This document shows positions 1-64,000 of a stretch of DNA of 64,000 nucleotides, one piece after another. The stretch spans positions 2,294,001-2,358,000 of the forward strand of contig NC_087252.1 of assembly GCF_037042905.1 (NCBI RefSeq). Reading direction: 5' to 3'. Position 1 is the stretch's first letter, and the number at the start of each line of letters is the position of its first letter. The position numbers and the translations under genes were made by a program. The notes under the pieces are model-generated. The model did not search any database, was not told the DNA's origin, and worked only from the letters and a program-made list of their open reading frames with translations. This stretch comes from Lytechinus pictus (Eukaryota).

Positions 1-2
1 CG

Positions 3-2417
3 AATCAGAAAATACCAGTCGCGCCATTAAAACCAGTGCCAGCGTTCGATGAACCGTTTGCAAGAATTATCATAGATTGCGTAGGTCCGCTTCCGAGGAC
101 AAAAGCGGGTAATGAATTCCTGTTTACCATTATGTGCGCAAGTACCAGGTATGTCGAAGCGATTCCACTTAGACGCATCACCGCAAACAATGTGAGCAAG
201 GCGCTGATCAAGTTTTTCACGACTGTAGGATTACCGCGTACCGTTCAGTCTGATCAAGGATCAAACTTTATGTCGAAAGTCTTTAAGCAAGTGCTAGGGC
301 AGTTAGGGATTGAACATGTAGTTTCTAGTGCATACCATCCTGAATCGCAAGGAGCACTTGAGAGATGTCATCAGACACTCAAGAACATGCTCAAAACATA
401 TTGTTTGGAGACAGAGAAACAATGGGATGAGGGAATTCCATTGTTGCTATTTGCTTTGAGAGAATCTGTTCAAGAATCTCTTGGTTTCAGCCCATTTCAG
501 CTCGTGTATGGACATGAAGTCCGTGGACCCCTCAGGTTGTTGAGTGAAAGGTTGTTGTCAGATGAGGAAGATGTGAATATGTTAGACTACGTATCGTCTT
601 TCCGTGAGAGATTGCATCGTGCTTGTGAAGTTGCTAGGAAGAATTTGTCTGATTCTCAGGAGAAAATGAAGTCTTGGTATGACAAGAAGTCCAAGGAAAG
701 GAATTTCAAGGCAGGTGATGAAGTTTTGGTTTTGTTACCAGTAGTTGGTAATGCTTTGCAGGCTAGATTTTCTGGACCGTATACCATTCTGAAGAAAGTT
801 GGTGATGTTGACTATGTCGTCAAAACTCCAGATAGACGAAAGAAAAAGCGTGTATGTCATGTGAATATGATAAAAGCCTATGTTCGAAGAGATGATGAAA
901 AGAGAGCACAACCAGTGTTGAGTGCTGTAGAATCTGAGCTGAATGATGAAAGTGAAGAGATGTGTAAAATTGAGAGAGATGAACCATGTGTGAAATTGAA
1001 AAATTCAGAAGTTCTAACACACATCAATGACAAACTAACCCACTTGTCTGAGAAGGAGAGGAGGGATGTGAAGGAGCTGTTGAATGAGTATCCGCAGTTA
1101 TTTGCAGATATTCCATCTCGTACTGATGTTGTTGAACATGATGTTTGTGTGGGAGATACCACCCCAATCAAGCAGGCACCTTATCGTGTTAACCCAGTAA
1201 AGATGAAGAATCTTGAAAAAGAAATAGAGTACATGCTGCAGAATGGCATCATTGAGCCAAGTAGCAGCGCATGGTCGTCACCATGCATCTTAGTTCCGAA
1301 ACCGGATAAGTCGTATCGTTTCTGTACCGACTACAGAAAAGTCAATTCGAGTACAAAGACCGATTCTTTCCCCATACCGCGCGTAGATGACTGTATTGAC
1401 CGTATAGGCAAGGCGAAGTATGTGAGCAAATTCGATATGCTTAAAGGCTATTGGCAGATTCCGTTGACTAAGAGAGCGCAAGAAATATCCGCATTTGCTA
1501 CACCTCAAGGCCTATTCCATTACACTGTGATGCCATTCGGTATGAAAAACGCGCCGGCTACATTCCAAAGACTTGTGAATAGTCTTGTCTCTGGTCTTGA
1601 AGGCTGTGAAGCTTACATAGATGACTTGATTGTGTATAGTGAAGATTGGGAAGTTCATGTACAAAGAATCAGAGATTTGTTCAGGAGATTGTCTGATGCC
1701 AAATTGACAGTCAACTTGGCAAAGAGTGAGTTTGGAGGTGCTACTGTTAGTTTCTTGGGTCACGTTGTTGGTTCAGGTCATGTTCGACCACTCTCAGCGA
1801 AGGTAGAAGCTATTCAGGCGTTCCCGACTCCAACCAACCGGAAGGAACTGATGAGGTTTCTTGGCATGGCAGGCTACTACAGACGATTCTGCCATAACTT
1901 CTCTGATGTCGTCGCCCCGCTGACCAATCTACTACGCAAGGAGGTGAAGCTCATCTGGTCCAGTGACTGTCAGAGTGCTTTTGACAAAGTGAAAGCACTC
2001 CTATCTACCAATCCTGTACTGGTGGCTCCAGATTTTAGTCAGCCATTCTCTCTGATGGTTGACGCTAGTGATGTGGGTGCCGGAGCTGTTCTTACGCAGA
2101 AAGATGAACAGGGAACAGACAGGCCCATATCGTTCTTCTCAAGGAAGTTTTCGAGCAGTCAGAGAAATTATTCCACTGTGGAGAAGGAAACTTTGGCGTT
2201 AATCTTTGCACTGCAACACTTTGAAGTGTATGTGAGTGGATCTCAACATGCATTGGACATATGGACAGATCATAATCCTTTGACGTTTCTAAGTAAGATG
2301 AAAAACAAAAATCAAAGACTTACAAGGTGGAGTCTACTGCTCCAAGAGTACAACTTGAACATTAGACATCTACCGGGAAAAGACAACATTATTGCAGACA
2401 CATTGTCGCGAGTGTAA
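3..2417 (+). CDS. pol: Pol polyprotein (integrase core and GPY/F motif, reverse transcriptase, RNase H); open at the 5' window edge
   Basis: Integrase DDE motifs IIIDCVGPLP / VQSDQGSNF / ESQGALER and RFSGPY. RT motifs YRFCTDYRKVN, MPFGMKNAPATFQR, AYIDD. RNase H motifs LMVDASD, EKETLAL, WTDHNPL, IADTLSR. The frame is open from position 3 (NQKIPVAPLKPV). Confidence 0.95.
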   Translation, partial: NQKIPVAPLKPVPAFDEPFARIIIDCVGPLPRTKAGNEFLFTIMCASTRYVEAIPLRRITANNVSKALIKFFTTVGLPRTVQSDQGSNFMSKVFKQVLGQLGIEHVVSSAYHPESQGALERCHQTLKNMLKTYCLETEKQWDEGIPLLLFALRESVQESLGFSPFQLVYGHEVRGPLRLLSERLLSDEEDVNMLDYVSSFRERLHRACEVARKNLSDSQEKMKSWYDKKSKERNFKAGDEVLVLLPVVGNALQARFSGPYTILKKVGDVDYVVKTPDRRKKKRVCHVNMIKAYVRRDDEKRAQPVLSAVESELNDESEEMCKIERDEPCVKLKNSEVLTHINDKLTHLSEKERRDVKELLNEYPQLFADIPSRTDVVEHDVCVGDTTPIKQAPYRVNPVKMKNLEKEIEYMLQNGIIEPSSSAWSSPCILVPKPDKSYRFCTDYRKVNSSTKTDSFPIPRVDDCIDRIGKAKYVSKFDMLKGYWQIPLTKRAQEISAFATPQGLFHYTVMPFGMKNAPATFQRLVNSLVSGLEGCEAYIDDLIVYSEDWEVHVQRIRDLFRRLSDAKLTVNLAKSEFGGATVSFLGHVVGSGHVRPLSAKVEAIQAFPTPTNRKELMRFLGMAGYYRRFCHNFSDVVAPLTNLLRKEVKLIWSSDCQSAFDKVKALLSTNPVLVAPDFSQPFSLMVDASDVGAGAVLTQKDEQGTDRPISFFSRKFSSSQRNYSTVEKETLALIFALQHFEVYVSGSQHALDIWTDHNPLTFLSKMKNKNQRLTRWSLLLQEYNLNIRHLPGKDNIIADTLSRV

Positions 2418-3497
2418 ACAAAATCCTAAACTTTGACCAATTTGATAACATGGACTTTGTGTGAACTTTGAACTCTGGACAATTGAAGTTAACGTCGTGT
2501 GTATCAATGTGAAATTCGGACAATGAAAGTTTGATATCATCAATGTGATAAACTTTGAACGTTTGTCATCGTGTTATGTCATCGTGACGTTTGAGCAGTG
2601 AACATTTGACAGCGTGTTAATTCATCGTGACATTTGAACTGTGAACGTTTGATATTGTGTATAATCAAGGTGAAATTTGGAAACTGCACTTTCAGTGAAC
2701 TGTTGAACTTGAAACTTATATCATCATGTGAATTTATACCTAAATGCTTACTTGTCATCTCAACTTAATGGATACTCCGGAATGGACTCTATACCATGTT
2801 TGATTTGAAAGTGAACTGAACTTGTGTTTTTTCTGGATTTCTGGATGCCAACTGTGCTCATGTTTACACTATGTGACTATATCTTGGATCAAGTAATCTG
2901 AACCTACTGTGAATCTTCATGAACATTCAATGAACCCTAACACTGAAGCAATGATGTTGAACTTCGTTGAACTGAAACTATAATTGGAAGAAGATATTGG
3001 AAATCAGAAGTTAGAACTTACATCTTGAATGATTTCTCATGTCATTGACTTTTGGACTCAGTGAAGCAATGCTTTTTATATTGCTTTTCTCATCACACTT
3101 GGAAGTAATATCATGTATTTTTTATGTTGATTATTCATGTGAAATTTCTTATGACTATGTTTATTACGAACATACATGTATTTCAGAACATGCGTGTACA
3201 TTTTGATGAATAAGTTTTACTACATGCATGCGCTATCAATACATGTCTGTTTTACTCATTTCATTATACTATGTTTTATATTATGCTTTTCTTTTGCCAA
3301 AGTATGCGAAATTGCTGCACAAAAAGCGTGAAATTGAAAAAGGGCATTTCGATGTGTTTTAATACATTAACTGTGTTTGGTTAAGGGCTATATTCATTGT
3401 GATAATGTTCGTTTATATTAACAAGCAAAATTTGAGTTGCGAACATACTTATTGCAATTTCTTTGAAAAATTATAAGCATGTTTTTAAGGAAGGGAG

Positions 3498-3754
3498 TGT
3501 GACGAGATAATAATACACGTTTAAGTCTGGAGGACAGACTAAAAAAAGGATAACGCTATGTGAACAACGGACTTGTGAATCTGAATCGTCATGTGTACAT
3601 TTTGTAAATAAACTGTTTTTAAACGATTTGACACGGCGTGGCTTGTTTGCTAATTCAGGAGTGTCTGGATGGAGAACAAGATTCAGGAGGTTTACGTTGG
3701 TGTTTGTCCAGGACAGGTAACAATAAGAGCTTGTATGGACCAGCAAACGTAACA
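3498..3754 (+). repeat. 3' LTR (~257 bp)
   Basis: Begins TGTGACG directly after the PPT and ends CGTAACA (terminal inverted repeat with 1 mismatch). AATAAA at 3607-3612. The 5' LTR is not in the window, so it cannot be compared. Confidence 0.75.
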
Positions 3755-5165
3755 CTTAACATTTCATGAAAACTATGAAAACTGTGCACCAAATTTTCGA
3801 GTCTTGCCCCCCCCCCCCCCCCGGAAATATTATCTACATGTGGTCATGCAAAATGGCATGACTGGAAATCCCACATTTTGAAAAGAGCATTTGACAGGGT
3901 CACACTTTACCCCTTTTTCAACATTTTCTTTTATGGCGCCGGTGAAGTGCAAAAATATGTGCGCTGCTCGCCAAAAGCTGGATCCGCCTATGATCCTCAT
4001 CCTTTCGTTAGCCATGGTAAATTGCCATCTTGAATGACGTCATCAAACCTACAGACGTCCTTACCAGTCGCCATATATCGCGATTCGTGCCCGCTGCGTT
4101 GCGCTTGTCTATATATCGCTAATTTTTGTGTGCGTGCGTTCGGAACTTGTCGCATGCATCATGGATGCATGCATTGACTGGCCAGGATATCGAACATTTT
4201 AATCGGAAAGCCTTGATATAAGCCTTACTTCAGGAACGTAGAGAGCAGCAATACACGGCTGCCAGTGTTTTCTCGCAAAAAAAATGAATTAAATAAAAAA
4301 AATAAGGAATATTTCATCGGTAACGTATATTTCCGATATTTTACTTAAAAATGCGTTTTATCAAAAGAGAGATTAGAGTTCAAGATGATATAACGTCATT
4401 TAGACCTAAACAAAATCAAATCTAGACAAAACACTATAGGCCCAAATTGGGTAAAAATGATTACACATGCGGGCTCGTACTAACGTACTACCGTCAGTGA
4501 ATGGGGATTGTCGTAAACTGTCAAAAATTATTAAATAAATCCCAAGAAACGACGGTCAATCCTGTTTAATGACAACGAAATCATTTTTGTTTCACCATTC
4601 CAAAAATAAGGAGAGAAATGACTGAACATAAACGCAAAAAATATGAGAGAGATAGAAAAAAAAAGTTTACATCGTATACCTCACCTGTTTAGAGAGTTTT
4701 CTTAAAAACACATTAAATGAATTTACAGTCTATTTCGTTGAAGGGATGGAGGGTGGTAACATTTGAGTTAACCAGGTAAACCAAATAAAAGGTAGTAAAA
4801 ATGTAACAAATAGAGCCACAAGAGAAATGCAACACAAGAATTGGAGTGAGTCAGGGAAAACGGTTTTGTGCTTGTGTATCTTGCAAGCAGTGTAATTTGA
4901 TATATTATACGTTTGTCTTAGAATCACCTTTGAATCATAGAATAATCAGTAGAAAATATATTTTCAAAGACATCCTATTAAAGATTTGCAAAATGACCTT
5001 TCAATTTGAGATTTTTGTCTGTATGTATATTATAGATATTATTAAAAGTAAAAAAAAAACACATAAACAGATGGACTTTCACGGGCAAAGCTTTTATTGT
5101 AAGATCTTTACAGTGACATTTTTTTTAAATGAGTTTTAATTTAAGTCCTTCTTATCCCCATGTAG

Positions 5166-8100
5166 TCCCAGTTCAACTCCAAAAGACCATTGGAAATGAA
5201 GAAGTATGTGAATTCGTCCGTAGACTTACAGGAAGGCATCGCAAGCGATTGGCAAACGAGACACCGGCGACTGAAGACAACAAAATATCCAACTTTGCAG
5301 AAGAAAACAATGAAATGTTGTTTGATGCAAAATCTATGGTTCGAGACTGGATTGAAAGTGAGCAATGCAGTAATTATGAGAAGAGATGTAAACTGGATGA
5401 TAGTCTGATTAAAATTGGTCGACATGATATGACAGGTAAACATACGATAAAATATATTGTGATTGACGTATCATATCTCTATTTGTATTTACTTGAAAAG
5501 TCTGTTCTTAAAAAAAGGTATATAATTTCATTCAACATTAACTATTTCCCCGTTATTGTGAGTCATTTACATGCACATTATATTTAAAAATATGTAAATT
5601 TACACATTTGTTTATTTTAGTAAATTATTTTTTATGTGAGAGTTTAGATGAAACTCTCACATAAAAAGTAGTTTTCTTCCCCATAGTTCCATATACAGGG
5701 TATTGTATTGTTGTAGGCATATACTTGAAATTTGTGAACAGAATCATCCTGATTAAAAAATGCAGGTTAATAGTTTAGACACTGATAATAATGATAATAT
5801 TAATGAAAATTAATAATGATCATGATGACGATGACAACGATGATGATGATGATGATGAAAATAATGATAATAACAACAATAATGATAATAGCAATGATAT
5901 TAATAATTAAAATTATTTTACAATATACGTGTATTTATATAGGGCAAATAATATATTTACGTATTATATTGCGCTGCACAAGTGCAAGAGCTCACTAAAT
6001 GCTCTACGTACTACCAGAATAAATAGCACATAGAGCATTAATACTCCTGATTTCATAAAATGAGAACGAAATGTAAATTGCTGTTTTCTTTCTGAAAACT
6101 CTTGTTATCGCCAGATTTTTTCGGCACAATTCACTTTCGGCGAAAAAAAGATCCCGAACTCTCGGCAAACTTGCATCGGGAGTCAAAAACATTCCGTAAG
6201 TTTTTATGCCATATCTTTCTTTATAACTTATTCCTTCAGGAACTATTATTTTTTCTAAGAAATATCATATATATATATATTGTGTTATCCTTATGCAGCG
6301 TCCTTTGCTTATTAGTTTTATAACCAAAAGGGCTACCCTAACTAAAACTGAAAGTACACTCTCTTCTATTATTTATGCCATGATGCATTTAGTTTTTTAT
6401 AAGTAGACATAAGTTATTTTTTTCTTTTTTTACGAAATCTGCCTATATTCCTTCAATTGTGCATTTGTTTTGTATTATTTTGTACTTCCTGATTAGAACA
6501 AAATATTGGCGAATGCCAGTGACATTCTAATAAATTCAATTCATATTATTCTTTTAAATTGAACAACCTTCTTACTTCCTTTATAGAACACATTTATCGC
6601 GTCTATGACAATTATGCCATATATCTAAAAAAAAAAAACTTTACACTTTTGAAATGACTGCAAAATGAAGACGAAACATGATTATGTGGAGAAAGTTTAT
6701 ATGCATGAATAATACAGCTCACCTTTCATATGACGTCAATTTCGTTCAAAAAGTATTTGGCATAAGCTTAGTTATTTATTTTTATAAAGCAATGAAAATA
6801 AGGTTGGGCAGGAATCGATCATGATTTCAACATGAACAATATTTTTCGACCATTTGGTAACAAGTGAAAATTAATTCCATGAGCTATCGATATACATGTA
6901 CTTAAAAATCCTCTCCCTGAATCGTAAGTTTGTTATGTGGCAGTCATTTTAAAGTGTAGAGGGTTTCATTTTACACACACGTATTTGTGCAACACATTGT
7001 GTAAAATTTCGACTTTTTTATTATAATTTCGGAAGCAATAATGGATCTTGTACTACTGCATGATTATAGATCTTGCGACGATCTTCGACGATGATTTAAT
7101 CCGGTTAAGAACGCTTATGACTTGCCTTGACGAAGACATGATGCAAACGTTCTGCGAGAAAGTAGGTATACCCCTTAAAGTAGAAGGACCGAAAAAGAAG
7201 AGTTCGGACATTATTGATCTTCGACAATGGAGAGACAGTCACTTACAGTATACAGTGAAAGAAGTCTTCTCAGAAGTATCTGGATTCATGACAAATAAAA
7301 CTAAAGGTAAGGACCAATGGGTGTGAGATAGCAGCTCCCGACTACTTTTTGTAAGTAATTCTATTTCCAGAAGAATTGAACGATGTGCTTCATAATTTGG
7401 AGAAATGTCTATTTTTGCTTCAAGAAATCAAACGTTTTTTTGTCTTAATTATAATCATTATTGTAACACTTTTTTCTATATTTATTTTATTATATAGTTT
7501 ACGCAATACGTAAAAGTGAAACATGTGGATCATGGGTTTCTTTCGCAAATAAGTACCTGATCAGATGCACCCTCTTTCGATAAGCTTAAAGATTACGAAG
7601 TAAAATGAAAATAAAACAAAAATGACTTTACACAACTATTGTAAAAAGTTTTATAATTATGGTTCTTAACGACCTGAATATAAATATTAAAGAGATAATA
7701 AAATGTGTTGTTTTTTCGATGGAAATCCACATTTTCAGTAAACTTTGTAACGGATCAAGAACTTGAGTGGCTGGTGTCTCAAGCGACAATTGACGACAAG
7801 GTGGGGGACTTTACCAGTAAAAAACGACTCCACTGGAAGAGATCAAAAAGGACAGCAAGAAAACTAATGGGTGAGCTTTTAGTTGTGACATTCTCGTTAT
7901 GATGTTATCTATCGTCTATATTTTTAAGTTAAACCGTTGACATTATGCGCACATTTGACACTTAGATTCAATAGGATTCAATTTTGATAACAACTGAAAT
8001 GAGAAATGTCCGACGAAGAGCTTTTCAGTATATATATTAAAATCGAAGATAGTCATATTTCACGTTGAATGAAAAATGTCATAAGTAAACTAAATATCTT

Positions 8101-11057
8101 CTAAATGCATACATGTAGTTGTGCGTATATTCATTTTTACATCAAAATGTCATGATTATCATTACATTCAGCTACACTCAGCTTAATGTCCGACGACCAT
8201 GATGGAAAGTATCAACCCAAGTTTGAGCGATCACTCTCACAAGAAGGGACAGGAAAAGAAAACGCCGGTTCTCATGAAGAATCGCAGGAAGAAGATATAT
8301 CTTCGTCTGATCTGGGGCAACAACTGAGATTATGGAGAAGAAAGCGTGTAGACAAATCTTGTCGAAAGCCATTGAGATCGGCTTTCAAATCTGTAGGGCT
8401 AGAAGGTAAATACAATATGGAATCACATAGAAACATCCGTGACTGAATATTTTTTGTTCATAAGGTACACACTTTCTCATTTCCTTGTCATTATCGAACA
8501 CTGAATTCGACGATGAATAAATATTCAAAATATAAAGAAAATAGGAAGAAAAATGATATACAGTATAGGGTATTTCAGAGTTTGAATAGATTGAGGGAAC
8601 CTTTGTTATGTTCAGCCCTAATTGTTCGTAGTCCGCCCCTAATTATTTTTAGTTCCAGATAAACACGACACGATATAATAAAATCTTATTTTGTTTGGCG
8701 CACGCTCTCCTTGTCATTCATATTATTCATTGGATTTTAGTGACATGAATCCTGAGATTGATGTGATTTTATTATAAGTCTAAATAAAACCCTATGATTA
8801 GTAAAAAAAAAAGTGAAATTAATTTCAAGTACGATTATTGAGTTGGGAGTATTACACAAATAATGATCATGTATGCACATTTGATTGATCCCAATAGAAT
8901 GCATCGTAAACAAGACGCCACGGGAAAGGGTGTATGAAGTAGAGATTATACGAGCAGCCTTTCTCATATTGATGAGGGACGTTTATCCCGTCATAGAAGC
9001 ACTGGAAATCAACAAAATAACGACTTCGAAGTACATGAGACAGTGTTCTGTTCTAGACAAAGGATCGTTGGATCTTCTGTTCCAGATCTGCGAAGTAAAG
9101 GACAAATCGGAAAGCTACAATCGTCTTGATTTCTGTGCAAAGCTCACAAATATGGGTTATGTCGATGTTGCAAGATCTATATATTTAGGTACGATATCAC
9201 TGACGTACACAGGGACTGCGCCAGGGTGTTATTCGAATGAGGGGGGGGGGGTATTAATTAAAAATCGACTAACATGGGTTGTGCTCTGAAATAATTTAAT
9301 CAATTATATAAGCCTCATATTCCGTTTAGCAAAATGGAAGTACCATGGTGTAGCTGTTCAGATTCTCACCTTGTAATCAGAGGGTTGTGTGATCGAATCC
9401 CACCACGGCCTAGCGTCCTCTGGCTAGGCGTCAATCCAGAGTTTATCGCTCTTCTTTCCCAGGTGCTCAATGGGTACCCGGTAGGATGCGAAAGCCTATT
9501 TGTATAGTGTGTCTAGCTACCTATTTTTTCTAGCTCTTGTTGGAGTAGTCCACAGACAGTGGAAAATGTGAATACAATGTATGCGGGAACGCAATGATCA
9601 TATGACAGGGGTAATAATAACAATGTAAAGCACTAAGAAAAAATAAGTATTAAACGCTATATCGATGATAATTTATTATTATTATTATCATGACCATTAT
9701 TATTAAATTTCATCATTAATATCATCATTATTATAATTATTATCATTTTAAAGTTATTTTACCTGTTTGAATAAATATAGATCACGAGATGAGTACAAGT
9801 GAGCTCGCAAGAATTGCCTTTGTACTGAACGACTGTGACCAAGCAAAATTCAAATCTCTTATTGGTCAACTGGATTTGAGACCTGATGAACTTCCAGAAT
9901 GCCTTGGAGCATACAGTAAGGTAGACTGTTTAGAAGTGCTAATGACTTGGAAGGAGAAGATCAGACCAGTTCCGTATCACTACAGACGGCATATCATTGA
10001 TGGTCTCCAAGCAGTTGGATGTTCAGATCTTGCTGATGAAGTTCTAAGAGGTAAGTCTCATCATCTTATTCAGAATGTTCAGTGGTATTTTATCGGGGAG
10101 AAGCAATGGCAATTTTTTAATCTCTTATGGTGCAGTGTTAAAAAAAGTATGTTCGATCTATATAGTTGATTTGCTTTTAATTGAAACTTATCTTTGTTGC
10201 AACGCCCCATTAAGCTTGAGGATGGGACCCATGCTTATTAATTAATATGCTAGACTATCTGCCAGACTATCCTAACGCCCAATTCACCATTGCTTTCTCT
10301 CTTTATTTCTTGATTCCGATTTGTTGTTCCAAATCTAGTTAAATCTTCACGTTCGTTCCGGGATAAATAGCAGTCGTTCGATCATTAGTTTACTTTTCAT
10401 CTGCCCTTAATCTACTTACACGCACCTAGCATGCACATGTGAGATTGAAGTTGTTATTTTGAAGGGTATAAGATTTTGAAATTCATTTTTCGTTCAATAA
10501 TTATATCGTTCCTGATGTGGAGTAGAAAGCCCCCCCCCCCAAAAAAAAAAAAAAAAATATATATATATATGTATATATATGAATAAAATCATTTCTCATT
10601 TTCACTTGATGATACAAATTTACACTATCCGTTTTATCGCGTCATACTGGAAAGATAGGTAGTTATGTAGGTACATTCGCCTCGAACTTTTAATTTTTTA
10701 GCCATTACTCTCAAGCAATGTTAATAATTTGCTTTAAATCATTGTTTCATACTTTTTAAAGGCCTTTATCGACAGGAATCTCCAGAGGAAGATGCCATTA
10801 AAATTATCTGCAGTAGACTTGATGACGGTCAGATACAGAATCTTGTTCGATTCCTGAAACTTAAGCCTGATGATGGTGAACAAGATCGGAAAATGTCAAC
10901 TAACATGATTGTCCGCTGGGCGGATAAGTGGATGAGAAAGTATGATTCCTCGGCTATATCATTTAAAGAGAGAAGATCAGTAAACGATGAGCTTGTTAGA
11001 GCAGGGTTTTATGAGCTAGCTCATGAAATCATGATACTAGAATTTTCCAAGTTCTAA
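5166..11057 (+). CDS. Spliced gene with tandem death-fold-like helical modules; exons 5166-5435, 7070-7306, 7739-7870, 8172-8405, 8898-9188, 9781-10050, 10762-11057 (5' start not found)
   Basis: Every exon has canonical AG/GT boundaries, all introns are phase 1, and the frame joins through to TAA at 11055-11057. Several exons end in a death-domain-like pattern, e.g. LEVLMTWKEK...HIIDGLQAVGCSDLADEV, MVRDWIES...LDDSLIKIGRHDM, MIVRWADK...ELVRAGFYELAHEI. The domain assignment is by pattern only. Confidence 0.7.
9336..9690 (+). mobile_element. tRNA-derived SINE, in an intron
   Basis: tRNA-like head with A-box-like TGGTGTAGCTG and B-box-like GATCGAATCCC, core CCCAGGTG...AATGGGTACC shared with the SINE at 20755, and an (ATT)n tail. 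Confidence 0.65.
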
Positions 11058-13118
11058 TATAGGAATCTCATGCAAGCTTATTGTCTTTATTGTTAGATAT
11101 TGATTGATTCTGCTTCATCTGTAAAAATGTGAGATCTACCTTAAATGTATGAATTTTATAATTTCGTCTGCGTTGTATTTGTTATTCCTCAACAACATGA
11201 ACAAGTGATTGCTAGCGTTTCCGTGTTCAAAATGCAGAATTGACGTGCATACTTACACTGTAGCAAACAATATTATTGAACGTCTTTGTACCATAGCGTG
11301 TAGACATGAAAATACCTTGTACCTTGTACCTTGTAGTTTCAATCCCTGAAGTCCTCCACCAGGAAGGGTAACTCAGGGCTGACGAGAGTGGGATATGTTA
11401 GATCTTTATAAACTTTTGAAAGAAACTTTTCATGAAAACAAGAATATAATGAAAAGCATGCATTGAACACTGATCAAATGATGAGTCCAGAACCTCTCCA
11501 GGTAACGTTAATTTCTCGATCCATTTGAGCATGAGTATTAATAATAATTTAATGACAGCTTTTTAAGAACTACCTTAAACCATGTAAATAGCGTTCAAAA
11601 TTTAACCAAAAGAGTGATAAACTAAGTTACTTTATTTGCACTTAGTTGTAATTCCAGTTTTAACCGCAGCCAATCCTAGAATGCGATGGGAACGAGGACG
11701 GAAAAATAAGTTGCATTAGCAGTAGTAGTAGCTAAGTAGCGGATATAATAACATGTGCTTTTATAAGAGAATGGTGTCTATGTATAAATGTGTCATCAAA
11801 ATTGTTGTTGCAAAAAAAAAATTATCGCAGCTTTCATAAATGAATGCAAATTACTAAATCGCATTAATCATTCGAATGTTTAGATTAAGAGTAGGCGTAA
11901 TATGATTTCAATCAGTATGATTCATCATTGTTTAATTATTCTCACCACTCTCTTGCCTTATTTCTTTATACATATTGTGTAAAAGACGGTGAGCGATGAT
12001 GACTGTGTAATGTAAGAATATGTTTTGTACGTACAAAAATAGTTTTATTTTAAAGTTTTATTTTAAAGCAGGCAATGGTGTATCTATAAAATAGTGAGAA
12101 AAAACCCAAGATGTTTCTTTTGACTAAACGTATATTCTGCGATTAAAAAGTAGGTAAAGTGGTTAGATTAAACTTTTCTGACCATAATAGAAATGCAAGC
12201 CTATGGGATAACTTAGTATAAACCTTTTTTCAAACTTTTCGATTATTATCCATTGTGGTCAAAACAACTGCGAGCCGACTAAAATTCCGGTTTTATCTTT
12301 ACAGACATTCGGAATCTAATACATAATTCCGTCTAAAGATAATACAAATGCCTACTCTTTGATCGAAGGTTAGGGTATGTTCTAAGTCTGTGCATAAATT
12401 ATTGAAGGCCAATCATGTCAAAACTTTGTTGTGTCTCCTGATTGTATCTTCTCATGATGGATGAAGAAGAAAATTTGTGATATTGCCTTTTTCTAACAAT
12501 AGGTTTATTGGCGAATTCGCTGAGTGAAATATAAAAAAACTTATCCTGGTTAGGCACCTTTTTGCTATACACACCAAAGAGTTAGACTGCGGTGTAAGTT
12601 TGACATCAGGTCAAAGGCAAAATATGTATACCTATTTTTAGTATATTTGTTGGTGTGTGTGGGGTGCGTCTGCATGTGTGTTTCATTACATTTTAATAGG
12701 CCCTATTTCGTTCTTTTGCGCGAATGTATGAGTTCCTTCAAGAATTCAGAATCTATACGAGGACTCTGCAAAAGAGAAATGATTTTTTTTTTCGTTATTC
12801 GTTTTGTTGTGCGTTTTTCTACCAAGAAACTGGAAAAGGTAATTGTCTTCCCCGTTTTTGTGTTACCAATGTTTTTTTTCATAATATGCCACACAGGCCA
12901 TTTTATTTTAGAGCTTTGTTCTGTTTCTCGGAGGGCGGGGGGTTATTTCTTATTCAATTAATTTACTTTCATGTGAGTTAGTATATCATGCACAAATTGC
13001 TTACAGATGGATATTGTGTAATGGAAACATTAAGTTTTCTGTAGAAAAAAAACGTGCAAAAACAACGGTGGGTGTTTTCGTATTTGTGTTCTTTGTGAAG
13101 GTTTGTCGACTGGGTCAA

Positions 13119-13324
13119 CACTCTTTATTAAAATGTTGGGCAACATACTGTCCGCGCAACAATAGGTTAAAAAATCGATCAAACTCTGGGTAGTTTTTAA
13201 CCAATACTGTGTAGTTTTCACAAAAAGTACACATTATTGCATGGTTTAAACCCACCCAGAATTGGAAAAAAGCTTTAGCCACTTGTTGTGTGGACAGTTT
13301 TATTGCCCAACATTTTTAAGAGTG
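13119..13324. mobile_element. CACT-terminated MITE (EnSpm/CACTA-like) with 2-bp TSD AA
   Basis: Inverted ends CACTCTT...AAAATGTTGGGCAA / TTGCCCAACATTTTTAAGAGTG, with AA on both flanks. Confidence 0.6.
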
Positions 13325-14109
13325 AATGATCAAAGGGTTGCACTGAGGTTTTCGTCAATTGAAACACAAGTAAAAATTGTTTAATAGAAAAATAAACTGT
13401 TTTGCTGTTATATTCCATATACTCCATGTCTGCTTTTACATGTCAGTATTTCAAGAATGTCGAATTTGGTGAATGAGTTTGTTTAAAAAAATATGCACGC
13501 TATTATAATTTAACACGATTTAATTACGCTGTACATTATTTTGTATGAGAAGGCCAGGTCATGATTAATTAATAACACTTGATAATAAAGCTTTTCATAT
13601 TTTCCCCCGATTTATATTAACCAAATTTACTAAGTGACAACCTGATTTATAACATTACTATACGTTTATCAGTAACATTATTTTCTTATCAGTGTCTCTG
13701 TAAAGTCCATTGTTGAAAAAATAAAGGGATTAACCTATGTGGCATTATTTCGTTTCACGAAGTTGCATTTCTTCGAGTATTCCCTTGTGTGAATAAGATA
13801 GCATGTTTGTGATGAAATTACACATTATATTTGCTGATTTGTGATGTAATATATTCCAATAAATTATGAAAAAATGTGTACTATGACACATAGTCCTGTG
13901 AATTGGGGATGCTGAATCACCACCAAGTATTCGCCTCGGGGGTGCTGCGTGTATTATTCCCCATAGGCAGCACCCCCTGAAATTCTGGTAGGTGTAAAAA
14001 ATTGAGAAATGAGACCAAAATGACCCATAATTTTTTAACTTAAACCCCTCCCTCTTTTTTTTTACTTGAATTTCTCTGGACCAGAATAACCTGTATTCTG
14101 TTGTGATTT

Positions 14110-16150
14110 GTTTTCATTTTCAAATTAACTGTTGTCGTTTATAAAATCAAGTTTAAACTCTAATAATCGTATCCAATTAAATTCAAGAGGCAAGCTAAAG
14201 AAATCGTTCCAAAAAAATTAATACAAGGGAGGTCTCTTTCTCCTTTTCGATCATCAAATGATAAAAATGTCTGGCTTTTATGCCATTTATTTCTATACAG
14301 TCACATGTTGATATATTTCAATAGTGCTGGATTTCGATGACATGCTATTTACATTTCGTGCACCATTACGTAATTTGTCAAGCCAGAACTTCGGGAACGC
14401 ATTTTTTATTTTCAACAATTCAAAGGTAGAAAGTAATTATCTTTCTTTAAAAATAGTGCATATTGAATCAATCTTCTTACATTCACCACCTGTTAGGATT
14501 TGTTTAACTTTCAAAATATTGTTTTTTATCCAGTTAGGAAAATATAATACATCTCTTTTATACTTTATTTTACTATTGTACCAAATAATTTCGTTTTCAA
14601 TATTCGTTACTTTAAACATATCAATATACTTTAAATCAGCCCATGAACAGAACATGTCAACATAAAATATGGGCAAACGTTTTTTCATACAAATACGATA
14701 CATATCACTCTTTTTGCAATTAAAAGTCAAACAAAGAGGCAAATCCCCGCCGATGTTCTGAGTCCAATATTCAAACAAGGTTTTCCAAGCACTGTCTTCA
14801 CCTGTCAAATATTTATTGATCCATGATAGACGTAGTGATCGATATTTTGCCTTTAAGTCAACCATTCGTAATCCCCCTTTTTTCAGGATTATGACAGGCA
14901 TAACGTTTCACCATTTTTGTTTTGGAATTCCACAAGAAATTGTAAACTAGTTTATTAATATCTTTGATTATTTTAGAAGGGATTGGTACTGCCGTAGCAG
15001 TATGTATTATCTGTGACATTACTAAAAAATTTATTACCACCACTTTTCCATGTAATGATAATTTTCTCATTTTCCATGAGTCAAGTGTATTTTTTATTTT
15101 TTGAACTTTATTTTCCCAATTGAGAGATTGGACAACGGAATATTTTTTCCAACAAAAACACCAAGACATTTTATAGGATCTTCAGTAAAAAGAAGATTGT
15201 TAGTTTCACTGTTGTTTATATTCATTTTCATAAGATTTGAATTAGTCCAATTGATTTTTGGCCCAGCATATTTTCCAAACGTCTCGACTTCTTTCATTAT
15301 CTTTTTGATGCATTATATAGAATCAGTAAAAATGGTTGTATCGTCTGCATAATGTAAGATACGTATATCTATATCGTTCAATCTATGTTCGAATTTGGAG
15401 CCCTTGTATTTGATTATTTTGTCTAATTTTCTGAGCTAAAACCTCTGCAACAATAATGAATAAATATGCCGAAAGTGGGCAACCTTGCCTTACACCTCTC
15501 TCTATTGCAAATTTATCTGATATCCCAAAAAAAATTAAAACACGTCCACATGCACCGTTATATAACGTTTCTATCCATTTAAAAACGAATCTTTAAAAAT
15601 GAGTTTTTTTTACAAAAAGAATAGGAAATCATGATTAATGGTATCGAAACCTTTTTTGAAATCCAAAAACATCACAACACCTTGTTTCTTCGTAAACACA
15701 CAATAGTCAATCGTATCTTGAATCAATCTAATACATTCAAAAGCAGATCGATTTTTTTTTAAATCCAGCTTGATCTTGTGATATTAGTTTATCTATCACT
15801 TTCTGTAATCGTAAAGAAAGGATACGGGCAGCAAGTTTATAATCAATGTTTAGCAACGAAATAGGGCGCCAATTATGTAAGAGTTTTTTATCACCCTTTT
15901 TATACAATAAGGTAAGTATGCCCTGTCTTTGTGTACAAGACAACTGTTTCTTTTCATGACCTTCATTTAGACTATCAATTACAATATATTTGATTTCCTC
16001 CCAAAAGCATTTATAAAATTCGACGCTGACTCCATCACTCCCAGGTGATTTGTTCAGCTTCATTGACTTTAAGGCCTCAAGACATTCATTTTCTGTAATC
16101 TTTCCTTCACATAATTTTGCATCTACTTCATTCAGAACATATATTTCTTT
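14110..16150 (-). pseudogene. Decayed L1/Tx1-like non-LTR retrotransposon ORF2 (RT) fragment
   Basis: Frameshifted minus-strand pieces contain NKSPGSDG, NWRPISLLNIDYK, RGVRQGCPLS, HYADD, and KKGGLRMVDL...LRLSWI. Confidence 0.85.
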
Positions 16151-16164
16151 AAAAAAAATCATCA

Positions 16165-16770
16165 TTGTGGACCTAACCCCTTTTGCAAGTAAACCGAAAT
16201 GAATCAAATATCTTTTGGTTAAAAAAGTGGTTTTTCTTTGCCACTTTCATTCACGTTTTCATTTGAATTTCAAATTGTCTTTGGTATCATCAGAGTGACA
16301 AAGAATTTAGAGGTCTAGAGACAGAAAACAACATTCATGAAAATGGACCTAACCCCTTTTGACAAATCAGTTCTTCAGAAGAATTTAGTTGCAAAAGGGG
16401 TTAGGCCCACTCCAAGAAAACCATGTTTTTTATTTTCCCACAATGCAATATCTTTATGCGAAACTGAATTTTTATGATACCCTACCATGATAACATAAAA
16501 TTGGGTATGAGAGAAATCTATATTTGAAGATATCCTTTTCCAAAAAAATTATGTGTGGACCTAACCCCCTTTGCAACTAAACTGAAATGGACCTAACCCC
16601 TTTAAAAAAAAAAAAAAGATTTTTCTTTGCCATTTTAGTTCTTTTTAATAGGAATTTCAACTTTTCTTTGGTATCATCTTATGGAGCTACTAAAGATCTA
16701 TACATTAAGACATAAAAATCAAATTTGATGAAAAATGGACCTTACCCTTTTGCAAGTGAGCTCTTCATAT
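16165..16770. repeat. Dispersed repeat with multiple GGACCTAACCCCTTTTGCAA motifs (likely non-autonomous DNA transposon); related copies at ~26575-26655 and ~42370-42905
   Basis: The motif recurs in both orientations, and long similarity between 16165-16745 and 42370-42900 is visible by eye. Confidence 0.65.
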
Positions 16771-17259
16771 TGAAAACAATCGTTAGCATTTATCCTTTTA
16801 TTTTATTTTTAGTGACGCATTAATTACCCCCAACATGCAGTAATGAAGCCGTGGCTCACAGCAATGCACCACGGGGAATGCTTTACTTTCGAGAATTATT
16901 TCTTTAATATTTCCAGTGTTGATGAGGGGAAATTTTGTAATTGAAAGATACGGTACTGTTTTAATTAAGTTGAATATACGTACTTTGGCGATAAAATTAT
17001 ACGGGTGGATGTGGCCATGCACTCATTCTACAAGCGCCGCCACTTCTAAACACTTTTGTGTTTAATATTGAAATATACCCTAGTCACAGACACTGATGTA
17101 GGACTTCGTTGAGGGGGGGGGGGGGGGGTGGGCAATTAAAGAAATTAGCATTAACCCGTTGCGTTGACTTATCTATTCCCCTGTAACATGACCGTTTGTA
17201 CCGACTCCGAAATCATGAACTCTTGCATTTCAGTATCCTATGCTCTCCTGTAAATTCAA

Positions 17260-18498
17260 CCCACTGGGCATTTTACCCGATATTACCCGGGTTGTAACAG
17301 GTAATAACGTAGTTATTACCACGGTAACACCAGTGGGTAGTAACGGGGAAATAGTAGACCAATCTTTCCCCGTTATTACCCGGACCCGATATTACTCCAT
17401 TTACCCAATATTACCCAGTATGATGTAACCGATATTTCCAGCATTTTAATGATATCACCACCTCATATTACTCTGTTTACCCAATATTACCCAATTAATG
17501 TCGGCTCATTAAAAAAACAATTAGTGTCATTAGGGTCATTGAAGCACATTTTTACAACTCCATACTCTAAGCCATATCATCTTATCCTATCCTAAAATCC
17601 TACATCCTAATCCTAATCCTATCCTACACCTATCCACCAAACCCTGTCATTTACTTCTATATATTGAGCGAGTTTACAACACTTGACAAATTATGGTTAA
17701 CAATTATTCAACCCTAAAACATTTTTCTAAAATTAATGTCATGATTATGACTAATATGATATATAAACTACACATTTTTCTGAAAATTTTCTGGGTAGAA
17801 TAATTGCATAAACATAAACACATTAATTATTACAGCTATATTAGCTAAAATTTTGGCCATTTATTGTAGTAATGAATATTCATGAGTAACTAATATTCCC
17901 AGCATTTTCCTGATATTACCATCTGATATTACTCCATTTACCCAATATTAATGGGTTCCGCATGGGTTGGAGGTCTCGTTTCCATCTGAGTCCTATCTGG
18001 GCACCATGTGGGTTCAAGTATATGTTTTCATCTGGGTTCCATGTGGGCCCATATGGGACCCAGATATCCCAGATAAGAACCGTATGTGATCCAGATACTT
18101 TGCTGTCTGGGAATGGAAGCGCTTCAACATTACCCATTACCCCTTATCAACCTGTTTGTAACTGGGTAAAATGTTGGTTTCATCAGGGTGATAACAGTAA
18201 TTTTTTGGACTTTGACAATTTCGCTGGGATTGCTGTAAGATTACTGTTATTACTAAAGTTTGCAATGTTATAACCAATCAAAGTCATTCAACATTACCCT
18301 TATTACCCATCGTCACCCTGTTGTAACTCGGTAAATGTCGGTTTCATCAGGGTGATAACAGTAACAGGTATCAACAGGAATTATAATTTCGGTAATAGCA
18401 TGGTAATAACGGTAATATTTGGTGTTACTCAAATTTCCGGGTGATATTACCGGTAATAACCGGTAAAATTGGTAATCGGTAACAAATTGCCCAGTGGG
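17260..18498. mobile_element. CCC...GGG-terminated non-autonomous DNA element with TTACC-rich subterminal repeats
   Basis: TIR CCCACTGGGCA / TGCCCAGTGGG, AA on both flanks, and many ATTACC/GGTAAT repeats oriented inward. Confidence 0.6.
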
Positions 18499-20754
18499 AA
18501 TCTCCAAAGCTCTCCTTACTTTAATTAAACTAAAATTATTAATCTGAAGATAGGGTGAACACAGAATAAATTAGAACTTAACACGATGAAGTCCAGATCA
18601 GCACTGACTTTACATTCCAATCTAATCTTCTGGGAAGTTCCGCCAATGTACCCACATTGGATAATCATATAAATCAACCAATCAAATACAAGGAAAATGG
18701 TATGAACTATAAAATGAACTAACCCTATTTAAAAATAAGAACCAATCAGAGAAAATAGAAGGGTGATCATGAGTTTAACTGAATCCTAATGATAATTAAA
18801 CAATAAGACCATGTGGAGTGGAAAGCTAATGGAACACCAGGAAGCATGACTGAGGGGAAACTGAATGAAAGAATGAGATGCAATGAACCTGTGTTGCTAT
18901 GTGAGATGTATAGTGGAGATGGAATGTAAGATGAGATCATGACAATGTATGTGGACTGTGAGGATGGAAAGAAGGATGATATGAGTTGGAATGGAAATAA
19001 ACAAGTTGAATGTAAACAATAAAGTATGGAAAGCCAAATGTAAGAGTACAGATTAAAGAAATAAACCCAGCAAAATTTACTGTTACACCCCCAATGTGTT
19101 TGGCCCACTGGGCAAATTTATTTACAATAAATGAAATGAATAATGCAAATGCTGGCTACATCAATTAGTACGAGCGCTGACATAATTTATTAAAAGTGTC
19201 AATTAGGAGTCTGTATTTGCAGACTAAACTTCAACCTCTTCCAGGTCCAGTATGCCCTTACGTAAGTACTCGAAACAGGCATCCAAAGATTATTGGCATT
19301 AATCAATAAGTAAGATATTGACAATGCGTGCGAGACACTACCTAAAGTAAATATCGATTGTCCAACGGCTTTTCCCATAAGACGTACCAATAATCTAAAG
19401 GTGCATAATTAAGTGGTCATTCACTGCCAATGCATGAGCACTGTCTTAGCTGTATTGCCAACGGGACCTGTGTTGTTATATTCAGTGTACTATTAAGTGG
19501 TTAAGGAAAAAATACTTTAACTCGTATTTCCCCAGTATGTACGCCTGCATGCAACATTAAATTGGTCTCATCCACCAGCACTTATCCGCCTATACCTTGC
19601 AATAAAAAAATTACCTAGCAGAACTTAAACGTTTACCTTCCAACACCAAGTATTACTTGAGGAGAATGTAATAGGGTGTGGAAAAGGCCCAGAAGGAAAG
19701 ACAACAACGACAAATTGGTGAGTTTTTAAATTTTTTTTTAATTTTAGGATGTTTAGATATATATATACTTTTTTTTTAATTCGTCACGTTTGTCCAAAGC
19801 TTCTGCTATTTGATTTGTTTCCTATTACAGGTCCTACATTGTTTAATTCATACTAGATATTTAGCTCAAAAATATATTCTTAACGTCAATCCCGGACTGG
19901 CGTTAGTCGAATAGCAACCAGATACGACATAAACATCTGACGAATATTGGTTTCAAATTTATCGTTTGCATTAATTTCTTATAAACTTGATTACTCCTTC
20001 GTCTGGAAACAGTACAGCCCACCGTCTGGTGCATTGTCGCACTGTAGAGAATTTTCTCGTCAGGTACAATTGAGAATTTGCATATAAAAAAGGCCCAAGT
20101 CCATAGGAGGTCATTTCGAGTAAATCGAAAAAATAATATTTTTTAGATTTGGACAATTAAATTATATTTGGCCAAAAGACTTCACAGAGCATCACAAAAA
20201 TAAGTGTACATTTGTGTACATGTATAAACATTAATATTCACGTTACTTCTGGGCGGGGCCTTTTGTCTGATTGACTTGGGTCGTTTTTAGAATCATATGG
20301 ACTTGGGCCATTCTTACATTCATATACATGGTAGACTTCCATAGTATAGTAGTAGAATTAATGAGAGAGAGTGTGCATTGATATGAATGTAAGAAAAGCA
20401 CAAGTCTTAGACTTGGGCTTGTCTTACACTCATACCAGATTTTTCTGAGATTATCATTTATCATTATCATTATCATTTACACACAAGATGAAATATTGTA
20501 TAAGGATCAACTGACCATATTTAAGTCAATTTCGCCATAGATTGGACTTGGGCCGTTTAAACATTCACATACTCAATTAGATTTGTCCATAAAAGACCGT
20601 TGCGATTTAAATTCTTTTTATACACAAGAAGCTGTTGATAAAATAATCAGCATCAAACTTATTGGAATGTTGCTCTATTATTTTCAGCGTTTTCTATTTA
20701 CCTCAGTCAGTTATGCTTTCCTCACTTTTACTTCAGTGTACTTTATCCATGTGT

Positions 20755-21033
20755 GGAGCATTGTGGCCCAGTGGACTCGTCTTCGGACTTTGAAACAGAG
20801 GGTCGTGGGTTCCAATCCCAGCCATGGCGTAATTTTCTTCGGCAAGAAATCTATCCACATTGTGCTGCACTCGACCCAGGTGAGGTAAATGGGTACCTGG
20901 CCGGAATTTATTCCTTATGTAAAAGGCTGCGGGGCTAGATCCAGGGTAGTAATATCCAAGTTAGCACATAGGAACGCATTTGGCAGTGATATGCGCTATA
21001 TAAGCATGTTGGTATTATTATTATTATTATTAT
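20755..21033 (+). mobile_element. tRNA-derived SINE
   Basis: A-box TGGCCCAGTGG, B-box GGTTCCAATCCC, core CTCGACCCAGGTGAGGTAAATGGGTACC, and a (TTA)n tail. Confidence 0.75.
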
Positions 21034-21765
21034 ACAGATCGTGTATGACTGAATTAACTAATTTCCTATTCACACAAGCTGTAATTGGGAATAAATTACC
21101 TATAAATACCGCTCGGCTTTGAAAGAACAAGTCAATCGAAACGTTATCAGTGGATAATGGATATGGTAGTGCAAATAGTAGTAATAATCATAATAATGTT
21201 TATAGTAATTATAATAATGAAAATAGTGATGATTATAATAATGATAATAATACTTATAGTAAGTAATATAATAATAATATTTGGTATTTGCATACTGCAC
21301 ATATCTACCGTGTTACTTTGGTGCTCTAGGCTCTCCTATAGCTCATTAGACTACAAAATTAATTTAGACCCACATCTGCAGTGTATGTACCACAGCTGAT
21401 TCAACTTACCCTCATTCGTTTTTCATTCATTTTGAGTACTTTGTATACAATTAATTTCTTTACTTTTCATGTTTTGTTTACTTCAATTTTGCTATTGATA
21501 ATTTTGCATTATTTCCTTGTTTGGTTGTATTATATTTTCCGGGGGGGGTGTACTCATGTTCATTTTTATTTTGCATTGTTCACGGTCTTGATGAAAAACA
21601 GTTTTTGGCTCAAAACAGAGTTTTAAATCGAACTACCTTACGACATGTACGACGGGCCTGGTTATCATAATGCGAGAGCCATAATTATTGAAGAGAAATG
21701 AACTATTCGACCTCATGTCTTTAATGTATTTAAATTTCTCGCCATACTTATCCAGGTCTTCTACG

Positions 21766-24700
21766 ATGAAATCAGTCCGAAGATTCGCAGGCCTTGTCAC
21801 ATTGGGAGGAATAGCATCTGTGTTGTTACTTCTGAACTTAAAAGATCCGACAACATTCAAACCTATAACGGAGGATAATAGCGAGAAAATTATAACACCT
21901 TCAGCACATCCATTGTAAGTAACTTGAGAAATCACCATCACAGTGGATATCATGAGGATGACATGCGTAAGAACCTGGGACTTACATAGTAAATAGCTGT
22001 TTAAAATTTAATACAAAGCTGTTTACAATATGGACCATCAGTATTTGTTTAAATAGTTACGATAAGCATGATAAGTGTTTTAAATCTTAAACCGAATAAA
22101 TTAAGCGTAGTTTAATTTGTGAAACAACTCTTGTTAGGTTTAATAGTGAACATCGTTTTAAAAATTTTAAACAGCGTTTTTACTCTGATAATCGAGGCCG
22201 GTCTCAAGGCGACATTGTGTCGTCTTTCGTCTTGGTCTCTATATGTGTAAAGTGTTCAAAGTCTATGGAATAATGCTTTCTCAAGCGACCTTGTGAGTCG
22301 GAAGTACCAGCCTTGACTTGCATGGTCAAAACCCTCTATATGACTTGAGCTTTAGGCTGTCATTGCCATTCAAACAATATCACAGCCATTCCCCTTGTAT
22401 ACGACAAATAAATGGGACATGCTTAAGGATGTGGTATCGGACTGTAACTATTACGTCACAATCTATCAAAAATTATCGATTGACTAATTATGTAAATTGG
22501 AATTCAACTCCTTATGAAATTTCAATATAAACTAATATATTTGTAGCAAACGATGCTTTCATTTTAAAATTGTCACCATAAAACATGTATAAAACATGTA
22601 TTTTGTATTTCTCCAAATCAAATATTAAGTCTCCTCACCACAAAGTCAAAGTAAAAATAAATAATTTATATTTGAACGTTTCAAAGTCAGTAAAATTCCT
22701 TGGAGTTTTACTGGATGATCAACTTTCTTTTCGAGACCATCGCATGAATTTACTTAATAAGATTTCCAAGAATGTTGGTATCATCAGTAAATTACGTTCT
22801 ATTTTACCCGAAAAACAATTATTTATGTTGTACAACTCACTTGTACTTCCTTTTATCTATTATTGTAATATTACTTGGGGAAACATAGGAAAAAATCAAT
22901 TAGAACCCTTTCATAAATTGCAGAAAAAAGCCTTACGTATCTGTACTAAATATTCCTATTATGCATCATCTGCCCCCCTCTTTTTTGAATTAAAAACACT
23001 AAATATTTATCATATTTATGAATTTAAAGTTGCAGTTTTGATGTATTATATTAAACAGGAAATGGCACCTGTAAACATAATGATTTTTTTAAATTATAAT
23101 AATGATTTTCACCAGTATAATACTCGTTCAGCTTCTCATTTTCATCTTCCACTGACCTCTAATAATCAAATTCATAATTCTTTTAAACATGCAGGACCTA
23201 GAATTTATAACAATTTAGATCCTATAATTCGTTCTTGTTCAACTGCCTCCTCATTTAAAATTTTACTTAAAAGACAATTAATTAGTGGTTATTCATCTTG
23301 ATTCCCTTTCCCTTTTCTAAACATACATGTGTACCCTCCTCCCCCCTCTCTCCTCTCTCTTTCTCTCTCTCTCCTTTGTTTGAGTGCAATGGGTCATGGA
23401 TGTGTGTTGGGTGTGGGTGATTCTGTGTTTGATGTATGAATATATAATGATTACGTTATGATTATTTGAATACCTGTAAAGGGGCAACTGCCTAACAAGA
23501 TTTTAATATTTTTGGTTGCCTCTTACCATATGTTGATTTTTCTTTTACATGAATGTATAAATTATATTTATTTGTTGTATATTAATTTTTTTTTGTATGT
23601 TTTGTCACATTTATGCATTTATATACATGTATTATGTTATTTTACATTGTATTTAAATATTTTTATATGGTTAATAAATGAATTGAATTGAATTGATGTC
23701 ATGGTAAATACAGATGGGGTTCGTTTCTTTAGATCTTGCTCGGTGAGAATTTTTTTTTTAATGAAATCTAATTTGAAAAAAAAAAAACAGAGTGAAGATT
23801 ACCAACTAAGAAAAGCACGCATGTGACAGTAAATTATCACTGCTTGAAACATAGGTCCGATATCTAGCTGAAATGCCATGAATGTGTTGTACATTTCTGA
23901 GAAATTAAACAACTTCTACCATTCTACGCCCCCCCCCCCCCGGGGGACCATGTTGACAAATATCAAACATGAAATATCTTTAGATTTACCCAAAATATAA
24001 TGGGGTTTTATTTTATTTTTTTTCTCCCTACAGTCGGATCGCACCAGGTTCTCTTCGACACCTTGCCAACGCCACAGCGAGCCAGGCCCATTCGGGTAAA
24101 GATGAAACCGGAACCTCTACTGAAAAAATAACACATTCCGACTCACCATCTAGTACGAACACGAGCAACGAACATGGGATCGTCGATAGATTTTTAAAAG
24201 ACCAACAGATCATTGGAAAAGACCCACATGGTGGGATGACGATCTCGGACACCCCGAGTCCCTCTTTGGGTAGACATGGGGACAACTCAAGTGGACCGGA
24301 AATGCGTGATGAAACTAAATGCATCCCTCGAAAGAACATGATGTACCTTAAAACTCACAAGACCGGGAGCTCTACATTACAGAATATCATTTATCGCTAT
24401 GGTGATGATCATGGGCTGACGTTTGCCCTTCCAAAAACAGGTGTATACCTTGGGACGCCCTCATTGTTCAAAAGGACATTTCCCATCCCGTCACCAACAG
24501 GAAAATACAACATGCTTGCTAATCATGCAAGATATAATCGTCACGGTGAGTATACCGTAAGGAGATATTGTAACCGCGACGCAGAACAAATTCAAGAACA
24601 TAAAAAATACGTGATCAAATACCCTTCGTGACAATGAACAACCAAGAAGTCTTTGTCGAGTACTGGGGAATCAAAATGGCAGTTTCGTTCTGAACTCTGG

Positions 24701-25933
24701 ACAAACGACAGAATTATTTGCGATTTTTCGTCAGATCAGAAACCTAGATTGAACTGCTGTTTCGGTTCGTTCTGCGTGGTGGTGCAAACAAATCCGCTAT
24801 TCAAGCAAACACAAAAAGTTATCAAAACGTTCTATTACCAAATAAACGTTCATAAGACGCTTAGACAACGTTTAAAACGCTTTGTGTTTGCTCTGTGATT
24901 AATTCATTTCAATGTATTTCCAATTTCTTTAACAAATGCGCATGCTAATTTTACCTTCTCTAGTGCTGAGTAGCTCCTATTTTAAATTGTATCTACATGT
25001 ATATTTTCAGAACTGCTTCTACAACTGCTGCTGCTGAAGTTTCTGACGTCAATAATGAAATTAAAACCTCGACTCGTAGCATTGAATAAAAGATTTGGCA
25101 GTGTATTCTAGAAGATAAGACAAAGTAGCCCTTATTTTTTTTAACATATTTCTTGAACTTTTATTCATATCTTATTATTCCCCTCTTTCACCATAGAAAT
25201 GGCGAAAATCATGTACAAGAACGCAGCGTATGTGACCATAATCCGGCATCCCTCAACTCAGTTTGAAAGTATGTATTCCTACTATGGATTTAAAGGTACC
25301 TTCAAGGTGGACCTTGAAGGGTTTGCGGACAAACCACAGAATTATTTTCGAAGACAGAGTACTACTCCTTCACATAGTGCCCTTAACCCAACGCTTTATG
25401 ACCTAGGAATGTCCAAACTGCAGATGAACAATGATGGCGCTATTCGGAATAAAATCACTACTTTGGGGAATGATTTCGATTTAGTCCTAGTTGCAGAGCA
25501 TCTTTTAGAATCGTTAGTTCTCTTAAAGGAGTTAATGTGCTGGGATTTGAGCGATGTGACGTTTTTCTCAGCCAATGCAAGAACGAAATCAGAAGTGGAC
25601 AAAATGTCCAAGAGAACGTTTGAACAACTTTACAAATGGAACCACGGTGATGCCCTTCTGTATGAACATTTTAACCAAACGCTTTGGACGAAGATAAAGG
25701 CATACGGTCAGGAAAGAATGGACAGAGACGTCAGGACGTTAGATAAAATGAACAAAGCACTAAAAGAAAAATGTCTTGATGGGACCAAAGCTGAAATGAG
25801 TGTCTCTGCATTAGTTAGCCGTTATGTTGTACGCCTAAGTATGAAGGATAACATTGAGTGCGTTAGAATGATCCGACCGGCCATTCAGTATCTAGAGTCA
25901 CTAAAAAAGAAACAAAGGATACCGGCTGGGTGA
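21766..25933 (+). CDS. Galactose-3-O-sulfotransferase-like type II membrane sulfotransferase, copy 1; exons 21766-21914, 24034-24545, 25197-25933
   Basis: N-terminal signal-anchor MKSVRRFAGLVTLGGIASVLLLL, 5'-PSB loop YLKTHKTGSST, 3'-PB motif IIRHPSTQFES, FDLVLVAE, and WNHGDALLYEHFN. Splice phases 2 and 1 join in frame at canonical sites. Confidence 0.88.
22585..23696 (+). mobile_element. 5'-truncated CR1/L2-group LINE (ORF2 C-terminus and 3' UTR) in the first coding intron of sulfotransferase copy 1
   Basis: ORF 22585-23301 contains VKFLGVLLDDQLSF, LYNSLVLPFIYYC..WG, LQKKALRIC and SAPLFFELKTL. The element ends with AATAAA followed by a (AATTG)n tail. Confidence 0.8.
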
Positions 25934-27882
25934 GACATTGGTTATGACCAGCAACCCCAAAACCACCAATGAGTAGCCCTAAATGAATCTAAGATTCTTA
26001 ATGAGCTTGGAGATGCACCTCACAGGCTTTAAAAATATATATAACTTGTCTTAATTGATCAGTAATATCCCAACGAATTTTTTATACAATGCTCAAGAAC
26101 TCCAACATGGTCTTAAAAAAGCGAGGTTTTAATTTCTAGGTGGCACGCATGAGGTTTGCACACTGAGTAATTTCTATGAAACTTCCAATTTGTCCTCAAA
26201 AATTGTGTAAAAGCAAGTCTTTGATCTTATCTTTTATTTCAAACTTCAACTAAAGAAGAGGAATTTATCATTCCGTCAGCTTACTTTTTGATCATGTTAA
26301 TAATTGCTTCCTGAAACGCGAAGTACTGTTTGGATATTGAGCGAAAAACCTTCCCTGGCGACTAATTGTTGCTTTGTTGGGTGGCTGGTCAGATATTGCC
26401 TAAATGTGCCGTTTTTATTATCCTTCACACGAAAATAAATTTTAAATTTTCAGATATAGAATTATTTGTGTTTTCTAATATTTTATGTGTCTCAATAGTT
26501 CATTCATTTTGGGGGGTAATTTTCCTTTTAAGGATAGTTGACAAGGAGATAAAAGAGACAAAGAGGTAATGTATTGCAGTTCCAACAATAAAAAACATGT
26601 TTTTTCTTGGAATGGTCCAAAGTGGACCTAACCCCTTTTGCAACTAAACTCTTCATATACATAATTTATGTACTAATACTTAATATGTATCTTCGTCCGG
26701 AGGGGGGTGGGGCTTCTCCCGCAACGTTCTCCAGAAACAATATCCAGTCCAACTGTTATGAGATTAAACAAATGTTACATTTCATTTGTCACAGTCTGGC
26801 AGGGTCCGATGTACAATCGAGATTTAGGCAAATTGTTTTAATATACGCTCTAATATGATGACAGCAGGTGCTTTGATATCAAAACTTTTATGCAGCGGTT
26901 GTTGTTCCCACAGACCGCGAATTAAACTGCGTAAAAGCAGCTTATATAAACATAATAACAAATAAAGAAAGGGATAAAAGAAAAGAATAAAGGAAGGAGA
27001 AATCAAAAAGCTAACAAATATGTAAGCAACTATTAATTATTTTTAATACATGTGGCAATACTGACTGGTTGGCGCAAAAACAAGGGTAGAAGAGGCTGTT
27101 TTAAATATTAGGGTCTTCATTATACAAGGCATTGAAGGTATGATATTAAGAGATTAATAAACATGGTTAATACATACTCCTAATCTTTATTAGATCCATC
27201 ATTCAAATCAAAATATAAAAATAAAAAATAGATTTTCCAAAATAAATTTAAACAAATTGACCTATTATTGAACTTTATTATTCATTCAGTTAAAAAATAC
27301 ATTATCCAGGAAAATATTACATAAATTATAATTAAACATTGATTGCAGGTGAGCAGAATACTAAATAAAAACATTATAGAATATGATATTTCAATGAGTT
27401 TGCAACTAAGAAACAGAATAAAAGAAAATAAACAATCAAGACCTAACAATCCTGATCGATTTCAAATAAGCCAGTTCACGGTTAGCTCATGATCATCTTT
27501 TCTCAAATAACCTTTGTGATTTTTCATTAGGATAAGCACTATCATTTTCAAAAGTAGGTGTTGCGTAAGGCATTGTATAGACCAGGTGACTAGAATAGTA
27601 CATCAGGGATAAAGTTTGGAAATCTGTTTTATTGTCTGCCTTTGACACATTTGACTATTGTTTAGGCTACTGTCAAATAACAGTGATTATGAATGCTCTA
27701 TTTATTACTCTTCAGCTTGGATGTGATAAAATGAATATTTTGAAAGCAATACATGAATAATCATCAAATCACAAATGCCTATGTCAGTGAATTTGAAAGC
27801 AGCATTCATGGTTTATCTCAAATGACCCTTTTCTGCTCGTGCGCAGTTTACAATCGTAAACAGGCTTATTAGGTAGGACTAA

Positions 27883-28045
27883 TACCATGGTCACATTTAC
27901 TCTACGGCGGCCGTACGGCGAGTCGAAAACAGCCGTTTTATTCATTTTTGTACAAACCACCTCTATGTAGCTCGTACATAAAATGTGAAACGGCTGTTTT
28001 TGACTCGCCGTACGGCCGCCGTAGAGCAAATGTGACCAAGGTATA
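27883..28045. mobile_element. ~160-bp hairpin MITE; related copies at ~42914-43160
   Basis: Arms GGTCACATTTACTCTACGGCGGCCGTACGGCGAGTCGAAAACAGCCG and its near-perfect reverse complement. Confidence 0.75.
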
Positions 28046-28870
28046 AGAGTCGAACTTAAATGTCCAGTTTCGTGCTGCATAAAAGGCCTTGCCGCATTGG
28101 TCAAATCGTGCAAAGAGGACGCGCTACTGCAGGTATATCATGGAGATAAAATTATATTTTACGAGAGGATGTACTCCTTCCAAATATGAACGATATGAAA
28201 CGCACAGCCTCCATCATCTTGAAGAGGGCAAATGGAAAAAAAAAAAAACATTGATCAATAATATGACTTTACATGATAATATCAGATTTTCACTGTTTTG
28301 CAATATATCTTTTTTTTAATTCAATGCTATATGCAGCGTGAAAATCACAAGCCCGAGCATCAAGGTATGTTCTTTGATAAAATGCGTACAGTTTCTTAAA
28401 TGAGATGGACTGAACCTCCAAAATAAGGGGGGGGGCGATAAGTGTAGAATAGATCCAATATGAGCATACTGTCTATGAGGGGAAAATCTTCTTTATATTA
28501 GGGAAAAGCATAAATGTGTGTAAAATATCTCTTACCAACCGAACAAAAATACATAGGCCAATTGCAAGCAAGATCCTTTTTGAATTGCCTTAAATTCGCA
28601 TTACAACCAATTTTTGATGCTTTAAGACAACATTAGGCAGAATATGAGAATTCATGACATTTTAACAGGGTCAATAGTGTTAATACAAAGCATCTGTATG
28701 GTGTAAATTCAAAAGCTTGTGCGTTACATATAATACGTGCGCGTCAGCAATGAGCATGACTCTAACCCACACTTAAGTCTTTGTGAAACACCTTTGTCAA
28801 AACGAACAGGATTTTTTTTTTTTTTTTTTTATTCAGACACGTGTACACGCAAGCCTCAATTATGCACAAT

Positions 28871-31800
28871 TAGTCCAGTCAATATAGGGTTTGACCCACC
28901 ACTAATTGCAACACTGGATATTCTACTGCAATGCTCTCCAGGAAGGTCCCCTTAACAACATACTAAAAGTCCCAAAATATCCAAGCAGTGGAAATTTATG
29001 AAATTTGCATATTATGCAAATTAGCCATAAAAAGTTTTTAAAAAATAAGGAAAATAGTTCAAAAATTACAAATTAAGTGTCCGAAACAATTTTATTTTAG
29101 CGAAAATTAATGATAAATAACTTTAATAAATGTTTTAATCAAAAGTGCAAAAAAATCTACCTCATTTGCATAATATGCAAATAAGCATCCTCATATGGAA
29201 AAAAAATCAAGATATTGTGATTTTTCTCTCATTGACTGCTTGAAAATTTCATTAATGTTGAAATTTACATGCTGCTATCACTAAGGACGTTGAATACATT
29301 TATATTAAGCTTAGTGTCTGTAGTGTCATTTGCATATTATGCAAATAAGTATCTAACATGTAATAAAATATTCAAGAAAACACACTGGTGATACATTCCT
29401 AAAAGATTGCAAGTAGATTATCTATTGAAATTGGAATATGGCAATGCCTTACAGGAAGTTAACACCATATTAAAAGTCATTAAATAGACAAGCATAGGAA
29501 AATCACAAAATTAGCATTTTATGCAAATTAGCCATAATAAGTTGCAAATGAGGAAATAACCAAAAATTTGGAAATCAAGTGCGGAAAACAATATAAATTG
29601 AACGGAAGCTCATGATAAGCTTTACAAATTTATTAATTCTTCAAATAAAAAAAATGTGAATAAATCTGCATCATTTGCATATATATGAGCATCCTTCAAT
29701 GAAAAAAAACCCAGAAATTTTGATTTTTCTCACACAAATAGATAAACCCCCATTCCACGGGGAGAAAGACCTCCGAAAGACTGCTGTAAGACCATAAAAC
29801 TTGCTTGATCTTTCAAGGGTCTTTCAACGAACTTTCAAAGATCTCCGAGGTCTTCCACGATTCCTAATAGATCTTTCAATGGTCTTTGTGGTCCTCGCAA
29901 GTCCCAAAACTTTTTGAAACGGTTCAAAACAGTCTTTCAGTGGTCTTACAGGAAAATTGTCTTTTGATTGTCTTTCAGTGGTCTTTCGATGAACTTTCAA
30001 GTTCATATTAGTCTTTCTATTATTTTTCGGCAGTCTCTCGAGATTTTTTCGGAGATTAAAGACTCATGAGAGATCATTGAAAGATCATCGAAAGATAATT
30101 GAAAGACCAGGCAAAGTCTATGGAAAGAATTCTGAAAGATCACTTGATGCATAAACGTCTCTTTCTCTTTGCGTTTCTTGCTAGTATAGTCCACGCTGGC
30201 ATGCTCCTTGATTGCCAAGTGATCAGCACAAGATGTCACACCCAGTACAAATAAAAGCTCGTTAGCTTCGAATATTTGGTCCTTGTAGCACACCACTTGT
30301 CTTGGTGGTGAATACGAGTACTTGCTTGGATCACGAGATCTCTGGGCATGGTTTTATAAGTACCAATGAGCATTTGCCCATATGAGCGACATGAAAGCCA
30401 TTCATAAAATCATGATAAAGGCTTAAATTGTATATAGAATATTTCTCAGATACAGGAATCATGATTAGACGTTCTTGCTGAATCCAGTTGCTGCTTCAGG
30501 ATGAAGCATCCATTTTCTGTTCTTTCCTCTTTGATGAATCTCCTAAGGATGACAACTATCTCAAAATATTGTAGCTATAGTTTATAAGCAAATCGTATGC
30601 AAATAAATAAATTTCCTGATATTTATGGCAAATGAAAATTCCTCAGTGAGACATTAAACAACCAAGTAGACGTTAACAGATGAAGGACTAAGCCAGATTA
30701 TTGCCTTTCCAACAAGAGGACACAACATAACGGAACACCCTTAACATCACGATCAAATACCATACAACAATGATTAAACAGTGTGTACCCATTCCAGGAT
30801 TTGTTTGCCACTTTGTGTTACTCATTGGTGTACTGTGAGGGTATACAGAGGAATAAACCTTTCAGAAATTATGGTACGACTAGGGTGTTCGTCTGGAGGA
30901 ATGCTGACTTTCATAGTGTCATGCAGATGTACTTTGGACAATCATACAACTCTCTGTACTGAAATCCGACAAGTCGAGCATAGGAGATTGAATACCAAGA
31001 GGACTTTGACAAGAACCAAACCATTACCCATGTCTTCTTCCGACACAAGTTCCCTCAATGAGGCACTGGACATAAGTTGTGTCGGAAGAAAAGTTTTATA
31101 GGAAGGCTTGCGCATATCAGAGCTCCAAAAGCATAAGTAAGGTGAAGCTCAGAATTGATACAATGCATTAAAGAGGATCATAAAATGGTTTGTAGACAAG
31201 CCTATAATACATAATTTGTTGACTGGATTGACAATGATCCAGGCTGTAACAATTAGCATGTTGGGAGCCCTCAATATAATGTGCTATGACTACATTGGAA
31301 TAGTATTATTAAAGGAAGGCAATAGATTTTTTTTTTGTCTTCATGGTCTTAGTATTTACCACTTATCATGACGATGATGATGATGCTAGCTGGTCTACAA
31401 GTCCTGGGACCCAGTCCTGACCCAGAAATGGCTAGATAACAAATTGTTTAGTCAAGCAGGTGTAGCCAAACTACTGAAGAAATTGTTAAAGAAAACAACC
31501 TGCATGAAGCTACTAGGTCAGATGGAATCTCTGCTACACTTCTTAATGAGACTACTCATCAGATCTTACCTGCCATAAGTTTGCTTTTCCTGGGCCCCCT
31601 CGTTAAACGGTGAAATTTCAAGAAAGTCTTTGTCGTTCCCATCCATACAAGAAAGGGTTGTCAACTCTTAAAAACTACACACCAATTCAAATACTGTGCT
31701 TTGTTCTTGCCAATCCCATCATCTTGTCAGACTAAGAACATTGCTTTAGGAAATGAAGTACATATTTCCAGTATTTTTCCTTTAATATATTAATTATATT

Positions 31801-32552
31801 AGGATAAATTTGCATGCTTAGAGATAGCAGAATATCAATTTGAACAACTGAAATGTTTTCACTGCAATCAATGTGAGAAAAATAAACATTTGACATTTTC
31901 CACTTATTTACATAAAATGTGAATAAGGCAGATTTGCTAGGCTTATTTTTAATAAAAACATTGTACCTATTTATTCATCATGGACTTTTGTTCAAATTAC
32001 TTTCTGTGGACATTTAATTAGTAATCTTGGGATTATTTTCCTTATTTTCTATTTTTCAATGGCTCAATTGCATAATATGCAAATTAATGTTGAGGAATGG
32101 AGATGAATTATCATGCTTAGTAATAGTAGCATGTAAATGCCAACATTAATGAAATGCTTTCAAGCAGTCTACCTGGTCTATATAAGAAAAATCACAATAT
32201 CTTGACATTTTCTTCACAAAAGGATGCTTCTTTGAATAATATGCAAATGAGGTAGATTTTTTAGCACTTTTGATTAAAAACATTGCATTTAGTTATTTAT
32301 AATGAACTTTCATTCAAATTAAATTGTTTTGGACACTTAATTTGTAATCTATGGACTAATTTCCTTCTTTTTCTAATTTTTTTAATGGCTAATTTGCATA
32401 ATATGCAAATTTCATAAATTTCCACTGCTTGGATTTTTGGGGACTTTTGGTATGTTGTTTAGGAGACCTTCCCGGAAAGAATTTCAGTGGAATATCCAGT
32501 GTTGCAATTAGTGGTGGGTTACCCCCCTATTCTGGCTAGATTGACTGGACTA
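28871..32552. mobile_element. Non-autonomous foldback DNA transposon, Academ-like termini (TAG...CTA, 3-bp TSD AAT)
   Basis: Ends TAGTCCAGTCAAT / ATTGACTGGACTA, AAT on both flanks (28868-28870 and 32553-32555), and imperfect inverted arms several hundred bp long. The interior holds unrelated repeats and a decayed RT-like stretch (KATRSDGISATLL near 31508). Confidence 0.7.
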
Positions 32553-34056
32553 AATGGCGGATCCCTTTGAGAACCATAATCAAAATTCGCAATTTGAGAA
32601 ATACCGATTTTACCCAAGTGTGTCCCCCTTGAAAGTGAAAACCTTCTTTTTTTCTTGTCTAATTTTCCACGAAAGAAATGACCTTCGATTTTAGGTGAAA
32701 TCTTTGTTTTTCTTTTTTTGTTTTGCTCGTCATATTTTCATCGGTAAAATGTGCCCCCTCCCTTTTGGAAAATCCTCATAACGCATTTTCATGTACTATG
32801 ATACAAGATAAATGAGCAATGTAAAAAAAGATGCCCCCTTTTCAGTTTTTCAAGAATGCATAAAGCCCTTTTTTAATGCATATACATGTAGCACTAAAAA
32901 CAACAACAAGAATGCTTATAGTATTCTCATTTATTTGAATATAACATAAAAGAACACAATCAGGCCACGGCGCCTCGACTCGAACCCCGGAAAAGATCGA
33001 TATTTTTTATTTATTTATTTATTTATTTTCCACTCGTGGGCTGGATGACCCTCTTCAGCCACAGGCTGTTCTTCTGAGGGGTCCAATACCGATTAACACC
33101 CTAGCCGTGTCTTTACCGTGTAGAATAGCTCTGTAGCAGGTCTCGGCATACATGGTAGTATAAGGGTTGGAGAATATGTAATGGTGATTATTATGTTTTT
33201 AACATTATACCTGACTCGTGATGTTATCATTGCATAATTCGATAGGTAAGTTCAATATAATGTGTGTGTTTTTTTTTGTGTGTGGGTTTGTGAGAGTATG
33301 TGTGTGTACACGTTTGGTTAGCTTTATTTGCATATCATGTGCAGTACGGGCATACTCCCAAGCTTTGCTTCTTAAGGGGCCCTAAAAACCGTTCATATAT
33401 ATCATCTTGGATCCATGTCACAATAAGTTGATATGATAGCGACCCTTGTTAGAATGTCAACTACCATGACAACAGTGAATGTTCTGCTTCCTAATTGGCT
33501 ATTCCAATCGTAGCTGGTATTTATCAAGAGCTGCTATCATATCATTTTTTTAATGGAATCATGATCATTATTTTTCCTTTTTAGTCATATGTCTTTGTTT
33601 AAACATATTAAACTTGAACTTATCGCGTGTATGACGTGAATAACAAATATAATGCTCCAGGCCCGATAAGAGTAGCCATGCTATAACGTCTGTGTAACAG
33701 TATGCAGTGTTTAGAAATATTGTATTAACAAGTGCTGCACAATCTTCTTATTCTTATTATAATTATTATTATCATTATTGTTATCATCGTCTTTATGATG
33801 AGCTCCATAACTAACTCCATAACTTAAAGAATGGTGTGGGGGTAAATCTAGTTCACCATAATGGCTCATGTATACTTTCCTCAGTAGTAGTAGTGGTGGT
33901 GGTAGAAGTAGTAGTAGGTGTGTTGCTAAACTTCGAGTCTCGAGTTTCAAGTTTCGAGTCTCGAGATTCGAGTATCAATTTTCGAGTCTCGAATTTTCAA
34001 AATCACATTGGAATTAGTCATTAAATACCGTCACTTTTCCTCGAGACTCGAAGTTT

Positions 34057-34205
34057 NNNNNNNNNNNNNNNNNNNNNNNNNNNNNNNNNNNNNNNNNNNN
34101 NNNNNNNNNNNNNNNNNNNNNNNNNNNNNNNNNNNNNNNNNNNNNNNNNNNNNNNNNNNNNNNNNNNNNNNNNNNNNNNNNNNNNNNNNNNNNNNNNNNN
34201 NNNNN
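34057..34205. other. Run of N (assembly gap or mask)
   Basis: N characters. Confidence 0.99.
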
Positions 34206-34482
34206 AGTAGCACGGGCGAAAATCCCAGGGGGGGGGGGGACAGGGGGGACACGTCCCCCTACCCAAAATAGTAGGGGAGACACGAATATCAAATGTCCTC
34301 CTACTATTTTGCCTTTTAATGATGGAAAGAAATGCATCATTCAACATCGAAATAAAACATGTATTTTGGGCGAGATGACCATATTTTTTGGGTGATAACT
34401 TGTTTTTTGCTTGTCAAATTTTCCAGCCTCTGGTCCCCTTTACCTTTGGGGAGCGATTTCCGCCCTTGAGTAGTAATAGTTT

Positions 34483-34545
<63 letters not shown>

Positions 34546-34577
34546 CAGTAGTAGTAGTATTAGTAGTAGAAGTAGTA
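34483..34577 (+). repeat. (AGT)n microsatellite
   Basis: Direct reading. Confidence 0.95.
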
Positions 34578-34835
34578 TTAATAACTATTATTATCATCAT
34601 TGATTTTTATGGGTATTTGCATACCAACAGTGATAGGTGCTCAAATCTATAGCTCCCCGGCTAAGCTCGGCTTTAGGTCTTCACATTGAGATCACAATAC
34701 AAGTTCCACACTATGACAATTTTCTTCTCAGTGTGGTCACTATGTGTAAATACATGGACACAGTGAAGGAAAATTATTATCATTATTATCAATATTCTTC
34801 TTAGTCTTCATTATCATTATTTAGTGTTATTACTA

Positions 34836-34982
34836 NNNNNNNNNNNNNNNNNNNNNNNNNNNNNNNNNNNNNNNNNNNNNNNNNNNNNNNNNNNNNNNNN
34901 NNNNNNNNNNNNNNNNNNNNNNNNNNNNNNNNNNNNNNNNNNNNNNNNNNNNNNNNNNNNNNNNNNNNNNNNNNNNNNNNNN
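34836..34982. other. Run of N (assembly gap or mask)
   Basis: N characters. Confidence 0.99.
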
Positions 34983-35502
34983 TCACCATTATTATCAGCA
35001 GGAGGACATGATATCAGCGCCAAAACAAGCCTTATCATTTATGTATCAATAATAAAAACAATAATAATAATGATGATAATAATAATAATATTAATAATAA
35101 TAATAATAATAATAAAAACGATAGTGGCTACTTATGTAGCGCACAGAACACTTTCACTGCTCATGGCGCTTCTAGAAAAAATAAATATACACGCAATTAT
35201 CATTGACCATGTTAATAATTCACTTCATTTTCGCTTATTTATGGTCGATTGTATTCAGGTTTGATGCGATGAACGCAGTCAGGAGGTTTGTGAGTGTTGT
35301 TGTATTAGGAGGAGTCGCATCGATGCTGCTGCTGTTCCTCGTTTCAAACATACCGACAAAGTTTATTAGTAGTTAAGGATGAGACCTCATACCTAATTGA
35401 CCTTTGAGTGACCTTTGACCCCAACTTCCGGTCACTGTTGACCCCGTGACCCCACCTTCCGGTCAATCATGACCTTTGACCTTTGGGTACGCGGTAAACA
35501 GG

Positions 35503-35762
35503 AAATTGGATAATGACTCCGCGTGGGGAAGCGATTTTAATTGGATAATGACTCCGCGCGGGAAGCGATTTTAATTGGATAATGAAGCGCGGGACGCGAT
35601 TTTAATTGGATAATGACTCCGCGTGGGGACGCCGTCTTAATTGGATAATGACTCCGCGTGGGGACGCGATTTTAATTGGATAATGACTCCGCGTGGGGAC
35701 GCCATCTTAATTGGATAATGAAGCGCGGGACGCGATTTTAATTGGATAATGACTCCGCGTGG
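35503..35762 (+). repeat. Subterminal ~30-35-bp tandem repeat (TTAATTGGATAATGACTCCGCGTGGGGACGC...), about 8 units; about 5 inverted units at ~40085-40230
   Basis: Repeated ATTGGATAATG core read directly. Confidence 0.9.
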
Positions 35763-36677
35763 ACGGATATGTCAAGCGCCTCGCATGACGTCACCGGCTA
35801 CGCAAGCACCGTGATGTCATCCCAGGGAATTACCCTTATCCCACCGTATCGCTATTGAACCACCGTGGCGCAATCGTCACGTATAGGATACGATGCACAA
35901 AACAGACGTATGATATACACAGTTAATTCCTATTGTAACGGTTCTTTCTCCGCCTACCAGCAGATATGTCAAGTGCCTCGCGGTTCACGAATCGAGCACC
36001 CCACTCACAACCAACGCGCGTCATTGAACTTGTGATATCCTATTGGAAAGGTGAAAACCGACTCTCTGCCTCTTATTACAACAATGATTGGTAATCCAAC
36101 ATGTGATTATAATAGTGACATCTCAAGCTCTACTCATTCCAGACTTTTACACATCAAAACTCTCTGACTTTTCCATACTGTTTTGTACATACTTCCATAC
36201 TTTTCATTTTAACTCACATGACCTGCACGGCTCTCTGACTCGCAAAAGTATACTACATGCATATTTAAACCAGTAGATGACTCCTTTCAATCAACTTCAT
36301 TCATCCGCAGTACAGATGGTGATAACATGAAACACTATACAGTCAAGGATGATTATTTTATTATTATTATCATTTATTCTATTCCATTTCAATGTAGATA
36401 GGTTCAGATAGTGTATAAACAGCAGATTTTGATACAAAGGTAAAAATAATGTAAGATATGTTCTCAAATTACGTTGTCACAACAAAATAATTAACTGTTC
36501 ATTGTTAATATTAAAGTGAAGTTCTCGTTTTTCTATTTCTTCGCTTAACTTAATGGATTGTAACACATGTCTATGGATGGCATTCAGAAAATATGAACAC
36601 AATGAAGTTCAAACTGTCATTTATGTTGACGGCGTTTTCTTGGATTATTATTATTCGACAAGCTGATGTTTGTGCCT

Positions 36678-37325
36678 TTAGTTGTAGGTTCCATCTTCAC
36701 CCTCTGTTTCTTCTCCACCATCATTATCGTCATCGTCACCTTGATACTGGAATAAACCATCGAATTGTGAACCATGCCTGGCAAACACTCTCTGTACGGC
36801 TTTCCGGAATTCCATGCCATTCTCTAATCTTTCCGTGAGATCGGACACGATTTCGTGATTGATGTCAGCGTCTTCGAGGTACACGTTCTGCTGCAAGAAC
36901 TGAGAGTACAGATCGAAAAAGATGCGTTTGACTGCCCACATTAGTTTCACGTGAGCCTTTGCTTTAGCGTCTTCTTCTTCCATTCCTTCTGAGATGTATT
37001 TCTGATATTTTTCGTCTCTCAAGTCCTTGGTGGCCGTCATGGCTTGCTCTAACCATCCTCGATAAGCGAGGTTGTCTTCAGTTTCTTCCATGTTTGCTGT
37101 CATTGACGATTCGTGTCCATCGCTTTCTGATACGCTCGTTTCGGAATCACCGTTGGATTCTTCAACTCTTTGCATTTGAGAGGATGGGTCGGATTCTTCA
37201 TCTTCACTCGTTTCTTCTCCAGTATCATGCTCAATTTGTTCATGCCTCTGCATGTTATATTTCCTACTAAAAGTTTTATCGCATCGTGAACAAGCGTAAC
37301 GGTTGGACATATCCAATATATTCAT
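36678..37325 (-). CDS. Element-borne protein: single C2H2 zinc finger, acidic linker, helical domain, acidic tail (left-arm copy)
   Basis: YACSRCDKTFSRKYNMQRHEQIEH matches C-x2-C-x12-H-x4-H. The ORF is intact and intronless. The first ATG (MNILDMSNRY) was used in place of the TTG start in the ORF track. Confidence 0.75.
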   Translation of the reverse strand: MNILDMSNRYACSRCDKTFSRKYNMQRHEQIEHDTGEETSEDEESDPSSQMQRVEESNGDSETSVSESDGHESSMTANMEETEDNLAYRGWLEQAMTATKDLRDEKYQKYISEGMEEEDAKAKAHVKLMWAVKRIFFDLYSQFLQQNVYLEDADINHEIVSDLTERLENGMEFRKAVQRVFARHGSQFDGLFQYQGDDDDNDGGEETEGEDGTYN

Positions 37326-37417
37326 GCTGACTCGATGATTATTTGTTGGGAAATGAAGAAAATTAACGTTCAAACTTGTAATTATACGTAATCATGAAAC
37401 GCGCGCGAAGGTACTTT

Positions 37418-38378
37418 GATTCTTACGGATTTTTACGCATTCTTACGGATTCTTACTCATTCTTACGGATTCTTACGGATGTTTACTCATTCTTACTCAT
37501 TCTTACTCATTCTTACGGATTTTTTACGGATTCTTACGGATGTTTACGGATTCTTACGGATGTTTACGGCTTCTTACGGATGTTTACGGATTCTTACTCA
37601 TTCTTACGGATTCTTACTCATTCTTACTCATTCTTACGGATTCTTACGGATGTTTACGGATTCTTACGGATGTTTACGGATTCTTACGGATTCTTACTCA
37701 TTCTTACTCATTCTTACGGATGTTTACTCATTCTTACTCATTCTTACTCATTCTTACTCATTCTTACGGATTTTTTACGGATTCTTACGGATGTTTACGG
37801 ATTCTTACGGATGTTTACTCATTCTTACTCATTCTTACTCATTCTTACGGATTCTTACTCATTCTTACGGATTTTTTACGGATTCTTACGGATGTTTACG
37901 GATTCTTACTCATTCTTACGGATTCTTACTCATTCTTACGGATGTTTACGGATTCTTACGGATGTTTACGGATTCTTACGGATGTTTACTCATTCTTACG
38001 GATGTTTACGGATTCTTACGGATGTTTACGGATTCTTACGGATGTTTACGGATTCTTACGGATGTTTACTCATTCTTACGGATTCTTACGGATGTTTACT
38101 CATTCTTACGGATTTTTTACGGATTCTTACGGATGTTTAGCGTGGATGAACATATTTTCCTTGAGATTATATGAAGGCATTGATTAATCCGTAAGAATCC
38201 GTAAGAATGAGTAAACATCCGTAAGAATCCGTAAGAATGAGTAAGAATCCGTAAGAATCCGTAAACATCCGTAAGAATCCGTAAACATCCGTAAGAATGA
38301 GTAAACATCCGTAAGAATCCGTAAGAATGAGTAAGAATCCGTAAGAATCCGTAAGAATGAGTAAGAATCCATAAGAAT
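37418..38378. repeat. Central 10-bp variant minisatellite: forward block ~37418-38138, ~48-bp unique spacer, inverted block ~38187-38378
   Basis: Units GGATTCTTAC, GGATGTTTAC, TCATTCTTAC and an occasional 11-bp GGATTTTTTAC. Confidence 0.95.
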
Positions 38379-38471
38379 CAAAGTACCTTCGCGCGCGTTT
38401 CATGATTACGTATAATTACAAGTTTGAACGTTAATTTTCTTCATTTCCCAACAAATAATCATCGAGTCAGC

Positions 38472-39122
38472 ATGAATATATTGGATATGTCCAACCGTTA
38501 CGCTTGTTCACGATGCGATAAAACTTTTAGTAGGAAATATAACATGCAGAGGCATGAACAAATTGAGCATGATACTGGAGAAGAAACGAGTGAAGATGAA
38601 GAATCCGACCCATCCTCTCAAATGCAAAGAGTTGAAGAATCCAACGGTGATTCCGAAACGAGCGTATCAGAAAGCGATGGACACGAATCGTCAATGACAG
38701 CAAACATGGAAGAAACTGAAGACAACCTCGCTTATCGAGGATGGTTAGAGCAAGCCATGACGGCCACCAAGGACTTGAGAGACGAAAAATATCAGAAATA
38801 CATCTCAGAAGGAATGGAAGAAGAAGACGCTAAAGCAAAGGCTCACGTGAAACTAATGTGGGCAGTCAAACGCATCTTTTTCGATCTGTACTCTCAGTTC
38901 TTGCAGCAGAACGTGTACCTCGAAGACGCTGACATCAATCATGAAATCGTGTCCGATCTCACGGAAAGATTAGAGAATGGCATGGAATTCCGGAAAGCCG
39001 TACAGAGAGTGTTAGCCAGGCATGGTTCACAATTCGATGGTTTATTCCAGTATCAAGGTGACGATGACGATAATGATGATGGTGGAGAAGAAACGGAGGG
39101 TGAAGATGGAACCTACAACTAA
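38472..39122 (+). CDS. Element-borne C2H2-finger/acidic protein (right-arm copy)
   Basis: Identical to the left-arm protein except F/L in VFARH/VLARH and one extra Asp. AATAAA at ~39430. Confidence 0.75.
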   Translation: MNILDMSNRYACSRCDKTFSRKYNMQRHEQIEHDTGEETSEDEESDPSSQMQRVEESNGDSETSVSESDGHESSMTANMEETEDNLAYRGWLEQAMTATKDLRDEKYQKYISEGMEEEDAKAKAHVKLMWAVKRIFFDLYSQFLQQNVYLEDADINHEIVSDLTERLENGMEFRKAVQRVLARHGSQFDGLFQYQGDDDDNDDGGEETEGEDGTYN

Positions 39123-41380
39123 AGGCACAAACATCAGCTTGTCGAATAATCCAAGAAAACGCCGTCAACATAAATGCGGGCATAAATGACAGTTTGAACT
39201 TCATTGTGTTCATATTTTCTGAATGCCATCCATAGACATGTGTTACAATCCATTAAGTTAAGCGAAGGAAAAGAAAAAAACGAGAACTTCACTTTAATAT
39301 TAACAATGAACAGTTAATTATTTTGTTGTGACAACGTAATTTGAGAACATATCTTACATTATTTTTACCTTTGTATCAAAATCTGCTGTTTATACACTAA
39401 TTGAACCTATCTACATTGAAATGGAATAGAATAAATGATAGTAATAATAAAGAATCATCCTTGACTGTATAGTGTTTCATGTTATCACCATCTGTACTGC
39501 GGATGAATGAAGTTGATTGAAAGGAGTCGTCTACGGGTTTCAATATAGTATACTTTTGCGGGTCAGAGAGCCGTGCAGGTCATGTGAGTTAAAATGAAAA
39601 GTATGGAGGTATGTACAAAACAGTATGGAAAAGTCAGAGAGTTTTGATGGGGGAAAGTCTGGAATGAGTAGAGCTTGAGATGCCACTGTTATCAGGATTA
39701 TAATCACATGTTGGATTACCAATAATTGTTGTAATAAGAGGCAGAGAGAGCCGGCTTTCACCTTGAATAGGATATCCCAAGTTCAATGACGGGCGTTGGT
39801 CGTGAGTGGGGTGATCGATTCGTGAACCGCGAGGCACTTGACATATCGGGTTCGACATATCTGCTGGTAGGCATAGAAAGATAATTTTTTCAATAGGAAA
39901 CTGTGTAGAAATCATACGTCTGTTTCGTGCATCGTATCCTATACGTGACGATTGCGCCACGGTGGTGCAATACCGATACGATGGGATAAGGGGAATTCCC
40001 TGGGATGACATCACGGTGCTTACGTAGCCGGTGACGTCATGCGCGCGGAGGTTAATTAAATTTCCTGTAGATCGAGTCCCTACGTGGACTCATATCCAAT
40101 TAAGATGGCGTCCCCACGCGGAGTCATTATCCAATTAAGACGGCGTCCCCGCGCTTCATTATCCAATTAAAATCGCGTCCCGCGCTCCATTATCCAATTA
40201 AAATCGCTTCCCGCGCTCCATTATCCAATTTCCTGTTTACCGCGTACCCAAAGGTCAAAGGTCATGATTGACCGGAAGGTGGGGTCACGGGGTCAACAGT
40301 GACCGGAAGTTGGGGTCAAAGGTCACTCAAAGGTCAATTAGGTATGAGGTCTCATCCTTAACTACTTTTATTCTTCCAAGACATAGTGATGCCAATGGCG
40401 AAGCAAGATTTACAGCATATTCAGCAAATCAAGGGTAAGTGCTTATTACTTCAGTGATATTGTTGGACATTGTACTTTTTTCGTCACCCTAAAACGTAGG
40501 CCTATGGGGGAGGGGTCATCGACCCCGCCACCGTCCAAAAAAAAAATCCCCGACCGTTCCGCTGTCTTACGTTTTCTAAGCATCTTTTCAAACCCGTTGG
40601 TCTCACTTTTATATATGAAACGTGGAAGACAATACCTCCATCCCCCCCCCCACCGAAAAGTAAAACGAATTAAATTAAGTCCGGGACCAACATTTCTTAG
40701 ATTTTAGATTCTGGCTGCGAATATTACCCGTGTTTGAGTCGATCATAGTTTTCGATCAAATACTGTCTTTGATATATCTTCCATTTCAGCTGACAATAAA
40801 TTTAAAATTGTAAGGTACACACCTTTTTTATTAATTACCAAGCATAATGCGGGTTTTCTTTGCCCTATCAACTTTTCTCTCCAGTCGGACCGCACGAGGT
40901 TCTCTTCGATACCCCGACAACGTCACAGTGAGTCTGGCCCATTCAGCTGAACATGTAGTTGCAGGAGCTTCTAACCAAACGAAAACCAGTTTTGATTTCT
41001 TCTTCAGTGCCAACACGAGCACCCAACCTAGCAGCGTCGGTGAATTTGAAAAAGAAAAACTAGGTGGGATGACGAGTGCAGACACCATTAGCCCTTCTGG
41101 ACAGGAGAGGCATGATGAAACTAGATGCGTCCCACGAGAAAATATAATGTACCTCAAAACCCACAAGACCGGGAGCTCTACATTACAGAATATCATTTAT
41201 CGCTATGGTGATGCTCATGGGCTGACGTTTGCCCTACCAAAAACAGGTGTACATCTTGGGACGCCCTCATTGTTCAACCGGACTCATCCTGTCAAGTCGC
41301 CCTCAGGAAAATACAACATACTTGCCAATCATGCAAGATATAACCGTCCCGGTGAGTAGATACTAAAAGCTCTTGCATTT

Positions 41381-41841
41381 ACCGTTCTCATTACGCTTTC
41401 AAAAAACTAGTTTACTGGAAACCGATTCAGGAAACCAGTTTGGAAGATCGCTTTGCTAGCGTTCTCACTTGATCACACGAAAGTGGTTTTCAAAATCACT
41501 TCACGTAAAGCGCTCTTGTTGCTATGGAAACGCTCTCAGTGGGGTGACACGTTTCGCGCGAAATTCGAAACCGCAGCATAGGCATTCTACACCTGTCGTG
41601 TGGAGTAGCGCGCTCAAAATGTGCGAAGATCGCTTCCCGAAGAACGGCTGTGTCCTCACTTACGCTAAAACCACTTTAACGAGGCAAAGCGATCTTAAAA
41701 TCTACATCGCGAGGTGGTTTTCCAAACTGGTTTGGAAGATCGCTTCCAAGACCGCTTTGACCGTTCTCACTACGCGTTAAACTAGTTTCCACTAAACTAG
41801 TTTCCAGTAAACTAGTTTTAGGAACGTAGTGAGAACAGCCT
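41381..41841. mobile_element. MITE in intron 2 of sulfotransferase copy 2
   Basis: Inverted ends GTTCTCATTACG...AAACTAGTTTACTGGAAA / TTTCCAGTAAACTAGTTT...CGTAGTGAGAAC. Confidence 0.65.
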
Positions 41842-44800
41842 CTAAGGGCATCGATTCCTTTGAAATGCAATTAAAATCACAATGGAGAGCTGAGAGGCTG
41901 TTGTCTAAAGTTGGTGGACTGGGACAGCAGATCATCCGAATATTTGCCGCGGACGAACAATTGCAAATATGTCAGCCAGAGTCATGTTATGACAATGCTG
42001 AACTTGCATTTTCAAAGGAATTGGTGCGTCGTAAAGAGTTTCCCAGACTTTCCCCCGTAGTAAATGCGAAAAGTCCAGAGTAATACAATGACTACAATCA
42101 CTTTCTGTCAACGCTACTATACAATACAAATCGGACACATCCGAGAATGAATCAACAATTGAAGAGTCTAGTTGAAAAGGGGTGAGGTCAACTTTGGACC
42201 ATTCCGAGAAAACAAAACATGTTTGTTATTCTCACTTACGGCAATATTCTTAAGAGAAACTAAATTGTCATGATGTACTACCCTATCATGTAAACATAAA
42301 ACTGGATATAAATATATATTTACCTGTCTTCAATTTTTTCTGTATAGATTTTTTTTCTATATATCATTGTAGACCTAACCCCTTTTGCAAGCAAACTGTA
42401 ATGAATTCAATCTCTTTTGATTAAAAAAGGTGATTTTATTCTTTGCCAATTTCATTCACGTTTTCATTTAAAATTCAATGTTTTGTATCATCAGGCCGAC
42501 TAAAAATTTAGAGGTTGAGAGACAAAAACAATAAAATTAAGGAAAAATGGACCTAACCCCATTTTACAAATGAGTTCTTCAGAAGAGTTTAGTTGCAAAA
42601 GGGGTTATGTCCACTCTAAGCAAATTTTTTTTTTAATTCTCCCATATTGCATTATTCTTATGTGAAACTGAATTTTCATAATACCCTACCATGAGAACAT
42701 AACATTGAGTGTAAAAGAAATCGTCCTGTCTTCATATTTTATAAGATATTCTTTTCCAAAAAAAATATGTTTGGACCTAACCCCTTTTGCCATTTTAGTT
42801 CACTTTTTAATGGGAATTTCATCTTTTCTTTGGTATCATCTTATAAAGCTACTAAAAATGTATACAAGATCTAATCAAATTTGATGAAAAATGGACCTAA
42901 CCCAAAGAGTTGTGCCGTACGGCCGCCGGAGAGCAAATGTGACCGAGGTATAAATCATGAAACAAATTATTTACCAAGGCTTCGTGATCTGTCATGAGAG
43001 GTGGGCTCGGTCACATTTGCCACGGCGGCCGCAGTCGAAAACAGTCGTTTGAACATTTTTTGTACCAGCTACAAATAGCTTGTTTGAAAAAAAAATCAAT
43101 TAAACGGCTGTTTTCGACTCGCCGTACGGCCGCCGGAGAGCAAATTTGACCGAGGTGTAAATCATGAAACAAATTATTTTATCCCTACAACCATATATGC
43201 AATCAAAATTCAAATGCCTTCGTCCATTGGTTTTATGAGGGAGACGCAACTAAAGCACGTCAGAAATAACTTTTTTCTTACTACGGAAACAGTGTCGACG
43301 CTATTGGTCCGATTTCGCAAAGTTGGTGTTGGGAATGCGTGGTTTTAAACCTTGGTTAGGTAGATGTCTCTGTGTTGATTACGCTTATTCATCGCGTATG
43401 TCGAGATAATAAATATATGCTTACATCGCAGGTATGTTTAATGGACCATTCGTAATATTAGGTTACATCATTAGCCCATTGTTTTAAATATAACGCGTCA
43501 ACTATTTGTATTATTTATTTGCATTCTTTAATAGTAGGATGAATAATTGCGATAACTTAAGTTAAAACCGTCAGTTCTGATCACGCTCTCTCACGGAAGC
43601 GAAATCGCGCATTCATTACTGGACACTTTTTTCCATCATGTTTATATTGTATACGCGCTGAATTACGCGGGCGGATTCAAAACCACCTTTATGATTCCGG
43701 CCATCTTGCTTTGATCTCCAACTGTCCCTATACTAATTTTGCCTTATTATCCATATTTTCAGATCTTTTGAAATATGTTAACTATACATACGACTGCCTA
43801 CGTTTCTGTTTGTCAATAATGCACGCAAGTTGCATGTGTCTACATGGTACATACATATTCTCCAGCCCGATATGTACTATGCGTTTTGTCATTTTGCCTT
43901 ATCCTTCTAATTCAATAATTGAAGAATTATGAAACTAATTATAAACAATATATTGAAAAATTGCTTTCAAATAAAATATAAATAATTGTACATACTATTT
44001 CTTTTTAAAAACCAAGATTTCTCCATCGTCGGTTTCATTTTCATCTAATAAATCATGTTTTTAAAAATGACATCCGAAAGGATACCATGCTTTTTTACCT
44101 CTCTTTTCCAACTGAATCTTTGGAAGAAGGTAATGCTAATACCGAGCATTAGATTAAAAAAAAGTTACCTGTTTTATATTTTTCATCAAGTGAGTGTACT
44201 TATTTTAATCTAATGCATAAAATAAAATAAAACAGAGGCAATGCGCCTGCGAAGAGATATCTATTACCAAATCAAATATTTTATAAAATACATTTTCGTT
44301 TTTTCTTTCACCATAGAAATGGCCGAGATCATGTACAAGAACGCAGCATATGTGACCATCATCCGGCATCCCTCCACCCAGTTTGAAAGTATGTATGCCT
44401 ACTATGGATTCCAACGTAACTTCAATGTGACCTTGAAAGGGTTTGCGGACAAACCACAGACATATTATAGAAGAGAGATAACTGATCCACACCACACCGC
44501 ACTCAACCCGACGCTGTATGACCTAGGAATGCACAAACAGGAAATGGCCGATGAGGGCGGTATTCGGAATAAAATTGCTACTTTGGAGGATGATTTCGAT
44601 TTAGTCCTAGTTGCAGAGTATCTTTTGGAATCCTTAGTCCTCTTGAGAGAGTTAATGTGTTGGGATTTGAGCGATATGACCTACTTCTCATCCAGAGTAA
44701 GAACGAAATCAGAAGAGGACAAGATGTCCGAGAGAACGTTTGAACAACTTTACAAATGGAATCATGGTGATGCCCTTCTTTATGAACATTTTAACCGAAC

Positions 44801-46026
44801 GCTGTGGACAAAAATAAAGGTGTATGGTCAGAAAAGGATGGAAATCGATGTGATGAAGTTAGAAAAAATGATCAAAGCACTAAAAGACAAATGTCTGGAT
44901 GGGACCACATTTTTTAAAAAGGTCACTCACTATGTTCTAAGAGAAAGTATGAGGGACAATGTCCAGTGCATTAGAATGATTAGACCTGCTTTTAAATATC
45001 TACAAACACTCAGAGAGAAGCAAGGAATACCGATTGGTTAAAAGTTTGAAACTATATCGTTGCTTTACAAGAATGTTTGTTAGCCAGTTATCCATTTCTT
45101 TAACAGGGCTATAAATTCATGTTGTTTGTTAATTAATTTTGACCATTTTCTCTTTTATGATGGTTTACGTTTCTATTTATTATTTTTTTTCACAAGGACC
45201 TTATGCATGTGACGTCATAATCTCAAAGCGCCCTCCTACAGAGGAAATGGGAATATGCGTGAATGTAGTTTTCAGAGATGTGCCAGCTGCACATCACCAA
45301 GGCACGCAAGGCAACATCAGTGAAAATATCCTTTAAAATGGCGGCACGGTGATGCCGATGTATAAGGTCTATTCATAATACGCATATTCGCCCACACACA
45401 CCCACCCACACACACGCACACACCAATATGTATTATGTATTATTGTGTCACGTTTGGGATAAGTCTTTACATGTGGTTGCTATGCGACCATTTGGAGCGT
45501 TTTGCTATTGTATTGTGTATTGATAATGACGCTCAATAAATATTGCAATAAATAAAAGCGTGAAAGGTAGCTGCAAACCTAAAACCTCTTACAAGTGTGA
45601 CGTACAACATTTGGTAAATATACATTAAACAATCCATGAAAAATACAAGATCAACAACATTGAAGTCAAGGGATTAAATACATGTACTATGGTCTTGGTG
45701 TTAACAGCAATTCGTTAATTAATATTTTAAATTCCGACAGATCTGGGACAGATTTTATCTATAAAAAAAAACGATATTCCAAATATAAGCCCATCATAGC
45801 TTCATTAGAGTTAGAAGTACAAAATTTATGTACATATTGGTTATCGAACACCCTTGAAATAAGAGTAACCAATATGTCGAAGAAAACGGGATTGCTGTTA
45901 TAATACATATATACACATTGAACTCTTCTGTAGTAAATCGAGGCTGCTCCGAATATCTATGAAGATTGTACATATATATGAAGATTTGTGTATTTGCGTA
46001 TTTGTGTTACATTCATTCATTATTCA

Positions 46027-48876
46027 TTAATAAAGGATGGGGTAAAACAGAAAAGAAAACGTTGGAGTGGTGCCCCATGCTATTAATATGATGAAACAAA
46101 ACATCGGACTAGTAGGTGAAGACTCAGAGTAACTTGCGCACGGTATAGATGTCATTTCGAATTCATTTTGTGGGCTAGTTACACCTGAAGCAGGGGACCA
46201 GTTTTCACATAAGTCGTGTTCCATGTTGGACAACTTAACAAGCATCCTTCCACTGTAACTAGAAGGAGACATACAATGTACTCTGTCGAAACCGGACCGC
46301 AAAAGCCAACTCTGAAGGTTTCTCAAATTGCAGTCCCAGGGGTTTGGATCAAGGTGGATCCTTTTGGACAGTAGAGGAAGCGCCGATGAATCCAAGTACA
46401 CCAGGCGATTCCCACCAAGCCGGATCGTCAGGCTACTGCGAATGATGAAAGATGATTGTGCTATGAAGTTTATCTGGTTGTCCTGAAGATTGATTTCATC
46501 AGCAACATAACATGAAGTGAATGCATGCCGTGGCACGATGTCAATAGAATTATCCTGCAGATCAATAATCTGTATCCGTGGCAATTTTCCAAAAGGGTTT
46601 CCGGAAAGTGTGGAGATTCGGTTATGGCTTAGGTCAAGATTCCTAAGTAAAGGGGCGTCAATGATAGGCAGGATGTCTAGTGCATTGCAGCAAAGTTGAA
46701 GCGAGAATCCGAGGGATTTGAATTTAAAATGCCAAGACACACCAGGCTGCTGTTGAAACATTGTCACATTGTTCATTTCAACAGCCCAAGATACATTGCT
46801 GCAGTTTTGTATTTGTATATACTCCCTTCCTATCGCAGTTTGCGAGAGTGAGATTGTTTCGAGACTACCTATAATTCTCGAGGAAAGATATTTCAAGGGG
46901 TTTCCTTCAAGGTTTACTTTCACTAACCGCTTGCAGTTCTGAAAAGCATTCTCGTCTATAGAAACGATCATATTCCACCCAGCGTCTACCTCTCTTAACT
47001 CACACTCTGTCTGACAAAACGTGACGTCACTTCCGCAATTTGAATTTCCATGAAAATGCATGATGGAATTGTGGGAACATCTGAACACGTGGGTTCTTGT
47101 AGGAAGAGATATATTACGCAGTCGGTTATAGTTGACTAAAAACTGATCCAATTTAATCCCAATCAAGTCTGGAGAAGCAATGTTTGTTAATAGATTATGA
47201 CTGAGGTCCAGTTTAATCAAACGCCGAACAGAACTGATGTTTAACTGATCCATAGATAGCAGTTGGTTGTTCTGTAAAACGATTTTAGCTACATTATGAA
47301 TCCTAATTGCTTCATCTGCTCGAAGTCCTATTACATTCGAACTGATGTTGAAAAACAAAGGATTATCTCGAAAATCTGTGTGTATAAACTCCACTATTTC
47401 AATTTCGTTGACCTGTAGCTCAAGACGTCGTAGTTTGTACCAGAAAGTGACGTCAGGGATTTTTGTGAGTTTCTTGTGATGCAGTTTGAGGATAGAGAGA
47501 TTTGGACAACCGACAAAGGCGCCAGGTACAATGAATGCTACTTGATTATCAGATATATCAAGGATCGTGAGATAATCCAACTTGATTACCTCATCAACAG
47601 TACTGATGCGATTTCCAGACATGTAAAATACAGCTAACTCTTTATTTTCATTTATTGCGGTCCAGTTGACAGTAAAGATATTGTTATCGGATAGGCTTAG
47701 GTAATATAGACTTGAAATGTTCTTAAGAAACCTTGCGTTATCGATCTCATTTTCGTCTAGGTATAACTTCCTAACAGAACCGCACCAATTGTCACTCATG
47801 TTCCCTTGAAGAACGAATTATGTGATACTGTTGTTTCGAAAGTCTATGACCCTAAGCTTTGGATACAAATAGGGGCTAAAGGTTATGACTCCAATCAGTT
47901 CAGAGTGTTTGACAGTAAGGCTCCTCAATTTGGGAAGTGCTGGGAGGTCACTAATGCTGCTTACCAAAGACTTTGAAATGACTATAACCTCAATGAAGTG
48001 CACATCCATGAAGCCTATAATATCCTGTAAATGGCTAATTCCCATACCACTTATGTATAGATGATTTATTCTGCTGGAAGAGTTTTGGTTGATATGTGTC
48101 CCTTTCTCCAGATGTATCTGCAGTAGTGTGGTGCCCTGAGGCCAGTGTGAAATCTGCACAACGTGTATTGGGTTACCTGATAGAAAAAGTTTCTGAAGCT
48201 TTGTTAAGTTCCGAAGATCAGGAAGGGTCCTGATACCATTGTCACGGAAGTCAATTAAAGTGATCAGATGAACCGACTGTATTTGGTGAATGTCAAAAAC
48301 CCGAATATTTGATGATACGGCAGTAATGATGTTAACCGGAAGTGACAGGTTCAGGAATCCTACTATGAAGTTGTTTGAAAGGTTTATCAGGGATTCACGG
48401 TCGCCGGCAAAGCCAAATGTCTGTTGACTGTGGCAGTTCACCCTCTGAATAAAATTGAATGCAAGGTTGATGATGAGGATTGGGGGAATAGTGGAAATAT
48501 CGATCAGACAATTCTCATCAACGTGGAGAGTCGACAGTTTAGGAAGTCTATCGAAAGCTTGAGGCTGGATAGCCGAGATGAAATTCGCTGTTAGGCGCAG
48601 GACAGCAAGGGCTGGTAATGGAAAGAAATCACCATCTTGTATATTGGTGATCAGGTTACGAGACAGGATGAGATTTTCTGTTGTCAAAGGAATACCTGCA
48701 GGAACAATCCTGAGATAACGGTTGCTGCATTCGACTTTGGTTTGCCCGACACAGCTACAGGTCTCCAGGCACAAAGAGTGGTTTAGCCAAGCCGACGAAG
48801 ATGCAGTTGAAACAAGAAGGCACGCCAGAATTGCCACGTGATAGCCTTCATATATGCAGAAGTGCCAAGGTTCCAT
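46027..48876 (-). pseudogene. Intronless extracellular LRR protein (signal peptide, LRRNT, many LRRs, LRRCT, hydrophobic C-tail, no TIR) interrupted by one in-frame TAA at 47820-47818
   Basis: Signal-like VAILACLLVSTASS, LRRNT CLETCSCVGQTKVECSNRYLRIVPAGIP, repeated LxLxxNxI, and LRRCT NPWDCNL..LQSWL...VHCMSP. The 352-aa and 590-aa ORFs are in the same frame, linked by *FVLQGN. Confidence 0.85.
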
Positions 48877-50580
48877 TGCAAACTCAGTTCAAACATTCAA
48901 ATTATAGAGTCACAAAATAGCTCGTAATTTCATTATCAAAATGATATCGAAATGTGCTTGCATAATTTGTTTCCACTCACTTTATATCTAGTTTCAGCTC
49001 GGTACGTCAAAGTCATAACCTGATCCATATTGTGTGTGTGTGTGTGTTTTATGGTTGAACACTATTGGGCGAAGCTAGCATAGTACATCTGATTTGTAGC
49101 TTATACACGGAATATCCACCGATGGAATATTAAATGAATAAACTGTCAAAATGACAAGAAATGTAATTACCTTCTCCTAAAAAAAAATCGGGAGAGATAA
49201 TACAAATATTTTGTAGTCTGATTTTGTTGATTGCTTTCTTTATACCAATCAATTATGACTCTTTACTTGGATGTTGAAACATAAAAGCAATTTGCTTATG
49301 TGCCTTATCTTTGGTAAGGTCTATACTTCAGAGGATGGTTGTGCCATTGTTTTCATGATTTGAACTGAATTAGACTAGTTGCACTTACAACTGACTCAGG
49401 CACTTTAAAAGCACTTTGATAAATTTATGCTCGTTTACTCTATTACAAGACAAGAGAAATAGGAAATATCATAATCATCATTATCTATGCTAATATAGAG
49501 ATAATCAATGTTCTTATAATGAATGTTTATATCATTATTATTATCTTTATCATGACTTATTCTTTTCTTATGACTGTCATCACTTTTTCATCATATTGAA
49601 ATATTATCCCAATATGTTTTTCAAAGAGGTGGAGCTTCTAATCTGTTCTAAATCATGACGAGGTTTGGTACCATTTTCAACATGATTTTCTTCCTTTTCA
49701 TAATATCACATTTGATTAACAAAAACGATTCATGCAGAATTTGGAGATAATCTGATGGTGTTTTCTTCATTTCAATAGACAGTCCATGTCGATTTGTAAC
49801 TTCTTGTATTTAGCATGGTCGTAGGGGCCACTGGCGGATCCGGGGGGCACAGCCGGCCCGTGCCCCCCCCCCCTCCCCTTGAGAAGCAAAATTAAAATTT
49901 ATAATGTAAAAATACCGTTAAAACTGAGGAGTGCCCCCCTTTTGAAAATGAAGACTTTTTTCCCATGTCATTTTATTCGGGGACGAAATATCCTTAAATT
50001 TTGGTTAAAAACCTTCCTTTTTTTGGTTTAAGGGGGGGGGGGGCTTGTCAAATTTTCCTAGGAAAAATGTGCCCAACTTTTGGAAAATCCTGGATCCAAC
50101 CATGGACCTATTTCAAATAGGAAAAGTAGTAGGTCCATGATCCAACCCTGATAGCGGCTTACCTTGTGTCGGTTGAATATGTAAAGCGGAATTTAATTTG
50201 ATTACAACTGGAATGATTTTATCAAAAAATATAAGCCTCTACTGCGATGTCGCTCTTTTCTGTGCAGCCCCAATTAACATTTTGATGAGACTTGTCAGGG
50301 ATATACCATTTTTCACTTGGTCGGAGACAGGTCTAATCCTCGTGGATATGAGCTTACTCTAAATCTTTCCCCAGGTCAGTCAAAAGAACGCAGTGACCCT
50401 TTTTGGCAGAAAATAGCCTCTTTTAACCCTTTTAAACGCATAATTTGTCAATGAATTTCATTAAACATTATCCTGAAGGAAATCAACTTTGCCAAGAATT
50501 CTGAGTGAAAACCACTGGCTAAGCTGCTAACTCATTCACGATTCCTTTCATTTATGACAGAAAGTGATGACAATAACAAC

Positions 50581-51174
50581 TTAAAAAGGAAAATGAAACC
50601 TTTGGATCAAGATAGCTTGTGGGAAAACAGAAAACAGAAAAAATCAAATCAACGAAAGTTTGAAAAAAAATCTAACAAATAATGATAAAGTTATGAGCAT
50701 TTGAATACTGCGATTACTAATGCTATGAAGATCATCCAATTGGCAATGCGACAAAGATGTGTGATGTCACTTGTTAACAACTTTCCCAGTACTTTTGTAT
50801 ATATTTCACTTAAACTGCCTCTTTTATCACATCTATCAGTAGATCATGCATTCTTTCTATAGGAGGGCATGTAATACAATTTTCGAAGAAAACATTATGG
50901 ATAAAGAGTTTGTATCACCATGAGAAAGAACTAAAAGATACATTTTGTGGGTATTTTATAGTCCATTAAAGAGAAAGTTGTTCACATGTGACATCATACA
51001 TCATTGTCGCATTGCCATTGGGAGGATCTCTATAGCATTAGTGATCGCAATATTCAAATGCTCATAACTTTCTGATTATTTGTCTGATTTTTCTCAAATT
51101 TTCTTTGTTCTTATTCTTTGATCTTTCTCTTTCAAAACAAGTCCACATGTTCCAAGGGTTTCATTCCCCTTTAA
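50581..51174. mobile_element. TTAA-flanked foldback MITE (Kolobok/piggyBac-type target); related copy at 53688-54281, duplicate at 63303-63896
   Basis: Ends TTAA-AAAGGAAAATGAAACC / GGTTTCATTCCCCT-TTAA, with inverted arms containing GTTATGAGCATTTGAAT...CTAATGCTAT. Confidence 0.7.
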
Positions 51175-51224
51175 TGATTGGCTAATTATTCATCACGATA
51201 TCTACATCGTCATGATAAAGGATA

Positions 51225-51439
51225 CACTCTAAGAACACTGAGTAAAATGTTTTACCCAATTTTGGGCAGAAAGGGAACTTGCTGATGCATGTTTGCTGGG
51301 CTTTTTTTTAAAACCCCATTTTGTGCTATTTCAACGCAACTTTGCGTAAAATTCACAAAACATTTGGTATCCGTTTATCCAACCAACATGTATGTTCCCA
51401 TTTTTGCCAATATTGCATGGGTAAACCTTTTTTAGAGTG
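51225..51439. mobile_element. CACT-terminated MITE with TA on both flanks
   Basis: TA-CACTCTAA ... TTAGAGTG-TA. Confidence 0.55.
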
Positions 51440-53687
51440 TAGCGATTCCTTCGATCGATTAGAATGATCACTTTTCACCTCCTTGGTGTGTCGCACAGTG
51501 ATCAGCCATACCGAAACCATCATATCGCCAAGGAAGATTCTCTGGAAAAAAAGAAGAGAGAAAAAAGTCATTTGTAATGTATAAAAAGCGAAATTTAGAA
51601 AATGAGCTTTTCAGTAGAAGTCAGAGGCGGTGGAACGTCAGGCTCATACACTTAAAGTTGAGGAGCACCTATCGTTTGGCAGACAAAATGTGCTCCTTCA
51701 CATTCCGGGCCCGATGGTCCGCTGCCTCTGGAAGAAGTAATTCTCGTTTTCCATACTGTCAAAATTTTGAAGTTGTAAAGTAAACTATAAAACAAACTAC
51801 AATAGTTTCTTTGTCACAAATTTTCTTTTTTGAGAACCACTTGGAAGTTTCACCAAGATTGTATAGCGTGCACCTCTCCTGCGACTCAAATCGTGATATT
51901 TATTTCTCCTTACCTCTTAAGCTCTCGCTAAGTTTCTTCTTCATTAATTGGGTTATTCATTGTTGATCAATTTTGATAAGTTACATATTTTCAAGCTTTG
52001 GATGGACTCTTTAAATGTCATTGGGTATTTTACACTGTTTATAGGACGCAGAAACCATGGGGATCACTAGTGTATCTACGGGGGGAGGGTGGCAGTTTGC
52101 CCCCCCCCCCTGCCGCGTCACAACCCATGCAAATAACGTATTCCTTCCACCCCCCCCCCCCCCCCCGACGAGCTTGAATACCTTTTTGCCCCCTCTGACG
52201 AGCTTAAAGACCTTTTTTTTTTTTGCTTGTCAAGTTTTTTGACGGACGGTTTTGCCCCCCCCCCCCCCCCGTGTAAAATCCTTGGTACGCTACTGCTGGG
52301 GATCGTTATATTAAATGACTTGTTTGGGCGTTTTATTACACAGTTACCATGGCTACAGTGCTTCTCAGCCTATCAAAATCGAGATAAGTTGCCAAATCTG
52401 ACCAAATGTCAGACGAAAATGTTGATGAAACGCACCCCTGATGAGAAAGCAAAATACTGCAAAAGGCTTCAAAACGACCAAATTGATCAACCAAATCAAG
52501 TATCCTTCCCTGCATGTGCTCTAAAAAAATATTGTGTAATAATGCGCCATGAGGGTAATTATGTTTCCAACCAACATTGGGCATTTTTATTTATCGATTG
52601 TGATGAAAATTTTGCCCATTCTAAAGCAATTGCTGCCTATTCTTTAACCTTACTGGACAATATGCTTCCCCATTGGGTAAAATACCGCCCCAAATTCGCT
52701 GGACACAATATTTTTACAGTGTGCGGTAATAATTTTCTTGGTTTTTGTATTTCGGTGGCGTTATATTCAGATAAAGCAGTGCAGGAAGTTGGGAAATACA
52801 ATATGTGTATACAGATTTCGGGGAGAAACAATGCATCTTGCTGTTAGCTGTGTTTTACAATGGGGGGAAAAAACACTTAATGATCAAGACTGCATACGAA
52901 AAATGTCTCCCTCTTGCGACAAATAAGCATGCAATCGATCTCATTCTTACAGGCGTTTCTGAAGAAAAAAAAAGTTCGGTATCCATGTGTATGATTCACT
53001 TGAAATTTGAATATGAATATTTTGTTTCATGCATGTATCTTGTTTTAATTTGTTTACATTCTGTTTGTTTTGTTTATAGTTTAGCCAGGTCTTCTCCGAA
53101 AGGTAATCTGCTTAGTCACGGTCTTCCCTTCTTGGGCTGGTAACAGGATGATGATGCGACCATCGGATGACCAACACTGTACATCTGTTCTGTGTTCTGT
53201 TTTCTTCAACTGTTTTTTTTTTCTTCAACAATGGTGGTACTCGATCCCTTCAGAAGTTTTCCTTTTTTGTAGAGCTTCGTTCCTTTTCCTTTACGAAGTT
53301 AATGTTACGATTGGGCTTGGTGGCAATGGATTATTCGTTGACTTGGACCCTGATCGATGTGGTATATCGATGTCTTTCATTATGTCAATCGGTACTCCTA
53401 GTTTAGACAGGCAAATGTCAGACACAACAGTATCGATATTTTCACCATTTATTTCATTTTCCCCTAGAATCCTAATACATACAGGAATATTGTGCTAAAA
53501 GGTTAACCGTTCGATAAAGCATTACGATTTTGGATTTTCGCGATGTGCTGATGTTTTGTTTAGATGCTAAATCTCTCTATTCTTGGAATCTATTTATATT
53601 GCAGATTGTAGAAGAAGCTCTGCATTTTCTCCAAGCGCCCAATTATATTTTTTATCAACAGCTCTACTGACAGCGGAATCAAGAATC

Positions 53688-54281
53688 TTAAAAGAGAATG
53701 AAACTCTCGGAGCAAGTTAGCTTTTGTGAAAGCAGAAAAATCAAAGAATAAGATCAACAAAAGTTTGAGTAAAATAGGACTAGCAATAGAAGGGTTATGA
53801 GCATTTGAATGTCGAGATCACTAATGCTATGGAGATCCTCCCATTGGCAATGCGACCAAGATCTATGATGTCACAGATGAACAACTCTCCCCTTTTGGAC
53901 ACTGAAAATATACCCCAAAACATCTCTTTTTGCTCATTCTAATCATATGACACACTATTCATCAATGATATAATGTTGTGAAACCTCTGTACTTGTCCTC
54001 TCATATAAAGAGAACACCTCACCTTGTGATAGACTCTATAAAAGTGAGAATATAAGTGAAATAAGTACTAAAGTAATGAGGGAGTTGTACGTGTGTGACA
54101 TCACAGATCTTGGTCGCATTGCCAATGGGAAGATCTACATGGCATTAGTGATCTCAATATTCAAATGCTCATAACTTTCTTATTATTCATTCAATCTTCC
54201 TCAAACTTTCAACAATATGTTTCTTTGATTTTTCTCTTTGATATGGATTCAGCTGGTTTCAAGGGTTTCATTCTCCTTTAA
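53688..54281. mobile_element. TTAA-flanked foldback MITE (same family as 50581-51174)
   Basis: Long inverted arms TGAGCATTTGAAT...CCCATTGGCAATGCGACCAAGATCT and its reverse complement. Confidence 0.7.
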
Positions 54282-57037
54282 GGCCTTGTCCCACTCTGGC
54301 AGACAGACACAAAACGTATTCATTAAGAACACAGCGGACGAGTAAAATTTCGGGATGGCTCCATTCGTTTTCAACTGCTTCAGAAATGGACAAAATAATT
54401 AGCCCCAAAAAAATGCAAAAAACATAACAGAAAAGAGCGGACGTGGGTAATGATTATATTTTAAATGATTATGTCTTTTAAATGGATGTTCATCTGAAAC
54501 CTAGCGGATGAAAATGGATAGAAGTGGATGACAGCTACGAAGGGGTTACCGGGGGTTTTGAATACTTTATTTACGAGATATAATATACACGCTTACATCC
54601 TCTCGATTTCCGTGCAACTAATTATGTATAGACGTTCCAAGTACCTTATCTTTCCTCCCTCTTTCAGTTGTCAGCTGCAGTGGATGTGAGTTGTAAGGAT
54701 GCCCAGAGTATGCAGAGAGGATACAACGGACGTTTAACGCATAATAACGGACATGGAACGTTTGTCGGTCGTGCGTGTTACGGATTTACTTCGTACACGG
54801 CGGAAAGTTCATCCGTTCTAAAAGTTTTGTGCAGCTCAAAACCCTTTGCGCGGATGAAATCACAGTGGACGGATACTCGATGGATAGAGCGTATGAACCA
54901 CGTATGCAATGTGTACACGACGGACGCATTGCGTTTTCTAACGGATGGCACGATATTTTTCTATTCTGCATTCTCTTTGCATCCGTAACCGTAAGTGCAG
55001 TGTCCGGGCCTTTAAGCAACTCTTCATCCCGTAGGAGTTCTTTAATTACTTGGCATGATACAGCTGCCGTTTGTCTCGTGTTCATCGAGCCTGAAGAGGG
55101 GGATGGTCCAGCCATTGTGAAGAATAACAAAGCCTAAGCTTAACAAGATGTTGGAATGCGGTTAAGTAGGCCTTTGCTCTCAACTAATATTGTTTAGAAC
55201 AAGAAATAGTGAATAATGGATATTACGAGCAGTATTCAAATTAAAATGTAGGAAAGTGCGATAAACTGGAAGTTTGTATAGACAACAAGAAGATTTCAGG
55301 GTCGCTGGAACATTACCGTATTATAAGCTTGGTACTCCCTTCACACACACAGAAGGTGTCAAATCAATATGATTTTCCCTGGCTTATACTCCAATGATAA
55401 ATTAAAATTGTTAAATTGTTTATTAAAGTCAATCTGATATAGGTGATACTCACAGTCTGTGTACTGTAAATCAAGTCCAAGACTCAGTCGAAAAAGAGGT
55501 AAACTTTCAACAAATTATTACCATTGAGGCTAATATTTATGATTATCAGTATAATTTATTTCATTTTTGTTCTATTTTATTTCATGTTTTTATTTATTTT
55601 ATTTCATTTAATTGATTTATTTTTTTTATTATTTTTTTCTTGGGGGGGGGGGGGGTTACTTCTATTAGGATTTGTTTATTATAGTAAAGCGGATAAGCCG
55701 AACAATTGTGCAAATTATGACTAAAGCATGAAACTTTCACAAGTATTAGTATATGCCGTAAGATTAATTTTAAAGATGGGAGGTAAATTAATAAATGCCA
55801 TTTTCGGGCGTTGCCATGGCAACGTATTGATTACCCAAAATGACATACATTCCCATGTAAATGGTAAATAAACATGATAAAGATGACCAAAATTATAATT
55901 TTCAGGCTCCCAATTGAATACATATAAAATTTAGAAATATTCAAGATCACCAAGATAGTTCAAATTGGTCCGTTGCCATGGCAACGGCTTGTTTTTCCCC
56001 AGAAAAATAAAAATGTTGCCTCATTTGAACAAAAAATACAGAAAGTGTTCTGCAGGAGTTCTTTATAAAGATAAAAAAATTATGTTGCCTTGGTAATGCT
56101 TGAATTAAATCTAAAAAGAAACAATTTTGGAAAGAGCCCGTTGCCATGGCAACAGCTTATTTCCCTCAGGGTCCAAGTCAACGAATAATCCATTGCCACC
56201 AAGCCCAATCTCTCTCTCTTAGGTGATCCCTCCACTGTTTTGGAGATTCTCAGAAACGAATATATCAATTCCAGTCCGATAAGTTAGGGATTCAACATCA
56301 GGTTGGAGCGGTGGTCATGAATTTTATGTAGAAAAAAGAGAGATTTGAGGAGCAGACTATTATTTACTTCGGAAGGGAGACCAGGTTGATGGGTTAATAG
56401 GGTAGCACTCGTAGCAATCGTAACATTAACTTCGTAAAGGAAAAGGAACGAAATTCTGCAAAAAAGGAAAACTTCTGAAGGGATCGAGTACCACCATCGT
56501 TGAAAATCAAAACTGGTACTAAATGATCCGTTGCTATGGCAACAGGCCATTTGGAACATTGATATTTATCGAATTCAAGTATTACCAAGGCAACATCAAT
56601 GTTTATCATTCTAATTGGTTCATGCAGACCACTCACTGTAATATATTCCTCTAAATGAATTATAAACAATATATTGAAAAATTGCTTTCAAATAAAATAT
56701 AAATAATTGTACATACTATTTCTTTTTAAAAACCAAGATTTCTCCATCGTCGGTTTCATTTTCATCTAATAAATCATGTTTTTAAAAATGACATCCGAAA
56801 GGATACCATGCTTTTTTACCTCTCTTTTCCAACTGAATCTTTGGAAGAAGGTAATGCTAATACCGAGCATTAGATTAAAAAAAAGTTACCTGTTTTATAT
56901 TTTTCATCAAGTGAGTGTACTTATTTTAATCTAATGCATAAAATAAAATAAAACAGAGGCAATGCGCCTGCGAAGAGATATCTATTACCAAATCAAATAT
57001 TTTATAAAATACATTTTCGTTTTTTCTTTCACCATAG

Positions 57038-57762
57038 AAATGGCCGAGATCATGTACAAGAACGCAGCATATGTGACCATCATCCGGCATCCCTCCACCC
57101 AGTTTGAAAGTATGTATGCCTACTATGGATTCCAACGTAACTTCAATGTGACCTTGAAAGGGTTTGCGGACAAACCACAGACATATTATAGAAGAGAGAT
57201 AACTGATCCACACCACACCGCACTCAACCCGACGCTGTATGACCTAGGAATGCACAAACAGGAAATGGCCGATGAGGGCGGTATTCGGAATAAAATTGCT
57301 ACTTTGGAGGATGATTTCGATTTAGTCCTAGTTGCAGAGTATCTTTTGGAATCCTTAGTCCTCTTGAGAGAGTTAATGTGTTGGGATTTGAGCGATATGA
57401 CCTACTTCTCATCCAGAGTAAGAACGAAATCAGAAGAGGACAAGATGTCCGAGAGAACGTTTGAACAACTTTACAAATGGAATCATGGTGATGCCCTTCT
57501 TTATGAACATTTTAACCGAACGCTGTGGACAAAAATAAAGGTGTATGGTCAGAAAAGGATGGAAATCGATGTGATGAAGTTAGAAAAAATGATCAAAGCA
57601 CTAAAAGACAAATGTCTGGATGGGACCACATTTTTTAAAAAGGTCACTCACTATGTTCTAAGAGAAAGTATGAGGGACAATGTCCAGTGCATTAGAATGA
57701 TTAGACCTGCTTTTAAATATCTACAAACACTCAGAGAGAAGCAAGGAATACCGATTGGTTAA
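57038..57762 (+). pseudogene. Orphan duplicate of the last sulfotransferase exon (same protein sequence as copy 2 exon 3)
   Basis: Same acceptor CCATAG and same translation. The duplication starts inside the upstream intron, so exons 1-2 were not copied. Confidence 0.8.
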
Positions 57763-58747
57763 AAGTTTGAAACTATATCGTTGCTTTACAAGAATGTTTG
57801 TTAGCCAGTTATCCATTTCTTTAACAGGGCTATAAATTCATGTTGTTTGTTAATTAATTTTGACCATTTTCTCTTTTATGATGGTTTACGTTTCTATTTA
57901 TTATTTTTTTTCACAAGGACCTTATGCATGTGACGTCATAATCTCAAAGCGCCCTCCTACAGAGGAAATGGGAATATGCGTGAATGTAGTTTTCAGAGAT
58001 GTGCCAGCTGCACATCACCAAGGCACGCAAGGCAACATCAGTGAAAATATCCTTTAAAATGGCGGCACGGTGATGCCGATGTATAAGGTCTATTCATAAT
58101 ACGCATATTCGCCCACACACACCCACCCACACACACGCACACACCAATATGTATTATGTATTATTGTGTCACGTTTGGGATAAGTCTTTACATGTGGTTG
58201 CTATGCGACCATTTGGAGCGTTTTGCTATTGTATTGTGTATTGATAATGACGCTCAATAAATATTGCAATAAATAAAAGCGTGAAAGGTAGCTGCAAACC
58301 TAAAACCTCTTACAAGTGTGACGTACAACATTTGGTAAATATACATTAAACAATCCATGAAAAATACAAGATCAACAACATTGAAGTCAAGGGATTAAAT
58401 ACATGTACTATGGTCTTGGTGTTAACAGCAATTCGTTAATTAATATTTTAAATTCCGACAGATCTGGGACAGATTTTATCTATAAAAAAAAACGATATTC
58501 CAAATATAAGCCCATCATAGCTTCATTAGAGTTAGAAGTACAAAATTTATGTACATATTGGTTATCGAACACCCTTGAAATAAGAGTAACCAATATGTCG
58601 AAGAAAACGGGATTGCTGTTATAATACATATATACACATTGAACTCTTCTGTAGTAAATCGAGGCTGCTCCGAATATCTATGAAGATTGTACATATATAT
58701 GAAGATTTGTGTATTTGCGTATTTGTGTTACATTCATTCATTATTCA

Positions 58748-61597
58748 TTAATAAAGGATGGGGTAAAACAGAAAAGAAAACGTTGGAGTGGTGCCCCATG
58801 CTATTAATATGATGAAACAAAACATCGGACTAGTAGGTGAAGACTCAGAGTAACTTGCGCACGGTATAGATGTCATTTCGAATTCATTTTGTGGGCTAGT
58901 TACACCTGAAGCAGGGGACCAGTTTTCACATAAGTCGTGTTCCATGTTGGACAACTTAACAAGCATCCTTCCACTGTAACTAGAAGGAGACATACAATGT
59001 ACTCTGTCGAAACCGGACCGCAAAAGCCAACTCTGAAGGTTTCTCAAATTGCAGTCCCAGGGGTTTGGATCAAGGTGGATCCTTTTGGACAGTAGAGGAA
59101 GCGCCGATGAATCCAAGTACACCAGGCGATTCCCACCAAGCCGGATCGTCAGGCTACTGCGAATGATGAAAGATGATTGTGCTATGAAGTTTATCTGGTT
59201 GTCCTGAAGATTGATTTCATCAGCAACATAACATGAAGTGAATGCATGCCGTGGCACGATGTCAATAGAATTATCCTGCAGATCAATAATCTGTATCCGT
59301 GGCAATTTTCCAAAAGGGTTTCCGGAAAGTGTGGAGATTCGGTTATGGCTTAGGTCAAGATTCCTAAGTAAAGGGGCGTCAATGATAGGCAGGATGTCTA
59401 GTGCATTGCAGCAAAGTTGAAGCGAGAATCCGAGGGATTTGAATTTAAAATGCCAAGACACACCAGGCTGCTGTTGAAACATTGTCACATTGTTCATTTC
59501 AACAGCCCAAGATACATTGCTGCAGTTTTGTATTTGTATATACTCCCTTCCTATCGCAGTTTGCGAGAGTGAGATTGTTTCGAGACTACCTATAATTCTC
59601 GAGGAAAGATATTTCAAGGGGTTTCCTTCAAGGTTTACTTTCACTAACCGCTTGCAGTTCTGAAAAGCATTCTCGTCTATAGAAACGATCATATTCCACC
59701 CAGCGTCTACCTCTCTTAACTCACACTCTGTCTGACAAAACGTGACGTCACTTCCGCAATTTGAATTTCCATGAAAATGCATGATGGAATTGTGGGAACA
59801 TCTGAACACGTGGGTTCTTGTAGGAAGAGATATATTACGCAGTCGGTTATAGTTGACTAAAAACTGATCCAATTTAATCCCAATCAAGTCTGGAGAAGCA
59901 ATGTTTGTTAATAGATTATGACTGAGGTCCAGTTTAATCAAACGCCGAACAGAACTGATGTTTAACTGATCCATAGATAGCAGTTGGTTGTTCTGTAAAA
60001 CGATTTTAGCTACATTATGAATCCTAATTGCTTCATCTGCTCGAAGTCCTATTACATTCGAACTGATGTTGAAAAACAAAGGATTATCTCGAAAATCTGT
60101 GTGTATAAACTCCACTATTTCAATTTCGTTGACCTGTAGCTCAAGACGTCGTAGTTTGTACCAGAAAGTGACGTCAGGGATTTTTGTGAGTTTCTTGTGA
60201 TGCAGTTTGAGGATAGAGAGATTTGGACAACCGACAAAGGCGCCAGGTACAATGAATGCTACTTGATTATCAGATATATCAAGGATCGTGAGATAATCCA
60301 ACTTGATTACCTCATCAACAGTACTGATGCGATTTCCAGACATGTAAAATACAGCTAACTCTTTATTTTCATTTATTGCGGTCCAGTTGACAGTAAAGAT
60401 ATTGTTATCGGATAGGCTTAGGTAATATAGACTTGAAATGTTCTTAAGAAACCTTGCGTTATCGATCTCATTTTCGTCTAGGTATAACTTCCTAACAGAA
60501 CCGCACCAATTGTCACTCATGTTCCCTTGAAGAACGAATTATGTGATACTGTTGTTTCGAAAGTCTATGACCCTAAGCTTTGGATACAAATAGGGGCTAA
60601 AGGTTATGACTCCAATCAGTTCAGAGTGTTTGACAGTAAGGCTCCTCAATTTGGGAAGTGCTGGGAGGTCACTAATGCTGCTTACCAAAGACTTTGAAAT
60701 GACTATAACCTCAATGAAGTGCACATCCATGAAGCCTATAATATCCTGTAAATGGCTAATTCCCATACCACTTATGTATAGATGATTTATTCTGCTGGAA
60801 GAGTTTTGGTTGATATGTGTCCCTTTCTCCAGATGTATCTGCAGTAGTGTGGTGCCCTGAGGCCAGTGTGAAATCTGCACAACGTGTATTGGGTTACCTG
60901 ATAGAAAAAGTTTCTGAAGCTTTGTTAAGTTCCGAAGATCAGGAAGGGTCCTGATACCATTGTCACGGAAGTCAATTAAAGTGATCAGATGAACCGACTG
61001 TATTTGGTGAATGTCAAAAACCCGAATATTTGATGATACGGCAGTAATGATGTTAACCGGAAGTGACAGGTTCAGGAATCCTACTATGAAGTTGTTTGAA
61101 AGGTTTATCAGGGATTCACGGTCGCCGGCAAAGCCAAATGTCTGTTGACTGTGGCAGTTCACCCTCTGAATAAAATTGAATGCAAGGTTGATGATGAGGA
61201 TTGGGGGAATAGTGGAAATATCGATCAGACAATTCTCATCAACGTGGAGAGTCGACAGTTTAGGAAGTCTATCGAAAGCTTGAGGCTGGATAGCCGAGAT
61301 GAAATTCGCTGTTAGGCGCAGGACAGCAAGGGCTGGTAATGGAAAGAAATCACCATCTTGTATATTGGTGATCAGGTTACGAGACAGGATGAGATTTTCT
61401 GTTGTCAAAGGAATACCTGCAGGAACAATCCTGAGATAACGGTTGCTGCATTCGACTTTGGTTTGCCCGACACAGCTACAGGTCTCCAGGCACAAAGAGT
61501 GGTTTAGCCAAGCCGACGAAGATGCAGTTGAAACAAGAAGGCACGCCAGAATTGCCACGTGATAGCCTTCATATATGCAGAAGTGCCAAGGTTCCAT
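58748..61597 (-). pseudogene. Second copy of the LRR gene with the same in-frame TAA (60541-60539)
   Basis: Translations are identical to those at 46027-48876. Confidence 0.85.
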
Positions 61598-64000
61598 TGC
61601 AAACTCAGTTCAAACATTCAAATTATAGAGTCACAAAATAGCTCGTAATTTCATTATCAAAATGATATCGAAATGTGCTTGCATAATTTGTTTCCACTCA
61701 CTTTATATCTAGTTTCAGCTCGGTACGTCAAAGTCATAACCTGATCCATATTGTGTGTGTGTGTGTGTTTTATGGTTGAACACTATTGGGCGAAGCTAGC
61801 ATAGTACATCTGATTTGTAGCTTATACACGGAATATCCACCGATGGAATATTAAATGAATAAACTGTCAAAATGACAAGAAATGTAATTACCTTCTCCTA
61901 AAAAAAAATCGGGAGAGATAATACAAATATTTTGTAGTCTGATTTTGTTGATTGCTTTCTTTATACCAATCAATTATGACTCTTTACTTGGATGTTGAAA
62001 CATAAAAGCAATTTGCTTATGTGCCTTATCTTTGGTAAGGTCTATACTTCAGAGGATGGTTGTGCCATTGTTTTCATGATTTGAACTGAATTAGACTAGT
62101 TGCACTTACAACTGACTCAGGCACTTTAAAAGCACTTTGATAAATTTATGCTCGTTTACTCTATTACAAGACAAGAGAAATAGGAAATATCATAATCATC
62201 ATTATCTATGCTAATATAGAGATAATCAATGTTCTTATAATGAATGTTTATATCATTATTATTATCTTTATCATGACTTATTCTTTTCTTATGACTGTCA
62301 TCACTTTTTCATCATATTGAAATATTATCCCAATATGTTTTTCAAAGAGGTGGAGCTTCTAATCTGTTCTAAATCATGACGAGGTTTGGTACCATTTTCA
62401 ACATGATTTTCTTCCTTTTCATAATATCACATTTGATTAACAAAAACGATTCATGCAGAATTTGGAGATAATCTGATGGTGTTTTCTTCATTTCAATAGA
62501 CAGTCCATGTCGATTTGTAACTTCTTGTATTTAGCATGGTCGTAGGGGCCACTGGCGGATCCGGGGGGCACAGCCGGCCCGTGCCCCCCCCCCCTCCCCT
62601 TGAGAAGCAAAATTAAAATTTATAATGTAAAAATACCGTTAAAACTGAGGAGTGCCCCCCTTTTGAAAATGAAGACCTTTTTTCCCATGTCATTTTATTC
62701 GGGGACGAAATATCCTTAAATTTTGGTTAAAAACCTTCCTTTTTTTGGTTTAAGGGGGGGGGGGGCTTGTCAAATTTTCCTAGGAAAAATGTGCCCAACT
62801 TTTGGAAAATCCTGGATCCAACCATGGACCTATTTCAAATAGGAAAAGTAGTAGGTCCATGATCCAACCCTGATAGCGGCTTACCTTGTGTCGGTTGAAT
62901 ATGTAAAGCGGAATTTAATTTGATTACAACTGGAATGATTTTATCAAAAAATATAAGCCTCTACTGCGATGTCGCTCTTTTCTGTGCAGCCCCAATTAAC
63001 ATTTTGATGAGACTTGTCAGGGATATACCATTTTTCACTTGGTCGGAGACAGGTCTAATCCTCGTGGATATGAGCTTACTCTAAATCTTTCCCCAGGTCA
63101 GTCAAAAGAACGCAGTGACCCTTTTTGGCAGAAAATAGCCTCTTTTAACCCTTTTAAACGCATAATTTGTCAATGAATTTCATTAAACATTATCCTGAAG
63201 GAAATCAACTTTGCCAAGAATTCTGAGTGAAAACCACTGGCTAAGCTGCTAACTCATTCACGATTCCTTTCATTTATGACAGAAAGTGATGACAATAACA
63301 ACTTAAAAAGGAAAATGAAACCTTTGGATCAAGATAGCTTGTGGGAAAACAGAAAACAGAAAAAATCAAATCAACGAAAGTTTGAAAAAAAATCTAACAA
63401 ATAATGATAAAGTTATGAGCATTTGAATACTGCGATTACTAATGCTATGAAGATCATCCAATTGGCAATGCGACAAAGATGTGTGATGTCACTTGTTAAC
63501 AACTTTCCCAGTACTTTTGTATATATTTCACTTAAACTGCCTCTTTTATCACATCTATCAGTAGATCATGCATTCTTTCTATAGGAGGGCATGTAATACA
63601 ATTTTCGAAGAAAACATTATGGATAAAGAGTTTGTATCACCATGAGAAAGAACTAAAAGATACATTTTGTGGGTATTTTATAGTCCATTAAAGAGAAAGT
63701 TGTTCACATGTGACATCATACATCATTGTCGCATTGCCATTGGGAGGATCTCTATAGCATTAGTGATCGCAATATTCAAATGCTCATAACTTTCTGATTA
63801 TTTGTCTGATTTTTCTCAAATTTTCTTTGTTCTTATTCTTTGATCTTTCTCTTTCAAAACAAGTCCACATGTTCCAAGGGTTTCATTCCCCTTTAATGAT
63901 TGGCTAATTATTCATCACGATATCTACATCGTCATGATAAAGGATACACTCTAAGAACACTGAGTAAAATGTTTTACCCAATTTTGGGCAGAAAGGGAAC

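Follow-up and report, generated by a model that had tools for sequence, protein, structure and literature searches.

A palindromic element with its own zinc-finger gene between Polinton ends in Lytechinus pictus, a probable satellite of a resident Polinton

Introduction

Polintons (Mavericks) are recognized by (AGT)2//(ACT)2 or (AG)n end motifs, TIRs, and perfect 6-bp TSDs, as set out in sections of PMC8097293 and PMC3014272. An element in a 64,000-nt stretch of the Lytechinus pictus genome (assembly GCF_037042905.1, contig NC_087252.1, positions 2,294,001 to 2,358,000; this whole stretch is termed the window, and coordinates refer to it) is like autonomous Polintons in its AGT-type terminal repeats, TIRs, and perfect 6-bp TSD. 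Unlike these elements, which are near 17 kb, it measures 5 kb, lacks pPolB, integrase, protease, ATPase, and capsid, and is nearly all palindrome, with its own gene present in two copies. Non-autonomous Polinton derivatives with borrowed ends and no machinery, presumed to be mobilized in trans, were reportedly recognized by Kapitonov and Jurka in 2006. As in such derivatives, the ends are held in common with a resident autonomous Polinton and the enzymes are absent; the derivatives, however, are not said to be whole-element palindromes, to have a conserved gene of their own, or to change helper. Our literature searches, outside whose scope lay Kapitonov and Jurka 2006, Pritham 2007, Esteban 1997, and Repbase and which do not establish absence from print, turned up no account of Polinton satellites that are palindromic or bear a gene. 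The sections available of PMC8097293 contain neither ‘palindrom’ nor ‘nonautonomous’, those of PMC6431247 do not mention palindromic or gene-bearing Polinton satellites, and those of PMC3014272 report no nonautonomous Polinton copies in the anole.

AAV snapback defective genomes contain one origin-bearing end in inverted duplication and are helper-dependent (PMC8235507, in part). Like these and other defective-interfering genomes, the element is duplicated in inverted orientation about a short loop and has an origin at each end. Palindromic phi29 mini-genomes, which arise in vitro through template switches and hairpins during protein-primed replication, are said to have been obtained by Esteban et al. 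in 1997. Whereas the AAV and phi29 snapbacks are helper pieces made anew, 86% of the DNA of the element has no helper match, and it is inherited, TSD-integrated, and old enough for diverged families. Foldback transposons (Drosophila FB, Galileo, and sea-urchin TU) use cut-and-paste transposases and have TSDs of 7-9 bp; the element shares their long, inverted, internally repetitive arms but differs in its Polinton ends and 6-bp TSD. Transpovirons, as characterized in parts of PMC5499653, are small, linear, and TIR-bounded, have genes of their own, and rely on a larger DNA virus; they carry an SF1 helicase, have mimivirus hosts, and are not palindromic, whereas the likely helper here is an endogenous Polinton. 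Like satellite nucleic acids, the element is mostly unrelated to its helper in sequence and has its own gene under selection.

Results

The palindromic element in the window

The element occupies 35368-40366 (4,999 bp; Table 1), has AGTAGT...ACTACT termini with a TIR perfect over exactly 148 bp at both ends, and is flanked on both sides by the exact 6-bp TSD TTTATT. Inverted homology extends inward for 2,051 bp on the left and 1,988 bp on the right, up to the 10-bp arrays, and 46-51 bp (38135/38141-38185) are left unpaired at the apex. The earlier note on this DNA had described the same termini, TSD, perfect TIR, and inverted arms of ~2 kb, all of which are confirmed, as is the short apex, put there at ~48 bp. 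It was also right that ORFs for pPolB, integrase, protease, ATPase, and capsid are absent: tblastn of the element with 11 natural Polinton frames and one sister-family frame gave only matches with E-values of at least 0.039, mostly in the minisatellite. What it overlooked is that both arms carry one intact ORF with a C2H2 finger reading outward (215 aa left, 216 aa right).

Table 1. Features of the element and of the host exon that it splits
Feature	Positions	Strand	Remarks
Host: 5' part of split first coding exon, Gal-3-O-sulfotransferase-like gene	35269..35367	+	membrane-anchor-like
Left TSD TTTATT, 6 bp	35362..35367	+	
Left 148-bp perfect TIR	35368..35515	+	first 20 nt = end of the 17.2-kb Polinton at G000:C21
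Left helper-shared end, 395 bp	35368..35762	+	includes 35-bp subterminal repeats, 35504-35762
Left arm, satellite-specific, downstream of gene	35763..36677	-	mosaic
Left-arm ORF, intact, 215 aa	36678..37325	-	C2H2 finger, acidic linker, helical C-terminal domain
Left leader, 92 bp, array to start codon	37326..37417	-	identical in both arms
Left 10-bp minisatellite, ~71 units	37418..38134	-	AT(C/G)CGT-type core on the gene's strand
Unpaired apex	38135..38185	.	common to ~40 loci
Right 10-bp minisatellite, inverted copy, ~19 units	38186..38379	+	
Right leader, 92 bp	38380..38471	+	
Right-arm ORF P0001, intact, 216 aa	38472..39122	+	under purifying selection, to judge from dN/dS
Right arm, satellite-specific, downstream of gene	39123..40043	+	
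Right helper-shared end, 323 bp	40044..40366	-	perfect 148-bp TIR = 40219-40366
Right TSD TTTATT, 6 bp	40367..40372	+	
Host: remainder of split exon, same frame	40367..40434	+	GT donor at 40435

Near-identity of the arms (99-100%) is confined to the ORF and leader; between 35520 and 36700 they are ~90% alike (53 mismatches and 22 gap events). The best matches of 35763..36677 are other sub-variants (L048, L046, L029, and L019), not the right arm of the window copy, and 39123..40043 matches the commonest young copies at 99-100% identity. In the window copy two variants have likely recombined, with insertion likely taking place before the outer arms could be evened out again. A nested hairpin found beside the apex in other copies is absent from this copy.

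The insertion interrupts a Gal-3-O-sulfotransferase-like gene in its first coding exon: 33 codons precede it, at 53% identity with a paralogous exon at 21766, and the reading frame resumes unchanged behind it as far as the GT donor; the continuing frame indicates that the two flanks belong together. No empty-site paralogue was found, the flanks being unique in the window and the left flank unique in G000.

Copies across the genome and the resident Polinton

The apex as a query gave 44 matches at ~40 loci (40 of 40 candidates scored), the copies at which we term family A. Paired ends and an exact 6-bp TSD are present at 27 of the 39 loci examined, with 27 different hexamers, which bears out the suggestion of a mobile family; since the loci were drawn from the best matches, they lean to young copies. 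Many copies have a tight hairpin beside the spacer (11/30 by a strict pattern), and others were refolded elsewhere, one inside the ORF, so that the earlier idea of a fold-back fixed at the minisatellite is not upheld. Non-palindromic copies with TSDs also exist (L127, L041, and L050, and in family B, described below, L059+60 and L063+64), and the palindrome is thus not required for movement.

A larger, enzyme-bearing element with the same ends, as the earlier note had anticipated, is resident in the genome. This Polinton, the putative helper, is 17,227 bp long (TSD GATCCA, 161-bp perfect TIR), with frames for an rve integrase, an A32 ATPase, DNA_pol_B_2, a protease-like protein, and a DJR-like capsid. 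The outer 0.3-0.4 kb of the element is ~90% identical to it, and three copies of its lineage share ~0.4 kb with the window element. The match covers only 718 of the 4,999 bp (14%), and the element is hence not simply a doubled helper end, contrary to its description as two copies of one Maverick end. The helper's pPolB-side end is present in the arms at lengths of 323-395, 545-570, 748, 777, 824, or 1,513 bp, depending on the copy, and in L127 (TSD ATCATA) 255 bp of helper pPolB DNA (98%) is joined to 2,263 bp of the end of another Polinton lineage (97%). The terminal 20-mer equals that of one of the three helper copies in 11/30 ends; the other 19/30 equal none of these, which we count against a satellite relationship.

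The zinc-finger gene

Each ORF codes for a single C2H2 finger (PF00096, E 2e-5, at the cut-off). Full-length ORFs make up 69 of the 81 that were pattern-matched, and dN/dS is 0.29 among 28 unique family-A ORFs and 0.15-0.17 between families A and B, at dS ~0.7. By these ratios the gene is kept by purifying selection, and the value within family A points to selection during the spread of the satellite. A profile of the gene has no full match in 25 Polinton/pPolB regions (10-40-kb stretches, some of which hold only part of an element), and among viral_contigs 146 pattern matches yielded no confirmed relative. The protein family comprises 81 clusters at E<=1e-10, some being finger-only matches, and twenty distant homologues lack context, most lying on 1-2-kb contigs. 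A wider alignment was too variable to serve as a query.

The AlphaFold model of the product has a mean pLDDT of 60.5 with helices at 86-192. It has no match at E<=0.001 in a Foldseek search of viral models, and its Atlas neighbors are hypothetical or finger-only proteins. The best VIA structural match (Z 6.5, rmsd 5.1, 92 aligned) is within noise for helical bundles and was set aside; frames of 215-248 aa in the minisatellite were likewise rejected as genes, being repeat read-through. RNA reads number 66 and 11 in two runs, with ~6% of each read concerned and both strands represented; they run more often in the usually antisense direction and do not peak at starts or ends. No RNA holder on record was listed.

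The two arms of individual copies

In 22 of 23 copies each arm finds its best match in the other, the exception being the mosaic window copy; counted singly, 44/46 arms have their own partner as nearest sequence, and the remaining two belong to the window copy. At terminal positions 9-26 the same variant (of 16) occurs on both ends in 28/30 copies, against 11% by chance. Arm lengths are mirrored (1,119/1,119 in L049 and 3,421/3,421 in L107), as are outer array units (up to 34), a private duplication in L030, and a TAG stop, one per arm, in the copy at C1:14.30M. The two arms of each copy thus look re-copied from one template, in keeping with the snap-back origin proposed earlier. Two observations on the arms count against the satellite reading, namely the differing variants at the two ends of L029 and the outer arms of the window copy, which are not equalized. 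The duplicated copies (L037/L038, L019/L046, and the C17 array, with one array unit truncated) have 0-2 differences over ~1.2 kb, too few to judge conversion.

Family B and distant relatives

Copies of family B have two types of ends, either the AGAGAA ends of another Polinton (96% identity across 378 bp) or the AGTAGTATAT ends of a pPolB-like element of 14.6 kb (94% across 813 bp), and 6-bp TSDs are present in 5/5 copies checked. Families A and B (dS ~0.7) lie between three unrelated kinds of ends. The pPolB-like element (14,625 bp, with 3,446-bp perfect TIRs) shares the 813 bp with tail-to-tail family B palindromes and ~436 bp (81%) with the region upstream of the family B gene. In three metagenome relatives (36-40% identity) the gene has 5-10 AT(C/G)CGT(A/C) repeats on its upstream side; one of these relatives (36% identity) lies inside a palindrome with 102-bp arms. 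The AT(C/G)CGT motif, which was picked after the sequences were seen, falls on the other strand in family B, and in 1/7 cases it is missing.

Discussion

We consider the window element to be one copy of a palindromic, enzyme-less family that bears a zinc-finger gene of its own within Polinton ends. A co-resident Polinton likely replicates and integrates these elements, and likely does so via a fold-back (hairpin) intermediate in which one arm is the source of both; we would put the probability of this reading at roughly 0.7. The shared ends, 6-bp TSDs, within-copy arm identity, varied lengths of captured helper DNA, and selection on the gene are its observed part. From the ends, TSDs, and captured helper DNA, we infer that the satellite is moved in trans by the proteins of the helper. 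Outside the chromosome, the protein-primed polymerase of the helper would start at the borrowed end; the new strand would fold back in the central inverted array or hairpin and copy itself, and the resulting hairpin would become a two-ended duplex for insertion by the helper's integrase. Ends might be renewed or swapped via template switching onto co-replicating Polintons. The C2H2 protein is predicted to bind the AT(C/G)CGT array upstream of its own gene, and would there either autoregulate that gene or mark where the strand folds back.

Alternatively, the copies could have arisen by deletion or snap-back from a Polinton-like parent, unsampled or extinct, with the gene in its end or in a very long TIR, i.e., true defective genomes rather than a separate lineage. 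The 14,625-bp element, with its very long perfect TIRs and sequence shared with family B, lends this some substance, the selection seen on the gene could go back to that parent, and the genome searches scored the best candidates only (the best 150 of 320 in one). Against it, the gene has no full match in the 25 Polinton/pPolB regions, the 14,625-bp element included; with such a gene, under purifying selection, in the part of the satellite that does not match the helper, the plain defective-interfering derivative of the earlier note is not supported either. Moreover, families A and B sit between three unrelated end types, the dN/dS of 0.29 within family A points to selection during satellite spread, and the relative at 36% identity is likewise in a palindrome. 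Such a parent is, in our estimation, unlikely.

We regard as somewhat less probable still an ordinary non-autonomous foldback element that is cut and pasted by a Polinton integrase, without extrachromosomal replication, and whose arms are equalized later by gene conversion or cruciform repair. Long inverted repeats are indeed able to convert one another, but here kilobase-scale private insertions and deletions are mirrored with TSDs intact, and the arms of several copies have drifted apart (6 mismatches in L043, 9 in L044, and 97% identity in L051 and L061+62), as those of the window copy have kept their 53 mismatches. In the C17 tandem array one variant is present in three right arms and not in their partners (a single site and thus weak), and helper pPolB DNA joined to the end of a second lineage in one insertion fits co-replication. 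Finally, although palindromes can be long-read artefacts, an assembly error or one-off post-insertion rearrangement has hardly any probability given 27 loci with differing TSDs, window arms that differ at 53 sites, a host exon frame that runs on across the insertion, and arm sequence in contigs of two other runs with two organism labels.

If the element is a satellite of Polintons, as we favor, its small and numerous copies record a process, animal Polinton replication, that has so far been inferred from genes: the ends and arms of each insertion would come from one template, and single insertions join the satellite to two Polinton lineages. This record would allow the model of protein-primed replication outside the chromosome to be tested in a laboratory animal via snap-back DNA. 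The window copy, disrupting a host coding exon, marks the element as mutagenic, and the family defines a protein family with a candidate binding site. More tentatively, at somewhat under even odds, these elements may represent an unreported class of animal satellites, in which a conserved module of an iterated AT(C/G)CGT array and a C2H2/helical-bundle gene lives as a parasite of Polintons, is replicated in hairpin form, and acquires a new helper by taking over the ends of whichever Polinton replicates alongside it. If so, phage satellites would have a eukaryotic counterpart inscribed in the germline, and the copies would be fossil proof of joint extrachromosomal replication by several Polinton lineages.

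Structure of the element and its insertion site

The earlier note had correctly described the termini, the 6-bp TSD and the perfect TIR (exactly 148 bp), as well as the ~2-kb inverted homology running to a ~48-bp apex, i.e., the unpaired centre, as we recover arms of 2,051 and 1,988 bp that reach inward to two inverted 10-bp arrays, with an unpaired spacer of 46-51 bp between these. It overlooked an intact, outward-reading ORF of 215 or 216 aa in each arm, whose product combines a single C2H2 finger with an acidic stretch and a C-terminal part that is helical, and also that arm-to-arm near-identity is confined to this gene and its leader (~90% over 35520-36700). Both N stretches of the window (34057-34205, 34836-34982) lie outside the element.

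Features of the element in the window
Feature	Position	Length	Remarks
Element	35368-40366	4,999 bp	starts AGTAGT, ends ACTACT
TSD			TTTATT, both sides of element
Inverted 10-bp array	37418-38134		inner limit of arm
Inverted 10-bp array	38186-38379		inner limit of arm

A Gal-3-O-sulfotransferase-like gene has its first coding exon interrupted by the insertion. From the ATG at 35269, 33 codons (53% match to the paralogous exon at 21766) lead up to the TSD, and the same host frame resumes beyond the element as far as a GT at 40435, so the two flanks belong together. The broken gene is the second in a cluster of such genes (21766-25933 and 35269-45041). A tandem duplication (43937-51278 versus 56658-64000; 99.99% identical, period 12,721 bp), either very recent or an assembly duplication, carries sulfotransferase exons and leucine-rich-repeat frames.

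A family of palindromic elements

The prediction of other loci with the same apex and different 6-bp TSDs is borne out in the 812-Mb genome that contains the window (G000; C-numbers denote contigs, L-numbers fetched loci). Near-identical proteins bear the label Lytechinus pictus in their source records. The apex query gave 44 matches from 40 candidates, and at 27 of 39 loci inspected the ends are paired and bounded by an exact 6-bp TSD, with no hexamer occurring twice; these 39 loci are the window copy and 38 fetched around TIR, apex or protein matches, which as best matches are skewed to young copies. Three have paired ends without an exact TSD, and nine lack a recognisable second end within the stretch examined; copy sizes range over 2.8-7.4 kb. 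The best 40 of 121 candidates were scored for the TIR query and the best 150 of 320 for the protein query, the latter giving for the most part open frames that lie as inverted pairs at a spacing of 1-2 kb. A ~45-kb tandem array of roughly ten truncated units (G000:C17:8134560-8180000, L022-L026) has the hexamer ATACGC left of its first unit and right of a late one. In the gene models behind proteins P0013 and P0016, the 70-90 N-terminal residues of the satellite are joined to host sialyltransferase-like and hydroxylysine-kinase-like exons, reflecting mis-annotation or read-through from intronic copies.

The finger gene

Sequence comparison assigns the finger gene to the satellite and not to its probable helper, the Polinton lineage with which it shares its ends: neither tblastn nor a profile of 12 homologues found a full match in 25 regions (10-40 kb each, some spanning only part of an element) around capsid or pPolB matches. 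A broken copy of a third type (38-55% identity) lies near one end of a 32-kb stretch without pPolB (G000:C14:1097426-1129542). Beside these 25 regions and this broken copy stands the alternative that the satellites are defective genomes of an unseen parent that once held the finger gene, which we consider unlikely. The C14 stretch has ends resembling those of tail-to-tail family B, the sister family, and contains a nested 8-kb foldback-like element.

The 28 unique ORFs of family A, to which the window element belongs, show 40 synonymous variants in 123 sites and 50 non-synonymous in 525 (ratio 0.29). Family B is ~71% identical in amino acids, and its six unique ORFs give dN ~0.11 and dS ~0.7 against the family-A reference (ratio 0.15-0.17). 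RNA reads fall on both strands of the element (66 and 11 in two rRNA-depleted runs, ~6% of each sampled). Structure comparison found no fold match for the protein.

A probable single template for both arms

Among 46 arms of 23 copies (leaving out the rearranged L020 and L044 and copies lacking either anchor), the nearest arm is the own partner for 44, usually with 0-3 mismatches over 2 kb (six in L043), whereas the nearest arm from another copy differs at 4 to >100 sites plus gaps. The two ends of a copy coincide at terminal positions 9-26 in 28 cases out of 30; with 16 variants, an agreement of 11% would be expected. Private arm lengths are mirrored (1,119 bp in L049, 3,421 bp in L107), as are a duplication in L030 and a stop in both ORFs of the C1:14.30M copy; array units correspond in mirror image from the outermost one on, over as many as 34 units, before the two sides diverge. 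On these alignments, both arms of a copy appear to derive from one template. Plain cut-and-paste, with arms converted to likeness later, is the other account of such partner arms, and we hold it to be quite improbable. The window copy is the exception to own-partner matching: its right arm shares 99-100% identity with the young copies that are most common, while its left arm at ~35820-36720 best matches other sub-variants (L048, L046, L029, L019; 96-100% in most segments), and we infer a recombinant inserted before arm equalisation.

Under a strict pattern, 11 of 30 copies retain a tight hairpin beside the spacer, its tip deleted to varying extents. The apex of L105 is new and perfect, and L020 (G000:C6:11935345-11938504) is a 2,760-bp palindrome of 777 bp of helper end plus apex, array and ORF start, refolded within the ORF. 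Fold-back was therefore repeated at several points, mostly in or beside the array; the fold-back point is not confined to the minisatellite, where the earlier note placed template switching. In L016 and L039 the apex hairpin is doubled in tandem, a flip/flop-like arrangement in which one of the two hairpins has its central base inverted; in other satellite copies the tip is symmetrically deleted.

The probable helper Polinton and the kinds of ends

A large TIR-sharing element encoding pPolB, integrase and capsid had been expected, and a 17,227-bp Polinton at C21 (TSD GATCCA, 161-bp perfect TIR) has such frames: Pfam matches them to rve integrase, Pox_A32 ATPase and DNA_pol_B_2, the PDB to a viral cysteine protease (E 2e-4) and the Atlas to DJR-like capsid clusters. 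Its ends are common to two further loci of this lineage; since two of these three copies carry an interrupted polymerase frame, the helper is assigned to the lineage, not to an individual copy. Only 718 of the window element's 4,999 bp match this lineage, confined to the two ends, so that its earlier description as two copies of one Maverick-like end is not supported. The terminal 20-mer equals that of one of three helper copies in 11 of 30 satellites and is another variant in 19. At terminal positions 9-26 of satellites and helpers, the 16 variants among 30 copies cluster immediately internal to the invariant AGTAGTTA. At G000:C8:34645000-34680000, three Polintons belonging to different lineages adjoin or nest in one another.

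The polymerase-side end of the helper is present in different satellite copies over 323-395, 545-570, 748, 777, 824 or 1,513 bp; the 748-bp capture is present in both arms of L013 with zero mismatches. In L127 (G000:C18:5541500-5551499; copy at 429-6816, TSD ATCATA on both sides), the place of the left arm is taken by helper pPolB DNA (255 bp, 98%) joined to 2,263 bp of another lineage's Polinton end (97%), including a PC4-domain ORF. Family B, with 6-bp TSDs in all five copies checked, has AGAGAA ends on head-to-head palindromes and single-gene units, common to a 17,284-bp Polinton at C8, and AGTAGTATAT ends on tail-to-tail palindromes, common to a 14,625-bp pPolB-like element at C19. With the family A ends included, a single gene module is thus enclosed by ends of three kinds. 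The C19 element (G000:C19:4647614-4662238, L109-L110; 3,446-bp perfect TIRs, AGTAGT ends, TSD ATGGCG; relatives at C15:2.04M and C29:1.05-1.08M) encodes a pPolB-like frame, 1,114 aa long when counted from its first ATG, along with a multi-finger C2H2 protein; no integrase or capsid match was seen. It looks like an integrated linear-plasmid-type Polinton derivative.

Relatives beyond this genome

Satellite arm sequence occurs in contigs of sequencing runs with two organism labels. Protein relatives number 81 cluster representatives at E<=1e-10 and 13 at 1e-30, some matches being finger-only, nearly all on short contigs; no Polinton ends are visible on the short metagenome contigs. In three of the latter (L129-L131; 36-40% identity), the 400 bp upstream of the gene hold 5, 8 and 10 AT(C/G)CGT(A/C) repeats, with zero downstream (shuffled sequence: mean 0.1-0.3, maximum 3). 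The corresponding count is 13 in the window, 7-8 in family B, where the repeats lie on the other strand, and zero in the broken C14 copy. As L129 and L130 are closely related and the motif was chosen after inspection, the upstream repeat is a lead on about four lineages. In L129 this upstream stretch contains a hairpin with 30-bp arms, and L131 starts with a 102-bp-arm palindrome folded within its repeat array.

A proposed helper-dependent fold-back satellite

Non-autonomous Polintons are a known kind of element, and in vitro phi29 produces palindromic mini-genomes via template switching. The element is real, and an artefact can safely be set aside. We found no description of a palindromic, gene-bearing, helper-switching Polinton satellite in the literature covered, a scope outside which the founding papers and Repbase fall; that it forms a satellite class of its own is a tentative proposal at slightly under even odds. 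The terminal repeats of Polintons are expected to function in protein-primed initiation, and these elements generate 6-bp TSDs (PMC8097293); the palindromic form is likened to snapback genomes, a known kind that exists in AAV (PMC8235507). To the reading of a helper-dependent fold-back satellite as a whole we give a probability of roughly 0.7. Replication of the satellite by the helper polymerase would take place extrachromosomally; at the inverted array or hairpin in the centre, the nascent strand would fold back and copy itself, and the helper integrase would insert the resulting duplex. The finger protein is predicted to bind the array, and switches onto co-replicating Polintons would renew or replace the satellite's ends.

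What the first reader, a model, noticed from the sequence alone, without database searches (positions are those of the whole stretch)
35269..40434. The element splits the signal-anchor exon of a sulfotransferase gene; the pre-insertion exon can be rebuilt exactly
Seen: MNAVRRFVSVVVLGGVASMLLLFLVSNIPTKFI precedes the left end. LPRHSDANGEARFTAYSANQG plus a GTAAGT donor follows the right TSD, in the same frame and with the same phase-2 intron as paralog copy 1. The element's own terminus reads AGT AGT TAA and truncates the protein at 35 aa, while exons 2-3 have no stops. The ORF track misses this exon entirely. Inference: a very recent, probably polymorphic knockout, implying Polinton-type integrase activity in this lineage.
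Basis: partly seen in the sequence, partly recalled or inferred. Interest (0 to 1): 0.75.

Follow-up and report, generated by a model that had tools for sequence, protein, structure and literature searches.

The report
Transposon splits sea urchin sulfotransferase exon
In the painted sea urchin Lytechinus pictus, a 5-kb gene-poor mobile element with the ends typical of Maverick/Polinton virus-like transposons sits in the first coding exon of a Golgi-type sulfotransferase gene, while the sister species has the exon uninterrupted: a clear but fairly ordinary lineage-specific insertion that breaks the gene's normal start.

Summary
The window is Lytechinus pictus (CM073233.1). A 4,999-bp element (35368-40366) with ends AGTAGT...ACTACT and a perfect 6-bp duplication (TTTATT) splits exon 1 of a galactose-3-O-sulfotransferase gene. 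The reading frame stops two codons into the element, giving 35 aa. The right piece, exon 2 and exon 3 are open (1,254 nt, no stops). The L. variegatus ortholog has the exon contiguous with one TTTATT and no element, so the insertion is specific to the L. pictus lineage. Polarised substitutions show the gene stayed under constraint for most of that branch. Whether it is polymorphic, and how it is transcribed, could not be tested.

The element is not an autonomous Polinton. It has no polymerase, integrase or capsid genes. About 90% of it is two inverted arms, each carrying one conserved zinc-finger gene. It does have the commonest Maverick end motif and the 6-bp duplication, as do two relatives. 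Its gene is homologous to the C-terminal module of A32-like packaging-ATPase proteins, whose ATPase domain is 45% identical to that of a contig with a Polinton-type gene set. The best reading is a non-autonomous Maverick/Polinton derivative integrated in trans.

The parts
35269..35367 (+). Sulfotransferase copy 2, exon 1, left piece: ATG plus 33 codons with the hydrophobic signal-anchor segment. Its last 6 nt are the left copy of the target duplication.
   Evidence: Kyte-Doolittle 19-aa window over aa 7-25 averages 2.69. Aligns to L003 10001-10096.
35362..35367 (.). Left copy of the 6-bp target-site duplication TTTATT
   Evidence: Present once in L. variegatus at L003 10091-10096.
35368..40366 (.). 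Inserted element, 4,999 bp, ends AGTAGT...ACTACT. No polymerase, integrase or capsid ORF.
   Evidence: No match in the L. variegatus locus.
35368..37417 (.). Left inverted arm, from the terminus to the start of the 10-bp array. It holds two TGACCTTTGACC motifs near the end and 31-35-bp tandem repeats at 35504-35762.
   Evidence: Versus the right arm: 1,878 matches, 65 mismatches and 151 gap columns, unevenly spread.
36678..37373 (-). Zinc-finger gene, left-arm copy, intact. 231 aa as a mechanical ORF; the likely ATG is at 37325. It reads outward toward the left end.
37418..38379 (.). Centre of the element: 10-bp tandem arrays at 37418-38134 and, inverted, at 38186-38379, around a 51-bp spacer.
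38424..39122 (+). Zinc-finger gene, right-arm copy, intact. 232 aa as a mechanical ORF; the likely ATG is at 38472. It reads outward toward the right end and the host gene's downstream exons.
38380..40366 (.). Right inverted arm, with subterminal tandem repeats at 40069-40230 and two TGACCTTTGACC motifs near the end.
40367..40372 (.). Right copy of the 6-bp target-site duplication TTTATT
40373..40434 (+). Sulfotransferase copy 2, exon 1, right piece: 20 codons plus 2 nt, followed by a GTAAGT donor at 40435.
40885..41351 (+). Sulfotransferase copy 2, exon 2. It contains the internal Met at which the public annotation starts.
44317..45041 (+). Sulfotransferase copy 2, exon 3, running to the stop codon.
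21766..25933 (+). Paralog copy 1, with exons at 21766-21914, 24034-24545 and 25197-25933. It encodes 465 aa, is uninterrupted, and has the same intron phases.

Best explanation
A non-autonomous derivative of a Maverick/Polinton-type virus-like transposon integrated into the first coding exon of a galactose-3-O-sulfotransferase gene. This happened in the L. pictus lineage, after its split from L. variegatus. Shown: the element's bounds, the 6-bp target duplication, the uninterrupted site in the sister species, and the premature stop two codons into the element. The product is cut to 35 aa, and the signal anchor is separated from the catalytic exons. Inferred: the element has no enzymes of its own, so copying from its AGT-repeat ends and insertion with a 6-bp staggered cut were done by proteins supplied by an autonomous Polinton in the same genome. 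Those proteins would be a protein-primed polymerase and a retrovirus-like integrase. Also inferred: the near-palindromic build (one ~2-kb end unit present twice, inverted) fits a strand-switch or snap-back product of such linear replication. The allele most likely no longer makes the membrane-anchored enzyme. The insertion is young relative to the species split, because the downstream exons are still open and still carry the signature of selection.
For: Insertion and empty site. P0019 translates exactly from L003 exons 10001-10158, 10613-11079 and 13121-13845. Gene identity: PF06990, E 1e-21 to 1e-51. A signal anchor occurs only in the left piece; the annotated L. pictus product P0018 (335 aa) has none. 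Timing: 0 stops in 1,254 nt. Lp-Lv dS is 0.13 and omega 0.42. For exon 3, the L. pictus branch has 7 synonymous and 6 non-synonymous changes against a neutral expectation of about 1:4 (binomial P = 0.007). The L. variegatus branch has 5 and 10. Maverick-type signature: ends (AGT)2//(ACT)2 with a perfect 6-bp duplication. PMC8097293 describes this as the commonest Maverick end motif and says the repeat serves 'jumping back' in protein-primed replication. A ~90% identical L. pictus copy (L001 6640-12779) has the same ends and the duplication AAAGCA. A distant relative (L002 3884-12561) has AGAG...CTCT ends and the duplication GTAGTA. Gene link: the profile of the element's protein matches 380-560-aa single-ORF proteins built as zinc finger + Pox_A32 ATPase + zinc finger + helical domain (hhalign 99.8%, E 7e-30, onto the C-terminal module). 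The ATPase part of one such protein is 45% identical (E 1e-52) to the ATPase of a 12.3-kb linear contig. That contig also encodes an rve-chromo integrase, an adenovirus-type protease and an 1,157-aa ORF. The element's gene is under purifying selection (omega 0.14 at dS 0.86).
Against: None of the genes that define a Polinton is in the element. No autonomous partner with the same ends was seen, because no tool here searches the sea urchin genome by DNA. The two arms are mosaic: the inner ~550 bp are identical and 35618-36117 is ~10% mismatched. They therefore give no date, and the snap-back origin remains conjecture. The window copy and the L001 copy differ by ~9%, so there is no sign of a burst of identical copies. 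Loss of function is inferred from sequence and from the public gene model, not from transcripts.
Confidence: 0.72

Rival explanations
1. The element belongs to another transposon group that also makes 6-bp duplications (IS3EU/GingerRoot), or to a foldback-type family moved by an unknown cut-and-paste transposase. On this reading the Maverick-like ends are coincidental.
For: No integrase or polymerase gene in the element. Very long, internally repetitive inverted arms, as in foldback elements, which are known in sea urchins. IS3EU/GingerRoot also make 6-bp duplications.
Against: IS3EU/GingerRoot ends are TA..TA or TG..CA (PMC10045372). This family has AGTAGT..ACTACT or AGAG..CTCT ends. Foldback elements with known duplications make 8-10 bp. 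The element's gene is homologous to part of an A32-type packaging-ATPase protein.
Confidence: 0.12
2. The gene is not knocked out. Transcripts may bypass the element through another first exon, cryptic splicing, or a start inside the element, so the insertion would be tolerated or even regulatory.
For: Exons 2-3 are intact and constrained. Elsewhere in L. pictus, annotated proteins P0013 and P0015 start with the element's zinc-finger N-terminus and continue into host enzyme exons. A zebrafish non-autonomous Polinton is reported as an alternative promoter (PMC9341505).
Against: The public model for this locus begins at an internal Met and has no hydrophobic anchor. The frame that reads from the element's right end into the right exon piece has no ATG. 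Of the two splice donors implied by the chimeras, one is absent from this copy. The other is phase 0 and would be out of frame with the phase-2 exon 2 (inference). No L. pictus protein with an intact N-terminus is in the protein collection.
Confidence: 0.15
3. The insertion is old and fixed, and the gene is a long-dead pseudogene.
For: Only one assembly was seen. Copy 2 has a higher omega (0.27-0.42) than copy 1 exon 3 (0.09).
Against: No stop or frameshift in 1,254 nt. The L. pictus branch is significantly short of non-synonymous changes relative to neutrality (P = 0.007) and is no worse than the L. variegatus branch. The duplication is perfect. The element is absent from the sister species.
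Confidence: 0.08
4. The junctions are an assembly artefact, or the element was ancestral and was lost precisely in L. variegatus.
For: An N run lies 386 bp upstream of the ATG. The window also holds a 99.99% identical 7.3-kb duplicate, which may be an assembly duplication.
Against: Both junctions are exact element ends flanked by the same hexamer. The same 10.8 kb is in the public record at 100%. Paralog copy 1 and the L. variegatus ortholog are both contiguous at the homologous position.
Confidence: 0.03

Closest known systems
Maverick/Polinton virus-like transposons (e.g. sea urchin Polinton-1_SP, named in PMC3014272; vertebrate Mavericks, PMC8097293)
   Same: Perfect 6-bp target duplication. 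Terminal inverted repeats. The 5'-(AGT)2//(ACT)2-3' end motif, with an (AG)n//(CT)n variant in a relative. The gene module is homologous to part of an A32-like packaging-ATPase protein.
   Different: 5 kb instead of about 13-25 kb. No protein-primed polymerase, integrase, capsid proteins, protease or ATPase domain. The inverted arms take up about 90% of the element. The single gene is present twice and reads outward.
Non-autonomous Polintons catalogued in repeat libraries (e.g. Polinton-1N1_DR of zebrafish, named in PMC9341505)
   Same: A short, enzyme-less element with Polinton-type ends, presumably moved in trans. It can sit at the 5' end of host genes and affect their transcripts.
   Different: No library sequence was at hand, so relatedness could not be checked. 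This family keeps a selected protein-coding gene (omega 0.14), which a simple deletion derivative need not do.
Foldback transposons (Drosophila FB and Tetris; sea urchin elements of Liebermann et al. 1983, cited in PMC4079207)
   Same: Very long inverted arms with subterminal and inner tandem repeats, a short middle, and occurrence in sea urchins.
   Different: Foldback elements with known duplications make 8-10 bp and are assigned to the Mutator or P groups. Here the duplication is 6 bp with Maverick end motifs. The old sea urchin papers were not readable in the library.
Galactose-3-O-sulfotransferases (Pfam PF06990; annotated 'galactosylceramide sulfotransferase-like')
   Same: The catalytic exons match the family at E down to 1e-51. 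The N-terminus has an Arg-Arg motif followed by a hydrophobic segment, as expected for a type II Golgi enzyme (established knowledge).
   Different: In this L. pictus allele the anchor-coding part is cut off from the rest by the element.

Membership tests
Polinton/Maverick (autonomous) | 6-bp target-site duplication | tested here: met
   TTTATT in the window. AAAGCA in L001. GTAGTA in L002. The feature is as stated in PMC3014272 and PMC8097293.
Polinton/Maverick (autonomous) | Terminal inverted repeats with short repeated end motif (AGT)2//(ACT)2 or (AG)3//(CT)3 | tested here: met
   AGTAGT...ACTACT in the window and L001. AGAGAA...TTCTCT in L002. Motifs are as described in PMC8097293.
Polinton/Maverick (autonomous) | [quoted passage not shown] | tested here: not met
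   No such ORF or Pfam hit in 35368-40366. Required by definition according to PMC5499653.
Polinton/Maverick (autonomous) | Encodes a retrovirus-like (rve) integrase | tested here: not met
   None in the element. The only rve in the window belongs to an LTR-type pol ORF at 36-2417.
Polinton/Maverick (autonomous) | Morphogenetic module (major and minor capsid proteins, packaging ATPase, protease) | tested here: not met
   Absent. Only the C-terminal, non-ATPase module of a zinc-finger/A32-ATPase protein family has a homolog here.
Non-autonomous Polinton/Maverick derivative | Polinton-type ends and duplication without the enzymes | tested here: met
   See the rows above.
Non-autonomous Polinton/Maverick derivative | Internal sequence derived from a Polinton | tested here: inconclusive
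   The gene is homologous (hhalign 99.8%, E 7e-30) to the C-terminal module of proteins carrying a Pox_A32 ATPase. The ATPase of one of these proteins is 45% identical to that of a contig with integrase, protease and a large ORF. The genomic context of the long proteins themselves was not seen.
Non-autonomous Polinton/Maverick derivative | An autonomous partner with matching ends in the same genome | not testable with these tools
IS3EU/GingerRoot | 6-bp duplication with TA..TA (occasionally TG..CA) termini | tested here: not met
   The duplication length fits. The termini are AG..CT in all three insertions.
Foldback elements | Long internally repetitive inverted arms with 8-10-bp duplications | tested here: not met
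   The arms fit. The duplication is 6 bp.
Gal-3-O-sulfotransferase (PF06990) | Match to the family profile above the curated cut-off | tested here: met
   Exon 2 scores 77 bits and exon 3 scores 160 bits against a cut-off of 27. P0019 scores 259 bits.

The most novel reading that the evidence does not exclude
The element represents a distinct, widespread echinoid family of 'satellite' Maverick derivatives. These would be snap-back, foldback-like elements that have shed all enzymes. They keep, in both arms and under selection, an outward-reading gene derived from the zinc-finger/helical tail of the packaging-ATPase protein. They may depend on this gene to hijack a helper Polinton, and by reading outward they repeatedly create chimeric transcripts with host genes.
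Probability: 0.25. Interest if true: 0.6.

Novelty: new member of a known kind. Interest (0 to 1): 0.42.

Why it matters
It gives a clean, datable case of Maverick/Polinton-type integration in a laboratory sea urchin since its split from L. variegatus. This implies that the trans-acting machinery was active in that lineage. The insertion removes the membrane anchor from one of two tandem sulfotransferase paralogs. If it is polymorphic in L. pictus, it is a natural loss-of-function allele in a species now used for genetics. The element also shows that enzyme-less derivatives of these virus-like transposons can retain a selected gene related to the packaging-ATPase protein. That is a lead on how such derivatives persist.

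Tried and rejected
- Exact-sequence look-ups of both zinc-finger ORFs found nothing.
- Contigs of four more distant relatives came without DNA and showed no Polinton genes nearby.
- P0013 is not on record.
- The unplaced L. pictus scaffold L005 holds a ~90% diverged copy-1 region. It has no copy-2 exon 1 within 10 kb, so it says nothing about polymorphism.
- Searches with exon 3 and exon 2 found no L. pictus protein with an intact N-terminus and no transcript-derived fragment.
- The zinc-finger protein has no relative in IMG/VR.
- Its predicted fold is a zinc finger, a disordered acidic linker and a helical domain (mean pLDDT 64). It has no significant match in PDB or BFVD. Sequence search of PDB gives only C2H2 fingers.
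- There are no Rfam families in the region.
- Arm-to-arm divergence was rejected as a clock because it is mosaic.
- The ORF next to the ATPase in L006 is not related to the element's protein.
- The ends of a second inverted pair in L002 could not be resolved.
- No figure for the L. pictus/L. variegatus divergence time was found, so timing is given in substitutions only.
- Slip: one search printed the lengths of stop-free segments of a broken relative ORF in L002, which amounts to the places of its breaks. I stopped, used none of it, and give only the count: at least one in-frame stop.
- I did not read the L. pictus record (L004) where the window has N runs.


Full report
**Origin.** The window is Lytechinus pictus. 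A 10.8-kb stretch is 100% identical to GCA_037042905.1 CM073233.1. The exon-3 ORF is 100% identical to the annotated L. pictus protein P0018.

**The observation.** The sulfotransferase start codon is at 35269. Thirty-three codons follow, with an Arg-Arg motif and a strongly hydrophobic segment (Kyte-Doolittle mean 2.69 over aa 7-25). The sequence then continues into AGT AGT TAA at 35368. The same 26 nt occur inverted at 40341-40366 and nowhere else in the window. TTTATT lies directly outside both ends.

After the right-hand hexamer, 62 nt stay open in the same frame and end at a GTAAGT donor at 40435. The acceptor at 40884/40885 continues the frame into exon 2. Paralog copy 1 has a 149-nt exon 1 with a GTAAGT donor and the same phase. 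Its three exons join to an open 465-aa protein. In copy 2, the right piece, exon 2 and exon 3, joined at introns shared with the paralog and the ortholog, give 1,254 nt without an internal stop. Exons 2 and 3 match Pfam PF06990, galactose-3-O-sulfotransferase.

**The empty site.** I looked for natural relatives instead. The L. variegatus ortholog P0019 (449 aa, 91% identical in exon 3) has an uninterrupted N-terminus covering both pieces.

In its locus L003, the window's left flank aligns up to position 10096 and the right flank from 10091. The hexamer therefore occurs once, and the 5-kb element has no match there. The three L003 exons translate exactly to P0019, and the two window pieces abut at 10096/10097. 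The insertion arose on the L. pictus side, or is still segregating there.

**Timing.**
- Between the two species, copy 2 has dS 0.13 and omega 0.42. For exon 3 alone, dS is 0.157 and omega 0.27.
- With copy 1 as outgroup, exon-3 changes on the L. pictus branch are 7 synonymous and 6 non-synonymous. On the L. variegatus branch they are 5 and 10.
- Against a neutral expectation of about four non-synonymous per synonymous change, the L. pictus branch is depleted (P = 0.007).
- The gene was therefore constrained for most of that branch. The insertion is late relative to the split, or the gene still works.
- The inverted arms cannot date the event. The inner ~550 bp are identical, a middle stretch is ~10% mismatched, and the outer 250 bp differ by 1.4%.
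- Polymorphism could not be tested. The only other L. pictus scaffold found is a diverged copy-1 region. No L. pictus protein or fragment with the intact N-terminus is in the collections.

**Consequence for the gene.** The canonical ORF ends after 35 aa. The public annotation starts at an internal Met of exon 2. Its 335-aa product has no hydrophobic anchor (best window 0.2). For a family of type II Golgi enzymes (established knowledge), that predicts loss of normal targeting. No transcript data were available.

**The element.**
- It is 4,999 bp long. Arms of about 2.0-2.2 kb are inverted copies of each other (1,878 matches, 65 mismatches, 151 gap columns).
- From each end inward come the AGTAGT terminus, two TGACCTTTGACC motifs, 31-35-bp tandem repeats and about 1 kb without recognisable genes. 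Next is a 231/232-aa gene reading outward, then a 10-bp tandem array. The two arrays meet around a 51-bp spacer.
- There is no polymerase, integrase, capsid, protease or ATPase ORF.

**The element's gene.**
- The protein has one C2H2 zinc finger, an acidic disordered linker and a helical domain. It has no fold match.
- The two copies differ by three substitutions and one codion-length indel (one codon).
- Against a distant family member, omega is 0.14 at dS 0.86, so the protein has been under selection.
- Relatives are annotated in L. pictus and occur on contigs of other samples.

**Is it Polinton-type?** Three independent lines say the ends and the origin are.

1. The ends are the commonest Maverick end motif, (AGT)2//(ACT)2, with a perfect 6-bp duplication. 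The literature links the repeat to jumping-back during protein-primed replication (PMC8097293).
2. The signature recurs. A ~90% identical L. pictus copy (L001 6640-12779) has the same ends and the duplication AAAGCA. A distant relative (L002 3884-12561, with a nested LINE) has AGAG...CTCT ends and the duplication GTAGTA. The other eukaryotic group with 6-bp duplications, IS3EU/GingerRoot, has TA..TA ends (PMC10045372). Foldback elements make 8-10 bp (PMC4079207).
3. A profile of the element's protein, searched without length limits, finds 45 clusters at E <= 1e-30. It also finds longer single-ORF proteins (380-560 aa) built as zinc finger + Pox_A32-type ATPase + second zinc finger + the same helical domain. 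Profile-profile comparison aligns the element's protein to that C-terminal module (99.8%, E 7e-30). Only that module matches the window. The ATPase domain of one long protein is 45% identical (E 1e-52) to the ATPase of a 12.3-kb linear contig with inverted ends (L006). That contig also encodes an rve-chromodomain integrase, an adenovirus-type protease and an 1,157-aa ORF, which is a Polinton-type set.

By definition, Polintons encode the polymerase and the integrase (PMC5499653). This element is therefore not a Polinton. It is best filed as a non-autonomous derivative, a kind already catalogued elsewhere (Polinton-1N1_DR). Mobilisation in trans and the snap-back origin of the palindrome are inferences. 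No helper element was seen.

**Verdict.** This is a well-documented lineage-specific insertion of a known general kind, with an unusual element architecture.

Noticed in passing
window 43937-51278 and 56658-64000: A 7.3-kb stretch is repeated 12,721 bp downstream at 99.986% identity (one mismatch). It holds sulfotransferase exon 3 and two leucine-rich-repeat ORFs (352 and 590 aa). It is either a very young tandem duplication or an assembly duplication. The second copy has exon 3 but no exons 1-2 in front of it.
   Followed up: partly
L. pictus proteins P0013 and P0015 (loci not retrievable): Two annotated L. pictus proteins begin with the element family's zinc-finger N-terminus. They continue into host enzyme domains: a sialyltransferase (PF00777) and a kinase (PF01636). 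The outward-reading gene of this family therefore seems to be spliced into host genes at other loci.
   Followed up: partly
window 35409, 35470, 40253, 40314: TGACCTTTGACC occurs four times in the window, all within about 110 bp of the element's two ends. The motif is a direct repeat of a nuclear-receptor-type half-site with one-base spacing. It may be a protein-binding site. This was not tested.
   Followed up: no
window 36-2417: An open pol fragment of a retrotransposon has the rve integrase and its SH3-like domain upstream of the reverse transcriptase and RNase H. That order is unusual for Gypsy-type elements.
   Followed up: no
L005 (unplaced scaffold JAZDCF010000024.1) versus window 19397-32961: The same assembly holds a second copy-1-like region at 82-97% DNA identity. 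It lacks the LINE fragment that lies in intron 1 of the window's copy (22580-23695). Its protein P0020 is 93% identical to the window's copy 1. P0020 and the window's copy 1 are each ~89% identical to L. variegatus P0021. It is either a diverged haplotype or a recent paralog.
   Followed up: partly
window 35368-37417 versus 38380-40366: Identity between the two arms is mosaic. It is 100% over the inner ~550 bp, which includes most of the gene, and about 90% in 35618-36117. This suggests conversion between arms or recombination among family members.
   Followed up: partly
L001 6640-12779: The L. pictus sister copy of the element is rearranged. It has one full and two partial copies of the zinc-finger gene, and the annotated protein P0001 repeats a segment. 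It lies between a cytosolic sulfotransferase gene and an fn3-domain gene.
   Followed up: no
L006 (IMGVR_UViG_3300040792_000067): This is a 12.3-kb metagenomic linear contig with inverted ends. It encodes an 1,157-aa ORF with no Pfam hit, an A32/IVa2-type ATPase, an rve-chromodomain integrase and an adenovirus-type protease. It looks like a complete or near-complete Polinton-type genome. Its ATPase is 45% identical to that of one of the long zinc-finger-ATPase proteins (P0157).
   Followed up: partly
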